From the NCBI GenBank assembly GCA_964552755.1, contig CAZKHX010000001.1, positions 84,517 to 148,516 on the forward strand: 64,000 bases of DNA, read 5' to 3'. The notes beneath the pieces are model-generated. The model was not told where the DNA came from, did no database searches, and saw only the letters and a program-made list of their open reading frames with translations. Position 1 is the first letter of the stretch; each line of letters starts with the position of its first letter. The translations under genes and the position numbers were made by a program. This document shows, in pieces, positions 1-64,000 of this stretch. This DNA is from Candidatus Micrarchaeota archaeon. Lineage in GTDB: Archaea > Micrarchaeota > Micrarchaeia > Anstonellales > Bilamarchaeaceae.

Positions 1-13
1 GCTGGCGGGGCAC

Positions 14-3000
14 GTGCAGGCGCGCCATCTCCGCCTAGGGAGCGAAGAGAAGTTCATGGCTGCGTTGCGGAAGGGGGCGCATGCGGCCGCTGAAATGGCT
101 GCACGGCCAAAGCAGCGGCGCACTGGCAAAGAGGGGAAGCCGCAGGCGCCTGGGGCCGCACGCCCGAAGCGGCAGCGCATGGGCGAAGAAGAGAAGCTGC
201 AGAAGCTCAGGGATGCCGGCGTATCGGAAGAGGCAATCCGCAAAATCAGCGGTTCTCAATACTACCTTCGCATATGGTCCCCTGCTAAGATAAGCTGGGC
301 TGAGAATGCGGGGCCGGAGCTCGCATGCTTCATGAAGCCGACCGATTGCCAAAAGCGCGCCGAAGCGGACTTCCTTTCGGCGCTGCAGAAGAGGAAGGAA
401 AAGGCGGAGGCAGCCGCGGAAAGGGCCGCCCGCCAGCGGCAGCTCATGGGCGAAGAAGAGAAGCTGAAGAAGCTGGAGGAGCTTGGCGTAGCTGAGCCCC
501 TTCCCTCAAGCAAATGGTTCCTAAGGCGGGTAACCGCAGAGACGCTGCCATTGCTCGAGGAAGCAAAGAGGCACGGGCTTCTCGGCATGGTGAGCGCCTC
601 CAATCTCCAGCGCTGCAAAACAAAGGAGGAATTCGTTGCTTTCCTCGAGAAGAGGGGCAGGGGCAGGAGGCCCACCTCTGGAGATAAACTGCGGATTCTC
701 CGGAGCTACGGCCTGCCGGAAGAAGAAACAAAACGGCTTGAGTCCTTCATAGGCCGCATTTCCACCAACCGGCTGGGGCGGGTCAAAAAAGCGCACGAGC
801 TGGGCCTGCTGGAATATGTTGCGGTACACCATTTCCAAATCACTTCGGAATACGCATTCATATCCCTGCTGTATCGCCTCAGGAAGAGAAAGACGGGAAT
901 AAAGCCCCCAATGCCATACTCATCCGGGAAAGAGAAGGGGCAGCCGCCGCCCAACTCACCTTCCGATGAAAAAAAGCTCAGGGCGCTTGAGGAGGCCGGC
1001 GCGCCGGCTTCTTTGGTCTCCAAGCTGAACCCCGGGAAGATTTCTGCCAAAAGACTGGAAGTTCTCATGGCTGCGGCAGAAGAAGGGCTCTTGGACTGCG
1101 CAGTGCCGAGCATTATCCATAGCACCAAGCTAACGAATCTGCTTTCGAAGCTCCGCGAGCGCAAGGCCAGCCTGTCAAGATTGAATACAAAGGCGGCCAC
1201 AAAGGCAATGAAGCTTTTGCACATGAAGGATAACCTTGGCTTCACGAAGGAGGAGATGGCCCGCGTTGAGCATCTCGTGCCTTCCATCCCGATGCGCAAG
1301 CTCCCATGGCTGAAAGACGCGGACAGGCTCGGGCTTCTGGAGCATGTGAACTCCTCTACTCTCAAGCACGAGGCCAAGGGGCAATTCATCGCCGCCCTTG
1401 AAGAACGAAGGGACAAAGTGTCATTGCCCCGCAAAAAGCTGGAGGCGCTGCACGGGCTGGGTATGCCCGAAGAAATATTTGAGCGCATTCGCCCCGGTCT
1501 TGGCCAGGTACCCCTCAAAAAAATTCCGTGGCTCAAGGCCGCGATGGAGCACGGCTTGGCGGAATATGCAAGGTTGTTCACTTTTGCCAAGGCCAAAGAC
1601 GAAAAGGAATTTGTTGCGCTCTTGCGCCGCTCAAAAGAATACCATGAGCGCAACAGCGCTGTGAATTCCCTCACGGAGCAGGAGCGCCATGCGTTGGTGA
1701 ATGAGAACATGGGCTTCATAATGCACATCGCAAACCTCGCGCATACGAGGTTCGGCCATTTCATGTCATTCGAGGAATGCCGCGGGGCCGCGGAGGAGGG
1801 CATGGTGAAGGCCTCGCACAAGTTCGACCCGGAGCGCGGGGTGAAATTCGTATCCTATGCCGCCTATTGGATGTGGAACAGCATATACCGGGAAGCAAGA
1901 GTAAAATCTCCCATCCCACTGCCGGCCAACGTATACCCAAACAGGAATGCGCTTGAAGATGCGGTGTATGCGCTGGAAACAGGGGTTGAGGAGACTTCTG
2001 AAATGACCCTTGGGGCGAAACGGCACATCGAATCGGTTTCAGCGGGAAAAAAGACGCTGGAGGACCTGAAAGCGGAAGCAACGGAACTCAACTTCCTCAT
2101 TTCAATGGCGCACGGCGCGCTGTCCCTGGACAAGCAGGTGAACGAAGACGGCAAGGCGGCTTTCGGGGACCTTGTCGGCCGCATCGGAGGCCAGGAAAGG
2201 GCGGTTGAGCTGTCGGAGATGCATGCCGCCATGCAGGGCGCCCTGCATGTCCTTACCTCTCAGCAGCAGGAAGCAATCAGGGAATATTACCTTTCAGGGG
2301 AGAAGCGGACCCTTCAGCAAATCGGGAATGGGATGGGGGTCAGCAGGGAGCGCGTCCGGCAGATCAAGTCTGCCGCGCTCACCCGCCTCGGAAGGGTCCC
2401 GGAAATCAGGGAACTGCTCGGGGAGGGTCGGACTCTTCTGGATTTCTTTATTCCCGGGAAGGTGCCTGTAGAGGAAAAGATTGCGTTCCTGCGGAAAGAG
2501 GGGTATCCGGAGGAGTTAATCAAGCGGCTGGAGCCGCAGATGATGGGCATACAAATGCGCAAATTGAAGGAATACCTGCCGATAGCCCGCGGCCTGGGCC
2601 TGCTCTCCCAGGTAAATATCTCCAGCATCAGGGCAAAGACAAGGGAGGAGTTTGTTTCCAAGATAACGCGCAAGCGGAAGCATGTTTTGCACCCGCTTTC
2701 GGACGTGGTTTCTGTGCCGGCGCACGTCCCTGCCCGCGCGGCTGAGGAACATGTTCCCCAGAAGCCGCGCAGGCGCTCTTTCTTCTATGGCGGAGGGAGG
2801 GTGGAACATGGCAGGGTGGGGAGGAAGCCCACCAGGGATGCCAAAATCGCGCTGCTCAGGGAGTTCGAGGCCCCAGCCCACCTGGCCGAATCCAAATCGC
2901 TGAAACTGGTTGGCCTCGAAAAGCTTCGTGAGCGCCTGCCGGTCGCGCAGAAGCTCGGGGCAATGCAGAAGCTCAGGATATGGCATCTCCAGGCTCGGAA

Positions 3001-4729
3001 TGAGACGGAATTCATCTCTAGGCTTGCCAATGCGAAGGGCAATGCAAGCGTGGAGGTGAAAATTGCATTGCTGGAAAAGCACGGCTGCGGGCATTTGGCC
3101 GCACAGCTTGGCCTGGAGTACATCTCCATGCAGAACCTTGAGCGCTATCCTCCGCTGGTATCCGGTTCCGGGCATTCCAAGCATGTAATGGCCTCCCATC
3201 TCAGGGAAGCGAAATCCGGGGCCGAATTCCTTGAGTTGGTGCACAGGCAGGCAGGGCTGCCCTCCGGCGGGCAGGATGGGGCGCAAGCCGGTCCCACCGG
3301 GAAAGCGAAAACCAAAGGCAGAAGCGAGGGGAAGAGAGGCAGCTTAACCCCGGAAGAGAAAAGGCAGAAGCTTGTGGCGCTCGGCATGCCTGCAGGCTTC
3401 CTGTCGGATTCCACTTTGAAATTTATCTCTGCAAAAAGAATCGGCTGGCTGGAGGAAGCGGCAGCGCAGGGGCTGGCCAGGTATGCAGCAGTCAGTAACC
3501 TGAGGTCAAGGACGGAAGAAGAATTCATTGCCGCCCTCCGGAAAAAACAGGAGAGGGAGCAGTGCAGGGAGGCCAGGGCGATTGAACGGAAGAAGGGGAA
3601 GCCCCTCTCCCCGGAAGAAAAAATACAAAAACTGGTGGGCCTGGGCATGCATGAGGGCATGGCGTATAAGATATGGCGCTACGTCCACCCGAAGAAGATG
3701 GCATGGGTGGAAAAAGCCGCGGATGAGGGCCTGCTTGAGCATGTGAATACCAGTAACATAACTACGGCAAAGTCAGGGAAAGAGCTTCTTGCCGCGCTTA
3801 GGGGGAAGAAGGCAAGGCTCTCGATAATGGCGGCGGCCCGCGAAGAAGCGGAAAAGGTGAAGGCAGAAGAAAAGGCGAGAAGGGCTGAGGCAAGGGCTGC
3901 GGAAAGGGAAGAAGCAAGGAAAGCAAAGAAGGCGGCAAAAGAGGAGGTCCGTGCAGAAGAAAAGGCGAGAAGGGCTGGAGCAAGGGCGGCTGCAAGGAAG
4001 GCAAGGGAGAAGGCAGAAGCGGAAGCAAAAGTGAAAAGGAAAGCAGAACGGGAAGCGAAAAGGAAAGCAAGGGAGAAGGCAGAAGCGGAAGCAAAAGCGA
4101 AAAGGAGAGCGGAAAGGGAAGAAGCAAGGAAAGCAAGAGAGGAAGCGAAAGCAGAGGCAAGGCGGGCCAGGAAGAATCGCCTTACCATAGATGAAAAAGC
4201 CCAAAGGCTGAGGGAATTGGGCGTCCGCAAAAAGACAATCGAAAACCTCACGCCCCACCTGAAGCAAATCTCCACCAGCAGGCTGGAATGGGTGTTGGAA
4301 GCGGACAGGCAGGATTTGGCAGGCCATATCAACAGCGGCATACTCAGCCTGCAGTATCCCACGCAGGAGGATTTCATCGCGGCCCTGCAGAGAAAAAGCG
4401 AAAAAGCCGCCAGGAGGAAGCCCGCCGGAATCTCTGAAATGCTTAAGGGCATGAACTGGGAATCGATGTCGCTCGAAGAGCTCGCGGAGCACGTGCCGGT
4501 AAAGGAGATAATGCTCGAGCACGAGGGGTTCCCGCGCGACGCCCTGGGCAGGAAATTGCTGGACGTTGTTTCCATAGAAGACCTCGTGCTTGCGATGATG
4601 CTCGCGAAGCGCTCAGCCGACCCGGATGCCGCCATAAGGAGGTATGCGTCCATGCAGAAGGGCGACCTCATCAGGCTTTTCTTCCCGTTCATCAGCCCCC
4701 TAAGCGAAGAATCGCGGGACGCTTCCTAG
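14..4729 (+). CDS. Giant sigma-70-family domain protein with >=12 helical repeats (5'-partial; frame is open to the window edge)
   Basis: Sigma region 2 (LVNENMGFIMHIA...FDPERGVKFVSYAAYWMWNSI, ~1676-1900), region 3.2-like SLDKQVNEDG and region 4 HTH (RTLQQIGNGMGVSRERVRQIKSAALTRL, ~2220-2400). Flanked by repeated EEK-x3-L-x2-LG...W-x3-A-x3-GL...EEF-x3-L modules. No stop between position 2 and 14. Confidence 0.85.
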   Translation: MQARHLRLGSEEKFMAALRKGAHAAAEMAARPKQRRTGKEGKPQAPGAARPKRQRMGEEEKLQKLRDAGVSEEAIRKISGSQYYLRIWSPAKISWAENAGPELACFMKPTDCQKRAEADFLSALQKRKEKAEAAAERAARQRQLMGEEEKLKKLEELGVAEPLPSSKWFLRRVTAETLPLLEEAKRHGLLGMVSASNLQRCKTKEEFVAFLEKRGRGRRPTSGDKLRILRSYGLPEEETKRLESFIGRISTNRLGRVKKAHELGLLEYVAVHHFQITSEYAFISLLYRLRKRKTGIKPPMPYSSGKEKGQPPPNSPSDEKKLRALEEAGAPASLVSKLNPGKISAKRLEVLMAAAEEGLLDCAVPSIIHSTKLTNLLSKLRERKASLSRLNTKAATKAMKLLHMKDNLGFTKEEMARVEHLVPSIPMRKLPWLKDADRLGLLEHVNSSTLKHEAKGQFIAALEERRDKVSLPRKKLEALHGLGMPEEIFERIRPGLGQVPLKKIPWLKAAMEHGLAEYARLFTFAKAKDEKEFVALLRRSKEYHERNSAVNSLTEQERHALVNENMGFIMHIANLAHTRFGHFMSFEECRGAAEEGMVKASHKFDPERGVKFVSYAAYWMWNSIYREARVKSPIPLPANVYPNRNALEDAVYALETGVEETSEMTLGAKRHIESVSAGKKTLEDLKAEATELNFLISMAHGALSLDKQVNEDGKAAFGDLVGRIGGQERAVELSEMHAAMQGALHVLTSQQQEAIREYYLSGEKRTLQQIGNGMGVSRERVRQIKSAALTRLGRVPEIRELLGEGRTLLDFFIPGKVPVEEKIAFLRKEGYPEELIKRLEPQMMGIQMRKLKEYLPIARGLGLLSQVNISSIRAKTREEFVSKITRKRKHVLHPLSDVVSVPAHVPARAAEEHVPQKPRRRSFFYGGGRVEHGRVGRKPTRDAKIALLREFEAPAHLAESKSLKLVGLEKLRERLPVAQKLGAMQKLRIWHLQARNETEFISRLANAKGNASVEVKIALLEKHGCGHLAAQLGLEYISMQNLERYPPLVSGSGHSKHVMASHLREAKSGAEFLELVHRQAGLPSGGQDGAQAGPTGKAKTKGRSEGKRGSLTPEEKRQKLVALGMPAGFLSDSTLKFISAKRIGWLEEAAAQGLARYAAVSNLRSRTEEEFIAALRKKQEREQCREARAIERKKGKPLSPEEKIQKLVGLGMHEGMAYKIWRYVHPKKMAWVEKAADEGLLEHVNTSNITTAKSGKELLAALRGKKARLSIMAAAREEAEKVKAEEKARRAEARAAEREEARKAKKAAKEEVRAEEKARRAGARAAARKAREKAEAEAKVKRKAEREAKRKAREKAEAEAKAKRRAEREEARKAREEAKAEARRARKNRLTIDEKAQRLRELGVRKKTIENLTPHLKQISTSRLEWVLEADRQDLAGHINSGILSLQYPTQEDFIAALQRKSEKAARRKPAGISEMLKGMNWESMSLEELAEHVPVKEIMLEHEGFPRDALGRKLLDVVSIEDLVLAMMLAKRSADPDAAIRRYASMQKGDLIRLFFPFISPLSEESRDAS
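3840..4165 (+). repeat. Low-complexity A/E/K/R-rich coding repeat (putative single alpha-helix linker)
   Basis: AEEKARRAEARAAEREEARKAKK... with internal DNA duplications such as gcagaagaaaaggcgagaagggct and gcaagggagaaggcagaagcggaagcaaaag, each present twice. Confidence 0.85.
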
Positions 4730-4753
4730 CCGGAAAATGGCGGCCTGCGAAAC

Positions 4754-4763
4754 CGTTTTAATA
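4754..4763 (+). promoter_or_regulatory. Archaeal TATA box of sigma paralog 2 (leaderless)
   Basis: cgTTTTAATA about 23-30 nt upstream of ATG 4786; same spacing as the paralog 3 promoter. Confidence 0.65.
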
Positions 4764-4785
4764 CGTGTGAATGAAAATCCACATA

Positions 4786-5847
4786 ATGTCTTCTGTAGCC
4801 ATACAGTTGCCTCCCAGCGAGCGGAGGCCGGCACTGCGCAGGCCGCGCGCACCACAGCCAAAGTCAACATGGAGCAGGAAGGCCGGCGCAGGCGACATCC
4901 CGTTCAGGGCGAGGAAGCCGGTACCTGAACTGGGCTTCCCAAGCTCCATAGAGGAGGCGATAAGCCAGAACGGCGACATCATAGGCAACTGGGTGCGCCG
5001 CCTGAGTTCATGGGGGAGAAGGTACGGGTTCAGCTGGCAGGACCTCGAGCACTTCGGCAGGACCGGGCTGGCAAGGGCATACATGCGCTTCGAGCCGGAG
5101 AGGGGCGTGGACTTCAGGGCATATTGCGGGAACTTCATCGGCAGGACGATACAGCGCGAAGTGATGAGGGACGCGAAGGGCATGCTCAGCTTCAACGCGG
5201 TTGAAAGGTATGAGAGCACTGCCGATGCTCTCGACTGCTACGAGAACGGCGGGGACCCGGGCCTGCTCCCGAAGCTCGCAAGAAACAAATACGACCTCCT
5301 CGCGTCCGGGGAAATCACGGCGAAGCAGGTGGATGCATGGCTCAGCAGGGCGGCAGGGCAAATCCACAACGCCGCGCAGCCAAAATCGCTCGATGCGCCC
5401 GTTGCGCGGGGAGTTGATACCCCGCTGGGCGAGAGCTCAAAGCTCCCATGCGGCTCATTCAACACCGAGGGCTATGACATGGAGCGCCTCAGGCAGAGGG
5501 TGGAATTCCACCTGAATTATGTGCTGGTCACCAATTCCAGCTGGAACGAAACCACGAAAGGCAGGGCAAGGAAAATATTCAGCTCGCTGTGGCTCAGCGA
5601 AAAGCCCCTGAACGGTGCGGAGCTTGCGGAAATGTTCTGGCTGACACGCGAGAGGGTGAGGCAGCTCGATGCTCGCGTGATGGCCGAGATGGTGCCCCGC
5701 CTGCTTTCCGACCCGCTTGTTTCCGAATTCGTGAGCGCGGGCCTGGGCATAAGCGAGGATTCCATAGACGGGAAGCGCCGCTTTTTCGCGGGCATGGGGT
5801 GCAAGGAGAAGGCGAAGTCCCACGTGCCGCGCTACGACCGCATTTGA
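4786..5847 (+). CDS. Sigma-70-family protein, paralog 2
   Basis: Region 2 (QDLEHFGRTGLARAYMRFEPERGVDFRAYCGNFIGRTI), SLDAPV region 3.2 and region 4 (AELAEMFWLTRERVRQL). Start placed at MSSVA by analogy with paralog 3. Confidence 0.8.
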   Translation: MSSVAIQLPPSERRPALRRPRAPQPKSTWSRKAGAGDIPFRARKPVPELGFPSSIEEAISQNGDIIGNWVRRLSSWGRRYGFSWQDLEHFGRTGLARAYMRFEPERGVDFRAYCGNFIGRTIQREVMRDAKGMLSFNAVERYESTADALDCYENGGDPGLLPKLARNKYDLLASGEITAKQVDAWLSRAAGQIHNAAQPKSLDAPVARGVDTPLGESSKLPCGSFNTEGYDMERLRQRVEFHLNYVLVTNSSWNETTKGRARKIFSSLWLSEKPLNGAELAEMFWLTRERVRQLDARVMAEMVPRLLSDPLVSEFVSAGLGISEDSIDGKRRFFAGMGCKEKAKSHVPRYDRI

Positions 5848-5861
5848 GCCTCTCCCGGAAG

Positions 5862-5871
5862 CGTTTTAAAA
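5862..5871 (+). promoter_or_regulatory. Archaeal TATA box of sigma paralog 3 (leaderless)
   Basis: cgTTTTAAAA about 23-30 nt upstream of ATG 5894. Confidence 0.65.
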
Positions 5872-5893
5872 TCTGGGAGACAAAATACGCATA

Positions 5894-7126
5894 ATGTCTT
5901 CTGTAGCTACCCAAAAGCGGAACAGCCGAAGGGGGCAAGCCCAGCCTGTGAAATCAACGATGCAGAGGGCGAAGGATGGGAACGAGAGGCGCTGGGACCT
6001 CGGCAACCTTGGCGTCATAACCGCAGCGCAGGCAGTCCAGGCATATGCGCCGCTCGCATCGGGAATCGCATGGAGGAAGTCCAGGATAAAGCAGAACGTG
6101 GGCATCAGCAAGGAGGACCTCGTGCAGGAAGTTCACCTTAGGATGGTCCAGGACATCTTCGACAAGTTCGACCCATCCCGCGGGGTGAAATTCGAGACCT
6201 TCATGAGCAGGCAGATAGAGGGCGCGATAACCAGCGAGATTTCCCGCGCGTTCACCCAGAACGGCTCCGTTTATGCGAACATCTCGCGCGTAAGGGTGGC
6301 GCAGAGCGCGCTGGACGCAAGGCGCGGCATCCAGGGCCGGGAGCTGCTCACAGATTCCGCAAAGAAGATGCTTATAGGGATGCAGAAAGGGGAGCTGAGC
6401 GAGGAGGAGGTCATGCGCCGCATAGAGAAGATGAAGCAGGGCCTCTTCCGCGCGGACCACGTTTTCCTTTCCTCCCCGGAAAGGGCGGATGAAAACGGCA
6501 AGGAGCGGTTATACTCGGATACCCTAGCCGACCGGTCCGTGCAGATGCCGGACGAGCGCAGGGACGTTACCAGGATGAGGATGGCCGTTGACGGCACCAT
6601 GGCTGTGCTAAACGGCCGGGAGCTCGAGGCGGTGAGGAGGCGCTACTTCGGCCTCGGCTGGGGAAGGGAAGGAAAGCAGCCCCCGCTTGCGGAAATAGGC
6701 AGGGCGATGGGCATAAGCAGGGAGCGGGTGAGGCAGGTGCTGGAGGCAGCCCATAAGAAAATGGGCGACCGGCTCTCCCAGAATCTCAAGATACAGGAGT
6801 TCCTCGGGAAGGGAGCTTCCGAGCTTCTGGAAGGGATGAACAGGCCGAGGAGGGAATACTGCAAAAACGGGAAAGGCCGGAAAAGGCATGCCTCCCAGGG
6901 CGTCCAGGAGAAGAAGGAGGCGGTCCGCGCAATGGGCGCCAGCGAAAAGACGGTGCGCTCGGTCCAGTGGAACGAGGTCCCGGGCTGGAAGATACCTTGG
7001 GCGGAAATCGCAATAGAATTGGGGGTGGAGGGCAGGCTGAATGCCGGCATGTTCAAGGCCGCGGAGACAAGGAGGCAGTTCAGGAGCATGTGCAGGAAAC
7101 TCAGGCAAGCCCGCTCCTCTGCGTAA
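5894..7126 (+). CDS. Sigma-70-family protein, paralog 3, with one C-terminal copy of the helical repeat
   Basis: Region 2 (SKEDLVQE...FDPSRGVKFETFMSRQIEGAI) and region 4 (LNGRELEAVRRRY...LAEIGRAMGISRERVRQVLEAAHKKM). C-terminus QEKKEAVRAMG...KIPWAEIAIELG...RRQFRSMCRK matches the repeat of ORF 14-4729. Confidence 0.85.
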   Translation: MSSVATQKRNSRRGQAQPVKSTMQRAKDGNERRWDLGNLGVITAAQAVQAYAPLASGIAWRKSRIKQNVGISKEDLVQEVHLRMVQDIFDKFDPSRGVKFETFMSRQIEGAITSEISRAFTQNGSVYANISRVRVAQSALDARRGIQGRELLTDSAKKMLIGMQKGELSEEEVMRRIEKMKQGLFRADHVFLSSPERADENGKERLYSDTLADRSVQMPDERRDVTRMRMAVDGTMAVLNGRELEAVRRRYFGLGWGREGKQPPLAEIGRAMGISRERVRQVLEAAHKKMGDRLSQNLKIQEFLGKGASELLEGMNRPRREYCKNGKGRKRHASQGVQEKKEAVRAMGASEKTVRSVQWNEVPGWKIPWAEIAIELGVEGRLNAGMFKAAETRRQFRSMCRKLRQARSSA

Positions 7127-8357
7127 TCTCGCCTGCAATGTTGCGCATCATCTCATCGCGCACCTTCTCCACCTTCTTCTCATGCCCCAGCACCCAGCAC
7201 ATTTTCGCATAGGCGGCCTCCGGGGTCCAGTCCGCAAGGTGGCCGAACACCCCCGCATCCTGGAGCATGCGGCCCGCGGTGTATACGTTCAAATCAAGGC
7301 GGCCGGAGATGCACTGCGAGCTCATCGCAACCGGCACCCCGGAATCAACAAGCGCTTTTACTTCGGGGAGGATGCTCTTCGCAAGCTTGTCGTTGAAGGC
7401 GTTGGTGGGCGCGTTGCCCAGCCCGGTGCCCACGAGCACCACCCCGTCGAAGGAAGAGAGCTTTGAAACGAACGAAGGCTGCACCCCCGGATACAAATAA
7501 AACAGGGAAACGTTGCCGCTTACTTTATTGTTGAACTTCAATTTGCCGCCGCGATTGTGGTAGGGAAGCAGGGGCTCCACGAGCTTCTTCCTGTAGTCCA
7601 CGCGGGCAAGCGGAGGAGAATTTATCGAATGGAAGGCGTCCCTGCGCGTGGTGTGCATCTTGCGCACCCGCGTTCCGAGGTGTATCACGTCCATGCCGTC
7701 TCCGGTCCCAGAATGCATGCACACGCCCACGTTCGCCATGGGGCCGTTCTTAGCGGCATAGGCCGCATTTAGGATGTTCAGCCGCGCATCGGTGGATGGC
7801 CGGTCGGAGCTGCGCTGCGCCCCAACAAGGTAAACCGGCGCGGGCAAATCCTGCAGCATGAAGGAAAGCGCCGCGGAAGTGTAATGCATGGTGTCGGTGC
7901 CGTGCAGCACGAGCACGCCCTGCGCGCCTGAGCCGATTTCTTCCTTTATCGCCTCCGCCGCCTTTGCCCAGTGCAGCGGGCTCATGTCCTCGGAAAGTAT
8001 CGCAAACACCTCGCGCGCACGGAAGGATGCAATTTCATGCAGGCCGGGGATGCCCTTCATCAGGTCGGAGGGCTTGGTGGTCGGGAAGACCGCCCCGGTC
8101 TTGTATTCCACTTTGGATGAGACGGTGCCTCCCATCCCTACGATGGAAATCTCGGCCTTGCCCGGAACCTTTTCCTCCTTCTCTTTGGGCTGTGGAACGG
8201 AGCCGAGCTCCTCGACTTTCGCCCCGTCCTTCGCAATGCCTATGTTGTAGCCTGAATCAAGCTTCAGGGCAAGGAAGCCCTTGTCCATGGACGGGAGGAG
8301 TATCCCCTCGTAAACCCTGCCCTTCCTGTCCACGCGGACGCGCCTGAGCTTCTCCAT
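7101..8357 (-). CDS. gatD: Glu-tRNA(Gln) amidotransferase subunit D
   Basis: N-terminal LKLDSGYNIG domain, GGTVSSKVEYKTGAV, HGTDTM and QRSSDRPS motifs. Start trimmed to MEKLRRV, downstream of a TATA element at ~8379-8385. Confidence 0.95.
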   Translation of the reverse strand: MEKLRRVRVDRKGRVYEGILLPSMDKGFLALKLDSGYNIGIAKDGAKVEELGSVPQPKEKEEKVPGKAEISIVGMGGTVSSKVEYKTGAVFPTTKPSDLMKGIPGLHEIASFRAREVFAILSEDMSPLHWAKAAEAIKEEIGSGAQGVLVLHGTDTMHYTSAALSFMLQDLPAPVYLVGAQRSSDRPSTDARLNILNAAYAAKNGPMANVGVCMHSGTGDGMDVIHLGTRVRKMHTTRRDAFHSINSPPLARVDYRKKLVEPLLPYHNRGGKLKFNNKVSGNVSLFYLYPGVQPSFVSKLSSFDGVVLVGTGLGNAPTNAFNDKLAKSILPEVKALVDSGVPVAMSSQCISGRLDLNVYTAGRMLQDAGVFGHLADWTPEAAYAKMCWVLGHEKKVEKVRDEMMRNIAGEITQRSGLA

Positions 8358-8406
8358 GCGCAACATTCGGGCATTTGCATTAAAATGCTTTCTGCGAAAC
8401 CCAGTT

Positions 8407-8703
8407 ATGTATATGAAGGTGCACGAGCATACGCGGGGGAAAATCATTGCCGCGTGCGACAGGGGGCTGGTAGGGAAAGTGCTGCATGAGGGGGATGCAG
8501 TGCTGGACCTGAAGGAGTACGCATCGTTCTACAAGGGCGAGCCGGCGGAAGAAGCTGACCTGCTGAAGGCGATGCGCGGAGCCTCTTCGCTGAACCTTGT
8601 GGGGGAAAAAGCGGTTTCCGTAGCCCTTGAACAGGGGATTCTGGAACAAAACGACGTTAAGTATATAAATGGGGTTCCACATATACAAATTTACAGAATC
8701 TGA
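8407..8703 (+). CDS. DUF424 family protein
   Basis: MYMKVHE...IIAACDRGLVGK...SLNLVGEKAV...VPHIQIY pattern of archaeal DUF424. Confidence 0.8.
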   Translation: MYMKVHEHTRGKIIAACDRGLVGKVLHEGDAVLDLKEYASFYKGEPAEEADLLKAMRGASSLNLVGEKAVSVALEQGILEQNDVKYINGVPHIQIYRI

Positions 8704-8716
8704 GGGAGGGGTACCC

Positions 8717-9127
8717 ATGAAAGAAATATCAGTAATTGCCGAAGACCGGGTTGGGCTATTGGCCGATATCTCCTACATTTTGGGGAAGGCAAGGATAAAC
8801 ATAGACTCTATTGCGGTTTCCTCAGTTGGGGGGAAGGCCGTGCTCTGCTTCATGGTGAAGAATGCGGAGAAGGCGACCAAGACGCTTGAGAGCAACGGCT
8901 TCAAGGTCAGCGAGGCGAACATGGTTTTCCTCAAGATTGAGGACAGGCCGGGGGCGCTTTCGGAAGTCGCAAAGAAGCTCGCGGACAACAAGATAAACGT
9001 GGACAACCTGTACCTTGTGTCCAAGGACGGCAAGAGCTCAATCGTGGGCGTGTCCGTTTCGAGGCCAAGGAAGGCAAAGAAGCTGCTTTCCGAGTTCCTC
9101 ATAGAAAATGTGGACACCCACTACTAG
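8717..9127 (+). CDS. Tandem ACT-domain protein
   Basis: Two ACT motifs: EDRVGLLADIS...INIDSI and EDRPGALSEVA...INVDNL. GGAGG upstream. Confidence 0.85.
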   Translation: MKEISVIAEDRVGLLADISYILGKARINIDSIAVSSVGGKAVLCFMVKNAEKATKTLESNGFKVSEANMVFLKIEDRPGALSEVAKKLADNKINVDNLYLVSKDGKSSIVGVSVSRPRKAKKLLSEFLIENVDTHY

Positions 9128-10113
9128 AGGTCCATTTCCAATTCCTTTTTCTTTTTATCGAGCATCCAGCCTTTTTCCTTTGCAAGCCCTTCAACCGCGG
9201 AAAGCCCGCCTTCCCTGTAAAGCTGCAGCACCTGCTCCACTTCGGCATACTTTTCGTAAATCAGGTCCCCCTTTGCCTTTGCCTCCTTCTCCTCGCGCGC
9301 AAGCTCCACAAGCCGCCCCTCCTGCCGCTTCAGCAGCGCAAGGCGCTTCCCCTCCCCCTCATCTCCCGCCTCTCCCACAGAGGGCGGGCCGAATGCCTCA
9401 TCCAAGGCTTCGGAAAGAGAGCCTTTTGCTTCCCCTTCGCCATAAAGGGAATAGCCGCCTTCAAACACTACTGGCTTTAGGCCCCCAAGCAATTCCCCGT
9501 ATGCCGCCCTGAGGGCAATTATCTCCTTGGGGGAAAGCTCCCCGACCGGCCTTTTCTCTTCAATCCCCGCCAAGGAAAGAATCTTCTTCACATAGTCGAT
9601 GCCGATGTTCAGGGGCACGAGCGCAGCGGCAATCCGCTTGTCGCCTCCCCCGGCAAGCACTTCGTCAAGGGTTTTCTCAGAAGAGGGCGGAAATGCATGC
9701 TCTTTCCCGGGGAAGAGCTCGCGGCCCTTCCAGCTCCTCCGCTCGTAAACAGCGGTTATCTTCCCGCTTTCAACGAGCATGAGGTTCCCGGAGCTGAACA
9801 TCTCCGCGATGAGTTCCTTCCCGCCGAAATCGAATATCACGATGCGGTCCTTGCCCTTCTGCACCAGGGAGGAGAGCTTCCTCCCCTTCAGCTCCTTCCT
9901 TGCTTTCTGCGCAAAGCCGCGCGGCTCCCCGGCTTCCTCAAGGTATTTCGTGAGGTGCAGGCGCTGCCCCAGGACAATGAGCAGGTGGTCCTTGCCGAAC
10001 TTCAGCCTGAAGCGGCCCGGCCCCAATTCATGGAACTTGTCGAGCCGCCGGCCCACCAGCGGCTGGAGCTCCTGCACAATGTACGTGTATTCGAGGTTTG
10101 CCATGCCGCGCAT
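9124..10113 (-). CDS. NFACT-N / Rqc2(RqcH)-like protein, C-terminally short
   Basis: LEYTYIVQELQPLVGRRLDK, DRIVIFDF...LIAEMFSSGNLML and GIDYVKKIL (HhH-like), followed by coiled coil. Ends at ~330 aa. Confidence 0.75.
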   Translation of the reverse strand: MRGMANLEYTYIVQELQPLVGRRLDKFHELGPGRFRLKFGKDHLLIVLGQRLHLTKYLEEAGEPRGFAQKARKELKGRKLSSLVQKGKDRIVIFDFGGKELIAEMFSSGNLMLVESGKITAVYERRSWKGRELFPGKEHAFPPSSEKTLDEVLAGGGDKRIAAALVPLNIGIDYVKKILSLAGIEEKRPVGELSPKEIIALRAAYGELLGGLKPVVFEGGYSLYGEGEAKGSLSEALDEAFGPPSVGEAGDEGEGKRLALLKRQEGRLVELAREEKEAKAKGDLIYEKYAEVEQVLQLYREGGLSAVEGLAKEKGWMLDKKKKELEMDL

Positions 10114-10215
10114 TGGCTTGAATAGGGGCAATTGCGAATAAAAACCCTTTCTAGTGCAGATTAGCGGAAATTATTGTGTATTTATAAGCATTTTTCGCCA
10201 CATATTAATATCGCT

Positions 10216-11097
10216 ATGACAAGGGGCGGAGAAAAGAAAGATACTCCGGACATGTGCAAAAGGGCACGAGTCAGCCGGCCCACAAGTTCTGATATCGCAA
10301 AAGTGAAGGCGCAGAGGAGGATGCTTGATGGCGTGCCTTCGCTGGGAGGCCCCACGCTCCCGAAGATAGCAAACGTGAGGATAGGGGAAGACCGGGAAAT
10401 GGTCGACCTTGACAAGTATTTCGGCTTTCTGGAGGAGGACGCCCGGGCAAGGGTGGTTGGCTTTATCTGCGGGTATGAAAATGAGCTGCAGAAGGAAAGC
10501 GCAACTACTGCGCTGGCGGCAATACTGCAGAATGCCAGGGACCCGGAAGTGTTTTGGGCACTGTTCATGGCGGCGGAAGCCATTTTCCCGCTGAAGGACG
10601 GGGATTCAGGCTCGCTGAAGCTCCTTGACAAGGCGGTGCCGCGCGCGGCGGACAAGGGCATGCACGACCCCATCCTGTGCACGGTGGGCCATTTCCGCAC
10701 CCAGGAATTTGCCGAGGCGCACGAAATAATCGCGGCAGCCCCTAATGCGGGGATACACTTCCCATCCACAATGTTCAAGATGGGCATCTACCTCGGGGGC
10801 GACAAGCTCGAGGAAATAACCAATACCATAGTCATGCTGCGCGAGCTGAGCCCGGGCCCGGCGATACTCCTTGCCCCGATGTACCTTGGCTACAGGAGCT
10901 CCCTAGAGGCAATTGTGAAAAACAGGATTGACCCGGAACTGGTTTCCCTGATTTCGGATACTGCAATATCGCTAAAGGACAGGGGGAAGGGCGATGAGTA
11001 CATAACCAGCGAATTCCTGGACATCATTGCCGGCAAGGCGGCAAGCGGCAACGCCGGCCAAATCAGGCATGAATGCGCTATGCAGATGGAAGAGTAG
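10216..11097 (+). CDS. Hypothetical protein
   Basis: Clean ORF with a TATA-like tttataa upstream; basic disordered N-terminus followed by a helical body. No recognised motif. Confidence 0.7.
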   Translation: MTRGGEKKDTPDMCKRARVSRPTSSDIAKVKAQRRMLDGVPSLGGPTLPKIANVRIGEDREMVDLDKYFGFLEEDARARVVGFICGYENELQKESATTALAAILQNARDPEVFWALFMAAEAIFPLKDGDSGSLKLLDKAVPRAADKGMHDPILCTVGHFRTQEFAEAHEIIAAAPNAGIHFPSTMFKMGIYLGGDKLEEITNTIVMLRELSPGPAILLAPMYLGYRSSLEAIVKNRIDPELVSLISDTAISLKDRGKGDEYITSEFLDIIAGKAASGNAGQIRHECAMQMEE

Positions 11098-11142
11098 CGC
11101 ATCCCCCTCAGGAATATAAGCTTTGCCTTCTTATTTGCATGC

Positions 11143-11850
11143 ATGAGGTTTGCGGCAGTATTGCTATTCGCATTCCTGACTTTTGCTTTGCATGCCGCGA
11201 ACCAGACTACCGGCGGGGATATAGACATCAGCGAAGCTGCGGACGCCTCTGTTTTCAACGAAAGCAGGTATGAGGATATGCGCGTTGTGGACAGCCGGCC
11301 GGTGGAAGAGGGCAATATAACCCCCATGGACCTCGACGGGAACACCTCCACGGAAAAATGGGCGGGCTTCTACGGAAACATAACCGGCAAGCTTGTGCTC
11401 GGCTTTGACGAGTCCCGGCTGCAGTACAACTGGACATGGTCGCCTTCTGCTGTGGGCGCGGTGTGCGTTTCAACCAACTCCACGCTTTCGCCAAGGCCGT
11501 TCGTATATGCCGCGCCGGCCACGGATGTGGACACCGCCTGGGGCTTCGACCCTGCGGATTCGGACTCCGGGCTGAACACGTTCAACGAGTCGGGGTGCAA
11601 CATGACGATTGGCTCAAGCTTCGTGGAGGGTGCGGACTATTCATGGACCGGCTCAACGCATACTTTTGCCACGTGCGCGATGCGCCTCACCACAACCGTG
11701 GCATCAAAGGGCCAGATGCTCTTCTGCAGCAACATAACGCATGGCGGCACGCTCTTCAACGGGGAAACCGGCGATTTCGAAATACTGGCGCCGACCAGCC
11801 AGAACCCGGCAACCTATGAAACGTACTATTTCTACATCCACCTTACCTGA
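11143..11850 (+). CDS. Secreted beta-rich hypothetical protein (WAGFYGN motif)
   Basis: Signal peptide MRFAAVLLFAFLTFALHA, several N-x-S/T sequons, Cys residues and an aromatic C-terminus YYFYIHLT. Confidence 0.75.
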   Translation: MRFAAVLLFAFLTFALHAANQTTGGDIDISEAADASVFNESRYEDMRVVDSRPVEEGNITPMDLDGNTSTEKWAGFYGNITGKLVLGFDESRLQYNWTWSPSAVGAVCVSTNSTLSPRPFVYAAPATDVDTAWGFDPADSDSGLNTFNESGCNMTIGSSFVEGADYSWTGSTHTFATCAMRLTTTVASKGQMLFCSNITHGGTLFNGETGDFEILAPTSQNPATYETYYFYIHLT

Positions 11851-11894
11851 AAACCCTTCCCCGTTTTATAGGTTTTCCCTTAATACCCCAACGC

Positions 11895-12854
11895 ATGGAT
11901 TTTCTCAGCATCCTCTCAAAAGAAGTGGGCGAAGCCGCGGCAGAGGAGATGATAGGCGAGAAGATACGCTCGTTCAGCGGCCTGCTTACCCGCGAGGCGG
12001 CCGCGAAACTCATCGCTTCCGAGAAGGGGCTCATAAAGGAGGAGTTCCTGCCCGCAGCCGCTGTGAGGCCCGGGGCGAACAGCGTGAACCTGAGGGGCAA
12101 GGTAGAGCGCATCCTTCCGCTGCAGCAGTACGCAAGCGGCAAGCGCTCCCGCATTTTCGTGCTCTCGGATGATACTGGGGAGGCGCAGGTACGGCTTTGG
12201 AATGAGGACACGGAGAAGCTGCGCAAATTGCACCTCGGGGACGAGGTGGAGGTGCGGGGCGCATACGAAAAGATGGGCTCGCTCAACCTCGGATATCGCG
12301 GCTCCATGAAGACGGTTTCGGGAGCGAAGTTCCTGCCGCCTTCCGCGCTCGGGAAGGGCCGCGCGAACTGCACCGGGAAAATTGCCAGAGTTAACGGCTA
12401 TGTTGCTGCGGGAGAAGGGAAACGCTTCTCCATTTCAATTTCAGATGATGAGAAAACGGTCACGGCGCTTCTTCCGGAGGGCTCGAAAAAGGGGGATGCG
12501 GTCTCAGAAGGCGACGGCGTGATAATCGAGGGCGCGCATTTTGACGGCGAAACGCTCTCCCTGGACGGGCATTCGCGCATATTCCTCAGGAAGGTCTCCC
12601 CGAACATATTCCGCGGCCCGCTGGAAAACGTCGGGAAGAAAGGCGATGAATGGGCCATTACAGTTGGCGGGAGGGAGTTCCCCACCGGCAAGGGGGCCCT
12701 AACGAAACTTTTAAATCTGGAAGGGCTAAAGGAAGACATTGACCTTGGCAGCGCGGTTTCCGCGAAGCTCCCCGGCCTGAAGGGGAAAAACGTGATGGTT
12801 GTTTTTGAGGAGAACGAAGGGGGCGCCCGCGTGCAGGAGGCAACAATACGGTGA
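11895..12854 (+). CDS. rpa: Replication protein A / OB-fold ssDNA-binding protein
   Basis: N-terminal [19 protein letters not shown], followed by OB folds ([10 protein letters not shown]...[15 protein letters not shown]). Confidence 0.8.
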
Positions 12855-12858
12855 TTGT

Positions 12859-15021
12859 TTGAAGGAACAGAAGACAATTTTGCTTAAGGTTTCAGAGGCG
12901 ATGCGCACGGATGCAGGCAGGGGCATTGCGCGGCTGGATTCAAAGGCAAGGGATGAGCTCGGCCTTGAGACAGGCGACATAGTGAAGCTCGCCGGCAAGA
13001 AAGTGGCATACGCGCTCGTGTGGCCCGCCCATCCCTCGGATGAAGGGCAGGAAATCATACGGATAGACGGAATACTCAGGCAGAATACCGGGGTTGGGCT
13101 TGGCGACAAGGTGCGCGTTGCAAAGGGCGAGGCGAAGCCCGCGAAAAAGGTTACGTTTGCGCCGCTGCAGCGAGTTCACCTTTATGGGGGGTTTGAGCAG
13201 TACCTGAAGAACAAGCTCGCGGGGAAACCCATTGCAAAGGGCAACATCCTGCAGTTTGGGGTGTTCGGCACCGCAGTGCCGCTCGTAGTCACCGCGACCA
13301 GCCCCAGCGGCGGGGTGGTGATAAGCGAATCGACCGAAGTTTCGCTCCGGGACTCTCCGGCCGCCGCAGAGGAGGCGACCGCAGTCCCCACAGTTACCTA
13401 TGACGACATTGGGGGGCTGGGGGAGACGATACAGAAAGTCCGCGAGATGGTGGAGTTGCCGCTCAGGCACCCCGAGCTTTTTGAAAAGCTCGGGATTGAG
13501 CCGCCCAAAGGCGTGCTCCTCTACGGCCCGCCCGGCACGGGGAAGACGCTGCTGGCGAAGGCGGTTGCAAACGAGAGCGACGCGAACTTCCACTATATAG
13601 GGGGCCCGGAAGTGGTGAGCAAGTTCGTGGGCGAGAGCGAACAGAGGATAAGGGACATATTCAAGCAGGCGCAGGAGAATGCGCCATCCATAATCTTCAT
13701 TGACGAATTGGATGCGATTGCGCCAAAGAGGGAGGAGGTTACGGGCGAGGTTGAGCGCAGGATGGTGAGCCAGCTGCTCACGCTCATGGACGGGATGAAA
13801 TCCAGAGGCGAAGTGATTGTTATCGGCGCGACCAACCGCGTGGACTCCATCGACCAGGCGCTCCGCAGGCCAGGCAGGTTCGACCGCGAAATAGAAATCG
13901 GCGTGCCGGACCGCGTGGGCAGGAAGGAGATACTGCAGATACACGTGCGCAACATGCCCCTTGCGGATGACGTGGACCTCGACCAGCTCGCGAACCTCAC
14001 GCACGGGTACACGGGCGCAGACATTTCCTCGCTCACTAGGGAAGCAGCGATAAAGGCGCTGCGCCGCTACCTCCCGAAAATCGACCTCGAGGCGGAGTTC
14101 ATCCCGCCGGAAATACTGGAGAACATAAAGGTAACCCGGGAGGACTTCTTCAATGCGCTCAGGGGCATCACGCCCTCCGCGCTCAGGGAGGTCTTTGTCG
14201 AGAAACCCAATGTGCACTGGAATGACGTGGGCGGCCTTGAGAAGGTGAAGGGCGAGATACGCGAGGCAATAGAGCTGCCGCTCGAAAAGCCGGACATTTT
14301 CGAGAAGATGGGAATAAGGCCGCTCAAGGGCATAATGATGTACGGCCCGCCCGGCACGGGGAAGACGCTGCTGGCGAAGGCGGTTGCTACCGAAAGCGAG
14401 GCGAATTTCATCGCGATAAGCGGGAGTGAGGTGCTCTCGAAATGGGTGGGCGAGTCGGAGAAGACGCTGCGCGAGCTTTTCAGGAAAGCAAGGCAGGCTG
14501 CTCCGTGCATCCTCTTCATAGACGAGATGGACGCGCTCGCGCCCATGAGGGGCTCGGGCTCCGGAGAAGGCACGCTTGTTGCCGAGCGGCTCGTGGACAC
14601 GCTGCTCACTGAGATGGACGGGCTGAAGGCGATGAAGAAGGTGGTGGTGCTCGGAGCTACCAACAGGCCGGACATGCTGGACAAGGCGCTCATGCGCGCG
14701 GGCCGCTTCGACCGCATAATAGAGATACCGTTGCCGGACTACAAGTCCAGAGTTGAGATATTCAAGGTGCACACCAAGAAGATGCCGCTGGACAAGGACG
14801 TGAAGCCCGAGCTGCTCGCGAAGCAGACCGAGAACTATTCCGGCGCGGACATAGAGAACGTATGCAGGGAGGCGGGGATGAATGCGATAAGGGACGGGAA
14901 AGCGACCGTATCGGCCGCGAACTTCGAGGCCGCGCTGAAGGCGATTTCCCCGCGCATAGTGAAATCCGACGTTGACAGCGTGAAGAAGTTCAAGAGCACT
15001 TATGAGCACATGTACAGGTGA
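12859..15021 (+). CDS. cdc48: CDC48/VAT AAA+ ATPase
   Basis: Two AAA modules (GPPGTGKT twice, FIDE, SRH ATNR). TTG start after a GGTGAT Shine-Dalgarno motif. Confidence 0.97.
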
Positions 15022-15025
15022 GGGA

Positions 15026-15325
15026 ATGCTTGCGGTGAAGGGGGCAAAGGTTTTCGCATTGCTGTTTGCGATTTCCCTACTCTATTTTGCGCTCGGCCCG
15101 GAGACAGGCCTGCTCCTGCTCGCGAAGCTCCTCGCGCTCTCGCTGGGCGCATCCATAGTGTTCATGGTCGCATGGCCGCAGGCGAGGGGGATAAGGGAGG
15201 GCGACACGCTCATTGTGATGGGCGGGCCGTTTGCGGTGCTTTTTGGGCTTGGGGCGAAAGCCCTCAATGAGGCCCGCATGGGCGAAGAGGTGAAAGTGAA
15301 GCTTGTGTATGAGGTGGGCGAATGA
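15026..15325 (+). CDS. Small membrane protein
   Basis: Two hydrophobic segments and a small C-terminal domain; overlaps the next gene by ATGA. Confidence 0.65.
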   Translation: MLAVKGAKVFALLFAISLLYFALGPETGLLLLAKLLALSLGASIVFMVAWPQARGIREGDTLIVMGGPFAVLFGLGAKALNEARMGEEVKVKLVYEVGE

Positions 15326-15912
15326 GGTTCTACATAACAGACCGCGAGGCAAGGGAAATACTCATCTCAGTGCTTGCGATATCATTTGCATTGATGATTG
15401 CCGTTGCAGGGCTCGGGGTGCTCGGACACCCGTCCGATGCAGTGGTGCTCATGGCGTTCTTCATAGTGACTGTGGGAGTGGGCTTCATATTCCACGAGCT
15501 GGCGCACAAGTTCGTTGCGAACTTCTTCGGCGCCGCAGCGGAGTTCCGCATGTGGGTGCAGGGGCTGGTGTTCATGCTTTTCATCTCCCTGCTGGGGTTC
15601 GTCTTTGCGGCGCCGGGCGCGGTTTACATCTATTCCCCGCACCTCACAAGGAGGGAGAACGGGATAATTTCCGTTGCAGGGCCACTCACCAACCTCGTGC
15701 TTGCGCTGATATTCTTCGCGGTCGCGCTGCTCAGCCCGGTATATTTCCTGGGGATGAATGCATGGTACTGGGGCGCGAAAATCAACATATTCCTAGGGCT
15801 GTTCAACATGATCCCCATCTACCCGCTGGACGGAAGCAAGGTGCTTGCCTGGAACATATTCGCCTGGGGCATAGTCGCGGCAGTGCTGCTGGGGATGTTC
15901 GTTTTCTTGTGA
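15322..15912 (+). CDS. Site-2 protease (peptidase M50 family)
   Basis: HELAH zinc motif within a TM segment; AGP and NMIPIYPLDG motifs. Confidence 0.93.
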   Translation: MRFYITDREAREILISVLAISFALMIAVAGLGVLGHPSDAVVLMAFFIVTVGVGFIFHELAHKFVANFFGAAAEFRMWVQGLVFMLFISLLGFVFAAPGAVYIYSPHLTRRENGIISVAGPLTNLVLALIFFAVALLSPVYFLGMNAWYWGAKINIFLGLFNMIPIYPLDGSKVLAWNIFAWGIVAAVLLGMFVFL

Positions 15913-15978
15913 TTGCCCTTTTTGAGAAAAAGGGCCCAAAAACCATATATGCCTAAGCGGCCATTAACCTGTGATAAT

Positions 15979-16521
15979 ATGAGAGGGGCTGAAGCGGTGC
16001 TTGTGCCGGAGGAATTCCTCGGGAAGGAAATGCTCAGAAAGGACCGCATGAGGAAATCCTACCGGCTGCCGGAACTGGACAAGCGGCTGCGCAGGGAGCG
16101 CACCCGCAGGGAGGCGCGCCTCCTGCACAAGGCGAAACTCGCGGGCGTTTCCGCACCCATCGTTTACGAAGTCACTGATTACACATTGCTCATTACGCGC
16201 ATCCGGGGGCGGAAGCTCTCAGAAAAGCCCGCGGAGCTCCGGGAAGCGGGGAGGGTGCTTGCAAAGCTCCACGATGCGGGGATAATACACGGGGATTTTA
16301 CGCCATACAATATAATTGTGGGCAGGGAAGGGCTGCATGCGATAGATTTCGGCTTGGGCTTTTTCTCGCGGAAAATTGAGGACCAGGCAGTGGACCTGAT
16401 TACCATGCTGAAGTCCCTGAGGAAAAAGGATGAATTCCTGAAAGGCTACCGCCGGTGCAAGAACTATCCAAAAGTGATGGAAAAAGCTGAAGAGATACGG
16501 AAGAGGGCGCGCTACCAATAG
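15979..16521 (+). CDS. bud32: KEOPS kinase Bud32
   Basis: GAEA, KSYRLPELD, RTRREARLL, IIHGDFTPYNI and IDFGLG motifs. Confidence 0.92.
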   Translation: MRGAEAVLVPEEFLGKEMLRKDRMRKSYRLPELDKRLRRERTRREARLLHKAKLAGVSAPIVYEVTDYTLLITRIRGRKLSEKPAELREAGRVLAKLHDAGIIHGDFTPYNIIVGREGLHAIDFGLGFFSRKIEDQAVDLITMLKSLRKKDEFLKGYRRCKNYPKVMEKAEEIRKRARYQ

Positions 16522-16552
16522 GATTTTAAAGCGCCCCAGCGCAATTTTATAC

Positions 16553-16813
16553 GGATGGGCTAGGCGGGGGCCAGGGGTCCCCATCCTGCAAATCCCCTTT
16601 AGGCAGGCTGAACGCCCGGGGCGTTGCCTGTTTTTTCGATGCCTTTCGTTGTAAGCGTCGAAGCCTTCCCTTCTAGGTTGGCTAAACCGTGCGAACCGGG
16701 TCAGGCCGGAAGGAGCAGCCCTAAGCGCGTTTTGCCAAGCTTAGGAGCAAGGAGGTGGAGCTGAAAGCGGAAGCTCCTTCGGGAAGACAGATGGCAATCC
16801 GGGAAGCCCATCC
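16553..16813 (+). ncRNA. ffs: Signal recognition particle RNA (7S-type, ~261 nt)
   Basis: Terminal helix GGATGGGCT/AGCCCATCC, Alu-like 5' domain and helix 8 GAACC-GGG-TCAGG-CC-GGAA-GG-AGCAG-CCC-TAAG. TATA TTTTAAA at 16524-16530. Confidence 0.92.
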
Positions 16814-16844
16814 ACCTTATAACCTTTCACGGAGTTGGAAGACC

Positions 16845-17495
16845 ATGAATGCCAAGCTCAACGCATGCAAAGGCGCGATGGAGCACGTAAAGGACGGGAT
16901 GGTCCTCGGGCTCGGGAGCGGCAGCACCGTTGCCTATTTCATAGACCTCATTGGGGAGGAGATGAAGAAGGGCAAGAAATTCGTTTCCGTCGCGACCTCC
17001 TTTGACACGGAGATGCTTGCAAAAAAGAATGGGATTCCAATAGTCTCCCTGGACATGGTGAAGAAGATTGACCTGGCGGTGGACGGCGCGGACATCGTGA
17101 AGGACCACCACGTGCTGAAGGGCGGCGGCGGGGCGCTCGCCCGCGAGAAGGTGGTCGGCTATTTTGCGGACAAGCTCATAATCGTGATAGATGGGAGCAA
17201 GCTGAAGCTGGAATCCTACCCGATTGTGGTTGAGGTGCTGCCTTTCTCCTATTCCCTGGTGATGAAGCAGCTGGAAGGGATGGGGGCGAAGCCCGTGCTC
17301 CGCACAGGCGGGAAGAAGGTCGGGCCGGTTGTTTCGGACAACGGCAACTTCCTCATAGACGCGGAGATGGAAATCAACGATGCGAAAAAGCTGGAAATAG
17401 AGCTCAACCAGATCCCAGGCGTAGTGGAGAACGGCATCTTCACCAAATTCTCAAAGATAATCGTCGGTGACGAAAAGGGGCACAAGGAACTTTGA
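16845..17495 (+). CDS. rpiA: Ribose-5-phosphate isomerase A
   Basis: GLGSGST, DLAVDGAD and KGGGGALAREK motifs. Confidence 0.95.
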   Translation: MNAKLNACKGAMEHVKDGMVLGLGSGSTVAYFIDLIGEEMKKGKKFVSVATSFDTEMLAKKNGIPIVSLDMVKKIDLAVDGADIVKDHHVLKGGGGALAREKVVGYFADKLIIVIDGSKLKLESYPIVVEVLPFSYSLVMKQLEGMGAKPVLRTGGKKVGPVVSDNGNFLIDAEMEINDAKKLEIELNQIPGVVENGIFTKFSKIIVGDEKGHKEL

Positions 17496-17524
17496 ATTCG
17501 AATTCATGTAACATGGTTACATGC

Positions 17525-18682
17525 CTAATCCTTCACCAAAAATGCCATGGCAAACGCGGCGCCAAGCCCAATCACCGCGGAAATCAGCAGCGGAAGGTGC
17601 GCACCAAGCACATAAGTCTCCCAGAGCAGCCCGGCAAACAAATTCGCAGGGAGGAACAGCATCCCAGTAAGCCCTTCATAGGTTCCAATGGCGCTGCCGA
17701 ACCTGCTGGGCACCACCGTATCCACGACAAATGTGCGCGGCCCGGTTTTCATTATCGCCATGAATATCCCGAGCAGCGCGAAAAGAACCAGCACCGCGGC
17801 CATCCCGGAAGCAAATGCAAATGCGGCGCACCCCGCGGCAAACAAGAGATAGGCAAGCGCCAGCATCTTCCGCGGCCCGAACTTGTCCGCAAGCATCCCC
17901 GCAGGCAGCGCGGCCGCGGTATATGCCGCATTATATGCTATATATGCAATCGGCACCATGATGAGCGTGAGCAGCTCATTCGCGCGCAAAATAAAGAAGG
18001 AAATCCCAATCTGCCCTATGGAGAAAACAGCGGCAACGTAAAGGAAGGACTTGAATTTCGGGGAAAGGCCGTCCCATCGCTCTTTCCTCTCCTCCGGAGC
18101 CTTCTTCTCATGCACGAAGAAAAGCACAAGCACCGCAAGGAACGCAGGCACGACCGCAACGAGGAATATAGTGCGGTACATCTCCCCGGGCTCCCAGCCT
18201 TCCATGAGCACAAGCATGCCCGCAAGCACCAGTGGCCCAAGGATCGCGCCTGCGGAATCCAGCATCTTCCTGAACCCGTATGCGCGGCCGACGTGCTTCC
18301 TATCCTCGGAAAACCCTATGAGCACGTCGCGCGGCACGTCCCTTATGCCCTTGCCCGCGCGCTCTACTACCTTCGCTACTAGGAACTGCTGCCACGTGGC
18401 GACGAATGCGAAGATTACCTTCATCAGGGCGGACAGCCCGTACCCGCCCATCACGAGCGGCTTCTTCTTACGCACGTCCGCCATCCGGCCGGAAATATAC
18501 TTGAATACCGCAACCGTGATTTCGCTGAGCCCCTCCATGAGCCCGACCACAAACGCGCCCGCCCCTAGGAAAACGGTAAGGAAAATGGGCACTATGGGCA
18601 CGAGCATCTCGCTGGAAAGGTCGGTGAGGAAGCTGGCAATCCCGAATACCTTGGTGTTCCGCGAAACCCCCTTGTCCTCCAT
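17525..18682 (-). CDS. MFS transporter
   Basis: About 12 hydrophobic segments; GRMADVRKKK and GMLADKFGPRK (MFS motif A); ERAGKGIRDVPRD. Confidence 0.92.
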   Translation of the reverse strand: MEDKGVSRNTKVFGIASFLTDLSSEMLVPIVPIFLTVFLGAGAFVVGLMEGLSEITVAVFKYISGRMADVRKKKPLVMGGYGLSALMKVIFAFVATWQQFLVAKVVERAGKGIRDVPRDVLIGFSEDRKHVGRAYGFRKMLDSAGAILGPLVLAGMLVLMEGWEPGEMYRTIFLVAVVPAFLAVLVLFFVHEKKAPEERKERWDGLSPKFKSFLYVAAVFSIGQIGISFFILRANELLTLIMVPIAYIAYNAAYTAAALPAGMLADKFGPRKMLALAYLLFAAGCAAFAFASGMAAVLVLFALLGIFMAIMKTGPRTFVVDTVVPSRFGSAIGTYEGLTGMLFLPANLFAGLLWETYVLGAHLPLLISAVIGLGAAFAMAFLVKD

Positions 18683-18720
18683 TGCATCAGCTTTTTAATT
18701 TGGCCGCGCGATATGCGGGC

Positions 18721-19209
18721 ATGGCCAGGCTCAAGCAGGATTTGCGAAGAATGCTTAAAAAACCGCTGGGCAAAGTCGCAACGGTAAAGGCGCACCTGAA
18801 AACGCTGAAAGGCAAGAAAATAGTCGCGGTGGGCGATGAGACAGTGCTGAAAATGCTTGAGCTGGGGAAGAGGCCCCATGTCGCGGTATTCGACTTCAAG
18901 GTAAAAAGGAAGAAGATAGCAAAGGAAAAGGAGCAAAAGCTGCGCAGGGCATTTCCGAAAATGCTTGAGCTGCGCAACCCCAAGGGCACGATTTCAAAAC
19001 GTCTCATGCTTCTTGCGCCGGAAATACTCATGAAGGGGTGGGCGGTGAAGATAAGCGGCGAGGAAGACCTCGCGGCCATACCCCTCATCGTTTTCTCAGA
19101 CAGGAAAACTGCAGTGCTCTATGGCCAGCCGAGCAAGGGCTGCGTACTGGTGGGGGAGAAAGGAAAACAAATGGCGGAAAAAGCCCTTGGCTCAGTTTTT
19201 TCCGATTGA
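18721..19209 (+). CDS. GTP-dependent dephospho-CoA kinase (DUF359)
   Basis: LKKPLG, VGDETV, NPKGTI, GEEDLA and YGQP motifs. Confidence 0.85.
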   Translation: MARLKQDLRRMLKKPLGKVATVKAHLKTLKGKKIVAVGDETVLKMLELGKRPHVAVFDFKVKRKKIAKEKEQKLRRAFPKMLELRNPKGTISKRLMLLAPEILMKGWAVKISGEEDLAAIPLIVFSDRKTAVLYGQPSKGCVLVGEKGKQMAEKALGSVFSD

Positions 19210-19365
19210 TTTCAGGAGCACGAACAGCACCACAATGCTGACTATCCCTACTCCGATGACAATGGTGATATCATCCGCAGGGCGGGTGGTGCTCCAGAAA
19301 TAGGCTACTGCCGCGCCTACCACTACCGCAACAATGGCGCGCGCGGCTTCTATTGCTCCGCCCAT
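19192..19365 (-). CDS. 57-aa two-TM membrane protein (not in the ORF track)
   Basis: Manual translation MGGAIEAARAIVAVVVGAAVAYFWSTTRPADDITIVIGVGIVSIVVLFVLLKSIGKN*. Starts 2 nt after the PRC-barrel stop. Confidence 0.7.
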   Translation of the reverse strand: MGGAIEAARAIVAVVVGAAVAYFWSTTRPADDITIVIGVGIVSIVVLFVLLKSIGKN

Positions 19366-19367
19366 GC

Positions 19368-19607
19368 TTACTGTCTCATTTTCGTCACTACGATTACGTC
19401 CTCAACCGACTTGACGTTCTTGTAGATGACGCTCTTGTCCTTCAGGATGGCCTTTGTCCTTTCCTTGGAGGAGGAAAGCGGCTCGAGAAGGACCCTTGCG
19501 ACTTCCCCGGACTCAAGGTCGACGATAAAGTCCTGGGCAGTGCCTACGTACTTCCCTACATCCGTGAAGATTTCCATCCCGTACATCTTTGAGAGCCGTA
19601 CACTCAT
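19368..19607 (-). CDS. PRC-barrel domain protein
   Basis: LSKMYGMEIFTDVGKYVGTAQDFIVDLESGEV...VKSVEDVIVV. Confidence 0.88.
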   Translation of the reverse strand: MSVRLSKMYGMEIFTDVGKYVGTAQDFIVDLESGEVARVLLEPLSSSKERTKAILKDKSVIYKNVKSVEDVIVVTKMRQ

Positions 19608-19736
19608 TCTAACACCTTGCGCATCCTATTCGAGGAATAGGTTTAAAATCCTGTCCCCCCGTTTTCTACTAATCAAGTTCGCAGGAGTGGCGGTCAGATT
19701 GCCTCCGGCAATAACCCGCCACCTGCTCATGCGTTC

Positions 19737-19866
19737 GCAGGAGTGGCGGAGTCTGGAAAACGCGCCAGACTCAAGGCAAGGGGCCGATTTTCCGTCGCGA
19801 AACCCGGCCTTTGGTGAGCCATCTGGTGGCCTAGCGCCTACGCAGGTTCAAATCCTGCCTCCTGCA
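19737..19866 (+). tRNA. tRNA-Leu(CAA) with 45-nt intron (19776-19820) at canonical 37/38
   Basis: Acceptor GCAGGAG/CTCCTGC, anticodon stem CCAGA/TCTGG with CAA at 19772-19774, long variable arm and GTTCAAATC T-loop. BHB: CTCA pairs with intron TGAG, with 3-nt bulges. No encoded CCA. Confidence 0.95.
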
Positions 19867-19926
19867 AAGCCTTTTTGTCTTAGTCATACCTCGGGCAATC
19901 AGTCGCCGCTTCCGGCGGCCCCAACC

Positions 19927-20027
19927 CGCCAGTTTGCTGGCGGAAGCCCCTGGGAAAAACCCTAAGGGCTGCTACGCAGGTTCAATCGCCAGCAAGCTGG
20001 CGGAAGCAGCAGCGCAAAACCCTGAGG
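19927..20027. repeat. Two 41-nt units (60-bp period), each containing a CGCCAG-N4-CTGGCG hairpin
   Basis: 19927-19967 versus 19987-20027, 32/41 identical by manual alignment. Confidence 0.75.
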
Positions 20028-20092
20028 CGCACCTCACCCCGAACTTCATCCTAATAATCAAGTTTATATGCATTGTCTTCCCATACCAAAGC

Positions 20093-20572
20093 ATGAAGAG
20101 GGTGCTGTTCACGCTTTTGGCCATGGCGGTGCTGTTCGCGCAGATGTCAATAGAGCTTGAACAGCTCGAGAATTCCAATATAGTAGAGTATACAGTAACT
20201 GCCACAGGTGTGCGCGACGGCACGCTCAAGGTTTCCGTATTCAGCGGCAACAGGCAGGTCTCAGTGCAGACAGTGAATGATTTCGACGGGGTGGCAAAGG
20301 GTTTCCTCACGCTCTCCGGCTCGGGTGCATACAAGGTGAAGGTCCTCGAGACCACAACGGACGCATACACCGAAACCGAATTCACATTCAGCGAGCCCTC
20401 AATCCAAGCAAGCACAGGCCCGGAATTCATCAGCGGCGGCGAAATCCCGGAATGGGTGGGCCTCCTCGGTGCAGCCCTCGCAATAATTGTGGTAATTCTC
20501 ATAATTTTCGGCAACCCTCTCTCGCAAAAGAAGAAGGAAGCCGCCGGCAGGAAGCGCCGCGGGAAAAAGTAG
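20093..20572 (+). CDS. Secreted Ig-like protein with C-terminal TM anchor
   Basis: Signal peptide MKRVLFTLLAMAVLFA, beta-rich body, C-terminal TM and basic tail. TATA tttatat at 20063-20069. Confidence 0.8.
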   Translation: MKRVLFTLLAMAVLFAQMSIELEQLENSNIVEYTVTATGVRDGTLKVSVFSGNRQVSVQTVNDFDGVAKGFLTLSGSGAYKVKVLETTTDAYTETEFTFSEPSIQASTGPEFISGGEIPEWVGLLGAALAIIVVILIIFGNPLSQKKKEAAGRKRRGKK

Positions 20573-20635
20573 CTCAATTCGGGCGTTTCCACAATCTTTT
20601 TAAAGGCGGGCACCGAAATAATAGTGGTGTAATTT

Positions 20636-23359
20636 ATGGTAGGTTCTGCACTTAAAGAAAAGGAATGGAGCGGCGTCCGCAAACAGCTTCTCTCTACAGG
20701 GCTCTCAGAGCCGAAAGTCGACCTCATCCTCCAGTGGCTCAATGGGGAAGTCCCCTCCCTCAACATCGACATAAAGGAGGCAGGGGCCAAGTGGTGGAAA
20801 ATCGACGGCATCATCCGCCAGGAAATGAAGGCCCGCGGCATGACGAGCAAGGCAGACCTGATGCTTATCGAGGAGAAAAGGATCTACTATAACAAGGGCC
20901 CGAAGAAGGGCAAGGTAAAGGACGTCAGGCTCATTGCAGAATGGCCGTTTCCGGTACAGAGGGCGGGCCTCCTGCCGTATGAGGACCGCGTAAAGGCGGA
21001 AAGCTACAAGGAAGAGATGACGGCCTACAATTTCTCGCCGGAAATACGCTACCTCGTCTCGGACTTCCTGGTAGGCACCTTCTCGTTCTTCGCGATCAGC
21101 GTAAACGACAAGCAGTCCGCCTACATGCTCGAGAACTACCTCCACAAGAAAGGGATACTCACCACCAAGATAGAGGAGGAAAAGACCAAGGAAGGCACGG
21201 AATATGTCATCTCTGCAGTCAAGTACAAGGGCCCGGAGGAAGAGGAATTCATGGGCAGGCCGCCTGCGGAGAAGAGGAAGCTCTTCATGCAGAGGCACAA
21301 GGAAAGCTATGGCGACCTCTATGGTGACGTATTGGAGATGCACAAGGGGAACATGGAAGACGTTGTCGCGGAGCTCGAGGAAAAATCGGAGAACTTCTAC
21401 AAAACGGCCGATTCGGTTGACAAGAAGATGTACGGGGACAAGGTGCCGTTGTTCGGCTCCAAGGTTTTCTACCGCGACCCCAAGACAAAAGACATAGACG
21501 TTTATGCGGAGCAAGTCGGCTGGGCATCCCCCTATGAGATTTTCCTGCATGGCACTTTCGGGGACCACGTGGGCGCGATGTACATGACGTACATGTTCAG
21601 GATGGCCAACATCCCCAAGGGAAGCGGCAAGATGATAGGCTTCGTGGACGACGTAATCTTTGGGAAGGAGGGGGACCTAGCAACCCTCGACCTTTCAAAG
21701 AAGGCCCCTTCATTTGAAGATACCGATGTCGCGGCCATGGCCGCGGTGATGTATACCCTTTACGGCGGCGCAGGGCACGAGGCACAGGCGGCCGGGAAGG
21801 ACTGGTTCGACATGGTGGGGGAGAACGCGCAGATAGCGCGCAAGAAGGGCAAGGGCAAGAAGGACTACCACACAAAGTACGCTTCGGACGCATACAAGTA
21901 TGTGAGCAAATGGTATGACAAGAAGAAGAGGCAGGACTTCATAGACACCCTCCCCCTCGACGCCAAGGCCGGCTTTGAGTACTGGACCGGCGAGATGGGC
22001 GCCTACCTCTGGGCGCACTACGTGCAGAAGCACGGGGAGCCGAAGACAGAAGAGGAGAGCGCGAAGATATTCAATGCGTGCAAGGAGGCCGCGGAGATAA
22101 TAATCCTCGGGGAAATGCAGGCGGAAATCGGCAACCCTGCAAAGTGGTTCACCCAGATTGTCCTGACCCCCGGGACCTTCACTTTCGGGGACAAGAAGGT
22201 GACCTACAAGGAGGAAACCAAGATAGTCGCGGGCCACAACATCCTCGTCGGGAATGTGAAGGGCCATGGTGACGGCGCATATGTGGTGATGCCGACCCCG
22301 GATTCCTATGGCTCCAACCAGGTGGTTGTCATCGGGAAGATAGTGAAGGCGAAGAAGTCCAAGGAGAACCCGACAGGGTACAAGATAAAGCTCTTCAAGG
22401 ACAAGAAAGGCGACATCAAGCCGGTATTGCACACCGTGAGCGGCAAGGATTCGCTCGGCTGGTCCGGGCTGGCGCCCAAATGGACCACGGCCAAGGAGCC
22501 CGGCACTGAAGCAAGGGACTATGGCTCCTACCCCCTGATGCGGTTCTACCAGAAGTCCACGTGGGACATCTACAAGGACGAAGTGAAGGAAGAGCCGGTG
22601 CCGCTGAGCTACAGCCTTGACGCAGAAGTGACCCAGCCGGGCTACTTCTGGCCGGAACGCTACAATGAGGGCCAGCTGGTGCTCAATGACATCAAGCTTG
22701 CGGGCAAGCCCGTGACGCTCGAGTCGTTCCTTGACAATCCGTCCACCAAGGTGGATTTCGTGCTTGCAAGGCAGCCTGCCGAAGGCGTGGACGAATATTA
22801 CCTGCTCGTCACCCCTGAGCTGGAGAAGGCGAACCCCGGGGCGTACGACCTTGAGCCGAAAAAGAACCCCAAGTTCGTGAAGCAGACCGCAAGGCTAGCA
22901 GGCAACAACATATACATGTACAAGGACCTGAAGACCGGCAAATGGGTCGATGCGCAATATGGCTATAAGCACAAGGGTGATGCGAATATAGAAGAATATT
23001 ATGCAGGCACCTACGAAGTCGACCATGAGAAGGGCATCGTGAGGGTGTTCGCGACCAAGGATTATGAGCCGCTGCTCGTTTCCCACCTTAGCGGGGAGGG
23101 AATCAAGAACAGGCCGGACACGAAGCTGGACAAGGTTGATGGCACGATAACCGTCGAGCTCCCGGCCTCGAGCCAGTGCGCGGCAGTGGTGAAGGACGAG
23201 AATGTCATCCTTTCGGTAAAAGTGTACCCGCCTACAATTACCGTGACCAAGGAAATGAAGCCAAAGAAGGTGAAGGTGGGCCAGGTAACGACCACTAAAG
23301 TGCTCAAGGGGAACGGCTTTGTGAACCCTGTCCACAAGTATAAGTTTGAGGAGGATTGA
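20636..23359 (+). CDS. Large Lys-rich hypothetical protein (907 aa)
   Basis: Long ORF with strongly biased codon use; no signal peptide and no recognised motif. Confidence 0.85.
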   Translation: MVGSALKEKEWSGVRKQLLSTGLSEPKVDLILQWLNGEVPSLNIDIKEAGAKWWKIDGIIRQEMKARGMTSKADLMLIEEKRIYYNKGPKKGKVKDVRLIAEWPFPVQRAGLLPYEDRVKAESYKEEMTAYNFSPEIRYLVSDFLVGTFSFFAISVNDKQSAYMLENYLHKKGILTTKIEEEKTKEGTEYVISAVKYKGPEEEEFMGRPPAEKRKLFMQRHKESYGDLYGDVLEMHKGNMEDVVAELEEKSENFYKTADSVDKKMYGDKVPLFGSKVFYRDPKTKDIDVYAEQVGWASPYEIFLHGTFGDHVGAMYMTYMFRMANIPKGSGKMIGFVDDVIFGKEGDLATLDLSKKAPSFEDTDVAAMAAVMYTLYGGAGHEAQAAGKDWFDMVGENAQIARKKGKGKKDYHTKYASDAYKYVSKWYDKKKRQDFIDTLPLDAKAGFEYWTGEMGAYLWAHYVQKHGEPKTEEESAKIFNACKEAAEIIILGEMQAEIGNPAKWFTQIVLTPGTFTFGDKKVTYKEETKIVAGHNILVGNVKGHGDGAYVVMPTPDSYGSNQVVVIGKIVKAKKSKENPTGYKIKLFKDKKGDIKPVLHTVSGKDSLGWSGLAPKWTTAKEPGTEARDYGSYPLMRFYQKSTWDIYKDEVKEEPVPLSYSLDAEVTQPGYFWPERYNEGQLVLNDIKLAGKPVTLESFLDNPSTKVDFVLARQPAEGVDEYYLLVTPELEKANPGAYDLEPKKNPKFVKQTARLAGNNIYMYKDLKTGKWVDAQYGYKHKGDANIEEYYAGTYEVDHEKGIVRVFATKDYEPLLVSHLSGEGIKNRPDTKLDKVDGTITVELPASSQCAAVVKDENVILSVKVYPPTITVTKEMKPKKVKVGQVTTTKVLKGNGFVNPVHKYKFEED

Positions 23360-23367
23360 GGTGATTA

Positions 23368-25121
23368 TGATGGGCGGTGTGCAAAAACAAAAGAAGGAAG
23401 GGGAAGTCGGCTCGCTGAAGGATGCCCAGAAGGTCCTCGACCTGTGGGTCAAGCACTGGAACGTGCTCAGCATGGACGAGTTTGGCAACCTCATGAATGC
23501 GATAAAATTCTTCAATGATGCCTACAAGTCCGGCAAGAAGATGACTGAGCAGCAGGTTGCGGATTCCATGAATGCGATGATGCAGCTCAAGGGCAAGATA
23601 GAAACGCAGATTTACGAGGGCAAGGCAGCCGGGGAGAAGGTCTCGCACCTTGAAGCGGCAGTAGAGGAAATCAACAAGTACACCACTGCAATCGGCCTCA
23701 AGGAAGGGATGTATTCCATAGAAAAAGGCAGCAAGGTCAAGGTCAGCGACCCCTCGCCCGCAGTGAAGTTCCCGATACCTTCCGTCCCCATCATAAGCGA
23801 GCTTGAGGTAGACATCCGCGACGTGGACCTGAACCCCCAGCTCATCGTCAACATGCATGTGCAGGAGGACAGGGACACGCTTGAGGGCCAGGTTGGCGAT
23901 GCCGCAATGGCAGCTGCGGTCGGCGACACCACGATGGCCGCAAATGCGGGCAGGCAGATCCTTCAGATGCTTGCCGATTCCTGCGGCATGAGCTATGAGG
24001 ATTTCGTGAATCTCAATTGGGGCAGCACCGGGCCGCTCACTGCCGGAGAAAAGGCAGTCCAGGTCTGGGGCGGCAGGGACCCGACAATCAATGCGGACGA
24101 CGCAGAAGCAATCAGCGCAGTAATAGACAGGCTTCTCGCAGGGGATGTCCTCGGCGCGATAAACGCGGGCGGGGAGGAAGGCACTCCCATCGGAGATACG
24201 CTCATTGACTACCTTGAAGGCGTCTTCGAGCAGATGAAGGTGCCGATACCCACCGTCGCAGTTGGCCTTGGCCTCAAGCAGCCGTTCGTGGGGAATGAGA
24301 AAGCCATGCTTGCGGTGCAGGCGGAATTCTATTCTTATTTCTGCAATGTATTCAACCCGATACTTACGCAGACCAGCCCGGGCGTCTACACGGTTGACTT
24401 CAGGCCAACCGGGGAAACCGAGACCAAGTTCGGCGGGACCGGGGGAGTGGCGCTCGCGGCCCAGCTGAAGAATGCGCACTACATGGAAATAGAGATAATG
24501 GCGGGCAAGGACGCATTCCTGAACAAGAAGGGCGGCGTGATGAAGGGCAAGGTTACCTTCTACGGCGCAGGCGACGTGAAGATAAAGACGCTCGACCTGA
24601 CCTTCTACTATTCGGCCGCGGTCGCGCAGTCCGTGCTCGTGGCTGAAAAGAAGGGCAAGCCCGTCACCGCGGGCCCGACCGAAGTAACCGGAGACCTCAT
24701 GGTCGGCCTTGCGCACGCAGGCCCCATCGGTTTCTTCCTTGTGGGCAGCGTTGACTGGATGAACTACTATATGTACAACAAGGCGTACGAGGGCAAGAAG
24801 ACCGCGACCGACCAGCTCACGGGCAAGGCCGCCGCGCAGATCAAGTTCCCAATCTCCAAGGAGAAGGGGATAAAGGGCGCGATAGAGCTTGGGGCGCTGT
24901 TCCCCGGCACGATAAAGGGGAAAAAGCTCAAGCCGGGCAAGCCGGGCGCAACCGTGGGGTTCGCCCTTGACACACCTGCCGCAGTATGGCAGGTGGGCGT
25001 GCAGGCAATGCCCCCCACAAAGGTCACGCCATTCCCGATGGAAGGCCAGCCGGCGATGTTCTTCATTACAGTCGGCTACAGCGGGAAGAAGCCAATAATA
25101 CCTGTAGAGCCAAAACCGTAA
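23368..25121 (+). CDS. Hypothetical protein, helical N-half and beta-rich C-half
   Basis: GAGGTGA Shine-Dalgarno before ATG 23368; abuts both neighbours. Confidence 0.85.
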
Positions 25122-25132
25122 AGGATGTGAAT

Positions 25133-27040
25133 ATGATGAAGAGCCTGCTTTGCGCACTGCTGCTGGTTTCGGTTTTTTTCGCTTCGGTCACCGTTACGGA
25201 GAGTGACCACTCCACGGACTTCTACACGCGGAACATCGGGTCCATCGACTCGAGGTTCCATGCCACCCCCCACCTCTGGTTCGAGGAGGTGCTTACCGCG
25301 TCCACGGATTCCGTGGTGCTTTTCGGAAACCCTTCCGACCTCCATGACGGGGCCATAATCTGCGAAGGAGACGTCAACATGGACGTCGACCCGGACGGCA
25401 CCTACGCGCACGGCGGCTTCGGCCTTTACGCGCATTTCTTCTACGTGCAGGAGCAGTGCCAGCCGGCGACCTATTCCGGCTACACCGAGCGCTCAATCTA
25501 CTGGAACAACTATGACATTTACCGCCTGCCTTCCCAGACCTGCGTTGAAGGCGGCAGCTATTCCTGCTGGGGCGACGAGGGCACCCTGAACCGCCAGGAG
25601 GTCACCTATGAGAGGACCGCAAGCGTGCTCACGGGCAGGAGGGGCAACGTCGCAGCTGTTTGTGACGGCAGCGTCGTCCTCAGGAGGGACGGCACCCCGG
25701 TTTCCACGCTTGGGATAACCGGCTCCGGCTCCACGGTGAGCGGCTCCACTTATCTCGGCTATGGCACCCACACAATCTCCAGCATAATGGACATTGACGG
25801 GTGCGCGATAATCAACAGGCTCGACCCGTGCCTGGACTTCTCCGGATGGGAGGAGTTGTTCACGAGGACAAGCCCCGGAGACGGCCCGGAATACTCCAAC
25901 ACAGTAGGCCCGGCATCCATTACCCTTAATGTCATGGATGACGCGCACATAAGGTGCGACGCGGAAATCGTGAGCGTCGAGCCCAGCCCAATCACCCTCG
26001 GAGAGGACGAGAGCCTTGCCATTGACATTACGATAAGGAACCCGCCCTGCCCGAGCGGCTACTACTGCATGCCGGTCGTGGTAAGCGGCGTAACGGTCAA
26101 CGACCCGTTCAGGTGGTTCAGGGTCGTGACCTCCGGCACGCCGCCGTTCGTGATAAGGCCGGGCGAGAGCAGGACCTACAGGGGCAGCCTGATAGCGCCC
26201 TCCGACCTCTCAACCGCGCCGGACAGCGTAATCTTCACAGTGCACACGAACTGCGCGAACTTCGACGGCAGCATTGCAACCGACTGCGGCGGGGACAACA
26301 GGCCCCTCGAGATACCGGTGGAAATCCCGTTCGACCGTGAAGAGGAAAACGAGACTGAGCTCAACATAATCCCGGTGCTCCCGGGCAACATGACTATCCA
26401 GATAGGCAACGAGACCCCGGATATCGACCTCACCACAAGGGTCATCGGAGGCCCGAGCAACTCCGGCCACAGCAGGTTCTGGCTGTTCTCGGACGTGAAC
26501 GGCACATTCACCCTCCTCGACTTCGCGGAGTGGAGGGTGCCGGCACTCACCGATGCGGACTGGCCGCACCCCTATGGCAGGCTCACCTGCGAAGAGGAAA
26601 TGGACTACTGGGTGATGATGCTCGTGGACGTCGCGGACACGACCGTTGAGTCCAACGAGGACGACAACTTCGACTACTTCGTTGTCCACTGCAGGGACCT
26701 CACCGAGCCGGGCCCGGAGGACCACTACTGTGAAATCGAGCCCCCCGAGTACGAAGGGCTCCCGGGCGAGAGCTACGAGTTTGACCTCTACTGCGACGGA
26801 ACGCAGGACGACTGCTACTACGCGGATGATGTGGACTGGGACGTGACCGAGCACGGAACGCTCGAGGACTACAACGACATCTGGGCGAACGTGACAGTTG
26901 ACGAGGGCCTCGTGGTCACAACGGAATATGAGACCGTTACCGTCACCGCGACAGTCGACTATGGGGAAGAGGGCGATGCGGTCTGCACCGCGCAGATAAT
27001 AATCCCGAACACGGAAGTGGAATGCATCTATTACGTGTAG
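25133..27040 (+). CDS. Secreted acidic Cys-rich Ig-like/CARDB-like surface protein
   Basis: Signal peptide MMKSLLCALLLVSVFFA, many Cys, CARDB-like VDVADTTVESNEDDN and a very acidic C-terminus. Confidence 0.8.
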   Translation: MMKSLLCALLLVSVFFASVTVTESDHSTDFYTRNIGSIDSRFHATPHLWFEEVLTASTDSVVLFGNPSDLHDGAIICEGDVNMDVDPDGTYAHGGFGLYAHFFYVQEQCQPATYSGYTERSIYWNNYDIYRLPSQTCVEGGSYSCWGDEGTLNRQEVTYERTASVLTGRRGNVAAVCDGSVVLRRDGTPVSTLGITGSGSTVSGSTYLGYGTHTISSIMDIDGCAIINRLDPCLDFSGWEELFTRTSPGDGPEYSNTVGPASITLNVMDDAHIRCDAEIVSVEPSPITLGEDESLAIDITIRNPPCPSGYYCMPVVVSGVTVNDPFRWFRVVTSGTPPFVIRPGESRTYRGSLIAPSDLSTAPDSVIFTVHTNCANFDGSIATDCGGDNRPLEIPVEIPFDREEENETELNIIPVLPGNMTIQIGNETPDIDLTTRVIGGPSNSGHSRFWLFSDVNGTFTLLDFAEWRVPALTDADWPHPYGRLTCEEEMDYWVMMLVDVADTTVESNEDDNFDYFVVHCRDLTEPGPEDHYCEIEPPEYEGLPGESYEFDLYCDGTQDDCYYADDVDWDVTEHGTLEDYNDIWANVTVDEGLVVTTEYETVTVTATVDYGEEGDAVCTAQIIIPNTEVECIYYV

Positions 27041-27068
27041 GTGCAATCCCTCCTTTTTCTTTTATAAT

Positions 27069-28358
27069 TCAGAGCTTCAGGGTTTCCCCTTCCTTGGGGA
27101 TGGTCACATCATATTTATCCCCGAGAGCGTCGCTGATATTCTCCAGCGCCTTCGGGTCCCCGTGTATGAGCACCACAGTCTCCAGCTTCTTCATCCCCTT
27201 GATGAACTGCACCACTTCGCTCTTTCCCGAGTGGCCGGAGAGCCGCACCTCGCGCACCTTGAGCTTCAGCTCAACCTCCTCCCCGTCAATCTCGGGCCTC
27301 CGCTCCCCTGCGAGTATCTTCGCGCCAAGCGTCCCCTCCGCCTGGTAGCCCACGAATATGAGCTTGTTCTTCGGGTCCGAAGCCATATGCTTCAGGTACC
27401 CGAGCGCGGGCCCGCCCGAAAGCATACCCGAAGTGGACACGATTATGGACGGCTCCTTGAACACATCCCGCTTGTCCTTCCTGCGCGGGATGTGGAAATG
27501 CCTGCTGTTGAACGGGTCGTCCTCGCTCATGAGTATGCGCCGCTTTATCTCATCCTTGCAGTATATTGAATTCTGCCTGTAGATGCGCATCGCCTTCTTT
27601 ATCATGCCGTCCATATAAATCGGCACGTCCGGGATGAGGCCGGAGCGCATGTAGCTCTCAAGCAGCATAAGCACCTCCTGCCCCCTGCCTACCGCAAATG
27701 AGGGTATGAGCACGTGCCCGCCCTCCTTGAGGGTTTCGTTTATCTCCTTTATGATGCGGCTTACGCTCTCCTTCGTGCTGGGCAGCTCCTCGTCCCCGTA
27801 GGTGCCCTCTATGACAACTACTTCCGCAGGCAGGCCGCGCTCGCATCCGTCCAGCAGCCGCGTCCCCCGCACCGAAATGTCTCCGGTATACAGCAGCCGC
27901 TTGCCCTCTTCCACAAGGAACATCGCGCTCCCGAGTATGTGCCCTGCGTTGTAGGAGACTGCATGAAACCCCCCGGCGCGGAACCAGTCCCCGAACTCGC
28001 GCGCGGTGAACCTTTTCCTGATGTCGTCCAGGTTCTTTTGGGAGAATGTGATGCCCTCGCCTATCCTCTTGTAGTCCGCGAGCAGTATTTCCATCAGGTC
28101 GTGCGTGGGCTTCGTCCCATTGATGCGCGGGGAGAGCTTCTTCTCGAATACGTGCGGCAGGTAGCCAGTATGGTCGAGGTGCGCATGGCTCACGCAGATG
28201 TCCTTCACCCTCTTGAGCTCATTGCCCGTAATGGTGGGATATTCCACCTTCTCTCCGAGCTTTATGCCGCAGTCCAGCAGGAGCCTCTTCTCCCCCTCTT
28301 CCAGGAGGAAGCAGTTCCTCCCAACTTCCTGCGCGCCTCCGTAAACAGTAAGCTTCAT
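27069..28358 (-). CDS. MBL-fold beta-CASP ribonuclease (aCPSF-like)
   Basis: SHAHLDH, NAGHILGS, YTGD, FAVGRGQE, LSGH and LIHGD motifs; no KH domains. Confidence 0.92.
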   Translation of the reverse strand: MKLTVYGGAQEVGRNCFLLEEGEKRLLLDCGIKLGEKVEYPTITGNELKRVKDICVSHAHLDHTGYLPHVFEKKLSPRINGTKPTHDLMEILLADYKRIGEGITFSQKNLDDIRKRFTAREFGDWFRAGGFHAVSYNAGHILGSAMFLVEEGKRLLYTGDISVRGTRLLDGCERGLPAEVVVIEGTYGDEELPSTKESVSRIIKEINETLKEGGHVLIPSFAVGRGQEVLMLLESYMRSGLIPDVPIYMDGMIKKAMRIYRQNSIYCKDEIKRRILMSEDDPFNSRHFHIPRRKDKRDVFKEPSIIVSTSGMLSGGPALGYLKHMASDPKNKLIFVGYQAEGTLGAKILAGERRPEIDGEEVELKLKVREVRLSGHSGKSEVVQFIKGMKKLETVVLIHGDPKALENISDALGDKYDVTIPKEGETLKL

Positions 28359-29104
28359 TTTCTCTCCTTCAACATATCAAGGCAATCCTTTTCAAATGGA
28401 TGCAGCTTCCCGGGGATTGCGAAGCAGAATGGCGGCTTTCCCAAATCGGCGTCTGCAAGCCCATCCCGCTTCCCGCAGCCCACTTTCTCATCGGCATAGC
28501 CTACCCTGCTTAATACTATTATCTCATCAGGCAGCCGCTTCCCCTCCTTTTCCTCCATGCGCGAAAGCAGCTCCAGCCCCTTCTTCGCATCCATCGGGCC
28601 CAATTCCCTGTCAAGGTCCAGCAGCACGAGCGTATGCAGCCCGAGCGAAAGGTTCCCCAATATCAGCCCAAGGGGCGAGGTCGGCTCATAGTTCTCCCTC
28701 CAGTAAGCCACCGTGACGGTTTTCCCGAAGGAATATGGCTGGAGGCCGCTCTTCCCTGCCGCGGCTGAAATGATGGAGGAATTGTGCACAATGCGCGCCC
28801 CAATCCCCCTTTCCATTGCGCCGTGCAGGAGCGTTATGTGCGTGGTTGCACTGAGCGGGTCGCCGCCCACGAGCAGGCACACCCTCTTTTCCGCGGCGCG
28901 CCCAAGCAGGAAATCGCCTTCAACTTTTTCTCGCTCCAGCAGTTCCGGCTTCTTCCCAATGCTTTCCCCTATTTTCGCAATAGTTGCCTCGTCAAAATAG
29001 GAAGTATACGAATCCAAATACAGCTCATCCGCAGCCTTTGCCTCGGCAGCGCCTTCAAGGGTGATGTCGCACGCAACGCCCAGGCCCGCTAAGGAAAGGC
29101 TCAT
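28355..29104 (-). CDS. dph5: Diphthine synthase
   Basis: LAGLG, YLDSYTS, VGGDPLSATTH, IVHNSSI, YSFGKTVT and LHTLVLLD motifs. Confidence 0.92.
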   Translation of the reverse strand: MSLSLAGLGVACDITLEGAAEAKAADELYLDSYTSYFDEATIAKIGESIGKKPELLEREKVEGDFLLGRAAEKRVCLLVGGDPLSATTHITLLHGAMERGIGARIVHNSSIISAAAGKSGLQPYSFGKTVTVAYWRENYEPTSPLGLILGNLSLGLHTLVLLDLDRELGPMDAKKGLELLSRMEEKEGKRLPDEIIVLSRVGYADEKVGCGKRDGLADADLGKPPFCFAIPGKLHPFEKDCLDMLKERK

Positions 29105-29150
29105 GCGGCCGCCCCTGGGCTTCCCGTTTCCAGTTTCCCGCGCATTTTGC

Positions 29151-29987
29151 TCACGCCCCCACTACCATCCTCAGTACGTCGCGCACGCCCGGCGCAAGCC
29201 CGGCAATTGCGAATACCAGAAGGATGTATGTCTTCTCCTGCACGCCGAGCTTCTCCCTATTCACCACATAGGCCGCAAGCCCGGCAACAGCAATCTTCAC
29301 AAGGTAGAACAGGAAATACGTGTCAAACACGTCCCCTATCATCCGCGGCACCACGTGCTGCTCGAAATAGGAAATCCCGGTAATCTGGGGGAATATGTCT
29401 ATTATGTAGAAGGTCGCAGCTCCGTCCAGCGCGTGCGCCGCAACCACGATGGCCGAAAGCATGTCGTTGAAATACCTGTACGCAAGGTACCCCGGCACCG
29501 CGGTGAGCACGAGCACGGGCACCGCATGCATGGCATAGTTCATGAACGGCACAAGCAGCAGGAAGTGGAATGCAAAAAGCGCAAGCCCGGCCCACTTCAA
29601 ATCCTTTATGCGGCCCATGAAGTGCAGCCCGAACAGGCACACAAGGTAGATGGCGGCAACAAGTATGTACGTCCCCGGGCTCACCGTAAGGAACCCATAT
29701 TCGTAAAGCCCGGAGTCCAGTACGAGCTGGTGCACCGGAGTAACCCCTGAAAACACCCCCGAGTCCACCGAATCCGTAACCACGCGCATCGTTGAGCCGA
29801 AGAGCACGAACGCGAGCGTGCCAAAAAAGAACTCCCTGTCCACAGCTATTCCCGTGCGCTTCAGCCCCTTCCATATCAGGTACACCGCGCCGAGCGCAAT
29901 CAGCGCATACACTAGCGTATTCACGAGGTTGTAGCCGCTCTTCTCCAGTATCGGGGACACAAAAAACTCATAGAAAAAATTTTCCAT
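29151..29987 (-). CDS. DUF63 family membrane protein
   Basis: GYNLVNTLVY, RVVTD, HALDGAAT, EQHVV and GLAPGVRD motifs; multiple TMs. Confidence 0.85.
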   Translation of the reverse strand: MENFFYEFFVSPILEKSGYNLVNTLVYALIALGAVYLIWKGLKRTGIAVDREFFFGTLAFVLFGSTMRVVTDSVDSGVFSGVTPVHQLVLDSGLYEYGFLTVSPGTYILVAAIYLVCLFGLHFMGRIKDLKWAGLALFAFHFLLLVPFMNYAMHAVPVLVLTAVPGYLAYRYFNDMLSAIVVAAHALDGAATFYIIDIFPQITGISYFEQHVVPRMIGDVFDTYFLFYLVKIAVAGLAAYVVNREKLGVQEKTYILLVFAIAGLAPGVRDVLRMVVGA

Positions 29988-30068
29988 TGCTAAGCAGAGG
30001 ATGCCAACATTATTAAAACTAATGCGGGTGCGGCTCCTTTTATTTGCTTTTCGCAGCGCAATCTACTC

Positions 30069-31055
30069 ATGGACATTCCTGACTACATCCGTTCAAGGGC
30101 GGAAAAAATAGAGCAGGCGCTGTACAGGGACATCCCCTCCGAGCCGAAAGCAGTCTACGGCATGCTCGGCGACTTCATCGCAAGGGGCGGCAAGAGGATA
30201 CGGCCCGTGCTCACCCTTGCGTGCGCTTCCGCCTGCGGGGGGAGAGAGGAAGATGCGCTCCCCTATGCGGTCGCAGTGGAGCTTTTCCACAACTTCACCC
30301 TCATCCATGATGATTTGGAGGACCGCTCGCCCATGCGCAGGGGCAGGCCGACCGTGCATGAGGAATTCGGGGATGCAATTGCGATCAACTCGGGCGACGC
30401 CCTTTACACCGTGGTCTGGGCATCCCTGCTTTCCAAGGAAATCCCTCCGGAAAAGCTTGCGCAGGCCGAAAGGCTTATGGTCTCCGCATTCAGCAGGGTG
30501 GTGGAAGGCCAGGGCATAGAGCTCAATTGGTACAGGGAGGACAGGTTCGACGTTTCAGAGGGCGACTATTTCAGGATGGCCGGGGGCAAGACCGCGGCCC
30601 TCATAGGCGCGGCGTGCGAGCTCGGCGCATTCTCCGCGGGCGCAGGGGACGATGGGCGCGCCGCAATGAGGGAATTCGGGGAGGCGATAGGCCTCGCCTT
30701 CCAGATAAAGGACGATGTGCTGAACCTCACCGCCGACCCCTCGAAATACAGGAAGAAAATAGGCGAGGACATAATGGAGGGCAAGCGCTCGCTCATCACC
30801 ATCCACCTGCTTGCGAACGCGCCTGCCGAAATGAAGCGCAGGGCAGTGGAGATATTCGCAAAAGAAAAAAAAACGGAAGCAGAGGTGCGGGAGATAATCT
30901 CCATGGCAAAGGAGGCCGGCTCAGTGGATTACGCAAGCAGGGCGGCGGAAGAATACGTCGGGAACTCGAAGGCCGCGCTTTCCCGCATAAAGGATGGGGG
31001 GGGCAGGGAGCTGCTCAGCGGGCTTGCCGATTACATCGTATCTCGCGAGAAATGA
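30069..31055 (+). CDS. Polyprenyl diphosphate synthase (GGPP synthase-like)
   Basis: GGKRIRP, LIHDDLED..RRGRPT, KTAALI and FQIKDD motifs. Confidence 0.95.
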   Translation: MDIPDYIRSRAEKIEQALYRDIPSEPKAVYGMLGDFIARGGKRIRPVLTLACASACGGREEDALPYAVAVELFHNFTLIHDDLEDRSPMRRGRPTVHEEFGDAIAINSGDALYTVVWASLLSKEIPPEKLAQAERLMVSAFSRVVEGQGIELNWYREDRFDVSEGDYFRMAGGKTAALIGAACELGAFSAGAGDDGRAAMREFGEAIGLAFQIKDDVLNLTADPSKYRKKIGEDIMEGKRSLITIHLLANAPAEMKRRAVEIFAKEKKTEAEVREIISMAKEAGSVDYASRAAEEYVGNSKAALSRIKDGGGRELLSGLADYIVSREK

Positions 31056-31122
31056 CCCTGCCTGCCGCCCCCGCCGTTAAAAATGAAAAACTATTTAAAT
31101 GGTTTCAGGGCATATTACCCTC

Positions 31123-33225
31123 ATGCGACCAACCAAGATGCTCCTGAGTATGCTACTGTTAGCCAGTATTCTCTCGGCCTTCACCGTAGACAACTATCTT
31201 TACCAAGGCGAGGAGATCACCTCCGAGGAGACGTTCATAATCCACGGGGTGCACTACAAGCTCATATTCGTGGACGAAGAGCCGGTGTTCCTGCTCAGGG
31301 ACGGCGAGCTCGCCACGGACAGGGCGGAAATAGAGACGGCGTTGGTCGAGCATTATACCACAATCTATTACCCTTCCGGAGAGGAGCTGCAGGAGCTTGA
31401 GGATGCATTCCGCGCATACGACGACAGCAGGGAAAACGGGGACTGGTACAAGGACGTCGAGGAGGAGGAATGCAGGATGTCGCTGTTTTTGCACGCGTTC
31501 CCGTGCACAAACGAAACGGACTGCGTACTGACTTCATACGTGATCTGCGAGGAATATGGGGACTATGTGGGCTGCATGGACCCCGCGGACATTAGGGACG
31601 ACATAGAGCAGTTCGCCTTCGCAAGCAACGGGATGGAAGAGCACACGGGCAGGATATACGCGCTCATCGGCAACATCAGCCCTTCCACCATCCACCAGAG
31701 CCTTGCCGAGATACAGTCGATGATACCCGACATGCAGGGCTACGAGGAGGACATGGAGACCAGCAGGTTCAGGCTCCCGGTCGGGGGAGAGAAATGCAAT
31801 GACTGCTGGGGCATCTGCCCGCCCATAGACATCGATGCGGATGCGCTCACAACCGCGACCAACAAGCTCTCCATCATGATGGACAAGACCGCCTCCTTCG
31901 GCGACTACTCGGCACAGGCGCAGGAGATGTCCGAAGGCGCAGCCGAAAGGGAAGAGTACTACCTGCTCAACCAGGAAAGGGAATATTACCATTCATTCAT
32001 TGACCCCTGGATTGAAGATGCTGAAGAAGCCCTTGAAGATGCCGACGAGCTCTTCGACCACATCTCCAACTCATCCCTCGAATCCACGGCCGAGCGCGTG
32101 GAGGAGCTTGTCGAAGGCATAAACGATTCCCTGGAAGAAGCGGAATTCTCGTCCATAAATTCCTCGCTCGATGAGCTGGAGTCCAAGACCAACGTGCTCG
32201 ATGATGCGATAGACGCACAGTGGGAGATATACAATTCCACATTTGACGCGAAGGCGGAGGCCGCGAGCATGCTCTTCGTGCTTGAGACCACCCAGCTTTC
32301 CGCAGAGGACGAGGCAACGGTCGATACCCTTGCCGCAAAGAAGAGGACGCTCGACAGGAGCCTCGTGGATGGCCTTAGCGCAGAAAGGTACCTTGAGCTG
32401 CGCGAGGAATACCAGGAGGTAATAACCGACCTTTCCCCACTGCTCAATGATGTTGAGCGGACCAGCTCGGTAACCAGCGCCTTCAAGGCCGCCGGCAAGA
32501 AGACCAACGAGGGCTTCATCGGACTCGTGGAAACCGTGCAGCCAATGGACAGGGCTGGGAGGGATGAGCTCTCTTCCTATGCACCCATGGTGTTCGCATC
32601 AATTTCGTTTTTCTCCCTTGCCTCGCTGCTCACCTTCATGTTCCTTTTCGTGTTCGGCGCGCTTTCCCACGTGTTCAGGAAGAGGACGGTGCTGTTCCTC
32701 GGCCTTGCGCTCCTTGTTGCAGGCATCGTGTTCGTGGGCGCGCTCTCCGCAGGCGTCTATTTCGTGACGAAGGCGGCTTCCACCGATGCTGACTTCAGGG
32801 ACTTCCAGTCCGCGGTTGCGGGCGCGGACGAGGTTTCGATACTCATCGAGTCCGAGGGGGTAACCTCAGGCGCGGTTGACCAGATGAGGGCCTGCGCGCA
32901 GAAGATTTCGGGCGACCTTTCGCCCCAGCAGGTAAAAGTCTACGAGCGCACGAATTCCGAGTGCATAGCCCCCGGGGACTCAACGCTCGAGGACTGCTAT
33001 AATTCGGTGCCCGAGCCCCTCATAACGCTCAGGTACAGCGCAGTGGCAACCCGGCCGGCATTCACCACCGCATTCGTGGAGCAGGCGGTGTTCGCAGGGG
33101 ACGAGATGTACTTTGAGGAATGCGCTTTCTCCGCGATGTTCTCCATGCCTGCCGAGCTCGGCGCACCCGTGGAGCTTCCGGAGGGGCCGGAAGCCGAAGC
33201 AGATGAAACCGGAGGAGAGGAGTGA
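31123..33225 (+). CDS. Secreted/membrane acidic coiled-coil protein
   Basis: Signal peptide, Cys-rich segments, long acidic helical region, two TMs (~32580-32770) and a C-terminal 4-Cys domain. Confidence 0.8.
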   Translation: MRPTKMLLSMLLLASILSAFTVDNYLYQGEEITSEETFIIHGVHYKLIFVDEEPVFLLRDGELATDRAEIETALVEHYTTIYYPSGEELQELEDAFRAYDDSRENGDWYKDVEEEECRMSLFLHAFPCTNETDCVLTSYVICEEYGDYVGCMDPADIRDDIEQFAFASNGMEEHTGRIYALIGNISPSTIHQSLAEIQSMIPDMQGYEEDMETSRFRLPVGGEKCNDCWGICPPIDIDADALTTATNKLSIMMDKTASFGDYSAQAQEMSEGAAEREEYYLLNQEREYYHSFIDPWIEDAEEALEDADELFDHISNSSLESTAERVEELVEGINDSLEEAEFSSINSSLDELESKTNVLDDAIDAQWEIYNSTFDAKAEAASMLFVLETTQLSAEDEATVDTLAAKKRTLDRSLVDGLSAERYLELREEYQEVITDLSPLLNDVERTSSVTSAFKAAGKKTNEGFIGLVETVQPMDRAGRDELSSYAPMVFASISFFSLASLLTFMFLFVFGALSHVFRKRTVLFLGLALLVAGIVFVGALSAGVYFVTKAASTDADFRDFQSAVAGADEVSILIESEGVTSGAVDQMRACAQKISGDLSPQQVKVYERTNSECIAPGDSTLEDCYNSVPEPLITLRYSAVATRPAFTTAFVEQAVFAGDEMYFEECAFSAMFSMPAELGAPVELPEGPEAEADETGGEE

Positions 33226-33909
33226 ATGGAAACCAAGACCATTGCAACTGCCATAATCGTACTGCTGGCGGCAATCGTGGCCGCATACGTGCTTATGCAG
33301 CCCCCCGCGCCGGGCCCGGCCCCGCCGCAGGACAGGGGCGACGAAGTGGAATACATCCAGTATTTCATAGACAACGCCGTTGAGGCAAACGACGTCCACA
33401 TCGTGATGGACCTCAGGGGCTCGGAGGGGAAGGCAAGGGCTAACATAATGCAGTGCGGGATAGACCTTGCCGCAGGCAGCGGCCTCGTCTCAAAGACGCT
33501 GCATGTCTATTCATTTGAGGGTGGCATATGCACCACGCAGGAAGGCGAGATGCCCATTGCGGACTGCATAAACGAGCTGCAGGCCGCACGCACAGCACAG
33601 GGCCACGTGATTTTCTATGCGGAAAAGGGCGACAGCGTAAAAATATACGAGCAGGAGCTCCTCATCGGCGTGAACGAGAGCTACGAGTACAAGGACTGCA
33701 GCGTGAACCTGGTCGTAGTGACCCAAACCCCGGACGAAACGGGAGGGCGCAACGTGACCATGCCGCCCGAGGGCGACCTTCCGTCCAGCCCCGGCCCGGA
33801 AATCCCCGGGAATGAAACAGAAGGCGGACTGCCGGAGGGGGAACTCCCTCTAGGCCCCGGTCCCGAAATACTGCCCGGCAACGAATCAGCGGCAAACGAA
33901 TCCGGCTAG
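33226..33909 (+). CDS. Membrane-anchored protein with 4-Cys domain and Pro/Gly/Glu repeat tail
   Basis: N-terminal TM; domain resembles the C-terminus of the upstream gene; the tail repeats LP-x-x-PGPEI-(L)PGNE twice. Confidence 0.8.
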   Translation: METKTIATAIIVLLAAIVAAYVLMQPPAPGPAPPQDRGDEVEYIQYFIDNAVEANDVHIVMDLRGSEGKARANIMQCGIDLAAGSGLVSKTLHVYSFEGGICTTQEGEMPIADCINELQAARTAQGHVIFYAEKGDSVKIYEQELLIGVNESYEYKDCSVNLVVVTQTPDETGGRNVTMPPEGDLPSSPGPEIPGNETEGGLPEGELPLGPGPEILPGNESAANESG

Positions 33910-35117
33910 TACTTTTTCCTGTATCTCAGGAAAGCGCCCAGCCCGCCGAAGCCCTGCAGGAACTGCGCGCCTTCAACCGTCTGTGAGGAAACTATCTCTA
34001 CAGTGACCCCCAGTTCCTCGGCCTTGTCTATCAAATAGTCAATGAGCGGCATTTCCTCAATCAGCATCATGGAAGCCCCGCATTTGGGGCAGTCGAGGTC
34101 GTCGACCTTCCCGTGCGAAACCTTCCTCTCCCTGTTGCCGCACTTTTCGCATTCGAAGTCCGAAAGCGAGAAATCCAAATCCTCGGAAATGAGCACCACG
34201 CTTGCCTGCTTGCTCTCCACGGCCTCCATCACTTCCTTCAGTCCGTAGGTCGCCAGGCCCTCTTTCACCACTTCGCCTATGAACCGCTCTACCAGCACGC
34301 GCTCCTTCACGGTTTCCTGCTCGGAAAGTATGTCCTCGCTCTTCGCAAGCACCTCCCGCACGCCGTACTCGTCCGTGTAGCCCGTGTCCACCACGCCCAT
34401 CACCTTTATCTGGTAGTTGAACGTCTTTGCCTTCTCGAAGAAGTCCTTGGTGGGGCCCGGGCCGCCTATTATCACGCCCTTCACGCGGTTCAGGAGGTGC
34501 TCGTCCACCGCCTCGCCCACGCGCTTGTAGTACCTCTCGATTGATTCCTCTATGAGGCGCTCGTACCTCCTCGCCGACTGGCCGCCCTTCCTCACCTTTG
34601 CGTGAGCCATGGACTCTATCTTCTTCACTATGTTGATTTCGGTGCCCTTCACCACCGCGAGCGTCGCTTCCCTGCCGTCAAGCACGATTATGCCGAACGC
34701 GTCGCGCGTATCCATCATGCGCTCGAGCGGCTCAAGGAAAAAGCGCGAGTCGCACCTGTAGATGGAAACATTGAGCTTCTCAGGGGGCTCGAGCGAAAAG
34801 AGCTGCACGTCCCTCTTCGATGGGTCTCCCGAGATGTTTCCTGCGAAGATGACCAGCCCGTTGCCAGGAGTCTGCCTGAACGCTTTCATGTGGTGCAGGA
34901 TTTTCTCCAGCGCGTCAATCACGTTTGTGCGCGTCTGCTTGGACTTTATGTTGGACGCCTGGCTCACTTCCTCCCTCAGCTTCCCCGCGGTTTCGTGTAT
35001 CGGGTAGCCCGAAGGTATGTACACGGAAATGAGCTGGGTGCCGCTGCCCGAGAGCGACGAAAGGTCGCGCACCATCTTCTTGAGCTCGTACATCTTGCCG
35101 CTTTTTGCCTCAGCCAT
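33906..35117 (-). CDS. prf1: Archaeal peptide chain release factor 1
   Basis: SNIKS, YRCDSRF and GGQSARR motifs, plus a zinc ribbon CEKC...CPKC. Confidence 0.97.
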   Translation of the reverse strand: MAEAKSGKMYELKKMVRDLSSLSGSGTQLISVYIPSGYPIHETAGKLREEVSQASNIKSKQTRTNVIDALEKILHHMKAFRQTPGNGLVIFAGNISGDPSKRDVQLFSLEPPEKLNVSIYRCDSRFFLEPLERMMDTRDAFGIIVLDGREATLAVVKGTEINIVKKIESMAHAKVRKGGQSARRYERLIEESIERYYKRVGEAVDEHLLNRVKGVIIGGPGPTKDFFEKAKTFNYQIKVMGVVDTGYTDEYGVREVLAKSEDILSEQETVKERVLVERFIGEVVKEGLATYGLKEVMEAVESKQASVVLISEDLDFSLSDFECEKCGNRERKVSHGKVDDLDCPKCGASMMLIEEMPLIDYLIDKAEELGVTVEIVSSQTVEGAQFLQGFGGLGAFLRYRKKY

Positions 35118-35121
35118 CTCT

Positions 35122-35682
35122 TCACTCCATCTCTTTCGCTTCCCCTGTTTCAAGGAAGTATTTCATGCACACGACCTTGAGGGAGCCGTCCTCAACCGCC
35201 TTCCTCACAACCTCGCTCCCCTCCATGAGGTCCTTCTTCACGTTCTCCATGTTTATGCAGCAGGACTCTTCCACATCATTGCCCCCTGCCTCCGCGGCGG
35301 GCGCAATCTTCTTCACTATTGACGCGATGTGGCCTTCCGCATGCCCTCCCCCGCAGGTTGCGGTGACCGCGCCGCACTTGGAATGCCCGAGGATTACAAG
35401 CAGGGGCGTGTGCAGGTGCCCTACCCCGTATTCCACGCTCCCCATTCCGATGTCGCCCAGCACGTTTCCCGCGGTGTGTATCTTGAATATCTCGCCTATG
35501 TTCGCATCGAACACGTATTCGGGGATTACGCGGGAGTCGGAGCATGTAATTATGGTTACAAACGGCTTCTGCCCGCCCTCCACTTCCTTCCTGCGCAGGG
35601 GGAAGTCGTACTGCTTCCTCTCCCCTTTCACGAACCTCGCATTCCCTTCCTTCAGCCTTTTCATTGCCTCTTCTGCGTCCAT
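35122..35682 (-). CDS. Beta-class carbonic anhydrase
   Basis: CSDSR and HSKCGAV zinc-ligand motifs intact; EGNARF N-terminus. Confidence 0.93.
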   Translation of the reverse strand: MDAEEAMKRLKEGNARFVKGERKQYDFPLRRKEVEGGQKPFVTIITCSDSRVIPEYVFDANIGEIFKIHTAGNVLGDIGMGSVEYGVGHLHTPLLVILGHSKCGAVTATCGGGHAEGHIASIVKKIAPAAEAGGNDVEESCCINMENVKKDLMEGSEVVRKAVEDGSLKVVCMKYFLETGEAKEME

Positions 35683-35752
35683 GCTTTCACCTGATTAGAA
35701 AGTGTAGGGAATGGACTGGAAAGAATTTAAAAAAGGGATATGCCGGGCGCAT

Positions 35753-37003
35753 TTACGGGTTGTTGCTTACCCTGAACTTCTCCCCATTGAGGTCTTCCTC
35801 AGAAGGCGCGTCAACGCCGTCTGCGAACACGACCTCCGCCTTCCCGGTCTCGAGCGAGTAGTGCAGCCCCACAACACCGGCCTCCCCTTCCGTTATGAGC
35901 TTGCGGATGGCCGGGCTGGCCCCGATCTTTTCGCAGTTTTCGCGCACATTGGCAATGGCCGCGTCAACGTCAACTTCTTCAGCCGCTTCGTTTCCCCCGT
36001 GCCCGATCACCCCGAGCAGCGGGATGCGCTTGCCGTTCCCGCGGCCCTCATGCGCAAATCTCTCGAATGCCTCAACAGTTGACATGGTGGCGGCAGGACC
36101 CGCATTTCTTATGCTGAATATGTGCCTGTTGGCCCTCGGGCTGAAAATGTCCCTTAGCAGCACCCTCGCATCCGATTCCACGAGCATCGCGGACCATATG
36201 CTGAACAGCCGGCCGCCCCTGTCCAGCACCCCGCGCATGAGCAGCTGGTTGTTATTGCCCACGAGCCCGTTCCATGCTGCAATGCCCCCTTCTGATTCGT
36301 TTGCAATGAACCTTGATTTGCGGCGGGAGAGTGGCTTCGGCTTCTTCCCTTCAGCCGCCAGTTTCCTGTTTGCCTCTTCCTCCTTCCTGATTTTCTCCAT
36401 CCACGCTTTCTCCGGAGTGGTGCGTATTAGCGAATTCTTTACCATCCCAAGCGAAGCTGCGACAACCGCCAGCCTCCCATCCGAAACGGCCTCCTTGACC
36501 ATGGGGCTGATTTCAATAATGTCCTTGGCGATTTCCTCTGCCCTTGCAAGGGCGCCGTCCTCGCCCTTTGCCATCATGTCGCCCCATATAACCGCAAGCA
36601 GCCCTGCGCCGAGCCCGACGCCGCGCTCCACCGCCCTAAGCGCCACGGGCCCGAACTTCACGTTCGTAACCTCATAAATTTCCCCCCTATTCGCATCAAG
36701 AAGCATCTCCGCAGGCGGGTTGCAGGCATGGCTCACCACAATGGCCTTTGGGGAATGCACCCGGTATGCCCCGAGTTCCTGCTCGTAATGCTGGTCGGGC
36801 CTGCCCTCCGCGGCTTTTTCTTCCGCGAGGCACCTGGCAATCTCCCTCGAGCGCACCATCTCCCTGTTCTCCTCGAGAAGTTTCCTCAGCACCTGGTTTG
36901 GCCCCATCCGGGTGCCACTGAGCTGGGCATTTGCAAAATATTTCCTCCCTTCCCTCTTCTGGAGGGTTGCATCCCTGCTTACGAATCCTGATTTAAGCGC
37001 CAT
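35753..37003 (-). CDS. Tandem degenerate beta-carbonic-anhydrase-fold protein
   Basis: Two CA-like halves: domain 1 has ...DANRGEIYEVTNV; domain 2 has VESDAR...IFSIRNAG...LLGVIGHGG...GLHYSLETGKAE. The Cys ligands are absent. Confidence 0.7.
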   Translation of the reverse strand: MALKSGFVSRDATLQKREGRKYFANAQLSGTRMGPNQVLRKLLEENREMVRSREIARCLAEEKAAEGRPDQHYEQELGAYRVHSPKAIVVSHACNPPAEMLLDANRGEIYEVTNVKFGPVALRAVERGVGLGAGLLAVIWGDMMAKGEDGALARAEEIAKDIIEISPMVKEAVSDGRLAVVAASLGMVKNSLIRTTPEKAWMEKIRKEEEANRKLAAEGKKPKPLSRRKSRFIANESEGGIAAWNGLVGNNNQLLMRGVLDRGGRLFSIWSAMLVESDARVLLRDIFSPRANRHIFSIRNAGPAATMSTVEAFERFAHEGRGNGKRIPLLGVIGHGGNEAAEEVDVDAAIANVRENCEKIGASPAIRKLITEGEAGVVGLHYSLETGKAEVVFADGVDAPSEEDLNGEKFRVSNNP

Positions 37004-37043
37004 GAATACCCCATTCCACTAATTTCCACATTTATATTACTAT

Positions 37044-37065
37044 AACAACATTTATAAAGGTTGTT
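37044..37065. promoter_or_regulatory. Near-perfect 22-bp palindrome centred on a TATA element
   Basis: AACAAC-A-TTTATAAA-G-GTTGTT between divergent CA-like genes. Confidence 0.6.
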
Positions 37066-37156
37066 CAGACGTTTCCCATAGCAGGCTGGCAATGCGTTTA
37101 TAAACACTTTTGTGCACAAGGCAAACTACGGATTTGATGATGTTAGAGATGATGTT

Positions 37157-38299
37157 ATGAAGCAAACACGCGCCCCTGGAGGGGAATTCCGCAGGGAAGG
37201 GATGGCGCCCTGGAGAAGGGATAATCTGGACCACGGCATCCTCAAGGCAATCGCTTCGCAGAAGCCGCTTCCTGCCGGCAGGATAAGGGAACATTACGCG
37301 GCATGCAACCGCATATTCGCGCAGAGGGTTGCGGAGCACGAAAAGGCGAACGGCCGCCTCCCGGACCCTGAGCCCGGAGAATACATTTTTGCTGCGAAGA
37401 AATGCACCGATTCAAGGCACGCCACCGGCAGCCTCGGGCTGTTTTTCACGGCCCCTGCGATACACGAGAACACCGCGGGAAGCATCGTGAGGGGCGGGCA
37501 CCTTTTCAAGGCGCTCCACCCGGACGGCTTCGGGGCGGTTGAAGGCCATTTCGAATGCGGCGCGACAAAGGTCGCCCACCTTTACCATGCCGACCGGTTC
37601 CATGGCGCCCCGGACGAAGACGTAGTCAGGATACTCACCTCAATTCCGGCGGCAGTCGCCGCTCCGGAAGACGCGGCAGTCAGGGACCGCTGGAATGCCC
37701 TCCACCAGGCGGCAATGGGCAACTTCACGCTCATGCTGGAGGGCAGGCAGCAGAAGGTCTACCCGACGTTCCTCAGCTGGGAGTGCGGAATCGACTACCA
37801 GTGGCTGGACGGGATGCCGATGAAGCCGCCGTTCCCCCTTTCCACAATTGAAAATGAAGTGCGGGCCCTGTTCGACTGCGCGTTTGCGGAGGGCAGGGAA
37901 CTGGCCACCCAGTATTCCACGATGTCCGTCATGTATGACCCGTACCGCTTGGGGAGGTTCAACGACCCGCGCATAATCATGGATGCCCTGGCGAACGAGT
38001 TCTTCTGCATCACCTTTGATTTCGGGAGGGTCGCAAATGGCGGGAAAAAGCAGCTCTCGCGGACGGGCATGGGCTCCCTGAGGTATGCCAACTTCCACGA
38101 CAACGTGGGCCACGTCCGCGGGGTCGGCGGCGAAGACGGCACCAGGATAGTCGGCGTGCTCGACCCGGACGAGCGGGTGCTCGAGAAGGTCAAGGGCGAA
38201 CTCCTATCGGACCCCCAGATAAAGGAGATGACGCGGAATGGGGAGGCCATACTGCCCATAAAATACGACCTTGAAACGCGCCTGGCGGAATTCCTCTGA
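37157..38299 (+). CDS. Divergent beta-carbonic-anhydrase-fold protein with C-terminal extension
   Basis: CTDSR, NTAG and GHFECGA motifs. Start uncertain (GTG 37112 or ATG 37157). Confidence 0.7.
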   Translation: MKQTRAPGGEFRREGMAPWRRDNLDHGILKAIASQKPLPAGRIREHYAACNRIFAQRVAEHEKANGRLPDPEPGEYIFAAKKCTDSRHATGSLGLFFTAPAIHENTAGSIVRGGHLFKALHPDGFGAVEGHFECGATKVAHLYHADRFHGAPDEDVVRILTSIPAAVAAPEDAAVRDRWNALHQAAMGNFTLMLEGRQQKVYPTFLSWECGIDYQWLDGMPMKPPFPLSTIENEVRALFDCAFAEGRELATQYSTMSVMYDPYRLGRFNDPRIIMDALANEFFCITFDFGRVANGGKKQLSRTGMGSLRYANFHDNVGHVRGVGGEDGTRIVGVLDPDERVLEKVKGELLSDPQIKEMTRNGEAILPIKYDLETRLAEFL

Positions 38300-38321
38300 A
38301 TGCTGCATTTTTTGCAGCATT
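38299..38321. terminator. 9-bp inverted repeat followed by a T-run (terminator or glmS operator)
   Basis: AATGCTGCA-TTTTT-TGCAGCATT immediately after the stop and before TTTTAAA. Confidence 0.4.
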
Positions 38322-38364
38322 TTTAAACAGTATACCACATAATATTCTCATTCGGTGCGGACGA

Positions 38365-40104
38365 ATGTGCGGCATAATCGGATACGTCGGAAGCCAGCGT
38401 GCCTCGGAGGTCATATTGAAGGGCCTCGAGACCCTGGAATACCGCGGCTACGATTCAGTCGGGGTCGCAATCGACACCCCCGAAGGGCTCGAAGTCCGCA
38501 AGGACAAGGGCATGGTGAAGCCCGTTTCTGATTCGCTTTCCCTTTCCTCAATGGAAGGCACGCTGGGCATAGGCCACACCCGCTGGGCAACGCACGGCAT
38601 CCCATGCCAGAAAAACGCCCACCCCCACACCGACCAACCCGGAGAATTCGCAATAGTGCATAACGGCGTCATCGAAAACTACCAGGAGCTCCGCGATGAG
38701 CTGAAAGCCGCCGGCCATGAATTCTCCTCAGAAACTGATTCGGAAATAGCCGCCCACCTCATCAGCCGCTGCGCCGCGGAGGGCAAGGACACATTCAACG
38801 CATTCCTTTCCGCGCTCAACCGCCTCAAGGGCTCGTTCGCAATTGTGCTGGTGAGGCACGGGGAACGCAAGATTTATGCAGCCCGCAGGAACAGCCCGCT
38901 CGTAATCGGCCTCGGGGAAGGCGAAAGCTTCGCCGCCTCGGACATCCCAGCCCTGCTTGATTACACAAAGAACTTCGCCGCCTTGGAAGAGGACGAAGTC
39001 GCAGTGCTTTCAGACTCCGGCGCGGAATTCTTCGACCTCGCTGGCAATGCAATCCCGAAGGAGTCATTTACGGTTGACTGGTCCCGCGAGATGGCGGAAA
39101 AGGGCGGCCATCCGCATTTCATGCTGAAGGAAATAGAGGAGCAGAAGACCAACATAAAGGAAACCCTCGCAGCGGATACGGAAGCCGCACGCGAGCTCCT
39201 CAGCTCCTTCCAGAAAGTGCACCTCATCGCATGCGGCACCTCCTACCACGCTTCCCTGATGTTCAAATACATTTCCCAGAAGTACCTCGGGAAGAGCTGC
39301 GACGCCGCAATTGCCTCCGAATACCCCTCAATCGCTTCCCCGGACAATGAAACCCTCGCAATCGCAATCACCCAGTCCGGGGAAACCTCGGACACCCTGC
39401 GCGCGGTGGAATACGCAAAATCCAATGGCGCAAAAGTCCTCGCCCTCACAAACGTGGTCGGCTCCTCAATCACCCGCCTCGCGGATGAGGTCGTCTACCT
39501 CAATGTGGGCCCCGAAGTTTCCGTAGCCGCAACAAAAACGTTTACTTCCCAGCTCGCGGTGATCTACAAGCTCCTTTTCCCCGGCAAAGACCTCTCAATA
39601 ATCCCGGAGCTCATCTCCAAGTCGATCAGCAACGGCAGCAAGCTCAAGGAAATTGCAGAGAAAATAAAGGGCAGCCAGAACATATTCTTCATCGGCCGCT
39701 CGCTTTCCCTCCCGATTACCATGGAGGGCGCCCTGAAGCTCAAGGAAATCTCCTACCTCCATGCGGAAGCATACCCCGGGGGCGAGCTCAAGCACGGCCC
39801 CCTCTCGTTGATAGAGGACGGCGTGCCGGTAATCGCCCTTGCCCCCAATGATGACTCAGTGTATAAGATGCTGGGCAACATAAAGGAGGTGCGGGCCCGC
39901 GGCGGATACGTAATCTCCCTTACAAATTCAAAGGAAATAGAAAGCGAATCCGACATCACAATCCCGCTGCCCGGCTCCGACCCGGTCTTCTACCCGTTCA
40001 CGATGGTTCTCCCGCTGCAGATGCTCGCCTACTACGTGAGCGTCGCCCGGGGAATAGACCCCGACCGCCCCCGCAACCTCGCAAAATCAGTAACGGTCGA
40101 ATAG
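38365..40104 (+). CDS. glmS: Glutamine--fructose-6-phosphate aminotransferase
   Basis: MCGIIG, HTRWATHG, HNGVIEN, SIS domains and the C-terminal RNLAKSVTVE. Confidence 0.98.
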   Translation: MCGIIGYVGSQRASEVILKGLETLEYRGYDSVGVAIDTPEGLEVRKDKGMVKPVSDSLSLSSMEGTLGIGHTRWATHGIPCQKNAHPHTDQPGEFAIVHNGVIENYQELRDELKAAGHEFSSETDSEIAAHLISRCAAEGKDTFNAFLSALNRLKGSFAIVLVRHGERKIYAARRNSPLVIGLGEGESFAASDIPALLDYTKNFAALEEDEVAVLSDSGAEFFDLAGNAIPKESFTVDWSREMAEKGGHPHFMLKEIEEQKTNIKETLAADTEAARELLSSFQKVHLIACGTSYHASLMFKYISQKYLGKSCDAAIASEYPSIASPDNETLAIAITQSGETSDTLRAVEYAKSNGAKVLALTNVVGSSITRLADEVVYLNVGPEVSVAATKTFTSQLAVIYKLLFPGKDLSIIPELISKSISNGSKLKEIAEKIKGSQNIFFIGRSLSLPITMEGALKLKEISYLHAEAYPGGELKHGPLSLIEDGVPVIALAPNDDSVYKMLGNIKEVRARGGYVISLTNSKEIESESDITIPLPGSDPVFYPFTMVLPLQMLAYYVSVARGIDPDRPRNLAKSVTVE

Positions 40105-40137
40105 CTTGCGCAGCCCATCCCATTCCGCACTCTGCAA

Positions 40138-40923
40138 TCAGCCCTCATCCCACCCTTCAATTATCTTGGGCACATCCTTTATCGAATCAATAACCGCGTC
40201 CGGCTTTATGGGGCTCTCAGCGGCATCCGCCTTCGTAGTGACCCCGGTGAGCACGAGTATGCTCCTCATCCCCTCCTTCTTTGCCATCATTATGTCGGTT
40301 TCCAGTTTATCCCCGACCATGACCGCGGCATCCTCCTTCAGCCCCTGCTCCTCCACAATGATGTCCAGCATCAGCCGGTGGGGCTTCCCTATCACAAAAG
40401 GCTTCTTTCCGGTTGAATAAGCAAGCGCGGAAACAATCGCGCCCGCGCCGGGCAGGAACCCCTCTTCCACAGGGTACATCGGGTCGTCGTTGCTCGCAAT
40501 GAACTCCGCGCCGTTGAGCAGCGCGCGGAAAGCAATGCTCAATTTCTCATAAGTAAGCTTCCTGTCAAGCCCCGCAACAACCACCCCGGCGCCCTCCCCG
40601 TCAACACAATTAATTCCCTGCGCCTCAAGCTCCTCCCTCATCCCGATGTTCAGCGCATAAACCGTTTTCCCGGGGAATTTTTCACGGATGTATTTCCCCG
40701 TTCCGTAGGAAGTTGAGTATACCTGCTCCAGCCCGCACTCAAACCCGCGTTCCTCCAGGAACTTGTGGAAATATTTCCGTGTTTTCGAGCCGTTGTTCGT
40801 GAGGAAGAACACCCTCTTCCCCGCCCCCGAAAGCGAGTTCACCGCTTCTGCCGCACCTTCAATCGCCTCCTTCCCGCGGTAGAGCACCCCGTCCATGTCG
40901 AATATTACGCTCTCTGCCCCCAT
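40138..40923 (-). CDS. HAD-superfamily IIA hydrolase (NagD-like)
   Basis: FDMDGVLY, LTNN, GKP, VGDKLETDI and VLTGVT motifs. Confidence 0.93.
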   Translation of the reverse strand: MGAESVIFDMDGVLYRGKEAIEGAAEAVNSLSGAGKRVFFLTNNGSKTRKYFHKFLEERGFECGLEQVYSTSYGTGKYIREKFPGKTVYALNIGMREELEAQGINCVDGEGAGVVVAGLDRKLTYEKLSIAFRALLNGAEFIASNDDPMYPVEEGFLPGAGAIVSALAYSTGKKPFVIGKPHRLMLDIIVEEQGLKEDAAVMVGDKLETDIMMAKKEGMRSILVLTGVTTKADAAESPIKPDAVIDSIKDVPKIIEGWDEG

Positions 40924-40974
40924 GTGCGGGTTTCCATCCCCATTCTTTTAACCCTTTCCGGCCAAATCCCATCC

Positions 40975-41619
40975 ATGCAGAGGGTTGCCTGCCTTTTCTC
41001 GGGGGGAAAGGATTCCGCCGCCTCCCTTTTCTGGGCAGTATTCAGCGGCTTCGACCCGATACTGGTCACGGTGGTCCCCGAGCCCTACTCCATGATGTTC
41101 CACCACCAGAACGCAAAGTGGACAAAGCTGCAGGCCGAGGCCTGCAAAATCCCCCAGATATTCGTGGAGCCCAAGGAGGGCGAGGACGACCTCCAGATCA
41201 CGAAGGAAATACTCTCCGAGCTCAACGTGGACGGCATAGTCGCCGGCGCGCTCGAAAGCGAGTACCAGCGCGAAAGAATAGAAAAAATCGGGGAAGAGCT
41301 CAAGCTCGTGACCTACCGCCCGCTCTGGCACAAGAGCGAAAAGACCTATGAGGACATAATCAACGAGTTCGAAATCTACATCACGGGCGTTTCCGCGGGG
41401 GGCCTCGGCCCGGAGCTTCTCGGCGCCCGCTTCTCGAAAATGCAAAAGCCAAACATCCACCCCTTTTTCGAGGGCGGCGAAGGCGAAACCTTCGTGTGCG
41501 ACGCCCCCTTCTTCGAAAAAAGGATAGTGGTGGACGAATGGAAGAAGGAATGGGACGGCGTGCGCGGCACCGCCGAAATAGCAAAGGCGCACCTTGAGGA
41601 AAAGCAATATAAACAATAG
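40975..41619 (+). CDS. dph6: Diphthine--ammonia ligase
   Basis: SGGKDS PP-loop, YSMMFH, GALESEYQR, PLW and EGGEGET motifs. Confidence 0.88.
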   Translation: MQRVACLFSGGKDSAASLFWAVFSGFDPILVTVVPEPYSMMFHHQNAKWTKLQAEACKIPQIFVEPKEGEDDLQITKEILSELNVDGIVAGALESEYQRERIEKIGEELKLVTYRPLWHKSEKTYEDIINEFEIYITGVSAGGLGPELLGARFSKMQKPNIHPFFEGGEGETFVCDAPFFEKRIVVDEWKKEWDGVRGTAEIAKAHLEEKQYKQ

Positions 41620-41637
41620 AAATGGTAGGTTTCCCGC

Positions 41638-42951
41638 ATGAGCCTTGCAATAAAGGGCAGCTCGCGCCCTGCGCTGACACTTTTCGTTTTCATAATAATA
41701 GCGATAATAGTTGGCAGCCTCATCACAACCCTGGATTACTTCTGGGTGATGCTCATCCCAAACCTCTTCCTGCTCGCCCTCACCGTAACCTTCCTCACCG
41801 CATATTTCGAGATGGGCAAGCCCAGGCACCTGCAGAAGCTGGAGAAATACCCCTCCCTCACAGTGCTCATCCCCTGCTACAATTCCCTAGGCACGATAAA
41901 GGAATGCCTCAGCACAGCAAAGGCCTCGGACTACCCCGGGGAAATGGAAATCGTGGTAATAGATGACGGCAGCACGGACGGCTCCCGCGAGTGGCTCAAA
42001 GGGCAAAAAGGCATAACCGTAATGCTCAAGGAAAAGAACGCGGGCAAGGCCGCCGCATTGAATTCCGCAATCCCGGGCGCAACGGGCACAGTAGTCGCCT
42101 GCGTGGACTCTGACACCTACCTTGAGAAGGGCACCCTAAAGCACGCAGTGGAGAAGCTCATGGAAAACAAAAATTTCGGCGCGGTAACCTGCTTCATAAA
42201 AGTGGCAAACCCGGACAACCTCCTGAGGAAAATCCAGCAGATAGAGTACTATACCGGCTTCGGTTTTGCCGCAATGGTAACATCCTTCATGGACGCCATT
42301 TTCGTCACCCCCGGCCCCACAACAGTATTCCGCAAGGACGCCCTCGTGAAAATCGGCATGTACGACGAGAAGAACATCACTGAGGACCTCGAGATCGCAT
42401 GGCGCCTCAGGAAGTTCGGCTACCGCATTGCATATTCCGTGAATTCCATAGTCCACACAGAAGTGCCCGGCAACATGAAGGACCTCCTGCGCCAGCGCCT
42501 GCGCTGGTACCGCGGCAAGCTCTTCAACCTGCGCAAATATTCAGACATGATGTTCAACCCGAAATACGGCAATTTCGGCGTTTTCGTTTTCCCCTTCTCC
42601 TTTTCCGCGGAGCTCGCAGGCCTCGTGCTCACCTTCTCCTTCGGCTTCATCCTCTCCAAGCAGATAATATGGCTCTTTCGCCTGCTCAATTCCTACTGGT
42701 ACCTCAACTCATTCACGCTCGACATGTCCGGCTTCGTGGTGGTGGGGACTTCCGCAATAGTGATGGGCCTCATACTGGTGCTCCCATGGTTCTTCGCGGT
42801 CTACATCTCCCATGCAATCGCAAAGAAAAAGGCAACTCTCACCGACATCCCATCAATCTTCCTGTTTCTTATATTTTACGGAACCTTCATTTCGTTTGTT
42901 TACTCGCTTTCCTTCTTCAAGGAAGTGAACCGGAGTGATTACAGATGGTGA
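41638..42951 (+). CDS. Processive membrane glycosyltransferase family 2 (PgaC/IcaA-like)
   Basis: DDGSTD, GKAAALN, DSD, TED and QRLRW motifs with N- and C-terminal TMs. Confidence 0.92.
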   Translation: MSLAIKGSSRPALTLFVFIIIAIIVGSLITTLDYFWVMLIPNLFLLALTVTFLTAYFEMGKPRHLQKLEKYPSLTVLIPCYNSLGTIKECLSTAKASDYPGEMEIVVIDDGSTDGSREWLKGQKGITVMLKEKNAGKAAALNSAIPGATGTVVACVDSDTYLEKGTLKHAVEKLMENKNFGAVTCFIKVANPDNLLRKIQQIEYYTGFGFAAMVTSFMDAIFVTPGPTTVFRKDALVKIGMYDEKNITEDLEIAWRLRKFGYRIAYSVNSIVHTEVPGNMKDLLRQRLRWYRGKLFNLRKYSDMMFNPKYGNFGVFVFPFSFSAELAGLVLTFSFGFILSKQIIWLFRLLNSYWYLNSFTLDMSGFVVVGTSAIVMGLILVLPWFFAVYISHAIAKKKATLTDIPSIFLFLIFYGTFISFVYSLSFFKEVNRSDYRW

Positions 42952-43607
42952 ACGGAAACGGAATCAGCCGCGGGACGTACCTCAAGGCAGGCATAGCAAC
43001 CTTCCTGCTGTTCGCAGTTTCCCTTTCAATCGGCTACTGGCTCGAAACGCAGGAGTATTCCCAGCTCGAGAGCCGCATTTCCGCGCTCAACGACCAGAGC
43101 GAAACCTCGTTCCTGATGATGTTCTTCCTCTCCTCTGCGCAGAACACTTCCTCAATGTGCGGCGTGCTCCGCGCGGAGCTCAACGAAAGCGAGGCCGAGG
43201 CCTATTCCCTCTACCTTGCGCTCGAGAGCGAGGGCGGCGCAAGCGTAATCCGCAACTATGAGGAGCTCAGGAGGAGCTACTTCCTTGCGAACACCCGGTA
43301 TTACCTGTTGCTGAGGCAGTACATCGATACCTGCGACGATCCGCTCCCGCAGCCCATCCTCTTCTTTTACTATGCCAACCTCGACTGCCCGGAATGCATT
43401 GCGCAGGGGAAAGTGCTCGACCAGGTGCGCTACGAATGCCCCAATGCATACGTATTCGCATTCCCGGCCGATGCCGACCTCAAGATGGTGGACGTGTTCA
43501 CCACATATTACGGCATTGAGGGCGCGCCTTCCCTCGTGCTGGGAGAAACCGCTTACAACGGCCTCACCACTAAGGAAGAGATAAAGGCGAAGATAGGGTG
43601 CGGGTAG
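42945..43607 (+). CDS. Membrane-anchored extracellular thioredoxin-fold protein
   Basis: N-terminal TM, CPEC motif and a downstream APSL cis-Pro-like segment. Confidence 0.7.
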   Translation: MVNGNGISRGTYLKAGIATFLLFAVSLSIGYWLETQEYSQLESRISALNDQSETSFLMMFFLSSAQNTSSMCGVLRAELNESEAEAYSLYLALESEGGASVIRNYEELRRSYFLANTRYYLLLRQYIDTCDDPLPQPILFFYYANLDCPECIAQGKVLDQVRYECPNAYVFAFPADADLKMVDVFTTYYGIEGAPSLVLGETAYNGLTTKEEIKAKIGCG

Positions 43608-44558
43608 ATGCTGCTCCTTTACCAGGGCGACGGGTTCAACGCGAATTTCTTCCGCCATGCAGGCCTTGAAGTTGACAATTCATTTTACCTTGAAGACGGG
43701 GAGGAGCGCCTCCTGCTCGTGCACAAGATGAACGAATGCTACGCAGAGGACAATTTCAGCGGCAAGGTGCTCACCTATTCCCGCAACCCGATGAAGAGCC
43801 TCGAAAAGCTCCTCCGCAGGAAAAAGGTGGAGGCCGACCTCCGCTCCCTGCCCGCCAGCCTCTACGCCCGCCTCTCCTCCTTCTGCAAGCCGGAAGACGT
43901 TTCCAGGGAGCTTGCAAGGGAGCGGATGCGCAAGTCGCCCGGGGAAGCGGAAACAATCGCAGAAGCGACCGAAGCCACCCGCGAGCTCCTCCGCTCCCAC
44001 ATGGACTCCTTCGGCAAAACAGGCAAATCAGTTTACAATTCCCTGCTCGCAAAAACCTACCGCGCAGGCCTCTCGCCCGCGTTCGACCCAATAGTCTCCT
44101 CAGGGGAAGCGACCTCCTACCCGCACTCCCTCCCCTCAAAGGAAAAGATGCACGACCTACTGATGCTCGATTACGGCGTGCGCAAGGACAGGTACTGCTC
44201 GGACCTCACCCGCGTTTATTTTGAGGGCCGCAACGGAGAGCAAAGGAAAATCTACGAGTTCCTGCAGGGGGTGGTTGGCGAGCTGGTTGAGATGCTCCCC
44301 GAGTTCGGGAATGCAAGGGAGCTCGCGATGCATGCGGAGTCCCTTTTCAGGAAAGCGAAGGTGCACCTGCCCCCACATTCTTTTGGCCACGGAGTCGGCC
44401 TCGAAGTGCACGAGTTCCCAATAATCTCCCGCTATTCCAAGCACAGGCTTGACAACTGCGTGTTCACGCTCGAGCCCGCAGCCTACTTCCCGGGCCGCTA
44501 TGGCCTCCGCTACGAAGAAGTAATCTACTTTGACGGCAAAAAGGGAAAGATACTGTAA
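43608..44558 (+). CDS. Xaa-Pro aminopeptidase (M24 family)
   Basis: LDYG..YCSDLTR, HSFGHGVGLEVHE, TLEP and RYEE metal ligands. Confidence 0.92.
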   Translation: MLLLYQGDGFNANFFRHAGLEVDNSFYLEDGEERLLLVHKMNECYAEDNFSGKVLTYSRNPMKSLEKLLRRKKVEADLRSLPASLYARLSSFCKPEDVSRELARERMRKSPGEAETIAEATEATRELLRSHMDSFGKTGKSVYNSLLAKTYRAGLSPAFDPIVSSGEATSYPHSLPSKEKMHDLLMLDYGVRKDRYCSDLTRVYFEGRNGEQRKIYEFLQGVVGELVEMLPEFGNARELAMHAESLFRKAKVHLPPHSFGHGVGLEVHEFPIISRYSKHRLDNCVFTLEPAAYFPGRYGLRYEEVIYFDGKKGKIL

Positions 44559-44613
44559 TTTTTTTTCCGCTGTTAAAATTGGTTTTATAAACCTTATCGG
44601 GGCAATCCGTGCA

Positions 44614-44937
44614 ATGGCCAAACCCGAAAAAACCGTTCTCCTAGTGGAATTGGTCGAAGCCCTCAGCTGCGGCATGGAACGCAACCGCCCCAGCATCATC
44701 AGGCTCACCACCGAATTGCTTGAAGAATTGACCCCCCGGAAGCTTATGGAGGAAGTGCAAGACAACCTTGGCAACCGCACGCTCAGGTGGAAAGACCGCA
44801 ACGAATGGATGTCCCTGGTCACGCAGGTAAGCAGGAGAATCCACTCAACAATACCTCCTGCCCGCCCAATTTTCCCCAGGCAGAGGCGCCAGTTCGCACC
44901 GCCCCTCCCGGTGAGGGATGCAATAAACAGAAGATAG
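44614..44937 (+). CDS. Small hypothetical protein
   Basis: TTTTATAAA at 44583-44591, about 25 nt upstream of the ATG; fills the intergenic gap. Confidence 0.6.
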   Translation: MAKPEKTVLLVELVEALSCGMERNRPSIIRLTTELLEELTPRKLMEEVQDNLGNRTLRWKDRNEWMSLVTQVSRRIHSTIPPARPIFPRQRRQFAPPLPVRDAINRR

Positions 44938-44962
44938 GGACCCGGCCCCCCCGAAAATAGCA

Positions 44963-45529
44963 TTATACTGCCGAAAGGAAGTTCTCCAATATCTTTTCCC
45001 CGTTCTCAGTATGCCACACTTCCGGGTGGAACTGCGTGCCGAAAATCTTCCGCTCCCTGTGCCTCATCGCCTCCACCATGCAAGTTCCGGAATGCGCAAG
45101 CGCCGCAAACCCCTCCGGCAGCTCCTTCACCTCATCAAAATGCGAAACCCACGCCTTGAATTCCCCGGGCAAATCCCTGAAAAGCAGATCCTCCTCGTCC
45201 ACAGTAATGGTGCCCAGCCCGTACTCTGCCGAAGCGCCCTTCTCCACCCTTCCCCCGAGCACGTGCGCGATCAATTGATGGCCGAAGCATATCCCCAGCA
45301 GGGGCATATCCCAGCCCCCGCCCACTTTCTTCACTATTGCCTCCCCCAGCCCGAGGTTCCCCTCGGTAACCGATGAAGGCCCCCCTGAAAGTATGACCGC
45401 TTCCGCACCCTCGGCATCCCCCATGCCCCCGCTCTTGTTATTGATGACCGTTGCTTCCTTCCCCAGGTCGCGCATGTTCCTCTTTATCAGGTGCGTGTAC
45501 TGCGAGCCCATGTCCACGATTGCGATCAT
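44963..45529 (-). CDS. guaAA: GMP synthase glutamine amidotransferase subunit A
   Basis: DMGSQYT, LSGGP, LGICFGHQ and QFHPEV catalytic triad motifs. Confidence 0.93.
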   Translation of the reverse strand: MIAIVDMGSQYTHLIKRNMRDLGKEATVINNKSGGMGDAEGAEAVILSGGPSSVTEGNLGLGEAIVKKVGGGWDMPLLGICFGHQLIAHVLGGRVEKGASAEYGLGTITVDEEDLLFRDLPGEFKAWVSHFDEVKELPEGFAALAHSGTCMVEAMRHRERKIFGTQFHPEVWHTENGEKILENFLSAV

Positions 45530-45580
45530 TGCTTGTTCCTTGGCGCAACCTCTTTTTAAGCTTCCCTCCGATTTGCACCC

Positions 45581-46543
45581 ATGGACATAATCTCGTTCAA
45601 AAGCAACGCCCTTGTTCTCCTGGACCAGAGGAAGCTCCCGCTGAAAGAGGAGCATGTAAGATGCAAAACCTACGCCCAGGCTGCAAAGGCAATCAGCAGC
45701 ATGGCCGTGCGCGGCGCTCCCGCAATCTCCGTTGCCGCGGCCTATGGCTACGCCCTCGGCATAAGGGCGGGAAAGGAAAAGCAGGCATACAAATCGCTCC
45801 TTACCTCCCGCCCCACCGCGGTCGACCTTGCAAACGCCCTCAGCTGGATGAGAAACCAACTACCTGCAAAAAATCCTGTTGCGCTCGCAAAGCAATGGGA
45901 AAACAGCGTTTACGAAAAATGCAAAAAGCTCTCAATGCATGGCCAGAAGCTCATCAGGAAAAATGCAAAAGTGATGACGCACTGCAACACTGGCCCCCTC
46001 GCGGTGGGCAGGTACGGCACGGCCCTCGGCGCAATCGCATTTGCGCAGGCAAAGGGCAAAGCCCCATTCGTATGGGCAAAGGAAACCCGCCCCCGCTTCC
46101 AGGGCGCCCTCACTTCATGGGAGCTCTCCAAATGGAAAATAAGGCATAATGTGGTCTGCGATTCCGCAGCCGCCTCCCTCATGAAGGCAGGGGAAGTGGA
46201 CCTCGTAATCCTCGGTGCGGACCGCATCTGCAAAAACGGCGATGTCGCGAACAAAATCGGCACATATTCCCTTGCAGTGCTTGCGAAGGCGCACAAAATC
46301 CCCTTCTACGTTGCAGCCCCCACCTCCACATTAAGCGGCCTCAGCTCAGGCAGGCAAATCAAAATTGAGCAGCGCGATGAGGGCGAGGTATTGGAAGTGC
46401 GGGGAAGGCGCATTTACCCAAAAGGCGCAAAGGCAGTCAACCCCGCATTTGACATAACACCCGCATCCCTCATCACTGCATACGTTACCGAAAACGGGAC
46501 CTTCCGCAGCGCAGGTGCACTATGGAAGCATACGAAGGCGTAA
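45581..46543 (+). CDS. mtnA: S-methyl-5-thioribose-1-phosphate isomerase
   Basis: LDQRKLP, VRGAPAI, SRPTAVDL, THCNTG.LA, ETRP, GADRI..NGD.ANKIGT and NPAFD motifs. Confidence 0.88.
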   Translation: MDIISFKSNALVLLDQRKLPLKEEHVRCKTYAQAAKAISSMAVRGAPAISVAAAYGYALGIRAGKEKQAYKSLLTSRPTAVDLANALSWMRNQLPAKNPVALAKQWENSVYEKCKKLSMHGQKLIRKNAKVMTHCNTGPLAVGRYGTALGAIAFAQAKGKAPFVWAKETRPRFQGALTSWELSKWKIRHNVVCDSAAASLMKAGEVDLVILGADRICKNGDVANKIGTYSLAVLAKAHKIPFYVAAPTSTLSGLSSGRQIKIEQRDEGEVLEVRGRRIYPKGAKAVNPAFDITPASLITAYVTENGTFRSAGALWKHTKA

Positions 46544-47061
46544 AGTTCAACGCAAAAATCGCCCCGGGCGCAGTCCCGGAGGAGTGCGCGGAACGCCTCC
46601 TCTCAATAGACAGGGAGCTACACCCCTTCCTCTCCCCAATCGCAAACGAAGGAAACCTAAGCGTGCTCTGCGGCCGCGGGTTCGTGATAAAGGGCGCGGG
46701 CTCGCGCCTTACCCTGCTGAAGAAGGAAAACCTCTCCTACGTTGCCGCGCTGAATGAAAAGGAATTCTCGGCAACCGCAATCGGCGCGGAGCCTTCCTCC
46801 GAATCCTTCATGCACCACTTCGTCTACCGCACGGTCCCTGCAAAGGCAATCCTGCATTTCCACCACGATGAGCTCCTGCAGGCAAGGCACCCCTACCCTT
46901 CCGTCCCGAAGCTCGAATACGGCTCCCTGCAGCTCGCGCAGGCAATTTCCATGCAGGCAAGGAAAAGCAAAGTAATAGTGATGCAGGGCCACGGCTTCCT
47001 GATCTGGGCGGAAAGCGGAGACGAGCTCCTCTCCCTCCTCGCAGAGCTCCTTGGCTACTGA
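46522..47061 (+). CDS. Class II aldolase/adducin family protein
   Basis: EGNLS, PSSE..MH, HFH and GHG metal-binding motifs; overlaps mtnA. Confidence 0.8.
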   Translation: MEAYEGVKFNAKIAPGAVPEECAERLLSIDRELHPFLSPIANEGNLSVLCGRGFVIKGAGSRLTLLKKENLSYVAALNEKEFSATAIGAEPSSESFMHHFVYRTVPAKAILHFHHDELLQARHPYPSVPKLEYGSLQLAQAISMQARKSKVIVMQGHGFLIWAESGDELLSLLAELLGY

Positions 47062-47096
47062 ATGTGGAGCTCAGCCAGGCCCGCCGGGCTACTGGC

Positions 47097-48611
47097 CTAT
47101 TGGCCTACCCCGGCATATTCACTGTTCTGCTCCACCCATTCTCCCCAGCCGAGCTTCGGCTCGTCATCTGCGGTGCGCAGCCCCTGCGTGCAGATGAACT
47201 CCTCGAAATAATCCAGGTACTCCGCATCAACAGTCATGCCTTCAGTGATGAAGCTCTCCGCCGCCTCTTCGCAGCCCGAGCCCACGTCATGCGAGTCAAA
47301 CCACGTGAGGAAAAGCACCCTGCCCTTCTTCTCTTCAAGTATGGAATATACCTCTTCCACGTACTCCGCCTGCTTTTCCTCCGAGGAATGCAGCGTCTCC
47401 GAGCTCGACCATCCCGTTTCGGTCATTGCCCACGGCTTGGGGGAAACAGAATCAATCCCGTCAAAGTATTCCTGCGCCTCTTCCACGCTCCTGTTGAACG
47501 CAAACTTGTCCCCGTGTATGTAAAGGGTAAACGCATTGAAGTCGCCCACGTCCGCAAGCTCCTCAATGATATATGTGGTATTCGTGTCCTTCGCATAATG
47601 GTACGCAAACACGGTCCCCACTTTCAGGCCCGGGTGCCTCTCCTTCACCCTGTCATACACGTACGAGTAAAATTCCCTGAACTCATCAACCTCATCCGGA
47701 TGCTCCCCAAGGTAGATGTTCACCTCGTTCCCTATCTCCAGGTATTCAAGATTTTCATACCTGTCCGCAACCCTGATTGCATAGTCCGCAAAGTGCTCCT
47801 TGAGCCTCGCATCATCAAACCCATTGAACCCGACCTCGTCCGGCAGCTCGCCGATCTGGTTGGTATATATTATACTAATTACAAGCGACATGTCAAACCC
47901 ATACAGCTCATTCAATTCCATCATGTAATCCAGCATTTCCCAGTCGTATTCCCCAGGTTCGTATTCCACCCCTCCCCAGGAGGTATATGTGTGCCCTACG
48001 CTCCCCCCTGATTCGCGCACGGCCTCCGCCGCGCTGCAGAACTGCGCCATGAACTCATTCTCTTCGCCCGGGATGATTACCATGCCTGTCCTGCCGCTCC
48101 CTGTTTGCTTGGGCGGCCTCACCCACGAGCATTCCGCGCTATTGATTATCTCATCCGCGGCGCTTTCATCAAAATGCCCCACAAGGCACCCCACTCCCAA
48201 TAGATACGTATTGCAGTTGCAGAAAACCAGCCTGTTCCTTGAATGGAAAACCGAGCCGTCTTCGCCCTCCGCATCGAATTCCACAATATCCCCGTCCCAT
48301 TCCGCGTCAAAGCTCCTGCCTATCTCCGCCCTGAGCATCGCGGGCACCGCACCGTATTTCTTCACATTGAGAGCGCAGTACGCATCCGCCGCAAGAAGCG
48401 AATCCTCGGCCAGCTGGTTCTCCATCACCACCCAGCCCGAGGGGTATTCTATTGAAAAGTCGCCCTCCGAAAACACTTCATTCTCCGCCACGATTGGCCC
48501 GGGGACCTTGGGCACTTCCGGCCCCTCCGGCACAGTGGGTTCCTGGGGCGCCTGCTGCGGGCACCCGAGCATCAGCAAAAGCAGCATCCCAAAAGCAAGA
48601 ACGCGTTTCAT
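47097..48611 (-). CDS. Lipoprotein with PsbP-like domain and clan GH-A glycoside hydrolase-like TIM barrel
   Basis: Lipobox LMLGC, FSIEYPSGW, WGGVEYEPGEYDW, IGNEVN (acid/base) and MTETGW (nucleophile). Start trimmed to MKRVL. Confidence 0.75.
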   Translation of the reverse strand: MKRVLAFGMLLLLMLGCPQQAPQEPTVPEGPEVPKVPGPIVAENEVFSEGDFSIEYPSGWVVMENQLAEDSLLAADAYCALNVKKYGAVPAMLRAEIGRSFDAEWDGDIVEFDAEGEDGSVFHSRNRLVFCNCNTYLLGVGCLVGHFDESAADEIINSAECSWVRPPKQTGSGRTGMVIIPGEENEFMAQFCSAAEAVRESGGSVGHTYTSWGGVEYEPGEYDWEMLDYMMELNELYGFDMSLVISIIYTNQIGELPDEVGFNGFDDARLKEHFADYAIRVADRYENLEYLEIGNEVNIYLGEHPDEVDEFREFYSYVYDRVKERHPGLKVGTVFAYHYAKDTNTTYIIEELADVGDFNAFTLYIHGDKFAFNRSVEEAQEYFDGIDSVSPKPWAMTETGWSSSETLHSSEEKQAEYVEEVYSILEEKKGRVLFLTWFDSHDVGSGCEEAAESFITEGMTVDAEYLDYFEEFICTQGLRTADDEPKLGWGEWVEQNSEYAGVGQ

Positions 48612-48629
48612 GCACGCGCTTTCCATCCG

Positions 48630-48655
48630 CAGGTTTTTATGCGTTCAGGGCGCCC
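48630..48655 (-). repeat. 26-bp direct repeat copy 1 (promoter of the lipoprotein gene)
   Basis: caggtttttatgcgttcagggcgccc; 25/26 identical to 49735-49760. Confidence 0.85.
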
Positions 48656-48683
48656 ATCCCGCACTTAGCAGCGCCCATACACT

Positions 48684-49712
48684 CTAATTCCTTTGCAGTG
48701 ATCTTGTGGACAATATCCTCCTGCTAAAGTCTTCTATGGCCTTGCATAAGCCAAAGAATAATGGGAACAACGCTATCACTATGAGGGCCCCGGATACGGA
48801 ATCCGTTTCCAAAAGCCCGAAGTGCCCGAGAGTTAGATAGTACATCTGGTGCAGGATATATAGTGAGTAAGAACAATTTCCTATTTGCGAAACTGCATTG
48901 CTTAATGGCAGACTGATCTCTTTAGATAATACTGCCAAAACCAGCAGCATCGCGCTCACCACAAACAAAAATACCTCTAGAGCCAAAACAGGCAGCCCCA
49001 CATTTATTCCAAATAAAACCATGCCTCTATGCACATTGGACTCTATGGGGTTCTCGGTCAAGAAAACCGAGAGCAAAAACAAGAGAGCAAGCGCCCCTGC
49101 ACCCCATTGTGTTTTTATTTTATGCCCAGTTTGCATCAGCGCAGGAAGAATCATCCCTAGGCAGAACAGCAAGATATGCGTTAATGCCATCCCCCGGTAT
49201 ATCATTATCTGGCTAATTGCTTGTGGGGGCTGCACCAAGTAGTATGTGAAGTTCAGTAGGAAAAACACAGCAAAGGCAATGGCAACGAATGCAGGAATCC
49301 GGTATTTTTTGATTGCATAGTATGCAAAAGGCGCTATCAAGTAACATTCCAGTATATATGGGATGAACCATAGGATTGTTTCCCATCCAAAAACATAGTT
49401 GTATATTGCAAGTGCCAACAGATAGAGGGGTATGACCCTTACCCCCCTGTCCAGCCAGAAACCTGCAATCGTTTCCAGCTTAGTTTTGTTTTGAAGGGTT
49501 CTTCTTTCCAGAGAATGGAAGCACCCATATCCACTCAATATGAAAAATATTGCGATAATCCCGTTTGCGAATCCACACAATGGCCAAGAAGTATAATCAA
49601 TTATGTAGTGGTTTATTAGTACTGCCAGTATCGCGATCCCTTTTAGATACGATGTAGCATTCCATAGGTATGCTTTGTTGGCCGTTTGCCCCACTGATAG
49701 AGTTGAAGTCAT
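48684..49712 (-). CDS. Acyltransferase-3 (OafA-like) membrane protein, AT-rich
   Basis: LKGIAILAVLINHY, FFILSGY, RVIPLY, WFIPYI..CY and SYSLYILH motifs. Visibly lower GC than the flanks. Confidence 0.88.
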   Translation of the reverse strand: MTSTLSVGQTANKAYLWNATSYLKGIAILAVLINHYIIDYTSWPLCGFANGIIAIFFILSGYGCFHSLERRTLQNKTKLETIAGFWLDRGVRVIPLYLLALAIYNYVFGWETILWFIPYILECYLIAPFAYYAIKKYRIPAFVAIAFAVFFLLNFTYYLVQPPQAISQIMIYRGMALTHILLFCLGMILPALMQTGHKIKTQWGAGALALLFLLSVFLTENPIESNVHRGMVLFGINVGLPVLALEVFLFVVSAMLLVLAVLSKEISLPLSNAVSQIGNCSYSLYILHQMYYLTLGHFGLLETDSVSGALIVIALFPLFFGLCKAIEDFSRRILSTRSLQRN

Positions 49713-49734
49713 CTAATTCCTGCATCTACAGTCT

Positions 49735-49760
49735 CAGGTTTTTATGCGTTCGGGGCGCCC
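49735..49760 (-). repeat. 26-bp direct repeat copy 2 (promoter of the acyltransferase gene)
   Basis: caggtttttatgcgttcggggcgccc; the minus strand reads GGGCGCCC...cgcATAAAAA. Confidence 0.85.
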
Positions 49761-49860
49761 CCGCCCCGCCAGCGGCCGGTTCAGACCTAGCTTTATAAAT
49801 CTTACGTTTCAAATTAATCGGCACAGGGGGAGCGCTACCTCTGCGTCGCCGGGTGGTCTA

Positions 49861-50100
49861 TTGAAGAAAACTGCGGAACTAGATATACTTAAACATAATC
49901 TTGTGCCTCCGATGGAAATTCTCCCGGAAAAGGAGAAGGAAGCTCTTTTTAAGAAGCTGAACATAGGGCCGGAAGACCTCCCAAAGATGAACTCTTCCGA
50001 CCCCGAGGCGGAGGCGCTCGGCGCGAAGGCCGGCGACGTAATAAAGATAAAGAGGAGCGACGCTACGGCGACGTATTTTCATTACAGGATAGTGGTGTGA
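49861..50100 (+). CDS. rpo5: RNA polymerase subunit Rpo5 (H)
   Basis: HNLVP, LPKM..SDP and GDVIKIKR motifs; TTG start after GGTGG. Confidence 0.93.
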   Translation: MKKTAELDILKHNLVPPMEILPEKEKEALFKKLNIGPEDLPKMNSSDPEAEALGAKAGDVIKIKRSDATATYFHYRIVV

Positions 50101-50110
50101 AGGTGGATGA

Positions 50111-51577
50111 ATGGTAAATCCTTTGCTTGAGTCCTATTTCGGGACCAACAGCCTGGTCAAGCAGCAGCTCGACTCCTACAACCGTTTCGTTGAAGTCGGG
50201 ATGCAGGCCATTGTGGAGAGGGAGGAAAAGATCTCAACGAATGTTGAGGGCTTCGAGCTGAAGCTCGGAAAGGCACGCGTGGAGCCCCCGCGCTTCTATG
50301 AAGTCAAGGGCGGCTACAAAACGATAATGCCCGCGGAGGCGCGCCTCAGGAACATTACCTACGCCGCGCCCATCTTCCTCGAAATCATCCCCATCTTCAA
50401 CGGCATCGAGCGCCCCACCTATTCCGACGTGTTCATAGGCGAAATCCCGGTGATGGTGAAGTCCAAGCTCTGCTACCTGTCCTCCATGACAAAGGACGAG
50501 CTCGTTGAGCAGGGCGAGGACGCCGACGACCCGGGCGGCTACTTCATCATAAACGGCTCCGAGCGCGTCCTCGTGGGAATCGAGGACCTCGTCCCCAACA
50601 AAATCATGACTACTGTGGAAACCAGCGGCACAGTTGCGAAAGTCTTTTCCACGAGGCATGGCTTCCGCGCACGATGCGTGGTGAGCCGCACTTCCGAAGG
50701 GATGCTGCGCGCGGAGTTCCCCGCAACCCCCACCGACCTTTCCTTTGTGCAGCTCCTCCGCGTGCTCGGCATAGAAAAGGACAAGGACATACTCGACGCT
50801 TTCTCCGATGAGCAGCTGATACAGAACGACATCCTCATGAACCTCGAGGCTGAGGAATCCAAGAGCAGGAAGGAAGCGGTGGATACGCTGAGCAAGCGCA
50901 TTTCGCCCGGCCAGCCCGAAGAGTTCCGCCTCGCGCGCCTCGACAACCTCATTGAGACCTACCTCCTCCCGCACCTCGGCGTGGAGAAGAAGGACAGGGC
51001 AAAGAAGGCGTTCTACCTCATCCGCATGGCGCAGCGCGCAATCCGCGTTGCGAACAAGAAGATGCTCCCGGACGACAAGGACCACTATGCGAACAAGCGC
51101 GTGAAGCTTGCGGGCAACCTCATGGAGGAGCTGTTCCGCTATGCATTCCAGTTCCTGAAAAAAGACATAGTGTACCAGGCGAGCAGGGCGGACGCGAGGG
51201 GCCGCAAGCTCCAGGTCCATACCCTTGTCCGCCAGGACACATTGGTTGACAGGATACGCTACGCAATGGCCACGGGCAACTGGATTGCCGGCCAGACCGG
51301 TGTTTCGCAGCTGCTCGACCGCACATCCCACCTTGCGATGCTCTCGCACCTCAGGAGGGTAATCTCCCCCCTGAGCAAGAAGCACCCGCACTTCAAGGCA
51401 AGGGACCTGCACGGAACCCACTGGGGCAAGCTCTGCCCGAGCGAAACCCCCGAAGGCCCGAGCTGCTCCCTTGTGAAGAACCTCGCGGTGCTTGCGCAGG
51501 TCACCAAGGGGGGCGATGAAAAGGAGGTGCTTGCCGCGCTTGACAGGATGGGCGTGAGCAAGGAGTGGAAGGAGTGA
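50111..51577 (+). CDS. rpo2N: RNA polymerase subunit Rpo2N (B'')
   Basis: QLDSYNRF, PAEARLRNITY, GGYFIINGSERV and RDLHGTHWGKLCPSETPEG motifs. Confidence 0.97.
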   Translation: MVNPLLESYFGTNSLVKQQLDSYNRFVEVGMQAIVEREEKISTNVEGFELKLGKARVEPPRFYEVKGGYKTIMPAEARLRNITYAAPIFLEIIPIFNGIERPTYSDVFIGEIPVMVKSKLCYLSSMTKDELVEQGEDADDPGGYFIINGSERVLVGIEDLVPNKIMTTVETSGTVAKVFSTRHGFRARCVVSRTSEGMLRAEFPATPTDLSFVQLLRVLGIEKDKDILDAFSDEQLIQNDILMNLEAEESKSRKEAVDTLSKRISPGQPEEFRLARLDNLIETYLLPHLGVEKKDRAKKAFYLIRMAQRAIRVANKKMLPDDKDHYANKRVKLAGNLMEELFRYAFQFLKKDIVYQASRADARGRKLQVHTLVRQDTLVDRIRYAMATGNWIAGQTGVSQLLDRTSHLAMLSHLRRVISPLSKKHPHFKARDLHGTHWGKLCPSETPEGPSCSLVKNLAVLAQVTKGGDEKEVLAALDRMGVSKEWKE

Positions 51578-51581
51578 TCAC

Positions 51582-53411
51582 ATGGCGGCAAAAAAGAAGG
51601 AAACCCAGAGCGCTGTTTATGTAAACGGGAATCTCATCGGCTTCGTGCCCGATGGCCTTGAGCTCTGCGCAAAGTTCAAGGAAATGAGGCGCATGAACGA
51701 ACTCAATTACGAAACAAACGTATTCTACAATTCCCGCACAAAGGAAGTGTTTGTGAACACCGACGGCGGGAGGGTGCGCAAGCCCTACGTTGTAGTGGAA
51801 GAGGGCAAGCCCCGCTTCACCCCGGAAATACGCAAGAAGCTCGAAAGCAACTCCCTCAGCTGGGAGCACCTCATCAAGATGGGCGTGATTGAATACCTTG
51901 ATGCGGAAGAGGAGGAAAATTCCCTCATAGCATTGAAGGAGGAAGACGTAACCCCGGAGCATACCCACCTTGACGCGGTCCCGGAATCGATATTCGGCAT
52001 CACCTCATCCGTGCTCCCATACCCGGAGCACAACTCCGGCCCGAGGATTACGATGGCATGCTCCATGGCGAAGCAGTCCCTCGGCCTTTATTCAACGAAC
52101 TTCAACCAGCGCTTCGACACCCGCGCATATGTGATGTACTACCCGCAGAAGCCCCTTGTCTCCACCGACACCTACAAGGTGCTCAACATGGACAAGAAGG
52201 CCGCAGGCCAGAACTTCGTAGTTGCAATCACCACCTACAAGGGCTATAACATGGGCGACGGCACCGTGGTGAACAGGAGCGCAATCGACCGCGGCCTTGG
52301 CCGCGCAATCATGTTCAAGACCTACGAGTCCGAGGAGCGCCTCTACCCCGGCGGCCAGAAGGACAAGATTGAAGTCCCGACCCCGGACGTGGTCGGCTAC
52401 AGGGGCGAGGAGGCCTACAAGCACCTTGATGACGATGGCATAGTCCACCCCGAAAGCCAGCTTCGCGGAAAGGAAGTCCTTGTCGGCAAGACGTCCCCCC
52501 CGCGTTTCCTTGAGGAGATTTCTGTATTCGGCGTTGTTGAGGAAAAGAAGAGGGAAAGCTCCCTTTCGCTCAAGCCCGGCGAGCGCGGCGCAGTGGACTC
52601 GGTAATGGTAACCGAGGCCCCAAGCTCCAACCGCATGGTGAAGGTGCGCGTGCGCGCACCAAAAGTCCCCGAAGTCGGGGACAAGTTTGCCTCAAGGCAC
52701 GGCCAGAAGGGCGTAATCGGCCTCCTCATGCCGCAGGAAGACATGCCCTTCACAAAGGACGGCATAGTCCCGGACCTTATACTCAATCCGCACGCAATCC
52801 CCTCGCGAATGACTGCGGGCCACCTGCTCGAGACGCTCGGCGGCAAGGCCGGCGCCCTTGGCGGAATGCTCATGGACGGCACCGCCTTCCGCGGGAACAC
52901 GCAGGAAGACTACGTCCGTGTGCTCAAGGAAAAAGGATTTGACGAGCACGGGGAGGAATGGCTCTACGACGGCATAACCGGCAAGAGGATGAAGGTGAAG
53001 CTCTTCATCGGCCCGGTCTACTACCAGCGCCTGCACCACCTCGTCTCGAACAAGATGCACGTGAGGAGCAGGGGCCCGGTGCAGCTGCTCACCCTTCAGC
53101 CCACCGAGGGCCGCGCACGCGAAGGCGGCCTCAGGTTCGGGGAGATGGAGCGCGACTGCCTCATTGGCTACGGCTCCTCCATGGTCGTGAGGGAAAGGCT
53201 TCTTGAAGAATCCGACAAGACAATACAGTATGTCTGCACGCAGTGCGGCATGCTTGCGCACAAGGACATAGTGAAGGGGAAGGAGATATGCTCGCTCTGC
53301 GGGAGCTCGGAAGTGTCGCCCATAGAGATGAGCTACGCCTTCAAGCTCCTCCTCGGGGAAATACGCTCGCTGTTCATCTTCCCGAGGCTGCTGCTGAGGG
53401 ACAAAGCGTGA
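51582..53411 (+). CDS. rpo2C: RNA polymerase subunit Rpo2C (B')
   Basis: GDKFASRHGQKG, NPHAIPSRMT, GGLRFGEMERDC and a C-terminal zinc ribbon. Confidence 0.97.
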   Translation: MAAKKKETQSAVYVNGNLIGFVPDGLELCAKFKEMRRMNELNYETNVFYNSRTKEVFVNTDGGRVRKPYVVVEEGKPRFTPEIRKKLESNSLSWEHLIKMGVIEYLDAEEEENSLIALKEEDVTPEHTHLDAVPESIFGITSSVLPYPEHNSGPRITMACSMAKQSLGLYSTNFNQRFDTRAYVMYYPQKPLVSTDTYKVLNMDKKAAGQNFVVAITTYKGYNMGDGTVVNRSAIDRGLGRAIMFKTYESEERLYPGGQKDKIEVPTPDVVGYRGEEAYKHLDDDGIVHPESQLRGKEVLVGKTSPPRFLEEISVFGVVEEKKRESSLSLKPGERGAVDSVMVTEAPSSNRMVKVRVRAPKVPEVGDKFASRHGQKGVIGLLMPQEDMPFTKDGIVPDLILNPHAIPSRMTAGHLLETLGGKAGALGGMLMDGTAFRGNTQEDYVRVLKEKGFDEHGEEWLYDGITGKRMKVKLFIGPVYYQRLHHLVSNKMHVRSRGPVQLLTLQPTEGRAREGGLRFGEMERDCLIGYGSSMVVRERLLEESDKTIQYVCTQCGMLAHKDIVKGKEICSLCGSSEVSPIEMSYAFKLLLGEIRSLFIFPRLLLRDKA

Positions 53412-53420
53412 GGTGTTCAT

Positions 53421-55889
53421 ATGGACGAAGTCGACAAGGTAATTGACCGGATTAAGTTTTCGCTGTTCTCGCCCGACATGGTGAGGAAGATTTCCGCCGC
53501 CCGGATTATGATCCCGGACACCTACGATGACGATGGCTACCCCATTGACGGCGGCCTTGTCGATTCCCGCCTCGGCGTGGTAGACCCGGGCCTCCGCTGC
53601 AAGACCTGCGGCGCGCGTGTGAAGGAATGCCCGGGCCACTTCGGCCACATAGAGCTCGTGCGCCCGGTGGCCCACGTGGAATTCTCAAAGCACCTCTACA
53701 TGATAATGAAGGCCACCTGCCCCAACTGCCACCGCCTCACCGGCATGAAGGGCGTGAAGCGCACCGCAAAGGACAAGTGCCCGCACTGCGATTCTGAAAT
53801 TCCGGAAATACGCTTCCTCAAGCCCACTTCGTTCTTCCGCGCGGGCGTGCAGATGCTGCCAACCGACATCCGCGACTGGGTCGCGGGCGTCCCGAACGAG
53901 GACCTGCGCCAGCTCGGCTACGACCCGGAATACGGCCGCCCGGAATGGATGATACTCTCCGTGCTCCTCGTGCCACCCGTGAACGTGCGCCCCTCAATTA
54001 CGCTCGAATCCGGGGAGAGGAGCGAGGACGACCTCACTCACAAGCTGGTGGACATAATCCGCATCAACCAGAAGCTCGAGGCGAACATCAACGCCGGCGC
54101 GCCCCAGCTCATCATCGAGGACCTCTGGGAGCTCCTCCAGTACCACGTTACGACTTATATGAACAACGAGACCGCGAACATCCCGCCCGCGAGGCACAGG
54201 AGCGGCAGGCCGCTCAAGACCCTTGCCCAGCGCCTCAAGGGCAAGGAAGGGAGGTTCAGGTACAACCTGCTCGGCAAGAGGGTAAATTTCTCCGCGCGCA
54301 CCGTGATTTCCCCCGACCCGCGCATCCGCCTTGACGAAGTGGGCGTGCCCCTCCGCATCGCCTCCGAGCTCACCATCCCGATTGCTGCCACCGAGTGGAA
54401 CATCGAGAAGTGCAAGAAATACATCCTCTCACCCACATACCCGCGCGCAACCTACATATTGCGCCCGGACGGGAAGAAAATCAAGGTCACTGAAGAGCTG
54501 CGCGAAACCCTTGCGGAAGAGCTCAAGCTCGGCTGGGTGATTGAGCGCCAGATAATCGACGGCGATGTCGCGCTCTTCAACCGCCAGCCCTCGCTGCACC
54601 GCGTTTCGATGATGGCGCACGAGGTGCGCGTGCTGCCCGGCCGCACATTCCGCCTCAACCCCATCACCACCCCTCCCTATAACGCGGACTTTGACGGGGA
54701 CGAAATGAACCTCCACGTGCTCCAGACGCCCGAGGCGCAGGCAGAGGCCCGCTTCCTCATGAAAGTGGAAGACCAGATTGTCTCGCCCCGCCACGGCCAC
54801 GCAATCGTGAAGCCGCAGGAGGACCACGTTTCCGCCGCGTACTTCTTCACCCGCGACGACGCCGTGTTCACGAAGGACGAGGCATGCCGCCTCATGATGG
54901 TTGCGGGCCTGAAGGAGCTGCCCCCGGCCGACAAGAAGGGCATGTACCACGGCCGCGAAATCTTCTCCATGCTGCTGCCCGAATCCCTCAACCTCAAAAT
55001 CAAGTCCAAGCTGGGCGAGGAAATCGTGATACGCAAGGGCCACATAATGAAGGGCGCAATCGAAAGCCGCGCCCTTGAGAAGGAGCTCCTCGAAAACATC
55101 TTCATACTGGAGGGGGCGCACTTCGCCCGCGACTTCCTGGACAACTCCACCAACATGTGCCTCGAAGCGCTCTCGTGGAGGGGCTTCAGCGTTTCCATGA
55201 AGAACTACACCCTTTCCGAAAAGGCGGACAAGAAGGTGAAGGACATAGAGGACAAGCTCAACCGGGAGGTGGAGAACCTCATACTCCAGTTCAAGAACGC
55301 CAAGCTCGAGCGCGCCCCCGGCATGACGCTCAAGGAAACCCTCGAGATGAACATCATGATGGCCACCTCGCAGGCGCGCACCGATGCGGGCAAGGTAGTG
55401 GAGAGCGACTTCGGCATGGACAACTCGTCCATAATCATGGCCAAGATCGGGGCCCGCGGGAGCCTGCTGAATGCAATCCAGATGGGCGCCCTCGTAGGGC
55501 AGCAGGCGGTCCGCAACAAGCGCCTCACGCGCGGCTATTTCCGCAGGGTGCTCCCGTTCTACAGGAAGGGCGCACTCACCACGCGCGAGCACGGCTTCGT
55601 GGGCAGCTCGTTCCGCACCGGCCTTTCCGCGGACGAATTCTTCCAGCACTCCATGGGAGGCAGGGAATCCCTTGTGAACACCGCAATCAGGACGGCGCGC
55701 TCCGGCTATATGCAGAGGCGCCTCATCCACGCCCTCCAGGACCTCGTAGTGGATGACGACTTCATGGTGAAGAACGGCAAGGGCGCGATAATAGAGTTCG
55801 TATACGGAGGCGATAAGGAAGACCCGATGCTCGCGACCTCCTCCGAATACGTGGAGACCGTGAAAATGGACCAGGAGGAAACGGTCTGA
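53421..55889 (+). CDS. rpo1N: RNA polymerase subunit Rpo1N (A')
   Basis: [39 protein letters not shown] and [11 protein letters not shown] motifs. Confidence 0.98.
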
Positions 55890-55896
55890 GGTGGTT

Positions 55897-56916
55897 ATGA
55901 TGCCGAAGAAGGACAGAAAATCCATGATAAGCCCGTATTCCGCAGTCGGGATAGTTGCGGCCCAGTCGCTCGGGGAGCCGGGCACCCAGATGACGATGCG
56001 CACGTTCCACTACGCGGGCGTTGCGGAGCACGTGCCTACCGGCCTGCCGCGCCTCATCGAGCTTGTGGACGCAAAGAAGGAGCCCAAGAAGGCCCTCGTC
56101 AGCGTTTACCTCAAGCGCGAATACCGCACCGCGGAAAAGGCCCAGTCCTTCGCGGAATCAATCGAAGCGGTGCATCTCTCCGAAATTGCAGACGTGGAGG
56201 AGCGCATGGACACACAGAAAATCTACATCAACATCCGCGAGGAGGACAAGAAGGCGCTCCATGTTTCGCTCGAGCAGATACGCAAGTCCCTCAAGAAGGC
56301 AGTTGGCACCAACCGTGTAGACGAGCGCAAGGAGGGCTTCACGATATCGCTTAAGGAGGGGAAGGAGACGCCCCTGCGCACGCTGCGCAAGCTCTCCGGC
56401 CGCCTCGGCAAAACCCTCGTAAAGGGCATCTCCGGCATCACCCGCGCGGTAGTGATAAAGGAAGGCGGCGAGCACTTCATACGTGCGAAGGGCTCAAACC
56501 TCAAGGAGCTTCTCAAGCTCCCGCAGGTCGACTTCACCCGCATATACACGAACAACATAATGGAAATCCTCAGCATCTTCGGGGTAGAGGCCGCGCGCAA
56601 CGCCCTCATCAAGGAGATGGTCATGGTAATGGAGCTGCAGAACCTTTCAATCGACATCCGCCACCTGATGGTTCTTGCGGACGCGATGACTGCGGACGGA
56701 AAGATAAAATCAATCGGCCGCCACGGCCTCTCGGGGGAGAAGGCAGGCGTGCTCGGCCGCGCCGCATTCGAGGAGACGATGAAGCACCTCGTGAATGCCT
56801 CCATGACGGGCGAGGAGGACAACCTCGTCGGAGTGACAGAAAACATAATCGTCGGCCAGACCATACCGATTGGCACCGGCCGCATAAAGCTCGGAATGAA
56901 AGCTGCGAAGAAATAG
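55897..56916 (+). CDS. rpo1C: RNA polymerase subunit Rpo1C (A'')
   Basis: [24 protein letters not shown] and RAAFE motifs. Confidence 0.97.
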
Positions 56917-56925
56917 GTGTTTTGA

Positions 56926-57363
56926 ATGGCAGAGGAAGAAACTGAAGCGAAAGAGGAAGCAGTTGCGGGGGAAACCTCCGGCCCTAAAAAGGTCAAGTCC
57001 AAGAACAAGGTCATCAGGAAGAGGAAGAGCAAGAAGGAGAAAGAGAACCCGCTCTCCGCCGCAATCAGGCTTACTGTCGAGAGCGGCAAGGTAGGCTACG
57101 GCTCCCGCAAGGGGGTGCGCGCCCTCCTCACCGGCCAGACCAAGCTCGTCGTGCTTGCGCAGAACGCGCCCGCGGAGCTTTCCGAGGACGTGGAAAAGTT
57201 CGGAAAACTCTCCGAAATACCCGTCGTGCCCTTCCCGGGCACCTCAATCGAGCTGGGCTCCATCTGCGGGAAGCCTTTCCCGGTGCTCGTGCTCGCGATT
57301 TACGAAGAGGGCGTCTCCCCAATTCTCGAATTCGGCGGGAAGGAGAAAAAGAAGAAGAAGTGA
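56926..57363 (+). CDS. rpl30e: 50S ribosomal protein L30e with charged extensions
   Basis: VESGKVGYG, ELGSICGKPF; position in the rpo operon. Confidence 0.9.
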   Translation: MAEEETEAKEEAVAGETSGPKKVKSKNKVIRKRKSKKEKENPLSAAIRLTVESGKVGYGSRKGVRALLTGQTKLVVLAQNAPAELSEDVEKFGKLSEIPVVPFPGTSIELGSICGKPFPVLVLAIYEEGVSPILEFGGKEKKKKK

Positions 57364-57367
57364 GCGC

Positions 57368-57799
57368 GTGGAAATAACCGGGGACGACCTCAAGCTGATG
57401 AACATCTTCGCTTCCGTAGCAGGAGTTATGCCCACGGACATTGCGAAGGTAGGCACCTCCTACGTTTTCCTGGTGGAAAAATTCAGCCTAGGCAAGGCAA
57501 TCGGCAAGAAGGGCGCAAACATCCAGAAGCTCCGCCAGCGCCTCAAGACCAACGTGATGATTGCGCCCGACGACGAGGATTTGGAGTCCTTCGTGCGCGG
57601 CTACTTCAACAACATCCGCGTCCTGGATTTCGAGGTGCGAGAGGCGCCCGGCCAGAAGGCCGTCTTCCTCACGGTCGCGGACACCGACCGCGGCCTCGCC
57701 ATAGGGAAGGAGGGGCTCCGCATAAAGGCGATGAAGGACTTCCTCAAGCGCAAGTTCGGCGCGGAAATCCACCTGAAGACGAAGCGCACCGACTTCTAG
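57368..57799 (+). CDS. nusA: Archaeal NusA-like KH-domain protein
   Basis: AIGKKGANI and AIGKEG KH motifs; GTG start; conserved operon position. Confidence 0.9.
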   Translation: MEITGDDLKLMNIFASVAGVMPTDIAKVGTSYVFLVEKFSLGKAIGKKGANIQKLRQRLKTNVMIAPDDEDLESFVRGYFNNIRVLDFEVREAPGQKAVFLTVADTDRGLAIGKEGLRIKAMKDFLKRKFGAEIHLKTKRTDF

Positions 57800-58248
57800 T
57801 CCAGCGCAATGAACTCCGTCTTCACCTGCTTCAGCGAGGTGAGCGACTTTATCTTGGTTACGCCTTTCCTGGAAAGGACGGTGCGCACGAACCCGTAGTA
57901 CTCATCCGCATCCTTTGTCCTCACCTTAAGGACGAGCTCCCAGTCTCCGGTGATTATGTCTATGCTCTCTATCTCGCTGAATTTTACCAGTTCCCTTGCC
58001 ACCCTCTCCGGGTCTCCGTACTCGTCCGGAGAAAGCGTTATCAGCACGTACGTGCAGAACCCCCTGCCTATTTTCCTGTAGTCGAACACCGCCTTGTACG
58101 CCAGCACCTTCTTCTCCTTCTCCATCTTCTTGATATTGTAATGTATCGTTGTCGAAGGCTCCCTGAGGCTCTTCGCGAGCCCGGATATCCTTGGCGTGCA
58201 GTGCCCCTTTGAGAGCAGCCCCACCAGCTTCTCTTCTATGTTTTTCAT
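57796..58248 (-). CDS. Lrp/AsnC family transcriptional regulator
   Basis: N-terminal HTH and RAM domain (ITGDWELVLKV). Confidence 0.92.
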   Translation of the reverse strand: MKNIEEKLVGLLSKGHCTPRISGLAKSLREPSTTIHYNIKKMEKEKKVLAYKAVFDYRKIGRGFCTYVLITLSPDEYGDPERVARELVKFSEIESIDIITGDWELVLKVRTKDADEYYGFVRTVLSRKGVTKIKSLTSLKQVKTEFIALD

Positions 58249-58379
58249 AAATTAGAATATTATACGAAATATTATTATTCTTTTGCCAGTTTTCCGAATT
58301 TTATTCAACAAACATAATATAGGAATGGCCGGCAACATCTATATGTGGCTGCATGCCACGGAGGAAAGAGGTGAGGAAG

Positions 58380-59423
58380 ATGAATGTGAAAAACAAAGGA
58401 ATGATTCAAAGCAACAAGGATGCCCATGCAGGGCCTACTGGGACGGGCAAGGTTTTCCAGAAGCGGCAAACGCTGGCCGAAAGCCCGCGCAGGTTTGAAA
58501 TAGAGGTTAAGCTCCGCAGGTCGGCGCCCCAATCCGAGAAAGAAGTTGCCGATGCGGTGTTGCTGTCCAGGTTCAGACAACTGAAAACCTCCGGCGGAGA
58601 TGAAGGCAAGGAACAATCCGATGCCATGAATGGCCTGGAGGACCTGGTTTTTGCCCTTTTCCAGGGGGCCCTTGAGGCAATAGAGCCCATTTGTGTCTTG
58701 CATGATAAACTCCTTGAGACCATATCGCGCACCTGTTCCATCCAGCGGGATCCATCGGCCGGAACGTTCAGCAGCCTCTTCACGGAAATGGCCTGGTCGA
58801 AAAAGGCCCTGCTCGACCCGGCGGAGCCCCAGCTCCTGGGTTTCCGCCTGCAGCTGGAAGGAATAACCGGGGAGCCAACCGAGCAGCAGGTCGCTTCGAT
58901 GCGGCAGGAGGCAATCGTTCCGCGTACCCGCGGAGTAGCCATGGGGACCAGGCCTTGGCTAATTGAAATACCGGAGTGGTGGCCGACCGAGGGGAGAATT
59001 CTGGCAATAGAGAGGGACATCCCGAAGATTGAGGAGGAAGTCTCCCCGATTGTCAGGCTAGCCGGGGAAGAAATGAGGCGCAGGCGCATGGACATAGAGC
59101 TTGGCATGGACATTAGAAGTGAACTTGCAGCCCGCATGGAGGCGGTGGTCAGGCTGGCCGGGAAGGAAATGAGGCGCATGGACGTTGGAAGTGAACTTGC
59201 AGCCCGCATAGAGAGGGTGAAAAGGGCCCATGGCGGCTTTTTGGATACCGTGGATACGCTCAATGAGTGGGAGGCGAACGACCCGGTAAAACAGTGGGAG
59301 CGCGGGCATCCGGAACTGGCGCAAAAGCTGGCAGAGAAAATCTCCATTGGGGGATTTGTGGGGGATTTGAGTGGAAAAAACAGGAAAGAGATTCGTAAGG
59401 GGCGGAACTGCGGGCTGCACTGA
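58380..59423 (+). CDS. Hypothetical protein with internal repeat; possibly frameshifted at the 3' end
   Basis: GAGGTGA Shine-Dalgarno; duplicated VRLAGxEMRR...SELAAR. An alternative frame continues to 59530. Confidence 0.7.
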   Translation: MNVKNKGMIQSNKDAHAGPTGTGKVFQKRQTLAESPRRFEIEVKLRRSAPQSEKEVADAVLLSRFRQLKTSGGDEGKEQSDAMNGLEDLVFALFQGALEAIEPICVLHDKLLETISRTCSIQRDPSAGTFSSLFTEMAWSKKALLDPAEPQLLGFRLQLEGITGEPTEQQVASMRQEAIVPRTRGVAMGTRPWLIEIPEWWPTEGRILAIERDIPKIEEEVSPIVRLAGEEMRRRRMDIELGMDIRSELAARMEAVVRLAGKEMRRMDVGSELAARIERVKRAHGGFLDTVDTLNEWEANDPVKQWERGHPELAQKLAEKISIGGFVGDLSGKNRKEIRKGRNCGLH

Positions 59424-59526
59424 AAAAGGCGGACTTTGCGCTGCAGCTCAAAAAGGAAAACACTATCCGCGTTTTGCGGGAGCAAGGCGGCAAAACATTT
59501 GACGAAGTTCTCGCCTGGCGGCTCAA

Positions 59527-60276
59527 CTAATAAGGATACTTGCAGTGGTCCCAGATGAACTGGAAGAACTTCCTGTAGCCGTCCGCAATCCTCCTACTCA
59601 CCATCACGAACTGTATGGGCTCCTCGTGCAGGTGCCCCGGAGAAACCCCCCCAAACGTAACCACGTAATCCCCAAAGATGTCCACCGCCACCTGAGACGA
59701 GTACTTCTTGGGCATGAACTTGTACGGCTTCCCCACCACTTTGAGTATCTCCGGCTTCTTCTCCCTCACCTCATAATCAAAAAGGTGCATGAACTTAATC
59801 CCCTTCCTCTTCCTCTGCTCCTCGAATTTCGGCAGGTAGTGCTGCAGCCGCGGGTCCAGCCAGAACGCCTTCGCGCCGATGAAGCGCACGGTCTCCCCCA
59901 CGTCCAGTATGTCCTGCAGGTAGTTCTTGAACCCCTCCGTGCCCTTGTAGATGTACGCGCGCTCCTCGGCCTCCTCCTTCCTGAACCTGCTTTCCAGCTC
60001 CGGCATCGCCTTCTTCAGCTTCTCCTCCTTCTCGGCGAGCATGCCCAGCAGCCGCGTGGGGCTGGTTGCGCTGTAATGCTTCTTCCCGGAAATCAGCACC
60101 TCGGAAACCAGCCCCTTCTCCAGCAGCTTCGCAAGCGAATCGTAGACGTTCCTCCTGTGCACCTTTGATTTAGCCGCAATCTCCTCTATGGGCGCCTCCT
60201 TCAGCCTGAGCAGCGTCTCGTACACCTTGGACTCATTTATGCTCAGCCCGGCCTCCCTAAGCACGTCCTCATACAT
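59527..60276 (-). CDS. TrmB-family transcriptional regulator
   Basis: GLSINESKVYETLL wHTH, GKKHYSATSP and YIYKGTEG motifs with a C-terminal effector domain. Confidence 0.88.
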   Translation of the reverse strand: MYEDVLREAGLSINESKVYETLLRLKEAPIEEIAAKSKVHRRNVYDSLAKLLEKGLVSEVLISGKKHYSATSPTRLLGMLAEKEEKLKKAMPELESRFRKEEAEERAYIYKGTEGFKNYLQDILDVGETVRFIGAKAFWLDPRLQHYLPKFEEQRKRKGIKFMHLFDYEVREKKPEILKVVGKPYKFMPKKYSSQVAVDIFGDYVVTFGGVSPGHLHEEPIQFVMVSRRIADGYRKFFQFIWDHCKYPY

Positions 60277-60293
60277 TTTGCATCCTTTCCTTT

Positions 60294-60315
60294 TGTGGTG
60301 ACATATATCACCACA
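60294..60315. promoter_or_regulatory. Palindromic operator upstream of the TrmB-like gene
   Basis: TGTGGTGA-CATATA-TCACCACA between ATTTAAAT (60319-60326) and the start at 60276. Confidence 0.65.
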
Positions 60316-60393
60316 TCAATTTAAATACCACCGTGTCGTAGTAAGTATCAGAAAGCGGTTCGGCACAGGGCCGCGCCGCAAATGTGATGCAAA

Positions 60394-61086
60394 ATGAACA
60401 AAACAAAACAGCCTAGCGGAAGCCCGGAAAGGGTCCTCTCAAAAGCAAGGGCGGCCTGCGGAGAGGCATTCAGGCTCATCTGTTCTGATGACGCAAGGAG
60501 GGAAGGCTTCTTTCGGGAAGCCAGACCGCTTGTGGAAGCGTTTCCTTACCTAAGTAAAATTAAGGAAGCCAGCACGAAGACGGATGCTAAGGCATACCTC
60601 TTGCCACAGGGCGGATTGAACAAACGTTCCAGATTTTTATCGCGCCCCCAGCTGAATAATCTATTGATGCATAATGAGCCCTTTTCCGTACGTGCCACGA
60701 TATACTATTATGAAACTCTTGGAGAAGGTTTACAGCTGGATTCTATAGTTTTGATTGGAATACAGTCTAAAGGCGAACAACGCATTGACTCGTATTGGAC
60801 AAGCATCGATTTCGGAACCTGGCTGGCAGGATGTTTCTATGGCAATTCCTACTTTATTGGCTGGACAGGCGATTTTATGTTTTTCGACCCTTTCGACCTG
60901 GCGGGCTATTCTCCTCAAAGCCGTACTCCGAAACATGTGCCGCTGCCGGAATTGCCCTTGCAAGAATCATACGGCCAGCTTGTAAGCGCGTATCCTGAGA
61001 ATGACTATGAAATTCCCCGGATTGCACTGAACCTGCTGGCGGAGTTCGAGGCAATGCTCGGCGGACCTGTGGCACAAAAAGGATAA
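60394..61086 (+). CDS. Hypothetical protein (lower GC)
   Basis: Clean ORF with aromatic-rich beta segments; no recognised family. Confidence 0.7.
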   Translation: MNKTKQPSGSPERVLSKARAACGEAFRLICSDDARREGFFREARPLVEAFPYLSKIKEASTKTDAKAYLLPQGGLNKRSRFLSRPQLNNLLMHNEPFSVRATIYYYETLGEGLQLDSIVLIGIQSKGEQRIDSYWTSIDFGTWLAGCFYGNSYFIGWTGDFMFFDPFDLAGYSPQSRTPKHVPLPELPLQESYGQLVSAYPENDYEIPRIALNLLAEFEAMLGGPVAQKG

Positions 61087-61104
61087 AAAGGAGGTGGGCA
61101 TAAT

Positions 61105-61935
61105 ATGCATGGTGTGGGCAAGATGAAAAGAGCAAATGTAACTCCTGCAGAGAAACCGCTCCCCAAGCAGGGCCGATTCATACGGGCCATGCGAGCAGTG
61201 AAAAGATACGCAAAGGAGTTCGGGCCGCGCGCGGTGCTGGCAAGCGCACTGATTGGGACCCTGGCGCTCTCCGGCATCCCGTCCAAAGCCCGCGCAGAAA
61301 AGCCGCAGGAGCAGCCCGGCAAGGCGCATGCAGAAGAGCCGAAGCAGCCCGAGAAAAGCCTCAGCGCAAGGGTGCTCGGCGGCTCCTACGACAAGGGCCA
61401 GACGCCCTTCGGCGGCTTCGGCGCCTCCGGCCACCTCGGCTTCGGGCACGTGAAAGTGGACACGATGTTTGACGTAATCTTCCCCAAATTCAACAGCTCA
61501 GAGCTGGACACGGCAGAGCTGGACATAACGTTCCCCATAAACAGGTATTTCGCGTTCACGCCCTTCATATATACCTCCCATTATTACGGGCAGGTCCCGG
61601 TGGGCACAGGAATCGCGTTCCACATACCCGCTCTCAACCTGCACGTGGCGCCCCACTGGTGCAGCGGGAGCAACGTGGTGCCGATGCCCATATTCTGGAC
61701 GCCCAGCATAGGCGGCGGGAGGCTGAACTTCATGGTAAAAATAATCCCGGTGCTGAACCACGCGGCCCTGCCCAAGCCCGCGCCCTTCCTCGGAGGCGAA
61801 GTAAAGATGTCCGTGAAAGTGCACGAGGGAATCCGCGTCTACGGGAAGGTATGGGAGATGCTGGCCAGGGACGGGAGCGGCAAGGTGTTCGTCGGCGGGG
61901 CAAACGCCCAGGCAGGCCTGGAATTAACGTATTGA
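61105..61935 (+). CDS. Secreted beta-rich protein resembling an outer-membrane beta-barrel
   Basis: AGGAGGTG Shine-Dalgarno; long basic signal peptide with ARA cleavage site; alternating amphipathic strands; terminal AQAGLELTY. Confidence 0.7.
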   Translation: MHGVGKMKRANVTPAEKPLPKQGRFIRAMRAVKRYAKEFGPRAVLASALIGTLALSGIPSKARAEKPQEQPGKAHAEEPKQPEKSLSARVLGGSYDKGQTPFGGFGASGHLGFGHVKVDTMFDVIFPKFNSSELDTAELDITFPINRYFAFTPFIYTSHYYGQVPVGTGIAFHIPALNLHVAPHWCSGSNVVPMPIFWTPSIGGGRLNFMVKIIPVLNHAALPKPAPFLGGEVKMSVKVHEGIRVYGKVWEMLARDGSGKVFVGGANAQAGLELTY

Positions 61936-61948
61936 TATCATTTTATAA

Positions 61949-61966
61949 ATGGTATTATTATACCAT
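61949..61966. promoter_or_regulatory. Palindromic operator of the MNT-HEPN operon
   Basis: ATGGTAT-TATT-ATACCAT directly downstream of TATA TTTTATAAA (61941-61949). Confidence 0.65.
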
Positions 61967-61973
61967 AAATAGT

Positions 61974-62534
61974 ATGATTACAGAATGGAACAAGTACAAG
62001 GGCTGGAGCGTCCTGGAACATTTCCTCCTGAACCCGGGCGTGCGCATCCACATAAACGAATTGAGCAGGCGGCTGAAGATAGGCCTCCAGACCGCGCAGA
62101 GGTTCTGCAAGGCTTACTACGAAGAAGGATTATTAGAAATGGAAAAGATAGGCAACGTCCACCAGTTCCGCCTCAACCAGAAAGACGCAAGAATAGCTGC
62201 CCTGAAGAAATTCATGGGCCCGTACCTGGTCGCAGACAGCAAATACCTGAAGCCCTTCCTGGAGAAGAACAAGAATATACTGTCTGTTTCAATATACGGC
62301 AGCTTCGCGACCGGGGAATACGGTGCAAAAAGCGACCTCGACATCCTCATAATCACGGCGGATGAAAAGAGGCCGGACACCGGAAACCTGGCTGGCATAG
62401 AATTAAAACTGGGGAGAGAAGTTGGAATAACCGCACTGAGCATCGCAAAGTGGAGGGAAATGGAAAGAAAAAAGGATTCATTCTGCCTCGCCATTAAGCG
62501 CAAGAGCCTGCTGGTGTGGGGAACCCCGATATGA
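61974..62534 (+). CDS. wHTH-fused minimal nucleotidyltransferase (MNT antitoxin)
   Basis: IHINELSRRLKIGLQTAQR HTH and GSFATGEYGAKSDLD (GS-x10-DxD). Confidence 0.9.
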   Translation: MITEWNKYKGWSVLEHFLLNPGVRIHINELSRRLKIGLQTAQRFCKAYYEEGLLEMEKIGNVHQFRLNQKDARIAALKKFMGPYLVADSKYLKPFLEKNKNILSVSIYGSFATGEYGAKSDLDILIITADEKRPDTGNLAGIELKLGREVGITALSIAKWREMERKKDSFCLAIKRKSLLVWGTPI

Positions 62535-62947
62535 GCTATGAGGAATGCTTCGAAAGAGGGCAGTTGCGCAGGGCGCACATAGGAAAGGAAGAGCTCCGCG
62601 GCCAATTGAAAATCGCAGCAGATTACTCGAAGAAAGCCGAAATAGTCCTCGGCAAGGAAACGTACGACATCTCCTTCCTTACTTCATACATCAGCATGTT
62701 CCATTCCGCCCGCGCATTATTGTATAAAAAGGGCTACAAAGAAAGAAGCCACTTCTGCCTCTTCGAGTTCGTCCTAAATGAATTCAAGAACAACAAGGAA
62801 CTGGCGCGGCTTGCGGAAATAGGGCACAATTACCGCGAAATGAGGCGAATGATACAGTATGAGGGCTCCCTCTGCTCGGAAGCCGCGGCAAGGGAGGCAA
62901 TCGCAGACGCGAGGGAGTTCCTGAAAGCGGCAGAGAAGCTCGTCTGA
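62531..62947 (+). CDS. HEPN domain protein
   Basis: SYISMFHSARALL, RSH and R-x4-Y (RRMIQY) motifs; overlaps MNT by ATGA. Confidence 0.88.
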   Translation: MSYEECFERGQLRRAHIGKEELRGQLKIAADYSKKAEIVLGKETYDISFLTSYISMFHSARALLYKKGYKERSHFCLFEFVLNEFKNNKELARLAEIGHNYREMRRMIQYEGSLCSEAAAREAIADAREFLKAAEKLV

Positions 62948-63038
62948 GCCCCCTCGTGGGCACGGGAGATGCCTTTTTAAAACATTCCGTCTCACAAAAT
63001 ACACTTACAGTAGATTTTCTACTTCATTCGGTGAGTGA

Positions 63039-63467
63039 ATGGGTAATGGTGAATTTGCAGGAAGGAACAGGAAGAGGAAGCGAAGCCGCGGCAGGTGGCT
63101 CTCCAAAAGGTGGAAGAGGCGCCGCCTCAAGCTGAAGGAGAAGTACGACCCCCTGGAGGGCGCGCCGCAGGCAAGCGGCATCGTACTCGAAAAGTTCACG
63201 CTTGAGCAGAAGCAGCCCCACTCGGGGCTCATCAAGTGCGTGAAGGTCCAGCTCGTGAAGAACGGCAGGGTCGTCGGCGCGTTCCCGCCCAGGGACAAGG
63301 CCATCACCCACATAGACGAGCACGACACGGTGGTCATAGCCGGGCTCGGCGGCTCGCAGCGCGGGCAGGTCGGCTCAATCCCCGGAATTAGATATAAAGT
63401 GGTAAGCGTGAACGGAGCTGACATACAGTCCCTCAGGAGGGGCAAGAAAGAGAAGCCCAAGAGGTAG
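63039..63467 (+). CDS. rps12: 30S ribosomal protein S12 (uS12)
   Basis: [19 protein letters not shown]-like [11 protein letters not shown] and KKEKP motifs. Confidence 0.96.
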
Positions 63468-63472
63468 AGCCC

Positions 63473-64000
63473 ATGAAGGTTTTCGGAAAATACGACCTGG
63501 AAAGCGTTGAAATCAGGGACCCCAGCCTCAGGACGGTAATCTCGCTGGAGAACTCACGCGTGCACTCTTTCGGCAGGCACTCCAAGAGGCCGCTCGGCAA
63601 GATGAACATCAACGTGGTCGAGCGCCTCGTGAACAAGCTCATGAGGGGAGGCACCGGTGAAAAGACCTCCGGAAAGGTCATCCGCACCCGCGGGAGGCTG
63701 CAGGGCAAGAAGCTCCGCGTGATGAAGTCTGTGGAAGAGGCCTTTGAAATCATAGAGAAGCGCACGAAAAAGAACCCGGTGCAGGTCCTCGTTGACGCAC
63801 TGGAAAATTCCGCGCCCCGCGAAGACGTCACCCGCGTTGCTTACGGAGGCGTAAGCTACCAGATTGCAGTTGACGTTTCCGCAACCAGGAGAATTGACCT
63901 TGCGCTGCGCAACATGGCCCTTTCAGCCCTGATGCGCACCTTCAACAAGCCGACCTCGCTCGGCCAGTCGCTTGCGCAGGAAATCATCTATACTGCGGAC
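63473..64000 (+). CDS. rps7: 30S ribosomal protein S7 (uS7), 3'-partial
   Basis: Manual translation MKVFGKYDLESVEIRD...VERLVNKLMRGG...NPVQVLVDALENSAPREDVTRVAYGGVSY. Runs off the window. Confidence 0.95.
   Translation, partial: MKVFGKYDLESVEIRDPSLRTVISLENSRVHSFGRHSKRPLGKMNINVVERLVNKLMRGGTGEKTSGKVIRTRGRLQGKKLRVMKSVEEAFEIIEKRTKKNPVQVLVDALENSAPREDVTRVAYGGVSYQIAVDVSATRRIDLALRNMALSALMRTFNKPTSLGQSLAQEIIYTAD

Follow-up and report, generated by a model that had tools for sequence, protein, structure and literature searches.

A resident cluster of sigma-70-family genes between gatD and gatE in a Micrarchaeota archaeon

What are genes for sigma-70-family proteins doing in the chromosome of an archaeon? 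Archaeal transcription starts with TBP, TFB, and TFE, and sigma factors are therefore considered a hallmark of bacteria. To our knowledge, sigma-like genes of DPANN archaea have been noted before and have never been characterised. The stretch of DNA analysed here (the window, 64 kb) comes from a tiny symbiotic archaeon, a Candidatus Micrarchaeota. Its positions 2-7126 hold a cluster of three co-oriented sigma-70-family genes, ORF1 to ORF3 (coordinates are those of the window and refer to the + strand unless noted). The first-pass annotation had described them as an array of sigma-70 genes that might be an undescribed system. The identification is borne out by Pfam and NCBIfam models, by a sequence search of the PDB, and by a fold match of ORF3, and the motifs that it quoted (FDPERGVKF, FEPERGVDF, FDPSRGVKF, (S/T)RERVRQ, and YAAYW) are all present. 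Sigma-70 in DPANN itself is already known. Castelle et al. (2021, Front Microbiol, fam00359; PMC8204110) reported such genes from DPANN genomes, ruled out mis-binning, and saw no anti-sigma; the hosts of these genes have normal archaeal machinery and the function of sigma there is unknown (PMC8204110). DPANN viruses and a prophage have likewise been reported to carry auxiliary rpoS-like genes (Nat Commun 2025, PMC12647753). What is new is the insertion between gatD and gatE, the hypervariable cluster of one to three genes, and a fusion with 13 copies of a module.

The host chromosome is genuinely archaeal. The window contains split rpoB''/B' and rpoA'/A'', gatD, CDC48, RqcH, and aRF1, the standard archaeal rpo operon lies at 50111-56916 as had been claimed, and the closest GatD proteins are those of Ca. 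Micrarchaeota (DPANN; 67, 61, and 60% identity). The right border of the insertion is gatD, encoding the archaeal Glu-tRNA(Gln) amidotransferase subunit D (7101-8357, - strand; NF003217, 463 bits). Its usual partner gatE lies to the left of ORF1, just beyond the window edge, as seen in L005 and L007. In most of 80 other archaeal loci the two genes are adjacent, with gatE directly after gatD, and here they are split by the cluster. The gatD neighbourhoods of 80 other archaea (GTDB) gave no sigma or module matches, and no further copies of either were found elsewhere in the 64-kb window. The identical arrangement recurs in JGI, ENA, and Logan data, where at least 20 contigs from many samples carry it. 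The GC content of the cluster (0.58, against 0.54-0.61 elsewhere) matches its flanks, and all three sigma genes have a TTTTAWAW box about 30 nt 5' of the ATG, as do the housekeeping genes of the window. The three genes are resident archaeal genes, as the first-pass annotation had held; the independent assemblies, the native TATA and leaderless promoters, and the purifying selection support this, as do the overlap with gatD, which is conserved, and the synteny across three related lineages. An assembly chimera or bacterial contamination, for which we found no point in favour, has a negligible probability: all four joins (gatE|ORF1, ORF1|ORF2, ORF2|ORF3, and ORF3/gatD, the last of which had been singled out as a potential chimeric join) recur across many independent assemblies, a diverged relative has a syntenic locus with an identical 26-nt overlap, and the promoters of the sigma genes are archaeal.

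The three proteins belong to the sigma-70 family to different degrees. ORF1 and ORF3 exceed the cut-offs of Sigma70_r2 (PF04542, 24 bits), Sigma70_r4 (PF04545, 24.1 bits), and TIGR02937 (42.9 bits), with 28.0, 50.6, and 76.6 bits for ORF1 and 34.4, 37.0, and 55.0 bits for ORF3. ORF2 stays under all three (18.5, 18.9, and 21.0 bits). It matches RpoH/RpoS models at E values of 1e-8 to 1e-10 and can be aligned with ORF1, ORF3, and bacterial sigmas through regions 2, 3.2, and 4; on sequence grounds it is a divergent sigma paralogue. No ORF has a Pfam region 3 (PF04539) above the cut-off, the ORF3 match being mis-registered at only 18.4 bits, and only a 3.2-like 'SLDAP' linker is found. Region 1.2 (PF00140) has no Pfam match in the three ORFs. 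Equivalog models score 58-78 bits at best, where their cut-offs are 354-379 (RpoS, 78 against 379). Membership of group 1/2 (primary-like) sigmas was rejected since regions 1.2 and 3 have no Pfam match above the cut-off and the equivalog cut-offs are missed, and membership of FliA/WhiG (group 3) since the FliA model (TIGR02479, cut-off 189.6 bits) gives only 43.1 bits for ORF3 and 48.9 bits for ORF1, both below the RpoD/RpoS scores of the same proteins.

The highest-scoring models and structures are those of bacterial group 1/2 sigmas (RpoD/SigA and RpoS). The cluster proteins can be aligned with these sigmas over regions 2.1-2.4, over the 3.2 linker, and over regions 4.1-4.2, and have an identical -35 recognition helix, RERxRQ. 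They differ from these sigmas in being only ~25-31% identical, in lacking a Pfam region 1.2 or 3 domain, and in having the family's own middle segment in place of region 3.0/3.1. They are also very basic (pI 9.6-10.5, with basic modules and linkers), unlike most bacterial primary sigmas, and the only RNA polymerase in the window is archaeal. Every family member has both region 2 and region 4, the R-E-R-x-R-Q of region 4.2 is invariant relative to bacterial sigmas, and all three ORFs have the RERVRQ helix. The 3.2-like linker, 'SLDAP..G.D..LG', is retained in ORF1 and ORF2; its bacterial counterpart functions solely within RNA polymerase. ORF3 retains D-L-x-Q-E, which by the residue roles in E. 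coli is the core-binding motif of region 2.2, and ORF1 retains F..Y..YW of region 2.3. Core-binding and melting residues are only partly kept, differently in each paralogue, and no single paralogue has both sets. None of the three proteins contains a membrane or signal segment (maximum Kyte-Doolittle 19-residue mean, 1.43 or less).

ORF1 (2/14 to 4729) comprises the C-terminal 1575 codons of a 1661-aa sigma-fusion protein that is cut by the window edge. The first-pass annotation was right about the sigma ORF and had placed the array at 14-7126; the frame has no in-frame stop upstream of 14 and leaves the window at its 5' end. The complete gene is found in L005 and L007, divergent from gatE; its start codon and TATA box are ~270 nt upstream of the window, with the promoter CCGTTTTAAT ~29 nt before the ATG. 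The sigma core (1616-2401) is placed mid-protein and is flanked by module arrays. It contains region 2 (1730-1903), a 3.2-like SLD linker, and region 4 (2240-2389) with the recognition helix SRERVRQ, and it matches SigA in the PDB sequence search (E 7e-17). The N-terminal array of the ~66-aa module (14-1630) has six full copies and one cut by the window edge. The C-terminal array (2471-3802) has five, at 2471-2671, 2843-3025, 3059-3232, 3353-3544, and 3614-3802. A stretch of ~120 aa rich in Glu, Arg, Lys, and Ala (3824-4186; aa 1271-1391, at least 90% E/R/K/A in 30-aa windows) looks like a single-alpha-helix (ER/K) and would serve as a spacer. The protein ends (4190-4729) with the thirteenth module (4190-4393) and a C-terminal tail of ~110 aa for which Pfam gave no known family.

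The ~66-aa helical module is present in 13 copies in ORF1 and in one copy in ORF3. Its consensus is EEKLQKLRELGVPEE...ISAKKLEWLEEAAELGLLEHVNASHL..KTEEEFLAALRK, and the copies score 52-80 bits each with an iterated HMM. The AF2 model of the module (pLDDT 86) has six short helices. Pfam gave nothing even at E up to 10, the model matched no PDB fold (E above 7), and the module profile gave 0 matches in a set of 5.8 billion proteins, a negative that carries no weight since ORF1 itself was likewise not recovered.

The two smaller genes follow ORF1 directly. The TATA boxes that had been proposed for them are real and begin at 4757 and 5864. The box of ORF2, cCGTTTTAATAC (4757-4764), lies 29 nt before the ATG at 4786, a spacing equal to that of the housekeeping genes of the window, and the start of ORF2 is most likely this ATG (MSSVA..., 353 aa) rather than 4771. 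ORF2 (4786-5847) encodes region 2 (~4993-5169), a KSLDAPV linker, and region 4 (~5563-5682) with TRERVRQ. Its orthologues are P0271 and P0272. Compared with the sister lineage, dN/dS is 0.16 and dS 0.49, close to the gatD dS of 0.54, and ORF2 is under purifying selection. The gene is a mosaic, with an N-terminal half 97-99% and a C-terminal half 59-80% identical to its orthologue.

ORF3 (5894-7126) encodes 410 aa with region 2 at 6035-6247, region 4 at 6599-6760, and one module at 6905-7099. Its TATA box gCGTTTTAAAAT (5864-5871) lies 30 nt before the ATG at 5894, and its last 26 nt (7101-7126) do overlap the 3' end of the convergent gatD, as first noted. The AlphaFold model (pLDDT 70) was compared with the PDB by Foldseek, and the best 50 matches are all bacterial sigmas (probability 1.00, E down to 3.6e-7); the global TM is low (0.2-0.24) because the placement of the domains differs. 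The view that ORF3 is FliA-like does not hold specifically, as RpoD (57.6 bits) and RpoS (56 bits) outscore FliA (43 bits). The syntenic orthologue P0121 has the identical 26-nt gatD overlap and the same QARSS(A/V) end. Its recognition helix is replaced by TKQAAHQ, and hence DNA specificity is not conserved across lineages.

Two related lineages have two or one sigma genes at the same spot between gatD and gatE. L004, the sister lineage, lacks ORF3 and encodes an ORF2 orthologue and a protein of 548 aa (three modules and a sigma). L159 has a 166-aa ORF and one sigma, with a promoter homologous to that of ORF3. In L159, TnpB and HEPN/NTase genes adjoin gatE. ORF3 and P0121 are ~30-35% identical (dN 0.69), against 87% for GatD (dN 0.08), and copy number, domain content, and sequence are all hypervariable among lineages with GatD 87-92% identical. 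Within the cluster, ORF2 and ORF3 have a promoter and the first 18 nt (CATAATGTCTTCTGTAGC) in common, the sigma ORFs possess the family-specific middle segment that the first-pass annotation had pointed out, and they fall in one clade of an NJ tree. The genes therefore arose at least partly by the local duplication that it suggested. P0263/P0342, which falls in the archaeal NJ clade, is a tandem double ECF-like protein without the module or the middle segment, and its position was treated as long-branch attraction.

The source of the ancestral gene was sought in several collections. Among 1.84 billion representative proteins, only the archaeal and syntenic P0121 outscores generic sigmas, and no identifiable donor of a recent transfer was found. 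The nearest neighbours are a mixture of plastid, FliA-like, and unnamed sequences. A metagenome scan with ORF3 and P0121 gave only an unrelated bacterial locus (plsY-gpsA-sigma-dnaN). A viral origin was considered through IMG/VR and set aside, as only generic phage sigmas of no more than 32% identity were found, none with the module; in PHROGs and PADLOC the only matches were to generic sigmas or, weakly, to MzaA. Taken together, what is observed at the locus strongly points to a single sigma insertion, a tandem duplication, and a module gain. An ancestral sigma gene from a bacterium or a mobile element would have inserted between gatE and gatD, with ORF3 as its presumed positional descendant, and would then have duplicated in tandem along with its promoter. 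The new basic helical module of ~66 aa would have been gained and would have multiplied in ORF1 until it reached 13 copies. Leaderless mRNAs are predicted to be made from the ordinary archaeal TATA promoters of the genes. The cluster is maintained under purifying selection, and it diverges and changes copy number far faster than neighbour genes.

Known systems resemble the cluster only in part. The DPANN sigma-70 genes of PMC8204110 are likewise bacterial-type genes on bona fide DPANN contigs, with no anti-sigma factor in sight and beside normal archaeal machinery. That report stresses Woesearchaeota, without detail of architecture or locus, whereas the present host belongs to the Micrarchaeota; compared by description, fam00359 differs from a hypervariable cluster of one to three genes that splits gatD-gatE and has a module in up to 13 copies. 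The viral rpoS-like genes (PMC12647753) are also divergent sigma genes tied to DPANN archaea. By description they differ in their setting, since the present cluster has no flanking viral genes, and the IMG/VR sigmas closest to it are the distant, module-free ones mentioned above. MzaA, the sigma-70 protein of the MZA anti-phage system, similarly places a sigma core inside a larger multi-domain protein. Scores with NF041931 (52, 37, and 23 bits; PADLOC, 31-34 bits) are far below its 800-bit cut-off and no MZA partner genes are present near the cluster, so the cluster proteins are not MzaA members. TFB/TFIIB, the archaeal initiation factor, is the functional analogue of sigma in promoter recognition and in a linker that reaches the RNA polymerase cleft. 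The cluster proteins may share this functional niche, but no sequence or fold relation to TFB was detected, all of their matches being bacterial sigmas.

What, then, might the proteins do? We regard as evenly poised the reading that this is a lineage-specific, sigma-70-derived cluster whose products would be sequence-specific DNA-binding regulators of the archaeon's own transcription. Judged from sequence, the very basic and presumably cytoplasmic proteins are probably domesticated DNA-binding transcription regulators that may dock on archaeal RNA polymerase. The leaning towards DNA binding comes from the high pI, the basic modules and linkers, the lack of membrane segments, and the invariant R-E-R-x-R-Q. 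The sigma-4 helix-turn-helix, with its -35 recognition helix (S/T)RERVRQ intact, would bind DNA with the assistance of sigma-2. In ORF1, the arrays of modules together with the ER/K helix would form a multivalent scaffold for binding nucleic acid or protein. Contact with archaeal RNA polymerase might be made at the clamp coiled-coil, or in the cleft through the 3.2-like linker. A pure stand-alone DNA binder would have no obvious reason to keep this linker, as ORF1 and ORF2 do. Neither a binding site nor a regulon could be assigned to the cluster proteins. Bacterial-type promoters were considered as targets and rejected: sigma-70-type promoters (TTGACA-N17-TATAAT-like) number 9 in the window against 6.3 +/- 2.7 expected and TTGACA 20 against 21, with no enrichment of either.

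The very fast divergence and the change in copy number would equally fit a conflict-type role. It is unlikely, though it deserves weighing, that the cluster belongs, as a remnant or still active, to a mobile element, a virus, or a defence function; it could then be, say, a decoy or regulator acting against DPANN viruses, which themselves have rpoS-like genes (PMC12647753). Insertion in a conserved operon, hypervariability beside a nearly constant GatD, the mosaic ORF2, the viral and prophage rpoS-like genes, TnpB and HEPN/NTase by gatE in L159, and weak matches to a defence-associated sigma all agree with such a cargo. However, neither the cluster nor its flanks contain an integrase, a capsid, a terminase, or a known defence partner, the base composition is native, and both the IMG/VR and the MzaA matches are as distant as described.

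It is quite unlikely that the proteins are true initiation factors on archaeal RNA polymerase, docking on the clamp coiled-coil of RpoA' and on the flap of RpoB, with the 3.2 linker threaded into the cleft, and competing with or replacing TFB at a subset of promoters. The linker in ORF1 and ORF2, D-L-x-Q-E in ORF3 and F..Y..YW in ORF1, the pairing of regions 2 and 4, and the archaeal RNA polymerase genes in the same window speak for this role. Against it, core-binding and melting residues never coincide in one paralogue, -35/-10-like promoters are not in excess, the proteins are basic, and orthologues fall to ~30% identity although their polymerase partner would be nearly constant. We see as still more doubtful a version in which the sigma-derived proteins would physically engage the archaeal polymerase, sigma-2 sitting on the clamp coiled-coil of RpoA' and the 3.2 linker reaching into the cleft, and would divert or prevent initiation at selected promoters, while the 13-module paralogue would tether polymerase or chromatin. 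Export of the proteins as effectors that reprogram the RNA polymerase of a bacterial partner, as the first-pass annotation had raised, is highly improbable: beyond the bacterial ancestry of the fold nothing favours it, signal peptides, hydrophobic segments, and nearby secretion genes are lacking, core-binding residues are only partly kept, and the Micrarchaeota hosts that we know of so far are archaea.

As a test case the locus is unusually clean. Its residency is proven by the split of gatD-gatE, the native promoters, and purifying selection, and close relatives offer natural variants with one, two, or three genes. ORF2 and ORF3 are small expressible proteins (353 and 410 aa) beside the organism's own RNA polymerase genes. 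Neither the 66-aa module nor the 1661-aa architecture matches a family or fold, and both are new as protein features. If the engagement with archaeal RNA polymerase holds true, the cluster would be a working hybrid of a bacterial-type initiation factor and an archaeal-type polymerase. This locus could show whether a sigma fold can work with an archaeal/eukaryotic-type polymerase, or how it is turned into an ordinary regulator.

Three open reading frames lie in a row on the + strand of the window at 2-7126. ORF1 (listed from 14..4729, +) scores 28.0 bits with Sigma70_r2, 50.6 with Sigma70_r4 and 76.6 with TIGR02937. The corresponding scores are 18.5, 18.9 and 21.0 bits for ORF2 (4771/4786..5847, +) and 34.4, 37.0 and 55.0 bits for ORF3 (5894..7126, +). 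At cut-offs of 24, 24.1 and 42.9 bits, regions 2 and 4 of the bacterial sigma factors are both recognized in ORF1 and ORF3. ORF2 is below both Pfam cut-offs, yet it matches RpoH and RpoS models (E 1e-8 to 1e-10) and is alignable with ORF1 and ORF3 across region 2, the 3.2 linker and region 4. When the ORF1 core was searched by sequence against the PDB, only sigma factors were returned (SigA, E 7e-17), and the best 50 Foldseek matches of an ORF3 AlphaFold model (pLDDT 70) are all bacterial sigma factors with a probability of 1.00. Region 1.2 and the region 3 domain were not detected in any of the three paralogues. In place of region 3, all three have in common a middle segment specific to the family, AL...EG...(A/T)K/R...GE.(T/S)EE. 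The motifs quoted in the first-pass annotation were all found in ORF1 to ORF3, and its observation of three sigma genes is confirmed. Its interpretation, a possible undescribed system in which sigma folds act as stand-alone regulators, bind archaeal RNA polymerase or are delivered to a bacterial partner, is only partly supported.

ORF1 has no in-frame stop 5' of position 14, and its first 20 residues as seen in the window correspond to the end of a repeat module. Longer contigs reveal a full-length ORF1 of 1661 aa that starts ~270 nt upstream of the window. It contains 13 copies of a ~66-aa module, seven N-terminal and six C-terminal to the sigma core, as identified by iterated profile searches. 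The module is also found once at the C-terminus of ORF3 and three times in a 548-aa protein of the related lineage L004. The array is considered old because its copies are only 19-41% identical to each other. A confident AlphaFold model of the module, built from the 13-copy alignment (pLDDT 86), has six short helices. No PDB fold match was found for this model (E above 7) and no Pfam match for the module. A further segment of ORF1, 120 aa long (window aa 1271-1391), is a Glu/Arg/Lys/Ala stretch of a kind predicted to form a single alpha-helix spacer. ORF1, ORF2 and ORF3 are strongly basic (pI 9.9, 9.6 and 10.5), with basic modules and linkers, and none of the three has a hydrophobic segment.

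ORF1 and gatE are divergent, and the 80-bp intergenic region between them holds two back-to-back TATA boxes. A CGTTTTAA(T/A) box is located 29-30 nt 5' of each ATG, that is, of ORF1 (in the longer contig L005), ORF2 (4757) and ORF3 (5864). Boxes of the form TTTTAWAW precede housekeeping genes in the window by a comparable ~30-45 nt, as at 11864, 29987(-), 38321, 44583 and 61941. Judged by sequence, the boxes of ORF1 to ORF3 would be archaeal promoters giving leaderless or near-leaderless mRNA. The start of ORF2 is most likely the ATG at 4786, which yields 353 aa and matches the call on all other contigs. ORF2 and ORF3 begin with the same 18 nt, start codon included: CATAATGTCTTCTGTAGC (MSSVA). 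The N-terminal tail of ORF2 (aa 1-65, window 4786-4980) is Pro/Arg-rich, QLPPSERRPALRRPRAPQPKSTWSRKAGAGDIPFRARKP. Few other parts of ORF2 are as well conserved between lineages (83-97% identity), which suggests a functional basic tail.

Split RpoB''/B' and RpoA'/A'' are encoded at window 50111-56916 (RpoB' at 51582-53411, RpoA' at 53421-55889), and GatD, CDC48, archaeal RqcH, aRF1, a beta-CASP nuclease and DUF63 are further products. Among GTDB genomes, scanned at one per species, the closest GatD proteins are from Candidatus Micrarchaeota at 67, 61 and 60% identity. Hence, the host is a DPANN archaeon for which that set contains no closely related species. A 130-nt tRNA at 19737-19866 (+), matched by Rfam at 47.9 bits and unreported by ARAGORN, is most likely an archaeal tRNA interrupted by an intron. 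The best Rfam model for the SRP RNA at 16555-16811 (+) is 'Bacteria_large_SRP' (91.5 bits); overlapping lower-scoring clan matches were left off, and the archaeal SRP model evidently scores below it, if it matches at all. Five large ORFs (907, 591, 684, 708 and 227 aa) at 20636-27040 (+) and 31099-33909 (+) have no Pfam or NCBIfam match and are orphans of the kind common in DPANN. GC falls to 0.50 at 48001-50000, compared with 0.54-0.61 in the remaining window. This dip spans a 509-aa ORF that matches GH42 faintly and an acyltransferase-3 gene (48684-49712, -); horizontal acquisition of a surface-glycan region is one possible reading.

The sigma genes were proposed to be resident archaeal genes, and this has held up. 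Protein-identical ORF2 and ORF3 with the same neighbours recur on at least 20 contigs, which come from several samples in JGI, ENA and Logan, and both joins, ORF3/gatD and gatE|ORF1, are found among them. A chimeric join at gatD is ruled out by the recurrence of the ORF3/gatD join in assemblies from several samples. Cluster GC (0.58) is the same as in the flanks, and the TATA boxes are archaeal. Between the window lineage and L004, dN/dS is 0.16 for ORF2 (dS 0.49) and 0.09 for gatD (dS 0.54). The former value indicates purifying selection, and thus that ORF2 is a functional gene.

Eighty archaeal loci with GatD were fetched from Micrarchaeota, Aenigmarchaeota, Methanobacteriales and others. 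In most of them gatE directly follows gatD on the same strand, and no sigma or module match lies within +/-10 kb of GatD in any of the 80. The order in the window lineage is gatE(-), then ORF1, ORF2 and ORF3 (+), then gatD (7101..8357, -). Two relatives, both from a single ENA sample, have variant insertions. L004 (GatD 92% identical) has the 548-aa protein, comprised of three modules and a sigma core with a changed region 4.2, and an ORF2 orthologue; ORF3 is absent. L159 (GatD 87%, GatE about 84-87% identical) has a 166-aa ORF and a single 412-aa sigma, P0121. P0121 starts with MTSVATKK, overlaps gatD by 26 nt as ORF3 does, and ends in QARSSV, compared with QARSSA in ORF3. Its position, overlap and similar end make ORF3 the positional descendant of an ancestral insert. 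The two proteins are only 30-35% identical, with a dN of 0.69 against 0.08 for gatD. ORF1 and ORF2 would be later additions or differential survivors. ORF2 is a mosaic relative to its orthologue, 97-99% identical in the N-terminal half and 59-80% in the C-terminal half. At L159 4093-7264, a TnpB/OrfB_IS605 gene and an NTase/HEPN pair, absent from the window lineage, are inserted near L11 and gatE; the gatE neighbourhood is probably an insertion hot spot. Between gatE and the 166-aa ORF, which lies upstream of the lone sigma gene, there is a short unannotated ORF of helix-turn-helix appearance (VDTDRVSLILDLYWKRNFALRRIADCAGVSVMTAWRIVNSY...; L159 9270-9435); it could encode a small regulator or be what is left of a further sigma region 4. 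Gene order in the block DUF424 - ACT-domain protein - RqcH/NFACT_N, which adjoins gatD (window 8407-9127, +, and 9124-10131, -), is kept in all three related lineages.

A neighbour-joining tree built from 154 sigma cores places all seven archaeal sequences in one clade of nine, with ORF3 and P0121 as sisters; long-branch attraction may contribute to this grouping. An exhaustive phmmer search of 1.84 billion representatives with ORF3 gave only ORF3 itself below 1e-30, then P0121 at 1e-29 and generic sigmas from ~1e-12. A further relative, P0123 (429 aa, NCBI assembly GCA_975955935.1), has a sigma core and a partial module. Its neighbours are ParE, DUF7557 and an epimerase, a context unlike gatE-gatD. 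No donor lineage is evident.

Residue patterns of ORF1 to ORF3 were compared with bacterial sigma sequences. In E. coli sigma, Q-E-G-N of region 2.2 is core-binding. The region 4.2 recognition helix R-E-R-x-R-Q is kept in all three window paralogues. In ORF1 the aromatics of region 2.3 (F..Y..YW) are retained and Q-E-G-N of region 2.2 is not, ORF3 keeps D-L-x-Q-E of region 2.2 and has lost the tryptophan pair, and ORF2 keeps little of either region. Sigma-70-type promoters (9 vs 6.3 +/- 2.7 expected) and TTGACA (20 vs 21 expected) show no excess in the window. The reading we favor, at about even odds, is that ORF1 to ORF3 are domesticated sigma-derived regulators, which would bind DNA and regulate transcription of the archaeon's own genes, with ORF1 working as a multivalent scaffold. 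A conflict or mobile-element role is unlikely, though the hypervariability of the cluster, its insertion within an operon and the rpoS-like genes published for DPANN viruses (PMC12647753) leave some room for it. IMG/VR contains generic phage sigmas only (≤32% identity, without the module), PADLOC gave weak MzaA matches only and PHROGs a generic sigma family only. A true interaction with archaeal RNA polymerase appears somewhat less likely still, although a clear 3.2-like linker, (K/L)SLD(A/K)(P/Q)V..G.D..(L/F)G, retained in ORF1 and ORF2, leaves room for one. Export to a bacterial partner, the remaining option of the first-pass annotation, has no support.

Sigma-70 genes have been described in DPANN genomes, especially Woesearchaeota, in a study that excluded mis-binning, did not find anti-sigma factors and left function open (Castelle et al., 2021; PMC8204110). 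Divergent rpoS-like genes were reported in 2025 in DPANN viruses and one prophage (PMC12647753). The general phenomenon is therefore already known and the system is not undescribed. New here are the Micrarchaeota host, the exact locus history with the gatD-gatE split and one to three genes per close relative, the finding that a syntenic orthologue has diverged so extremely, the evidence of purifying selection and native promoters, and both a previously undescribed repeat module and the 1661-aa architecture of ORF1. This is not the first report, but the locus provides a clean, experimentally tractable case for asking what sigma factors do in these archaea.

Follow-up and report, generated by a model that had tools for sequence, protein, structure and literature searches.

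A Micrarchaeota SRP RNA lacking helix 6 and the absence of detectable SRP19 among sampled DPANN archaea

Introduction

Two types of SRP RNA come closest to the one described here. The canonical archaeal SRP RNA (Rfam RF01857, e.g., that of Methanocaldococcus jannaschii) possesses a helix 1, an Alu domain in which the loops of helix 3 and helix 4 pair with each other, a long helix 5 and a helix 8 whose loops bind SRP54 and whose apex is a GGAA tetraloop, its partner being an archaeal-type SRP54; structures of the archaeal S domain are available (1LNG and 2V3C, listed in PMC2905702). A review of 2010 states that SRP19 has been found throughout the archaeal subgroups, invariably accompanied by helix 6, and that an adenosine clamp joining helices 6 and 8 is probably a feature of all archaeal and eukaryotic SRP RNAs (PMC2905702). 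The other type is the Bacillus-type large bacterial SRP RNA (scRNA, RF01854), which consists of helix 1, the Alu domain, helix 5 and helix 8, is devoid of helix 6 and bears a conserved GCGUYGA/GGAGC internal loop in helix 5.

Two further archaeal cases are pertinent. Archaeal SRP54 can bind SRP RNA without SRP19, and SRP19 is dispensable in Haloferax volcanii, its deletion being viable (PMC2905702, PMC6098224); as cited in these two papers, the deletion strain of Yurist, Dahan and Eichler (2007) indicates that an archaeal SRP works without SRP19. This strain is, however, a laboratory deletion whose RNA keeps helix 6, whereas in the DPANN genomes considered below both helix 6 and SRP19 are naturally absent across phyla. 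The SRP RNA gene of Thermoproteus is also non-canonical, being circularly permuted and requiring bulge–helix–bulge processing (Plagens et al. 2015, PMC4731332) but, unlike the gene described here, which is colinear and insert-free, it is accompanied by the retention of helix 6 and SRP19.

The gene in question lies in a stretch of 64,000 nucleotides, the whole of which is hereafter referred to as the window, belonging to a Micrarchaeota MAG of the order Anstonellales, whose 14 contigs add up to 1.09 Mb and whose completeness, as judged from marker counts, is 84.6%. Neighbouring proteins indicate the placement in Micrarchaeota, and a relative of the same order is deposited as Anstonellales. Its RNA shares with the canonical archaeal type all the elements listed above, but differs in being without helix 6, in having a helix 8 tip of 2 instead of 3 bp and an eroded UGUNR linker, in falling 2.9 bits under the archaeal cut-off and in the fact that no SRP19 was found in the host genome; an adenosine clamp between helices 6 and 8 is consequently impossible. 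With the Bacillus type it has in common the identical set of helices (1, Alu, 5 and 8) and the internal loop of helix 5, but its host is an archaeon, its partner is an archaeal SRP54 and not Ffh, and its relatives grade into clear Archaea_SRP matches.

The SRP RNA gene and its anatomy

The Archaea_SRP model (RF01857) matches positions 16553–16813 (+) over its entire length (model positions 1–317 of 317) with 93.6 bits (E 3.7e-22), a score that does not reach the gathering threshold of 96.5 bits, and the Bacteria_large_SRP model (RF01854) matches positions 16555–16811 over model positions 1–256 with 91.5 bits in cmscan, above its gathering threshold of 60 bits. In the clan competition of cmscan the bacterial family is the best member for the RNA of the window and for two relatives and, because this competition keeps the best family only, it is in the relatives that the alignment to the archaeal model was viewed. 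Of the features that define RF01857, the RNA displays helix 1, the Alu domain (helices 2–4) with its loop–loop pairing and the helix 8 loops with a GRRA tetraloop, while of those that define RF01854 it displays the succession of Alu domain, helix 5 and helix 8 without helix 6. The fold of this strand has an energy of −118.7 kcal/mol and is more stable than those of its shuffles (z = −2.77). The claim of the sequence-only reading that a genuine SRP RNA of ~261 nt is encoded here thus holds for exactly these 261 positions, and on the evidence of the two covariance models and of the fold the segment is an SRP RNA gene whose ends, expression and structure are predictions.

The gene occupies the intergenic space between a RIO-type kinase-like ORF that ends at 16521 and the ribose-5-phosphate isomerase A gene that starts at 16845 (Table 1). 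The AT-rich box ATTTTAAA, located 23–30 nt upstream of the 5′ end of the RNA, is a candidate promoter element, its position being that expected in archaea. A sigma-70 promoter scan, which is irrelevant for archaea, yielded one “terminator” within the RNA (16611–16625) that is merely the base of helix 5. Elsewhere in the window (19737–19866, +) Rfam finds, at 47.9 bits, a tRNA whose variable arm is long and whose anticodon loop is followed by an intron of ~48 nt; it is probably a tRNA-Leu(CAA) and was missed by ARAGORN, which reported no tRNA in the window.

Table 1. Features of the SRP RNA locus (positions in the window)
Feature	Position	Strand	Basis
Upstream neighbour, RIO-type kinase-like ORF, outside the RNA	15913–16521	+	Pfam RIO1, E 1.8e-8
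AT-rich box ATTTTAAA, candidate archaeal TATA box	16523–16530	+	Read from the sequence
SRP (7S) RNA gene, 261 nt, without helix 6	16553–16813	+	Archaea_SRP and Bacteria_large_SRP matches, fold z-score
Helix 1, 5′ strand, pairs with 16805–16813 over 9 bp	16553–16561	+	Minimum-energy fold, outer pairs of both Rfam models
Alu (small) domain: helix 3 (16566–16582), helix 4 (16585–16607)	16562–16614	+	Covariance-model alignment, high posterior probability
Helix 5, 5′ strand; holds proposed hairpin 1 (16635–16662) and conserved motif AAGCGUCGAAGCC (16653–16665)	16615–16688	+	Pairs with 16729–16803, covariation
Helix 8, SRP54-binding hairpin	16689–16728	+	Near-exact match to helix 8 consensus of both Rfam models
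Helix 5, 3′ strand; holds GGUGGAGCU (16754–16762), proposed hairpin 2 (16757–16777) and unpaired CUCC (16774–16777)	16729–16803	+	Fold, covariation
Helix 1, 3′ strand	16805–16813	+	Minimum-energy fold
Downstream neighbour, ribose-5-phosphate isomerase A, outside the RNA	16845–17495	+	Pfam Rib_5-P_isom_A, E 4.4e-53

The loops of helices 3 and 4 in the Alu domain, AGGGG and CCCCU, are complementary and in the alignment of the relatives they switch jointly to AAGGG and CCCUU, i.e., they covary as expected of a loop–loop pairing; the UGUNR linker of this domain has shrunk to AUC. From 16615/16803 helix 5 proceeds as a single imperfect, unbranched helix into helix 8, which is characterized by an asymmetric loop (GAACC/UAA), a symmetric loop (CAGG/AGCA), a CC/GG tip and a GGAA tetraloop (16708–16711).

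The tip, CC-GGAA-GG, has a 2-bp stem that is 1 bp shorter than in the RF01857 consensus. Of 71 Micrarchaeota SRP RNAs, 67 have an 8-nt tip of this kind (a 2-bp stem plus GGAA or GAAA), and in six SRP RNAs of this phylum CC/GG has jointly changed to UC/GA, a further instance of covariation. The short apical stem pointed out in the sequence-only reading is therefore real and typical of the phylum. The usual 3-bp tip occurs in the other DPANN phyla examined and, since these too are devoid of helix 6, the short tip represents a Micrarchaeota trait and not a part of the loss of helix 6.

Absence of helix 6 in the window RNA and in its relatives

In the minimum-energy fold CUUCUAGGUU-GGC pairs with GCC-AAGCUUAGGAG and the pairing continues straight through AAAC/GUGC into helix 8, so that not one nucleotide separates helix 8 from the 5′ strand of helix 5 at the site where helix 6 is inserted in canonical archaeal SRP RNA; no GNAR-capped helix 6 is present in this fold on the 5′ side of helix 8. 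The continuity of helix 5 with helix 8, leaving no room for helix 6, had been proposed from manual folding and is confirmed. The sequence-only reading would have been refuted had the segment 16635–16662 proved to be a GNAR-capped helix 6, but the hairpin drawn there has a non-GNAR loop of 12 nt, lies 27 nt before helix 8 and displays no covariation.

Alignments of the relatives to the archaeal model lead in the same direction. In two members of the same order (L003 and L004, scoring 137.7 and 127.4 bits, respectively, on Archaea_SRP) the 40 helix 6 positions of the model are replaced by 0–1 nt with the rest of the RNA being aligned, and the exact deletion of these 40 positions recurs in an Aenigmatarchaeota, a Woesearchaeota and a Pacearchaeota genome (L137–L139) as well as in two Altiarchaeota (L181:1501-1776 (+) and L183:1501-1776 (-)), whose RNAs score 160–169 bits on the archaeal model. 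By this alignment helix 6 is deleted, not hidden, in these relatives. The occurrence of RNAs without helix 6 in genomes of Altiarchaeota, Aenigmatarchaeota, Woesearchaeota and Pacearchaeota, in which SRP19 is likewise not found (see below), indicates that the trait spans DPANN, including the free-living Altiarchaeota. An SRP RNA was identified in 132 of the 151 Micrarchaeota genomes sampled (mostly 258–281 nt long), in 25 of 26 Altiarchaeota (~267–309 nt) and in 75 of 81 genomes of the phylum Nanoarchaeota (nearly all 263–278 nt).

Some ~20 Micrarchaeota SRP RNAs are longer (288–312 nt) and none of the 13 that were inspected has a hairpin 5′ of helix 8: ten have a hairpin on its 3′ side, in two others its loop contains an insert, and the remaining RNA has inserts in both helix 5 and the Alu domain. 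An apparent exception within Micrarchaeota, and the only one in bins assigned to this phylum, is G036 (L002:1501-1827 (+)), whose canonical SRP RNA of 327 nt has a GGAG-capped helix 6 and scores 174.6 bits. This candidate was rejected; it lies on a contig of 3.9 kb, the neighbouring gene of which is 100% identical to a gene that a sister sample carries on a Methanomethylicia scaffold of 216 kb (cf. L168 and L169), an identity that identifies the contig as mis-binned.

Several of the length variants deserve mention in their own right. In three Micrarchaeota genomes belonging to three families (G100, L145:1-305 (-); G030, L013:1501-1812 (-); G028, L015:1501-1821 (-)) an insert of 45–53 nt is located exactly within the GGAA loop of helix 8, and its excision between GGCCGGA and AGGAGC restores the helix 8 consensus. 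The predicted fold in G100 and G028 is a relaxed bulge–helix–bulge, in which a 4-bp helix (GCCG/CGGC) is flanked 5′ by a bulge of 3 nt and 3′ by an AAA(G) loop, whereas the fold predicted for the insert of G030 is different; congeners of G100 are without the insert. The insert is probably a tRNA-type intron in an SRP RNA, and the processing known from Thermoproteus is relevant to these intron-like inserts. In the Micrarchaeota families f13–f15 (L120, L132, L152–L159) the SRP RNA is 292–301 nt long and carries an extra hairpin of ~30 nt with non-GNAR loops on the 3′ side of helix 8, in a position that is the mirror image of the helix 6 site, followed by a conserved GYRCAA-like motif. Finally, members of genus g3 of the window's family (L022:1501-1775 (+), L140:1-280 (+) and L151:1-312 (+)) have a short extra Alu hairpin between helices 3 and 4 and in one of them (G024, L151) the 5′ strand of helix 5 is, in addition, extended by an insert of ~35 nt.

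SRP19 and the protein partners of the RNA

A search of the host genome with the Pfam model of SRP19 (PF01922) gave no match and an unfiltered hmmsearch of all its six-frame ORFs of at least 35 aa, carried out with an HMM built from five SRP19 proteins, returned noise only (best E 1.8). Given a completeness of 84.6%, absence from this single genome is no proof by itself. Among all DPANN genomes sampled, PF01922 was found in 0 of 299, i.e., in none of 151 Micrarchaeota (133 of them of high quality, and including single-contig assemblies such as G015 from the window's own family), 26 Altiarchaeota, 81 genomes of the phylum Nanoarchaeota and 41 Aenigmatarchaeota. As to positive controls, the same model scored above cut-off in 39 of 41 Thermoproteota, corresponding to ~95% detection, and in five of five other archaea with 75–88 bits (Methanothermococcus, Methanosuratincola, an Odinarchaeota MAG, a Methanomassiliicoccales genome and Methanoperedens). 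The sensitivity of the search is high, if imperfect, in that it missed SRP19 in the Sulfolobus acidocaldarius control and in two of the 41 Thermoproteota, and it is blind to a very divergent SRP19 or to a non-homologous replacement protein.

The host genome does encode an SRP54 of 448 aa, whose M domain scores 88.9 bits, and the SRP receptor FtsY. The NCBIfam scores for SRP54 and Ffh (346 and 333 bits) are both below cut-off and do not separate the two types, so matches to PDB sequences were used instead; these give 308–330 bits with archaeal SRP54 structures vis-à-vis ~210–235 bits with bacterial Ffh, and by this measure the protein is of the archaeal type. The sequence-only reading had envisaged that this archaeal S domain is bacterial-like and independent of SRP19, and had indicated a search of the genome for SRP19 as a check; the search having found none, with helix 6 absent and both SRP54 and FtsY present, its proposal is supported.

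Helix 5 is a continuous rod

A less fortunate part of the same reading was that two extra hairpins would branch from the middle of helix 5. The complementary stretches do exist, namely UUCGAUGC/GCGUCGAA at 16635–16662 (hairpin 1) and GGAGCU/AGCUCC at 16757–16777 (hairpin 2), so that stems of eight and six standard pairs, respectively, can be drawn in the window sequence. Furthermore, the window's family has conserved both GGAGC and GCUCC, with 75% pairable cells, and some within-strand pairing appears in the single-sequence folds of 13 of 55 relatives. Nevertheless, the minimum-energy fold, the RNAalifold consensus of the 55 relatives, which is one rod, and both Rfam models all pair the disputed nucleotides across the two strands, and 42 of the 55 single-sequence folds, including that of the window RNA, are pure rods with 42–59 cross-strand pairs and zero within-strand pairs.

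Covariation favours the cross-strand arrangement. The 19 cross-strand pairs that involve disputed nucleotides were scored in 26 sequences of the same family, the window being excluded; 86% of the pairings are standard and the covariation score is 0.65, compared with a mean of 0.28 and a maximum of 0.34 for the shuffles, and when the cross-strand partners are slid by 1–3 columns only 40–47% remain paired. In the family set of 27 sequences, in which the window is included, double compensatory changes are found in 13 of the 19 pairs. Hairpin 1, on the contrary, is no better paired in the 26 sequences than shuffled columns (61% vs 59%). As for hairpin 2, its pairing is at the level of the shuffles (75% vs 77%), as is its covariation (0.07 vs a mean of 0.10), and no double change was found in the sequences of the window's family, a combination that is the signature of conserved columns and not of a conserved helix. 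Over all 55 sequences cross-strand pairing drops to 73%, compared with 86–87% within the family, probably because MAFFT aligns the variable helix 5 imperfectly across families. In addition, GCGUCGA on the 5′ strand and GGAGC on the 3′ strand match a conserved internal loop that, in the bacterial large SRP consensus, is formed across the two strands.

By this comparative evidence the disputed nucleotides are the two strands of an ordinary long helix 5, of which the hairpins are alternative pairings, and a helix 5 interrupted at its middle by a junction from which both hairpins emerge appears highly unlikely; the branching claimed in the sequence-only reading is accordingly not borne out. In the window's family GGAGC and GCUCC may still form a transient local hairpin, their complementarity being kept in 75% of the cells, with no covariation. 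As a separate observation, the unpaired CUCC of the 3′ strand (16774–16777, +) is kept throughout the window's family beside segments of helix that covary; it may serve as a family-specific contact with a protein or the ribosome, or as a hinge.

Discussion

The reading that we favour, with a probability of roughly 85%, is that the window encodes a functional Micrarchaeota SRP RNA of archaeal descent, made of helix 1, the Alu domain (helices 2–4), an uninterrupted helix 5 and helix 8, which does without helix 6 and SRP19. Since no SRP19 is found in the host genome, the particle most probably consists of two parts, SRP54 and RNA. The M domain of the archaeal-type SRP54 would bind the conserved helix 8 loops unaided, a capacity shown in vitro in other archaea, and the GGAA tetraloop, normally capped by SRP19, would be left exposed as it is in bacteria. 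In the bacterial SRP the tetraloop helps to recruit FtsY, while a distal site in helix 5 activates GTP hydrolysis. The free tetraloop and the conserved internal loop of helix 5 (GCGUCGA/GGAGC) could likewise serve the docking of the receptor in a bacteria-like manner and, by analogy, the distal GTPase-activating site might correspond to this internal loop, which is separated from the tetraloop by ~45 nt of the strand.

The bacterial aspect of the RNA and the silence of the SRP19 searches could each be read otherwise. Since Bacteria_large_SRP is the top clan member in cmscan for the window RNA and two of its relatives, a bacterial large SRP RNA gained by horizontal transfer might come to mind, but such an origin is hardly credible, for, in spite of a deletion of 40 positions, the score on the archaeal model is no lower (93.6 bits), the relatives form a continuum in which other Micrarchaeota and Altiarchaeota sharing this deletion reach 138–169 bits on that model, the partner SRP54 is of the archaeal type, and the feature is common to four DPANN phyla. 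Bacterial descent with an Ffh partner is thus not what was found in this Micrarchaeota genome, with its archaeal-type SRP54 and relatives that grade into Archaea_SRP; judged from these comparisons, the likeness to the Bacillus type is one of architecture, not of descent, the layout having been reached within the archaeal lineage.

It might also be that the function of SRP19 and helix 6 is hidden, either because SRP19 has diverged, or because its gene lies in unassembled DNA, or because some replacement small RNA-binding protein clamps helix 8. The incompleteness of the host genome, the true SRP19 genes missed by Pfam among the controls and the difficulty of detecting the small, fast-evolving proteins of DPANN lend this possibility some substance; what makes it very improbable is that helix 6, the binding site of SRP19, is itself gone from the RNA, that the failure to detect SRP19 extends to all 299 DPANN genomes, single-contig assemblies included, as opposed to ~95% detection in Thermoproteota, and that even the unfiltered search of the host genome gave nothing but noise.

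No paper linking the loss of SRP19 or of helix 6 to DPANN was found in the searchable library. A practical consequence concerns annotation: an RNA that remains under the Rfam archaeal threshold and is “bacterial” by clan competition is bound to be mislabelled or missed by annotation pipelines.

As to evolution, the lack of helix 6 and SRP19 might be a single character shared by the sampled DPANN (Micrarchaeota, Altiarchaeota, Aenigmatarchaeota and the phylum Nanoarchaeota, including Woesearchaeota and Pacearchaeota) and not a scattered by-product of genome reduction, a proposal that we regard as tentative and rather doubtful. If true, it would be a rare genomic change supporting DPANN as one clade inclusive of the free-living Altiarchaeota. 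If, moreover, the archaeal root separated DPANN from all other archaea, parsimony would favour the view that the bacterial-like SRP of two parts retained by DPANN is the ancestral one and that helix 6 and SRP19 were added afterwards, on the stem from which the other archaea and the eukaryotes arose.

The finding of whole archaeal phyla without the SRP19 module would mean that this module is dispensable in nature, beyond the Haloferax deletion strain. Its presence or absence provides a character that bears on two disputes, namely whether DPANN form one clade and what the ancestral form of the SRP was, and the DPANN phyla would offer biochemistry a natural minimal archaeal SRP consisting of SRP54 and an RNA with an Alu domain.
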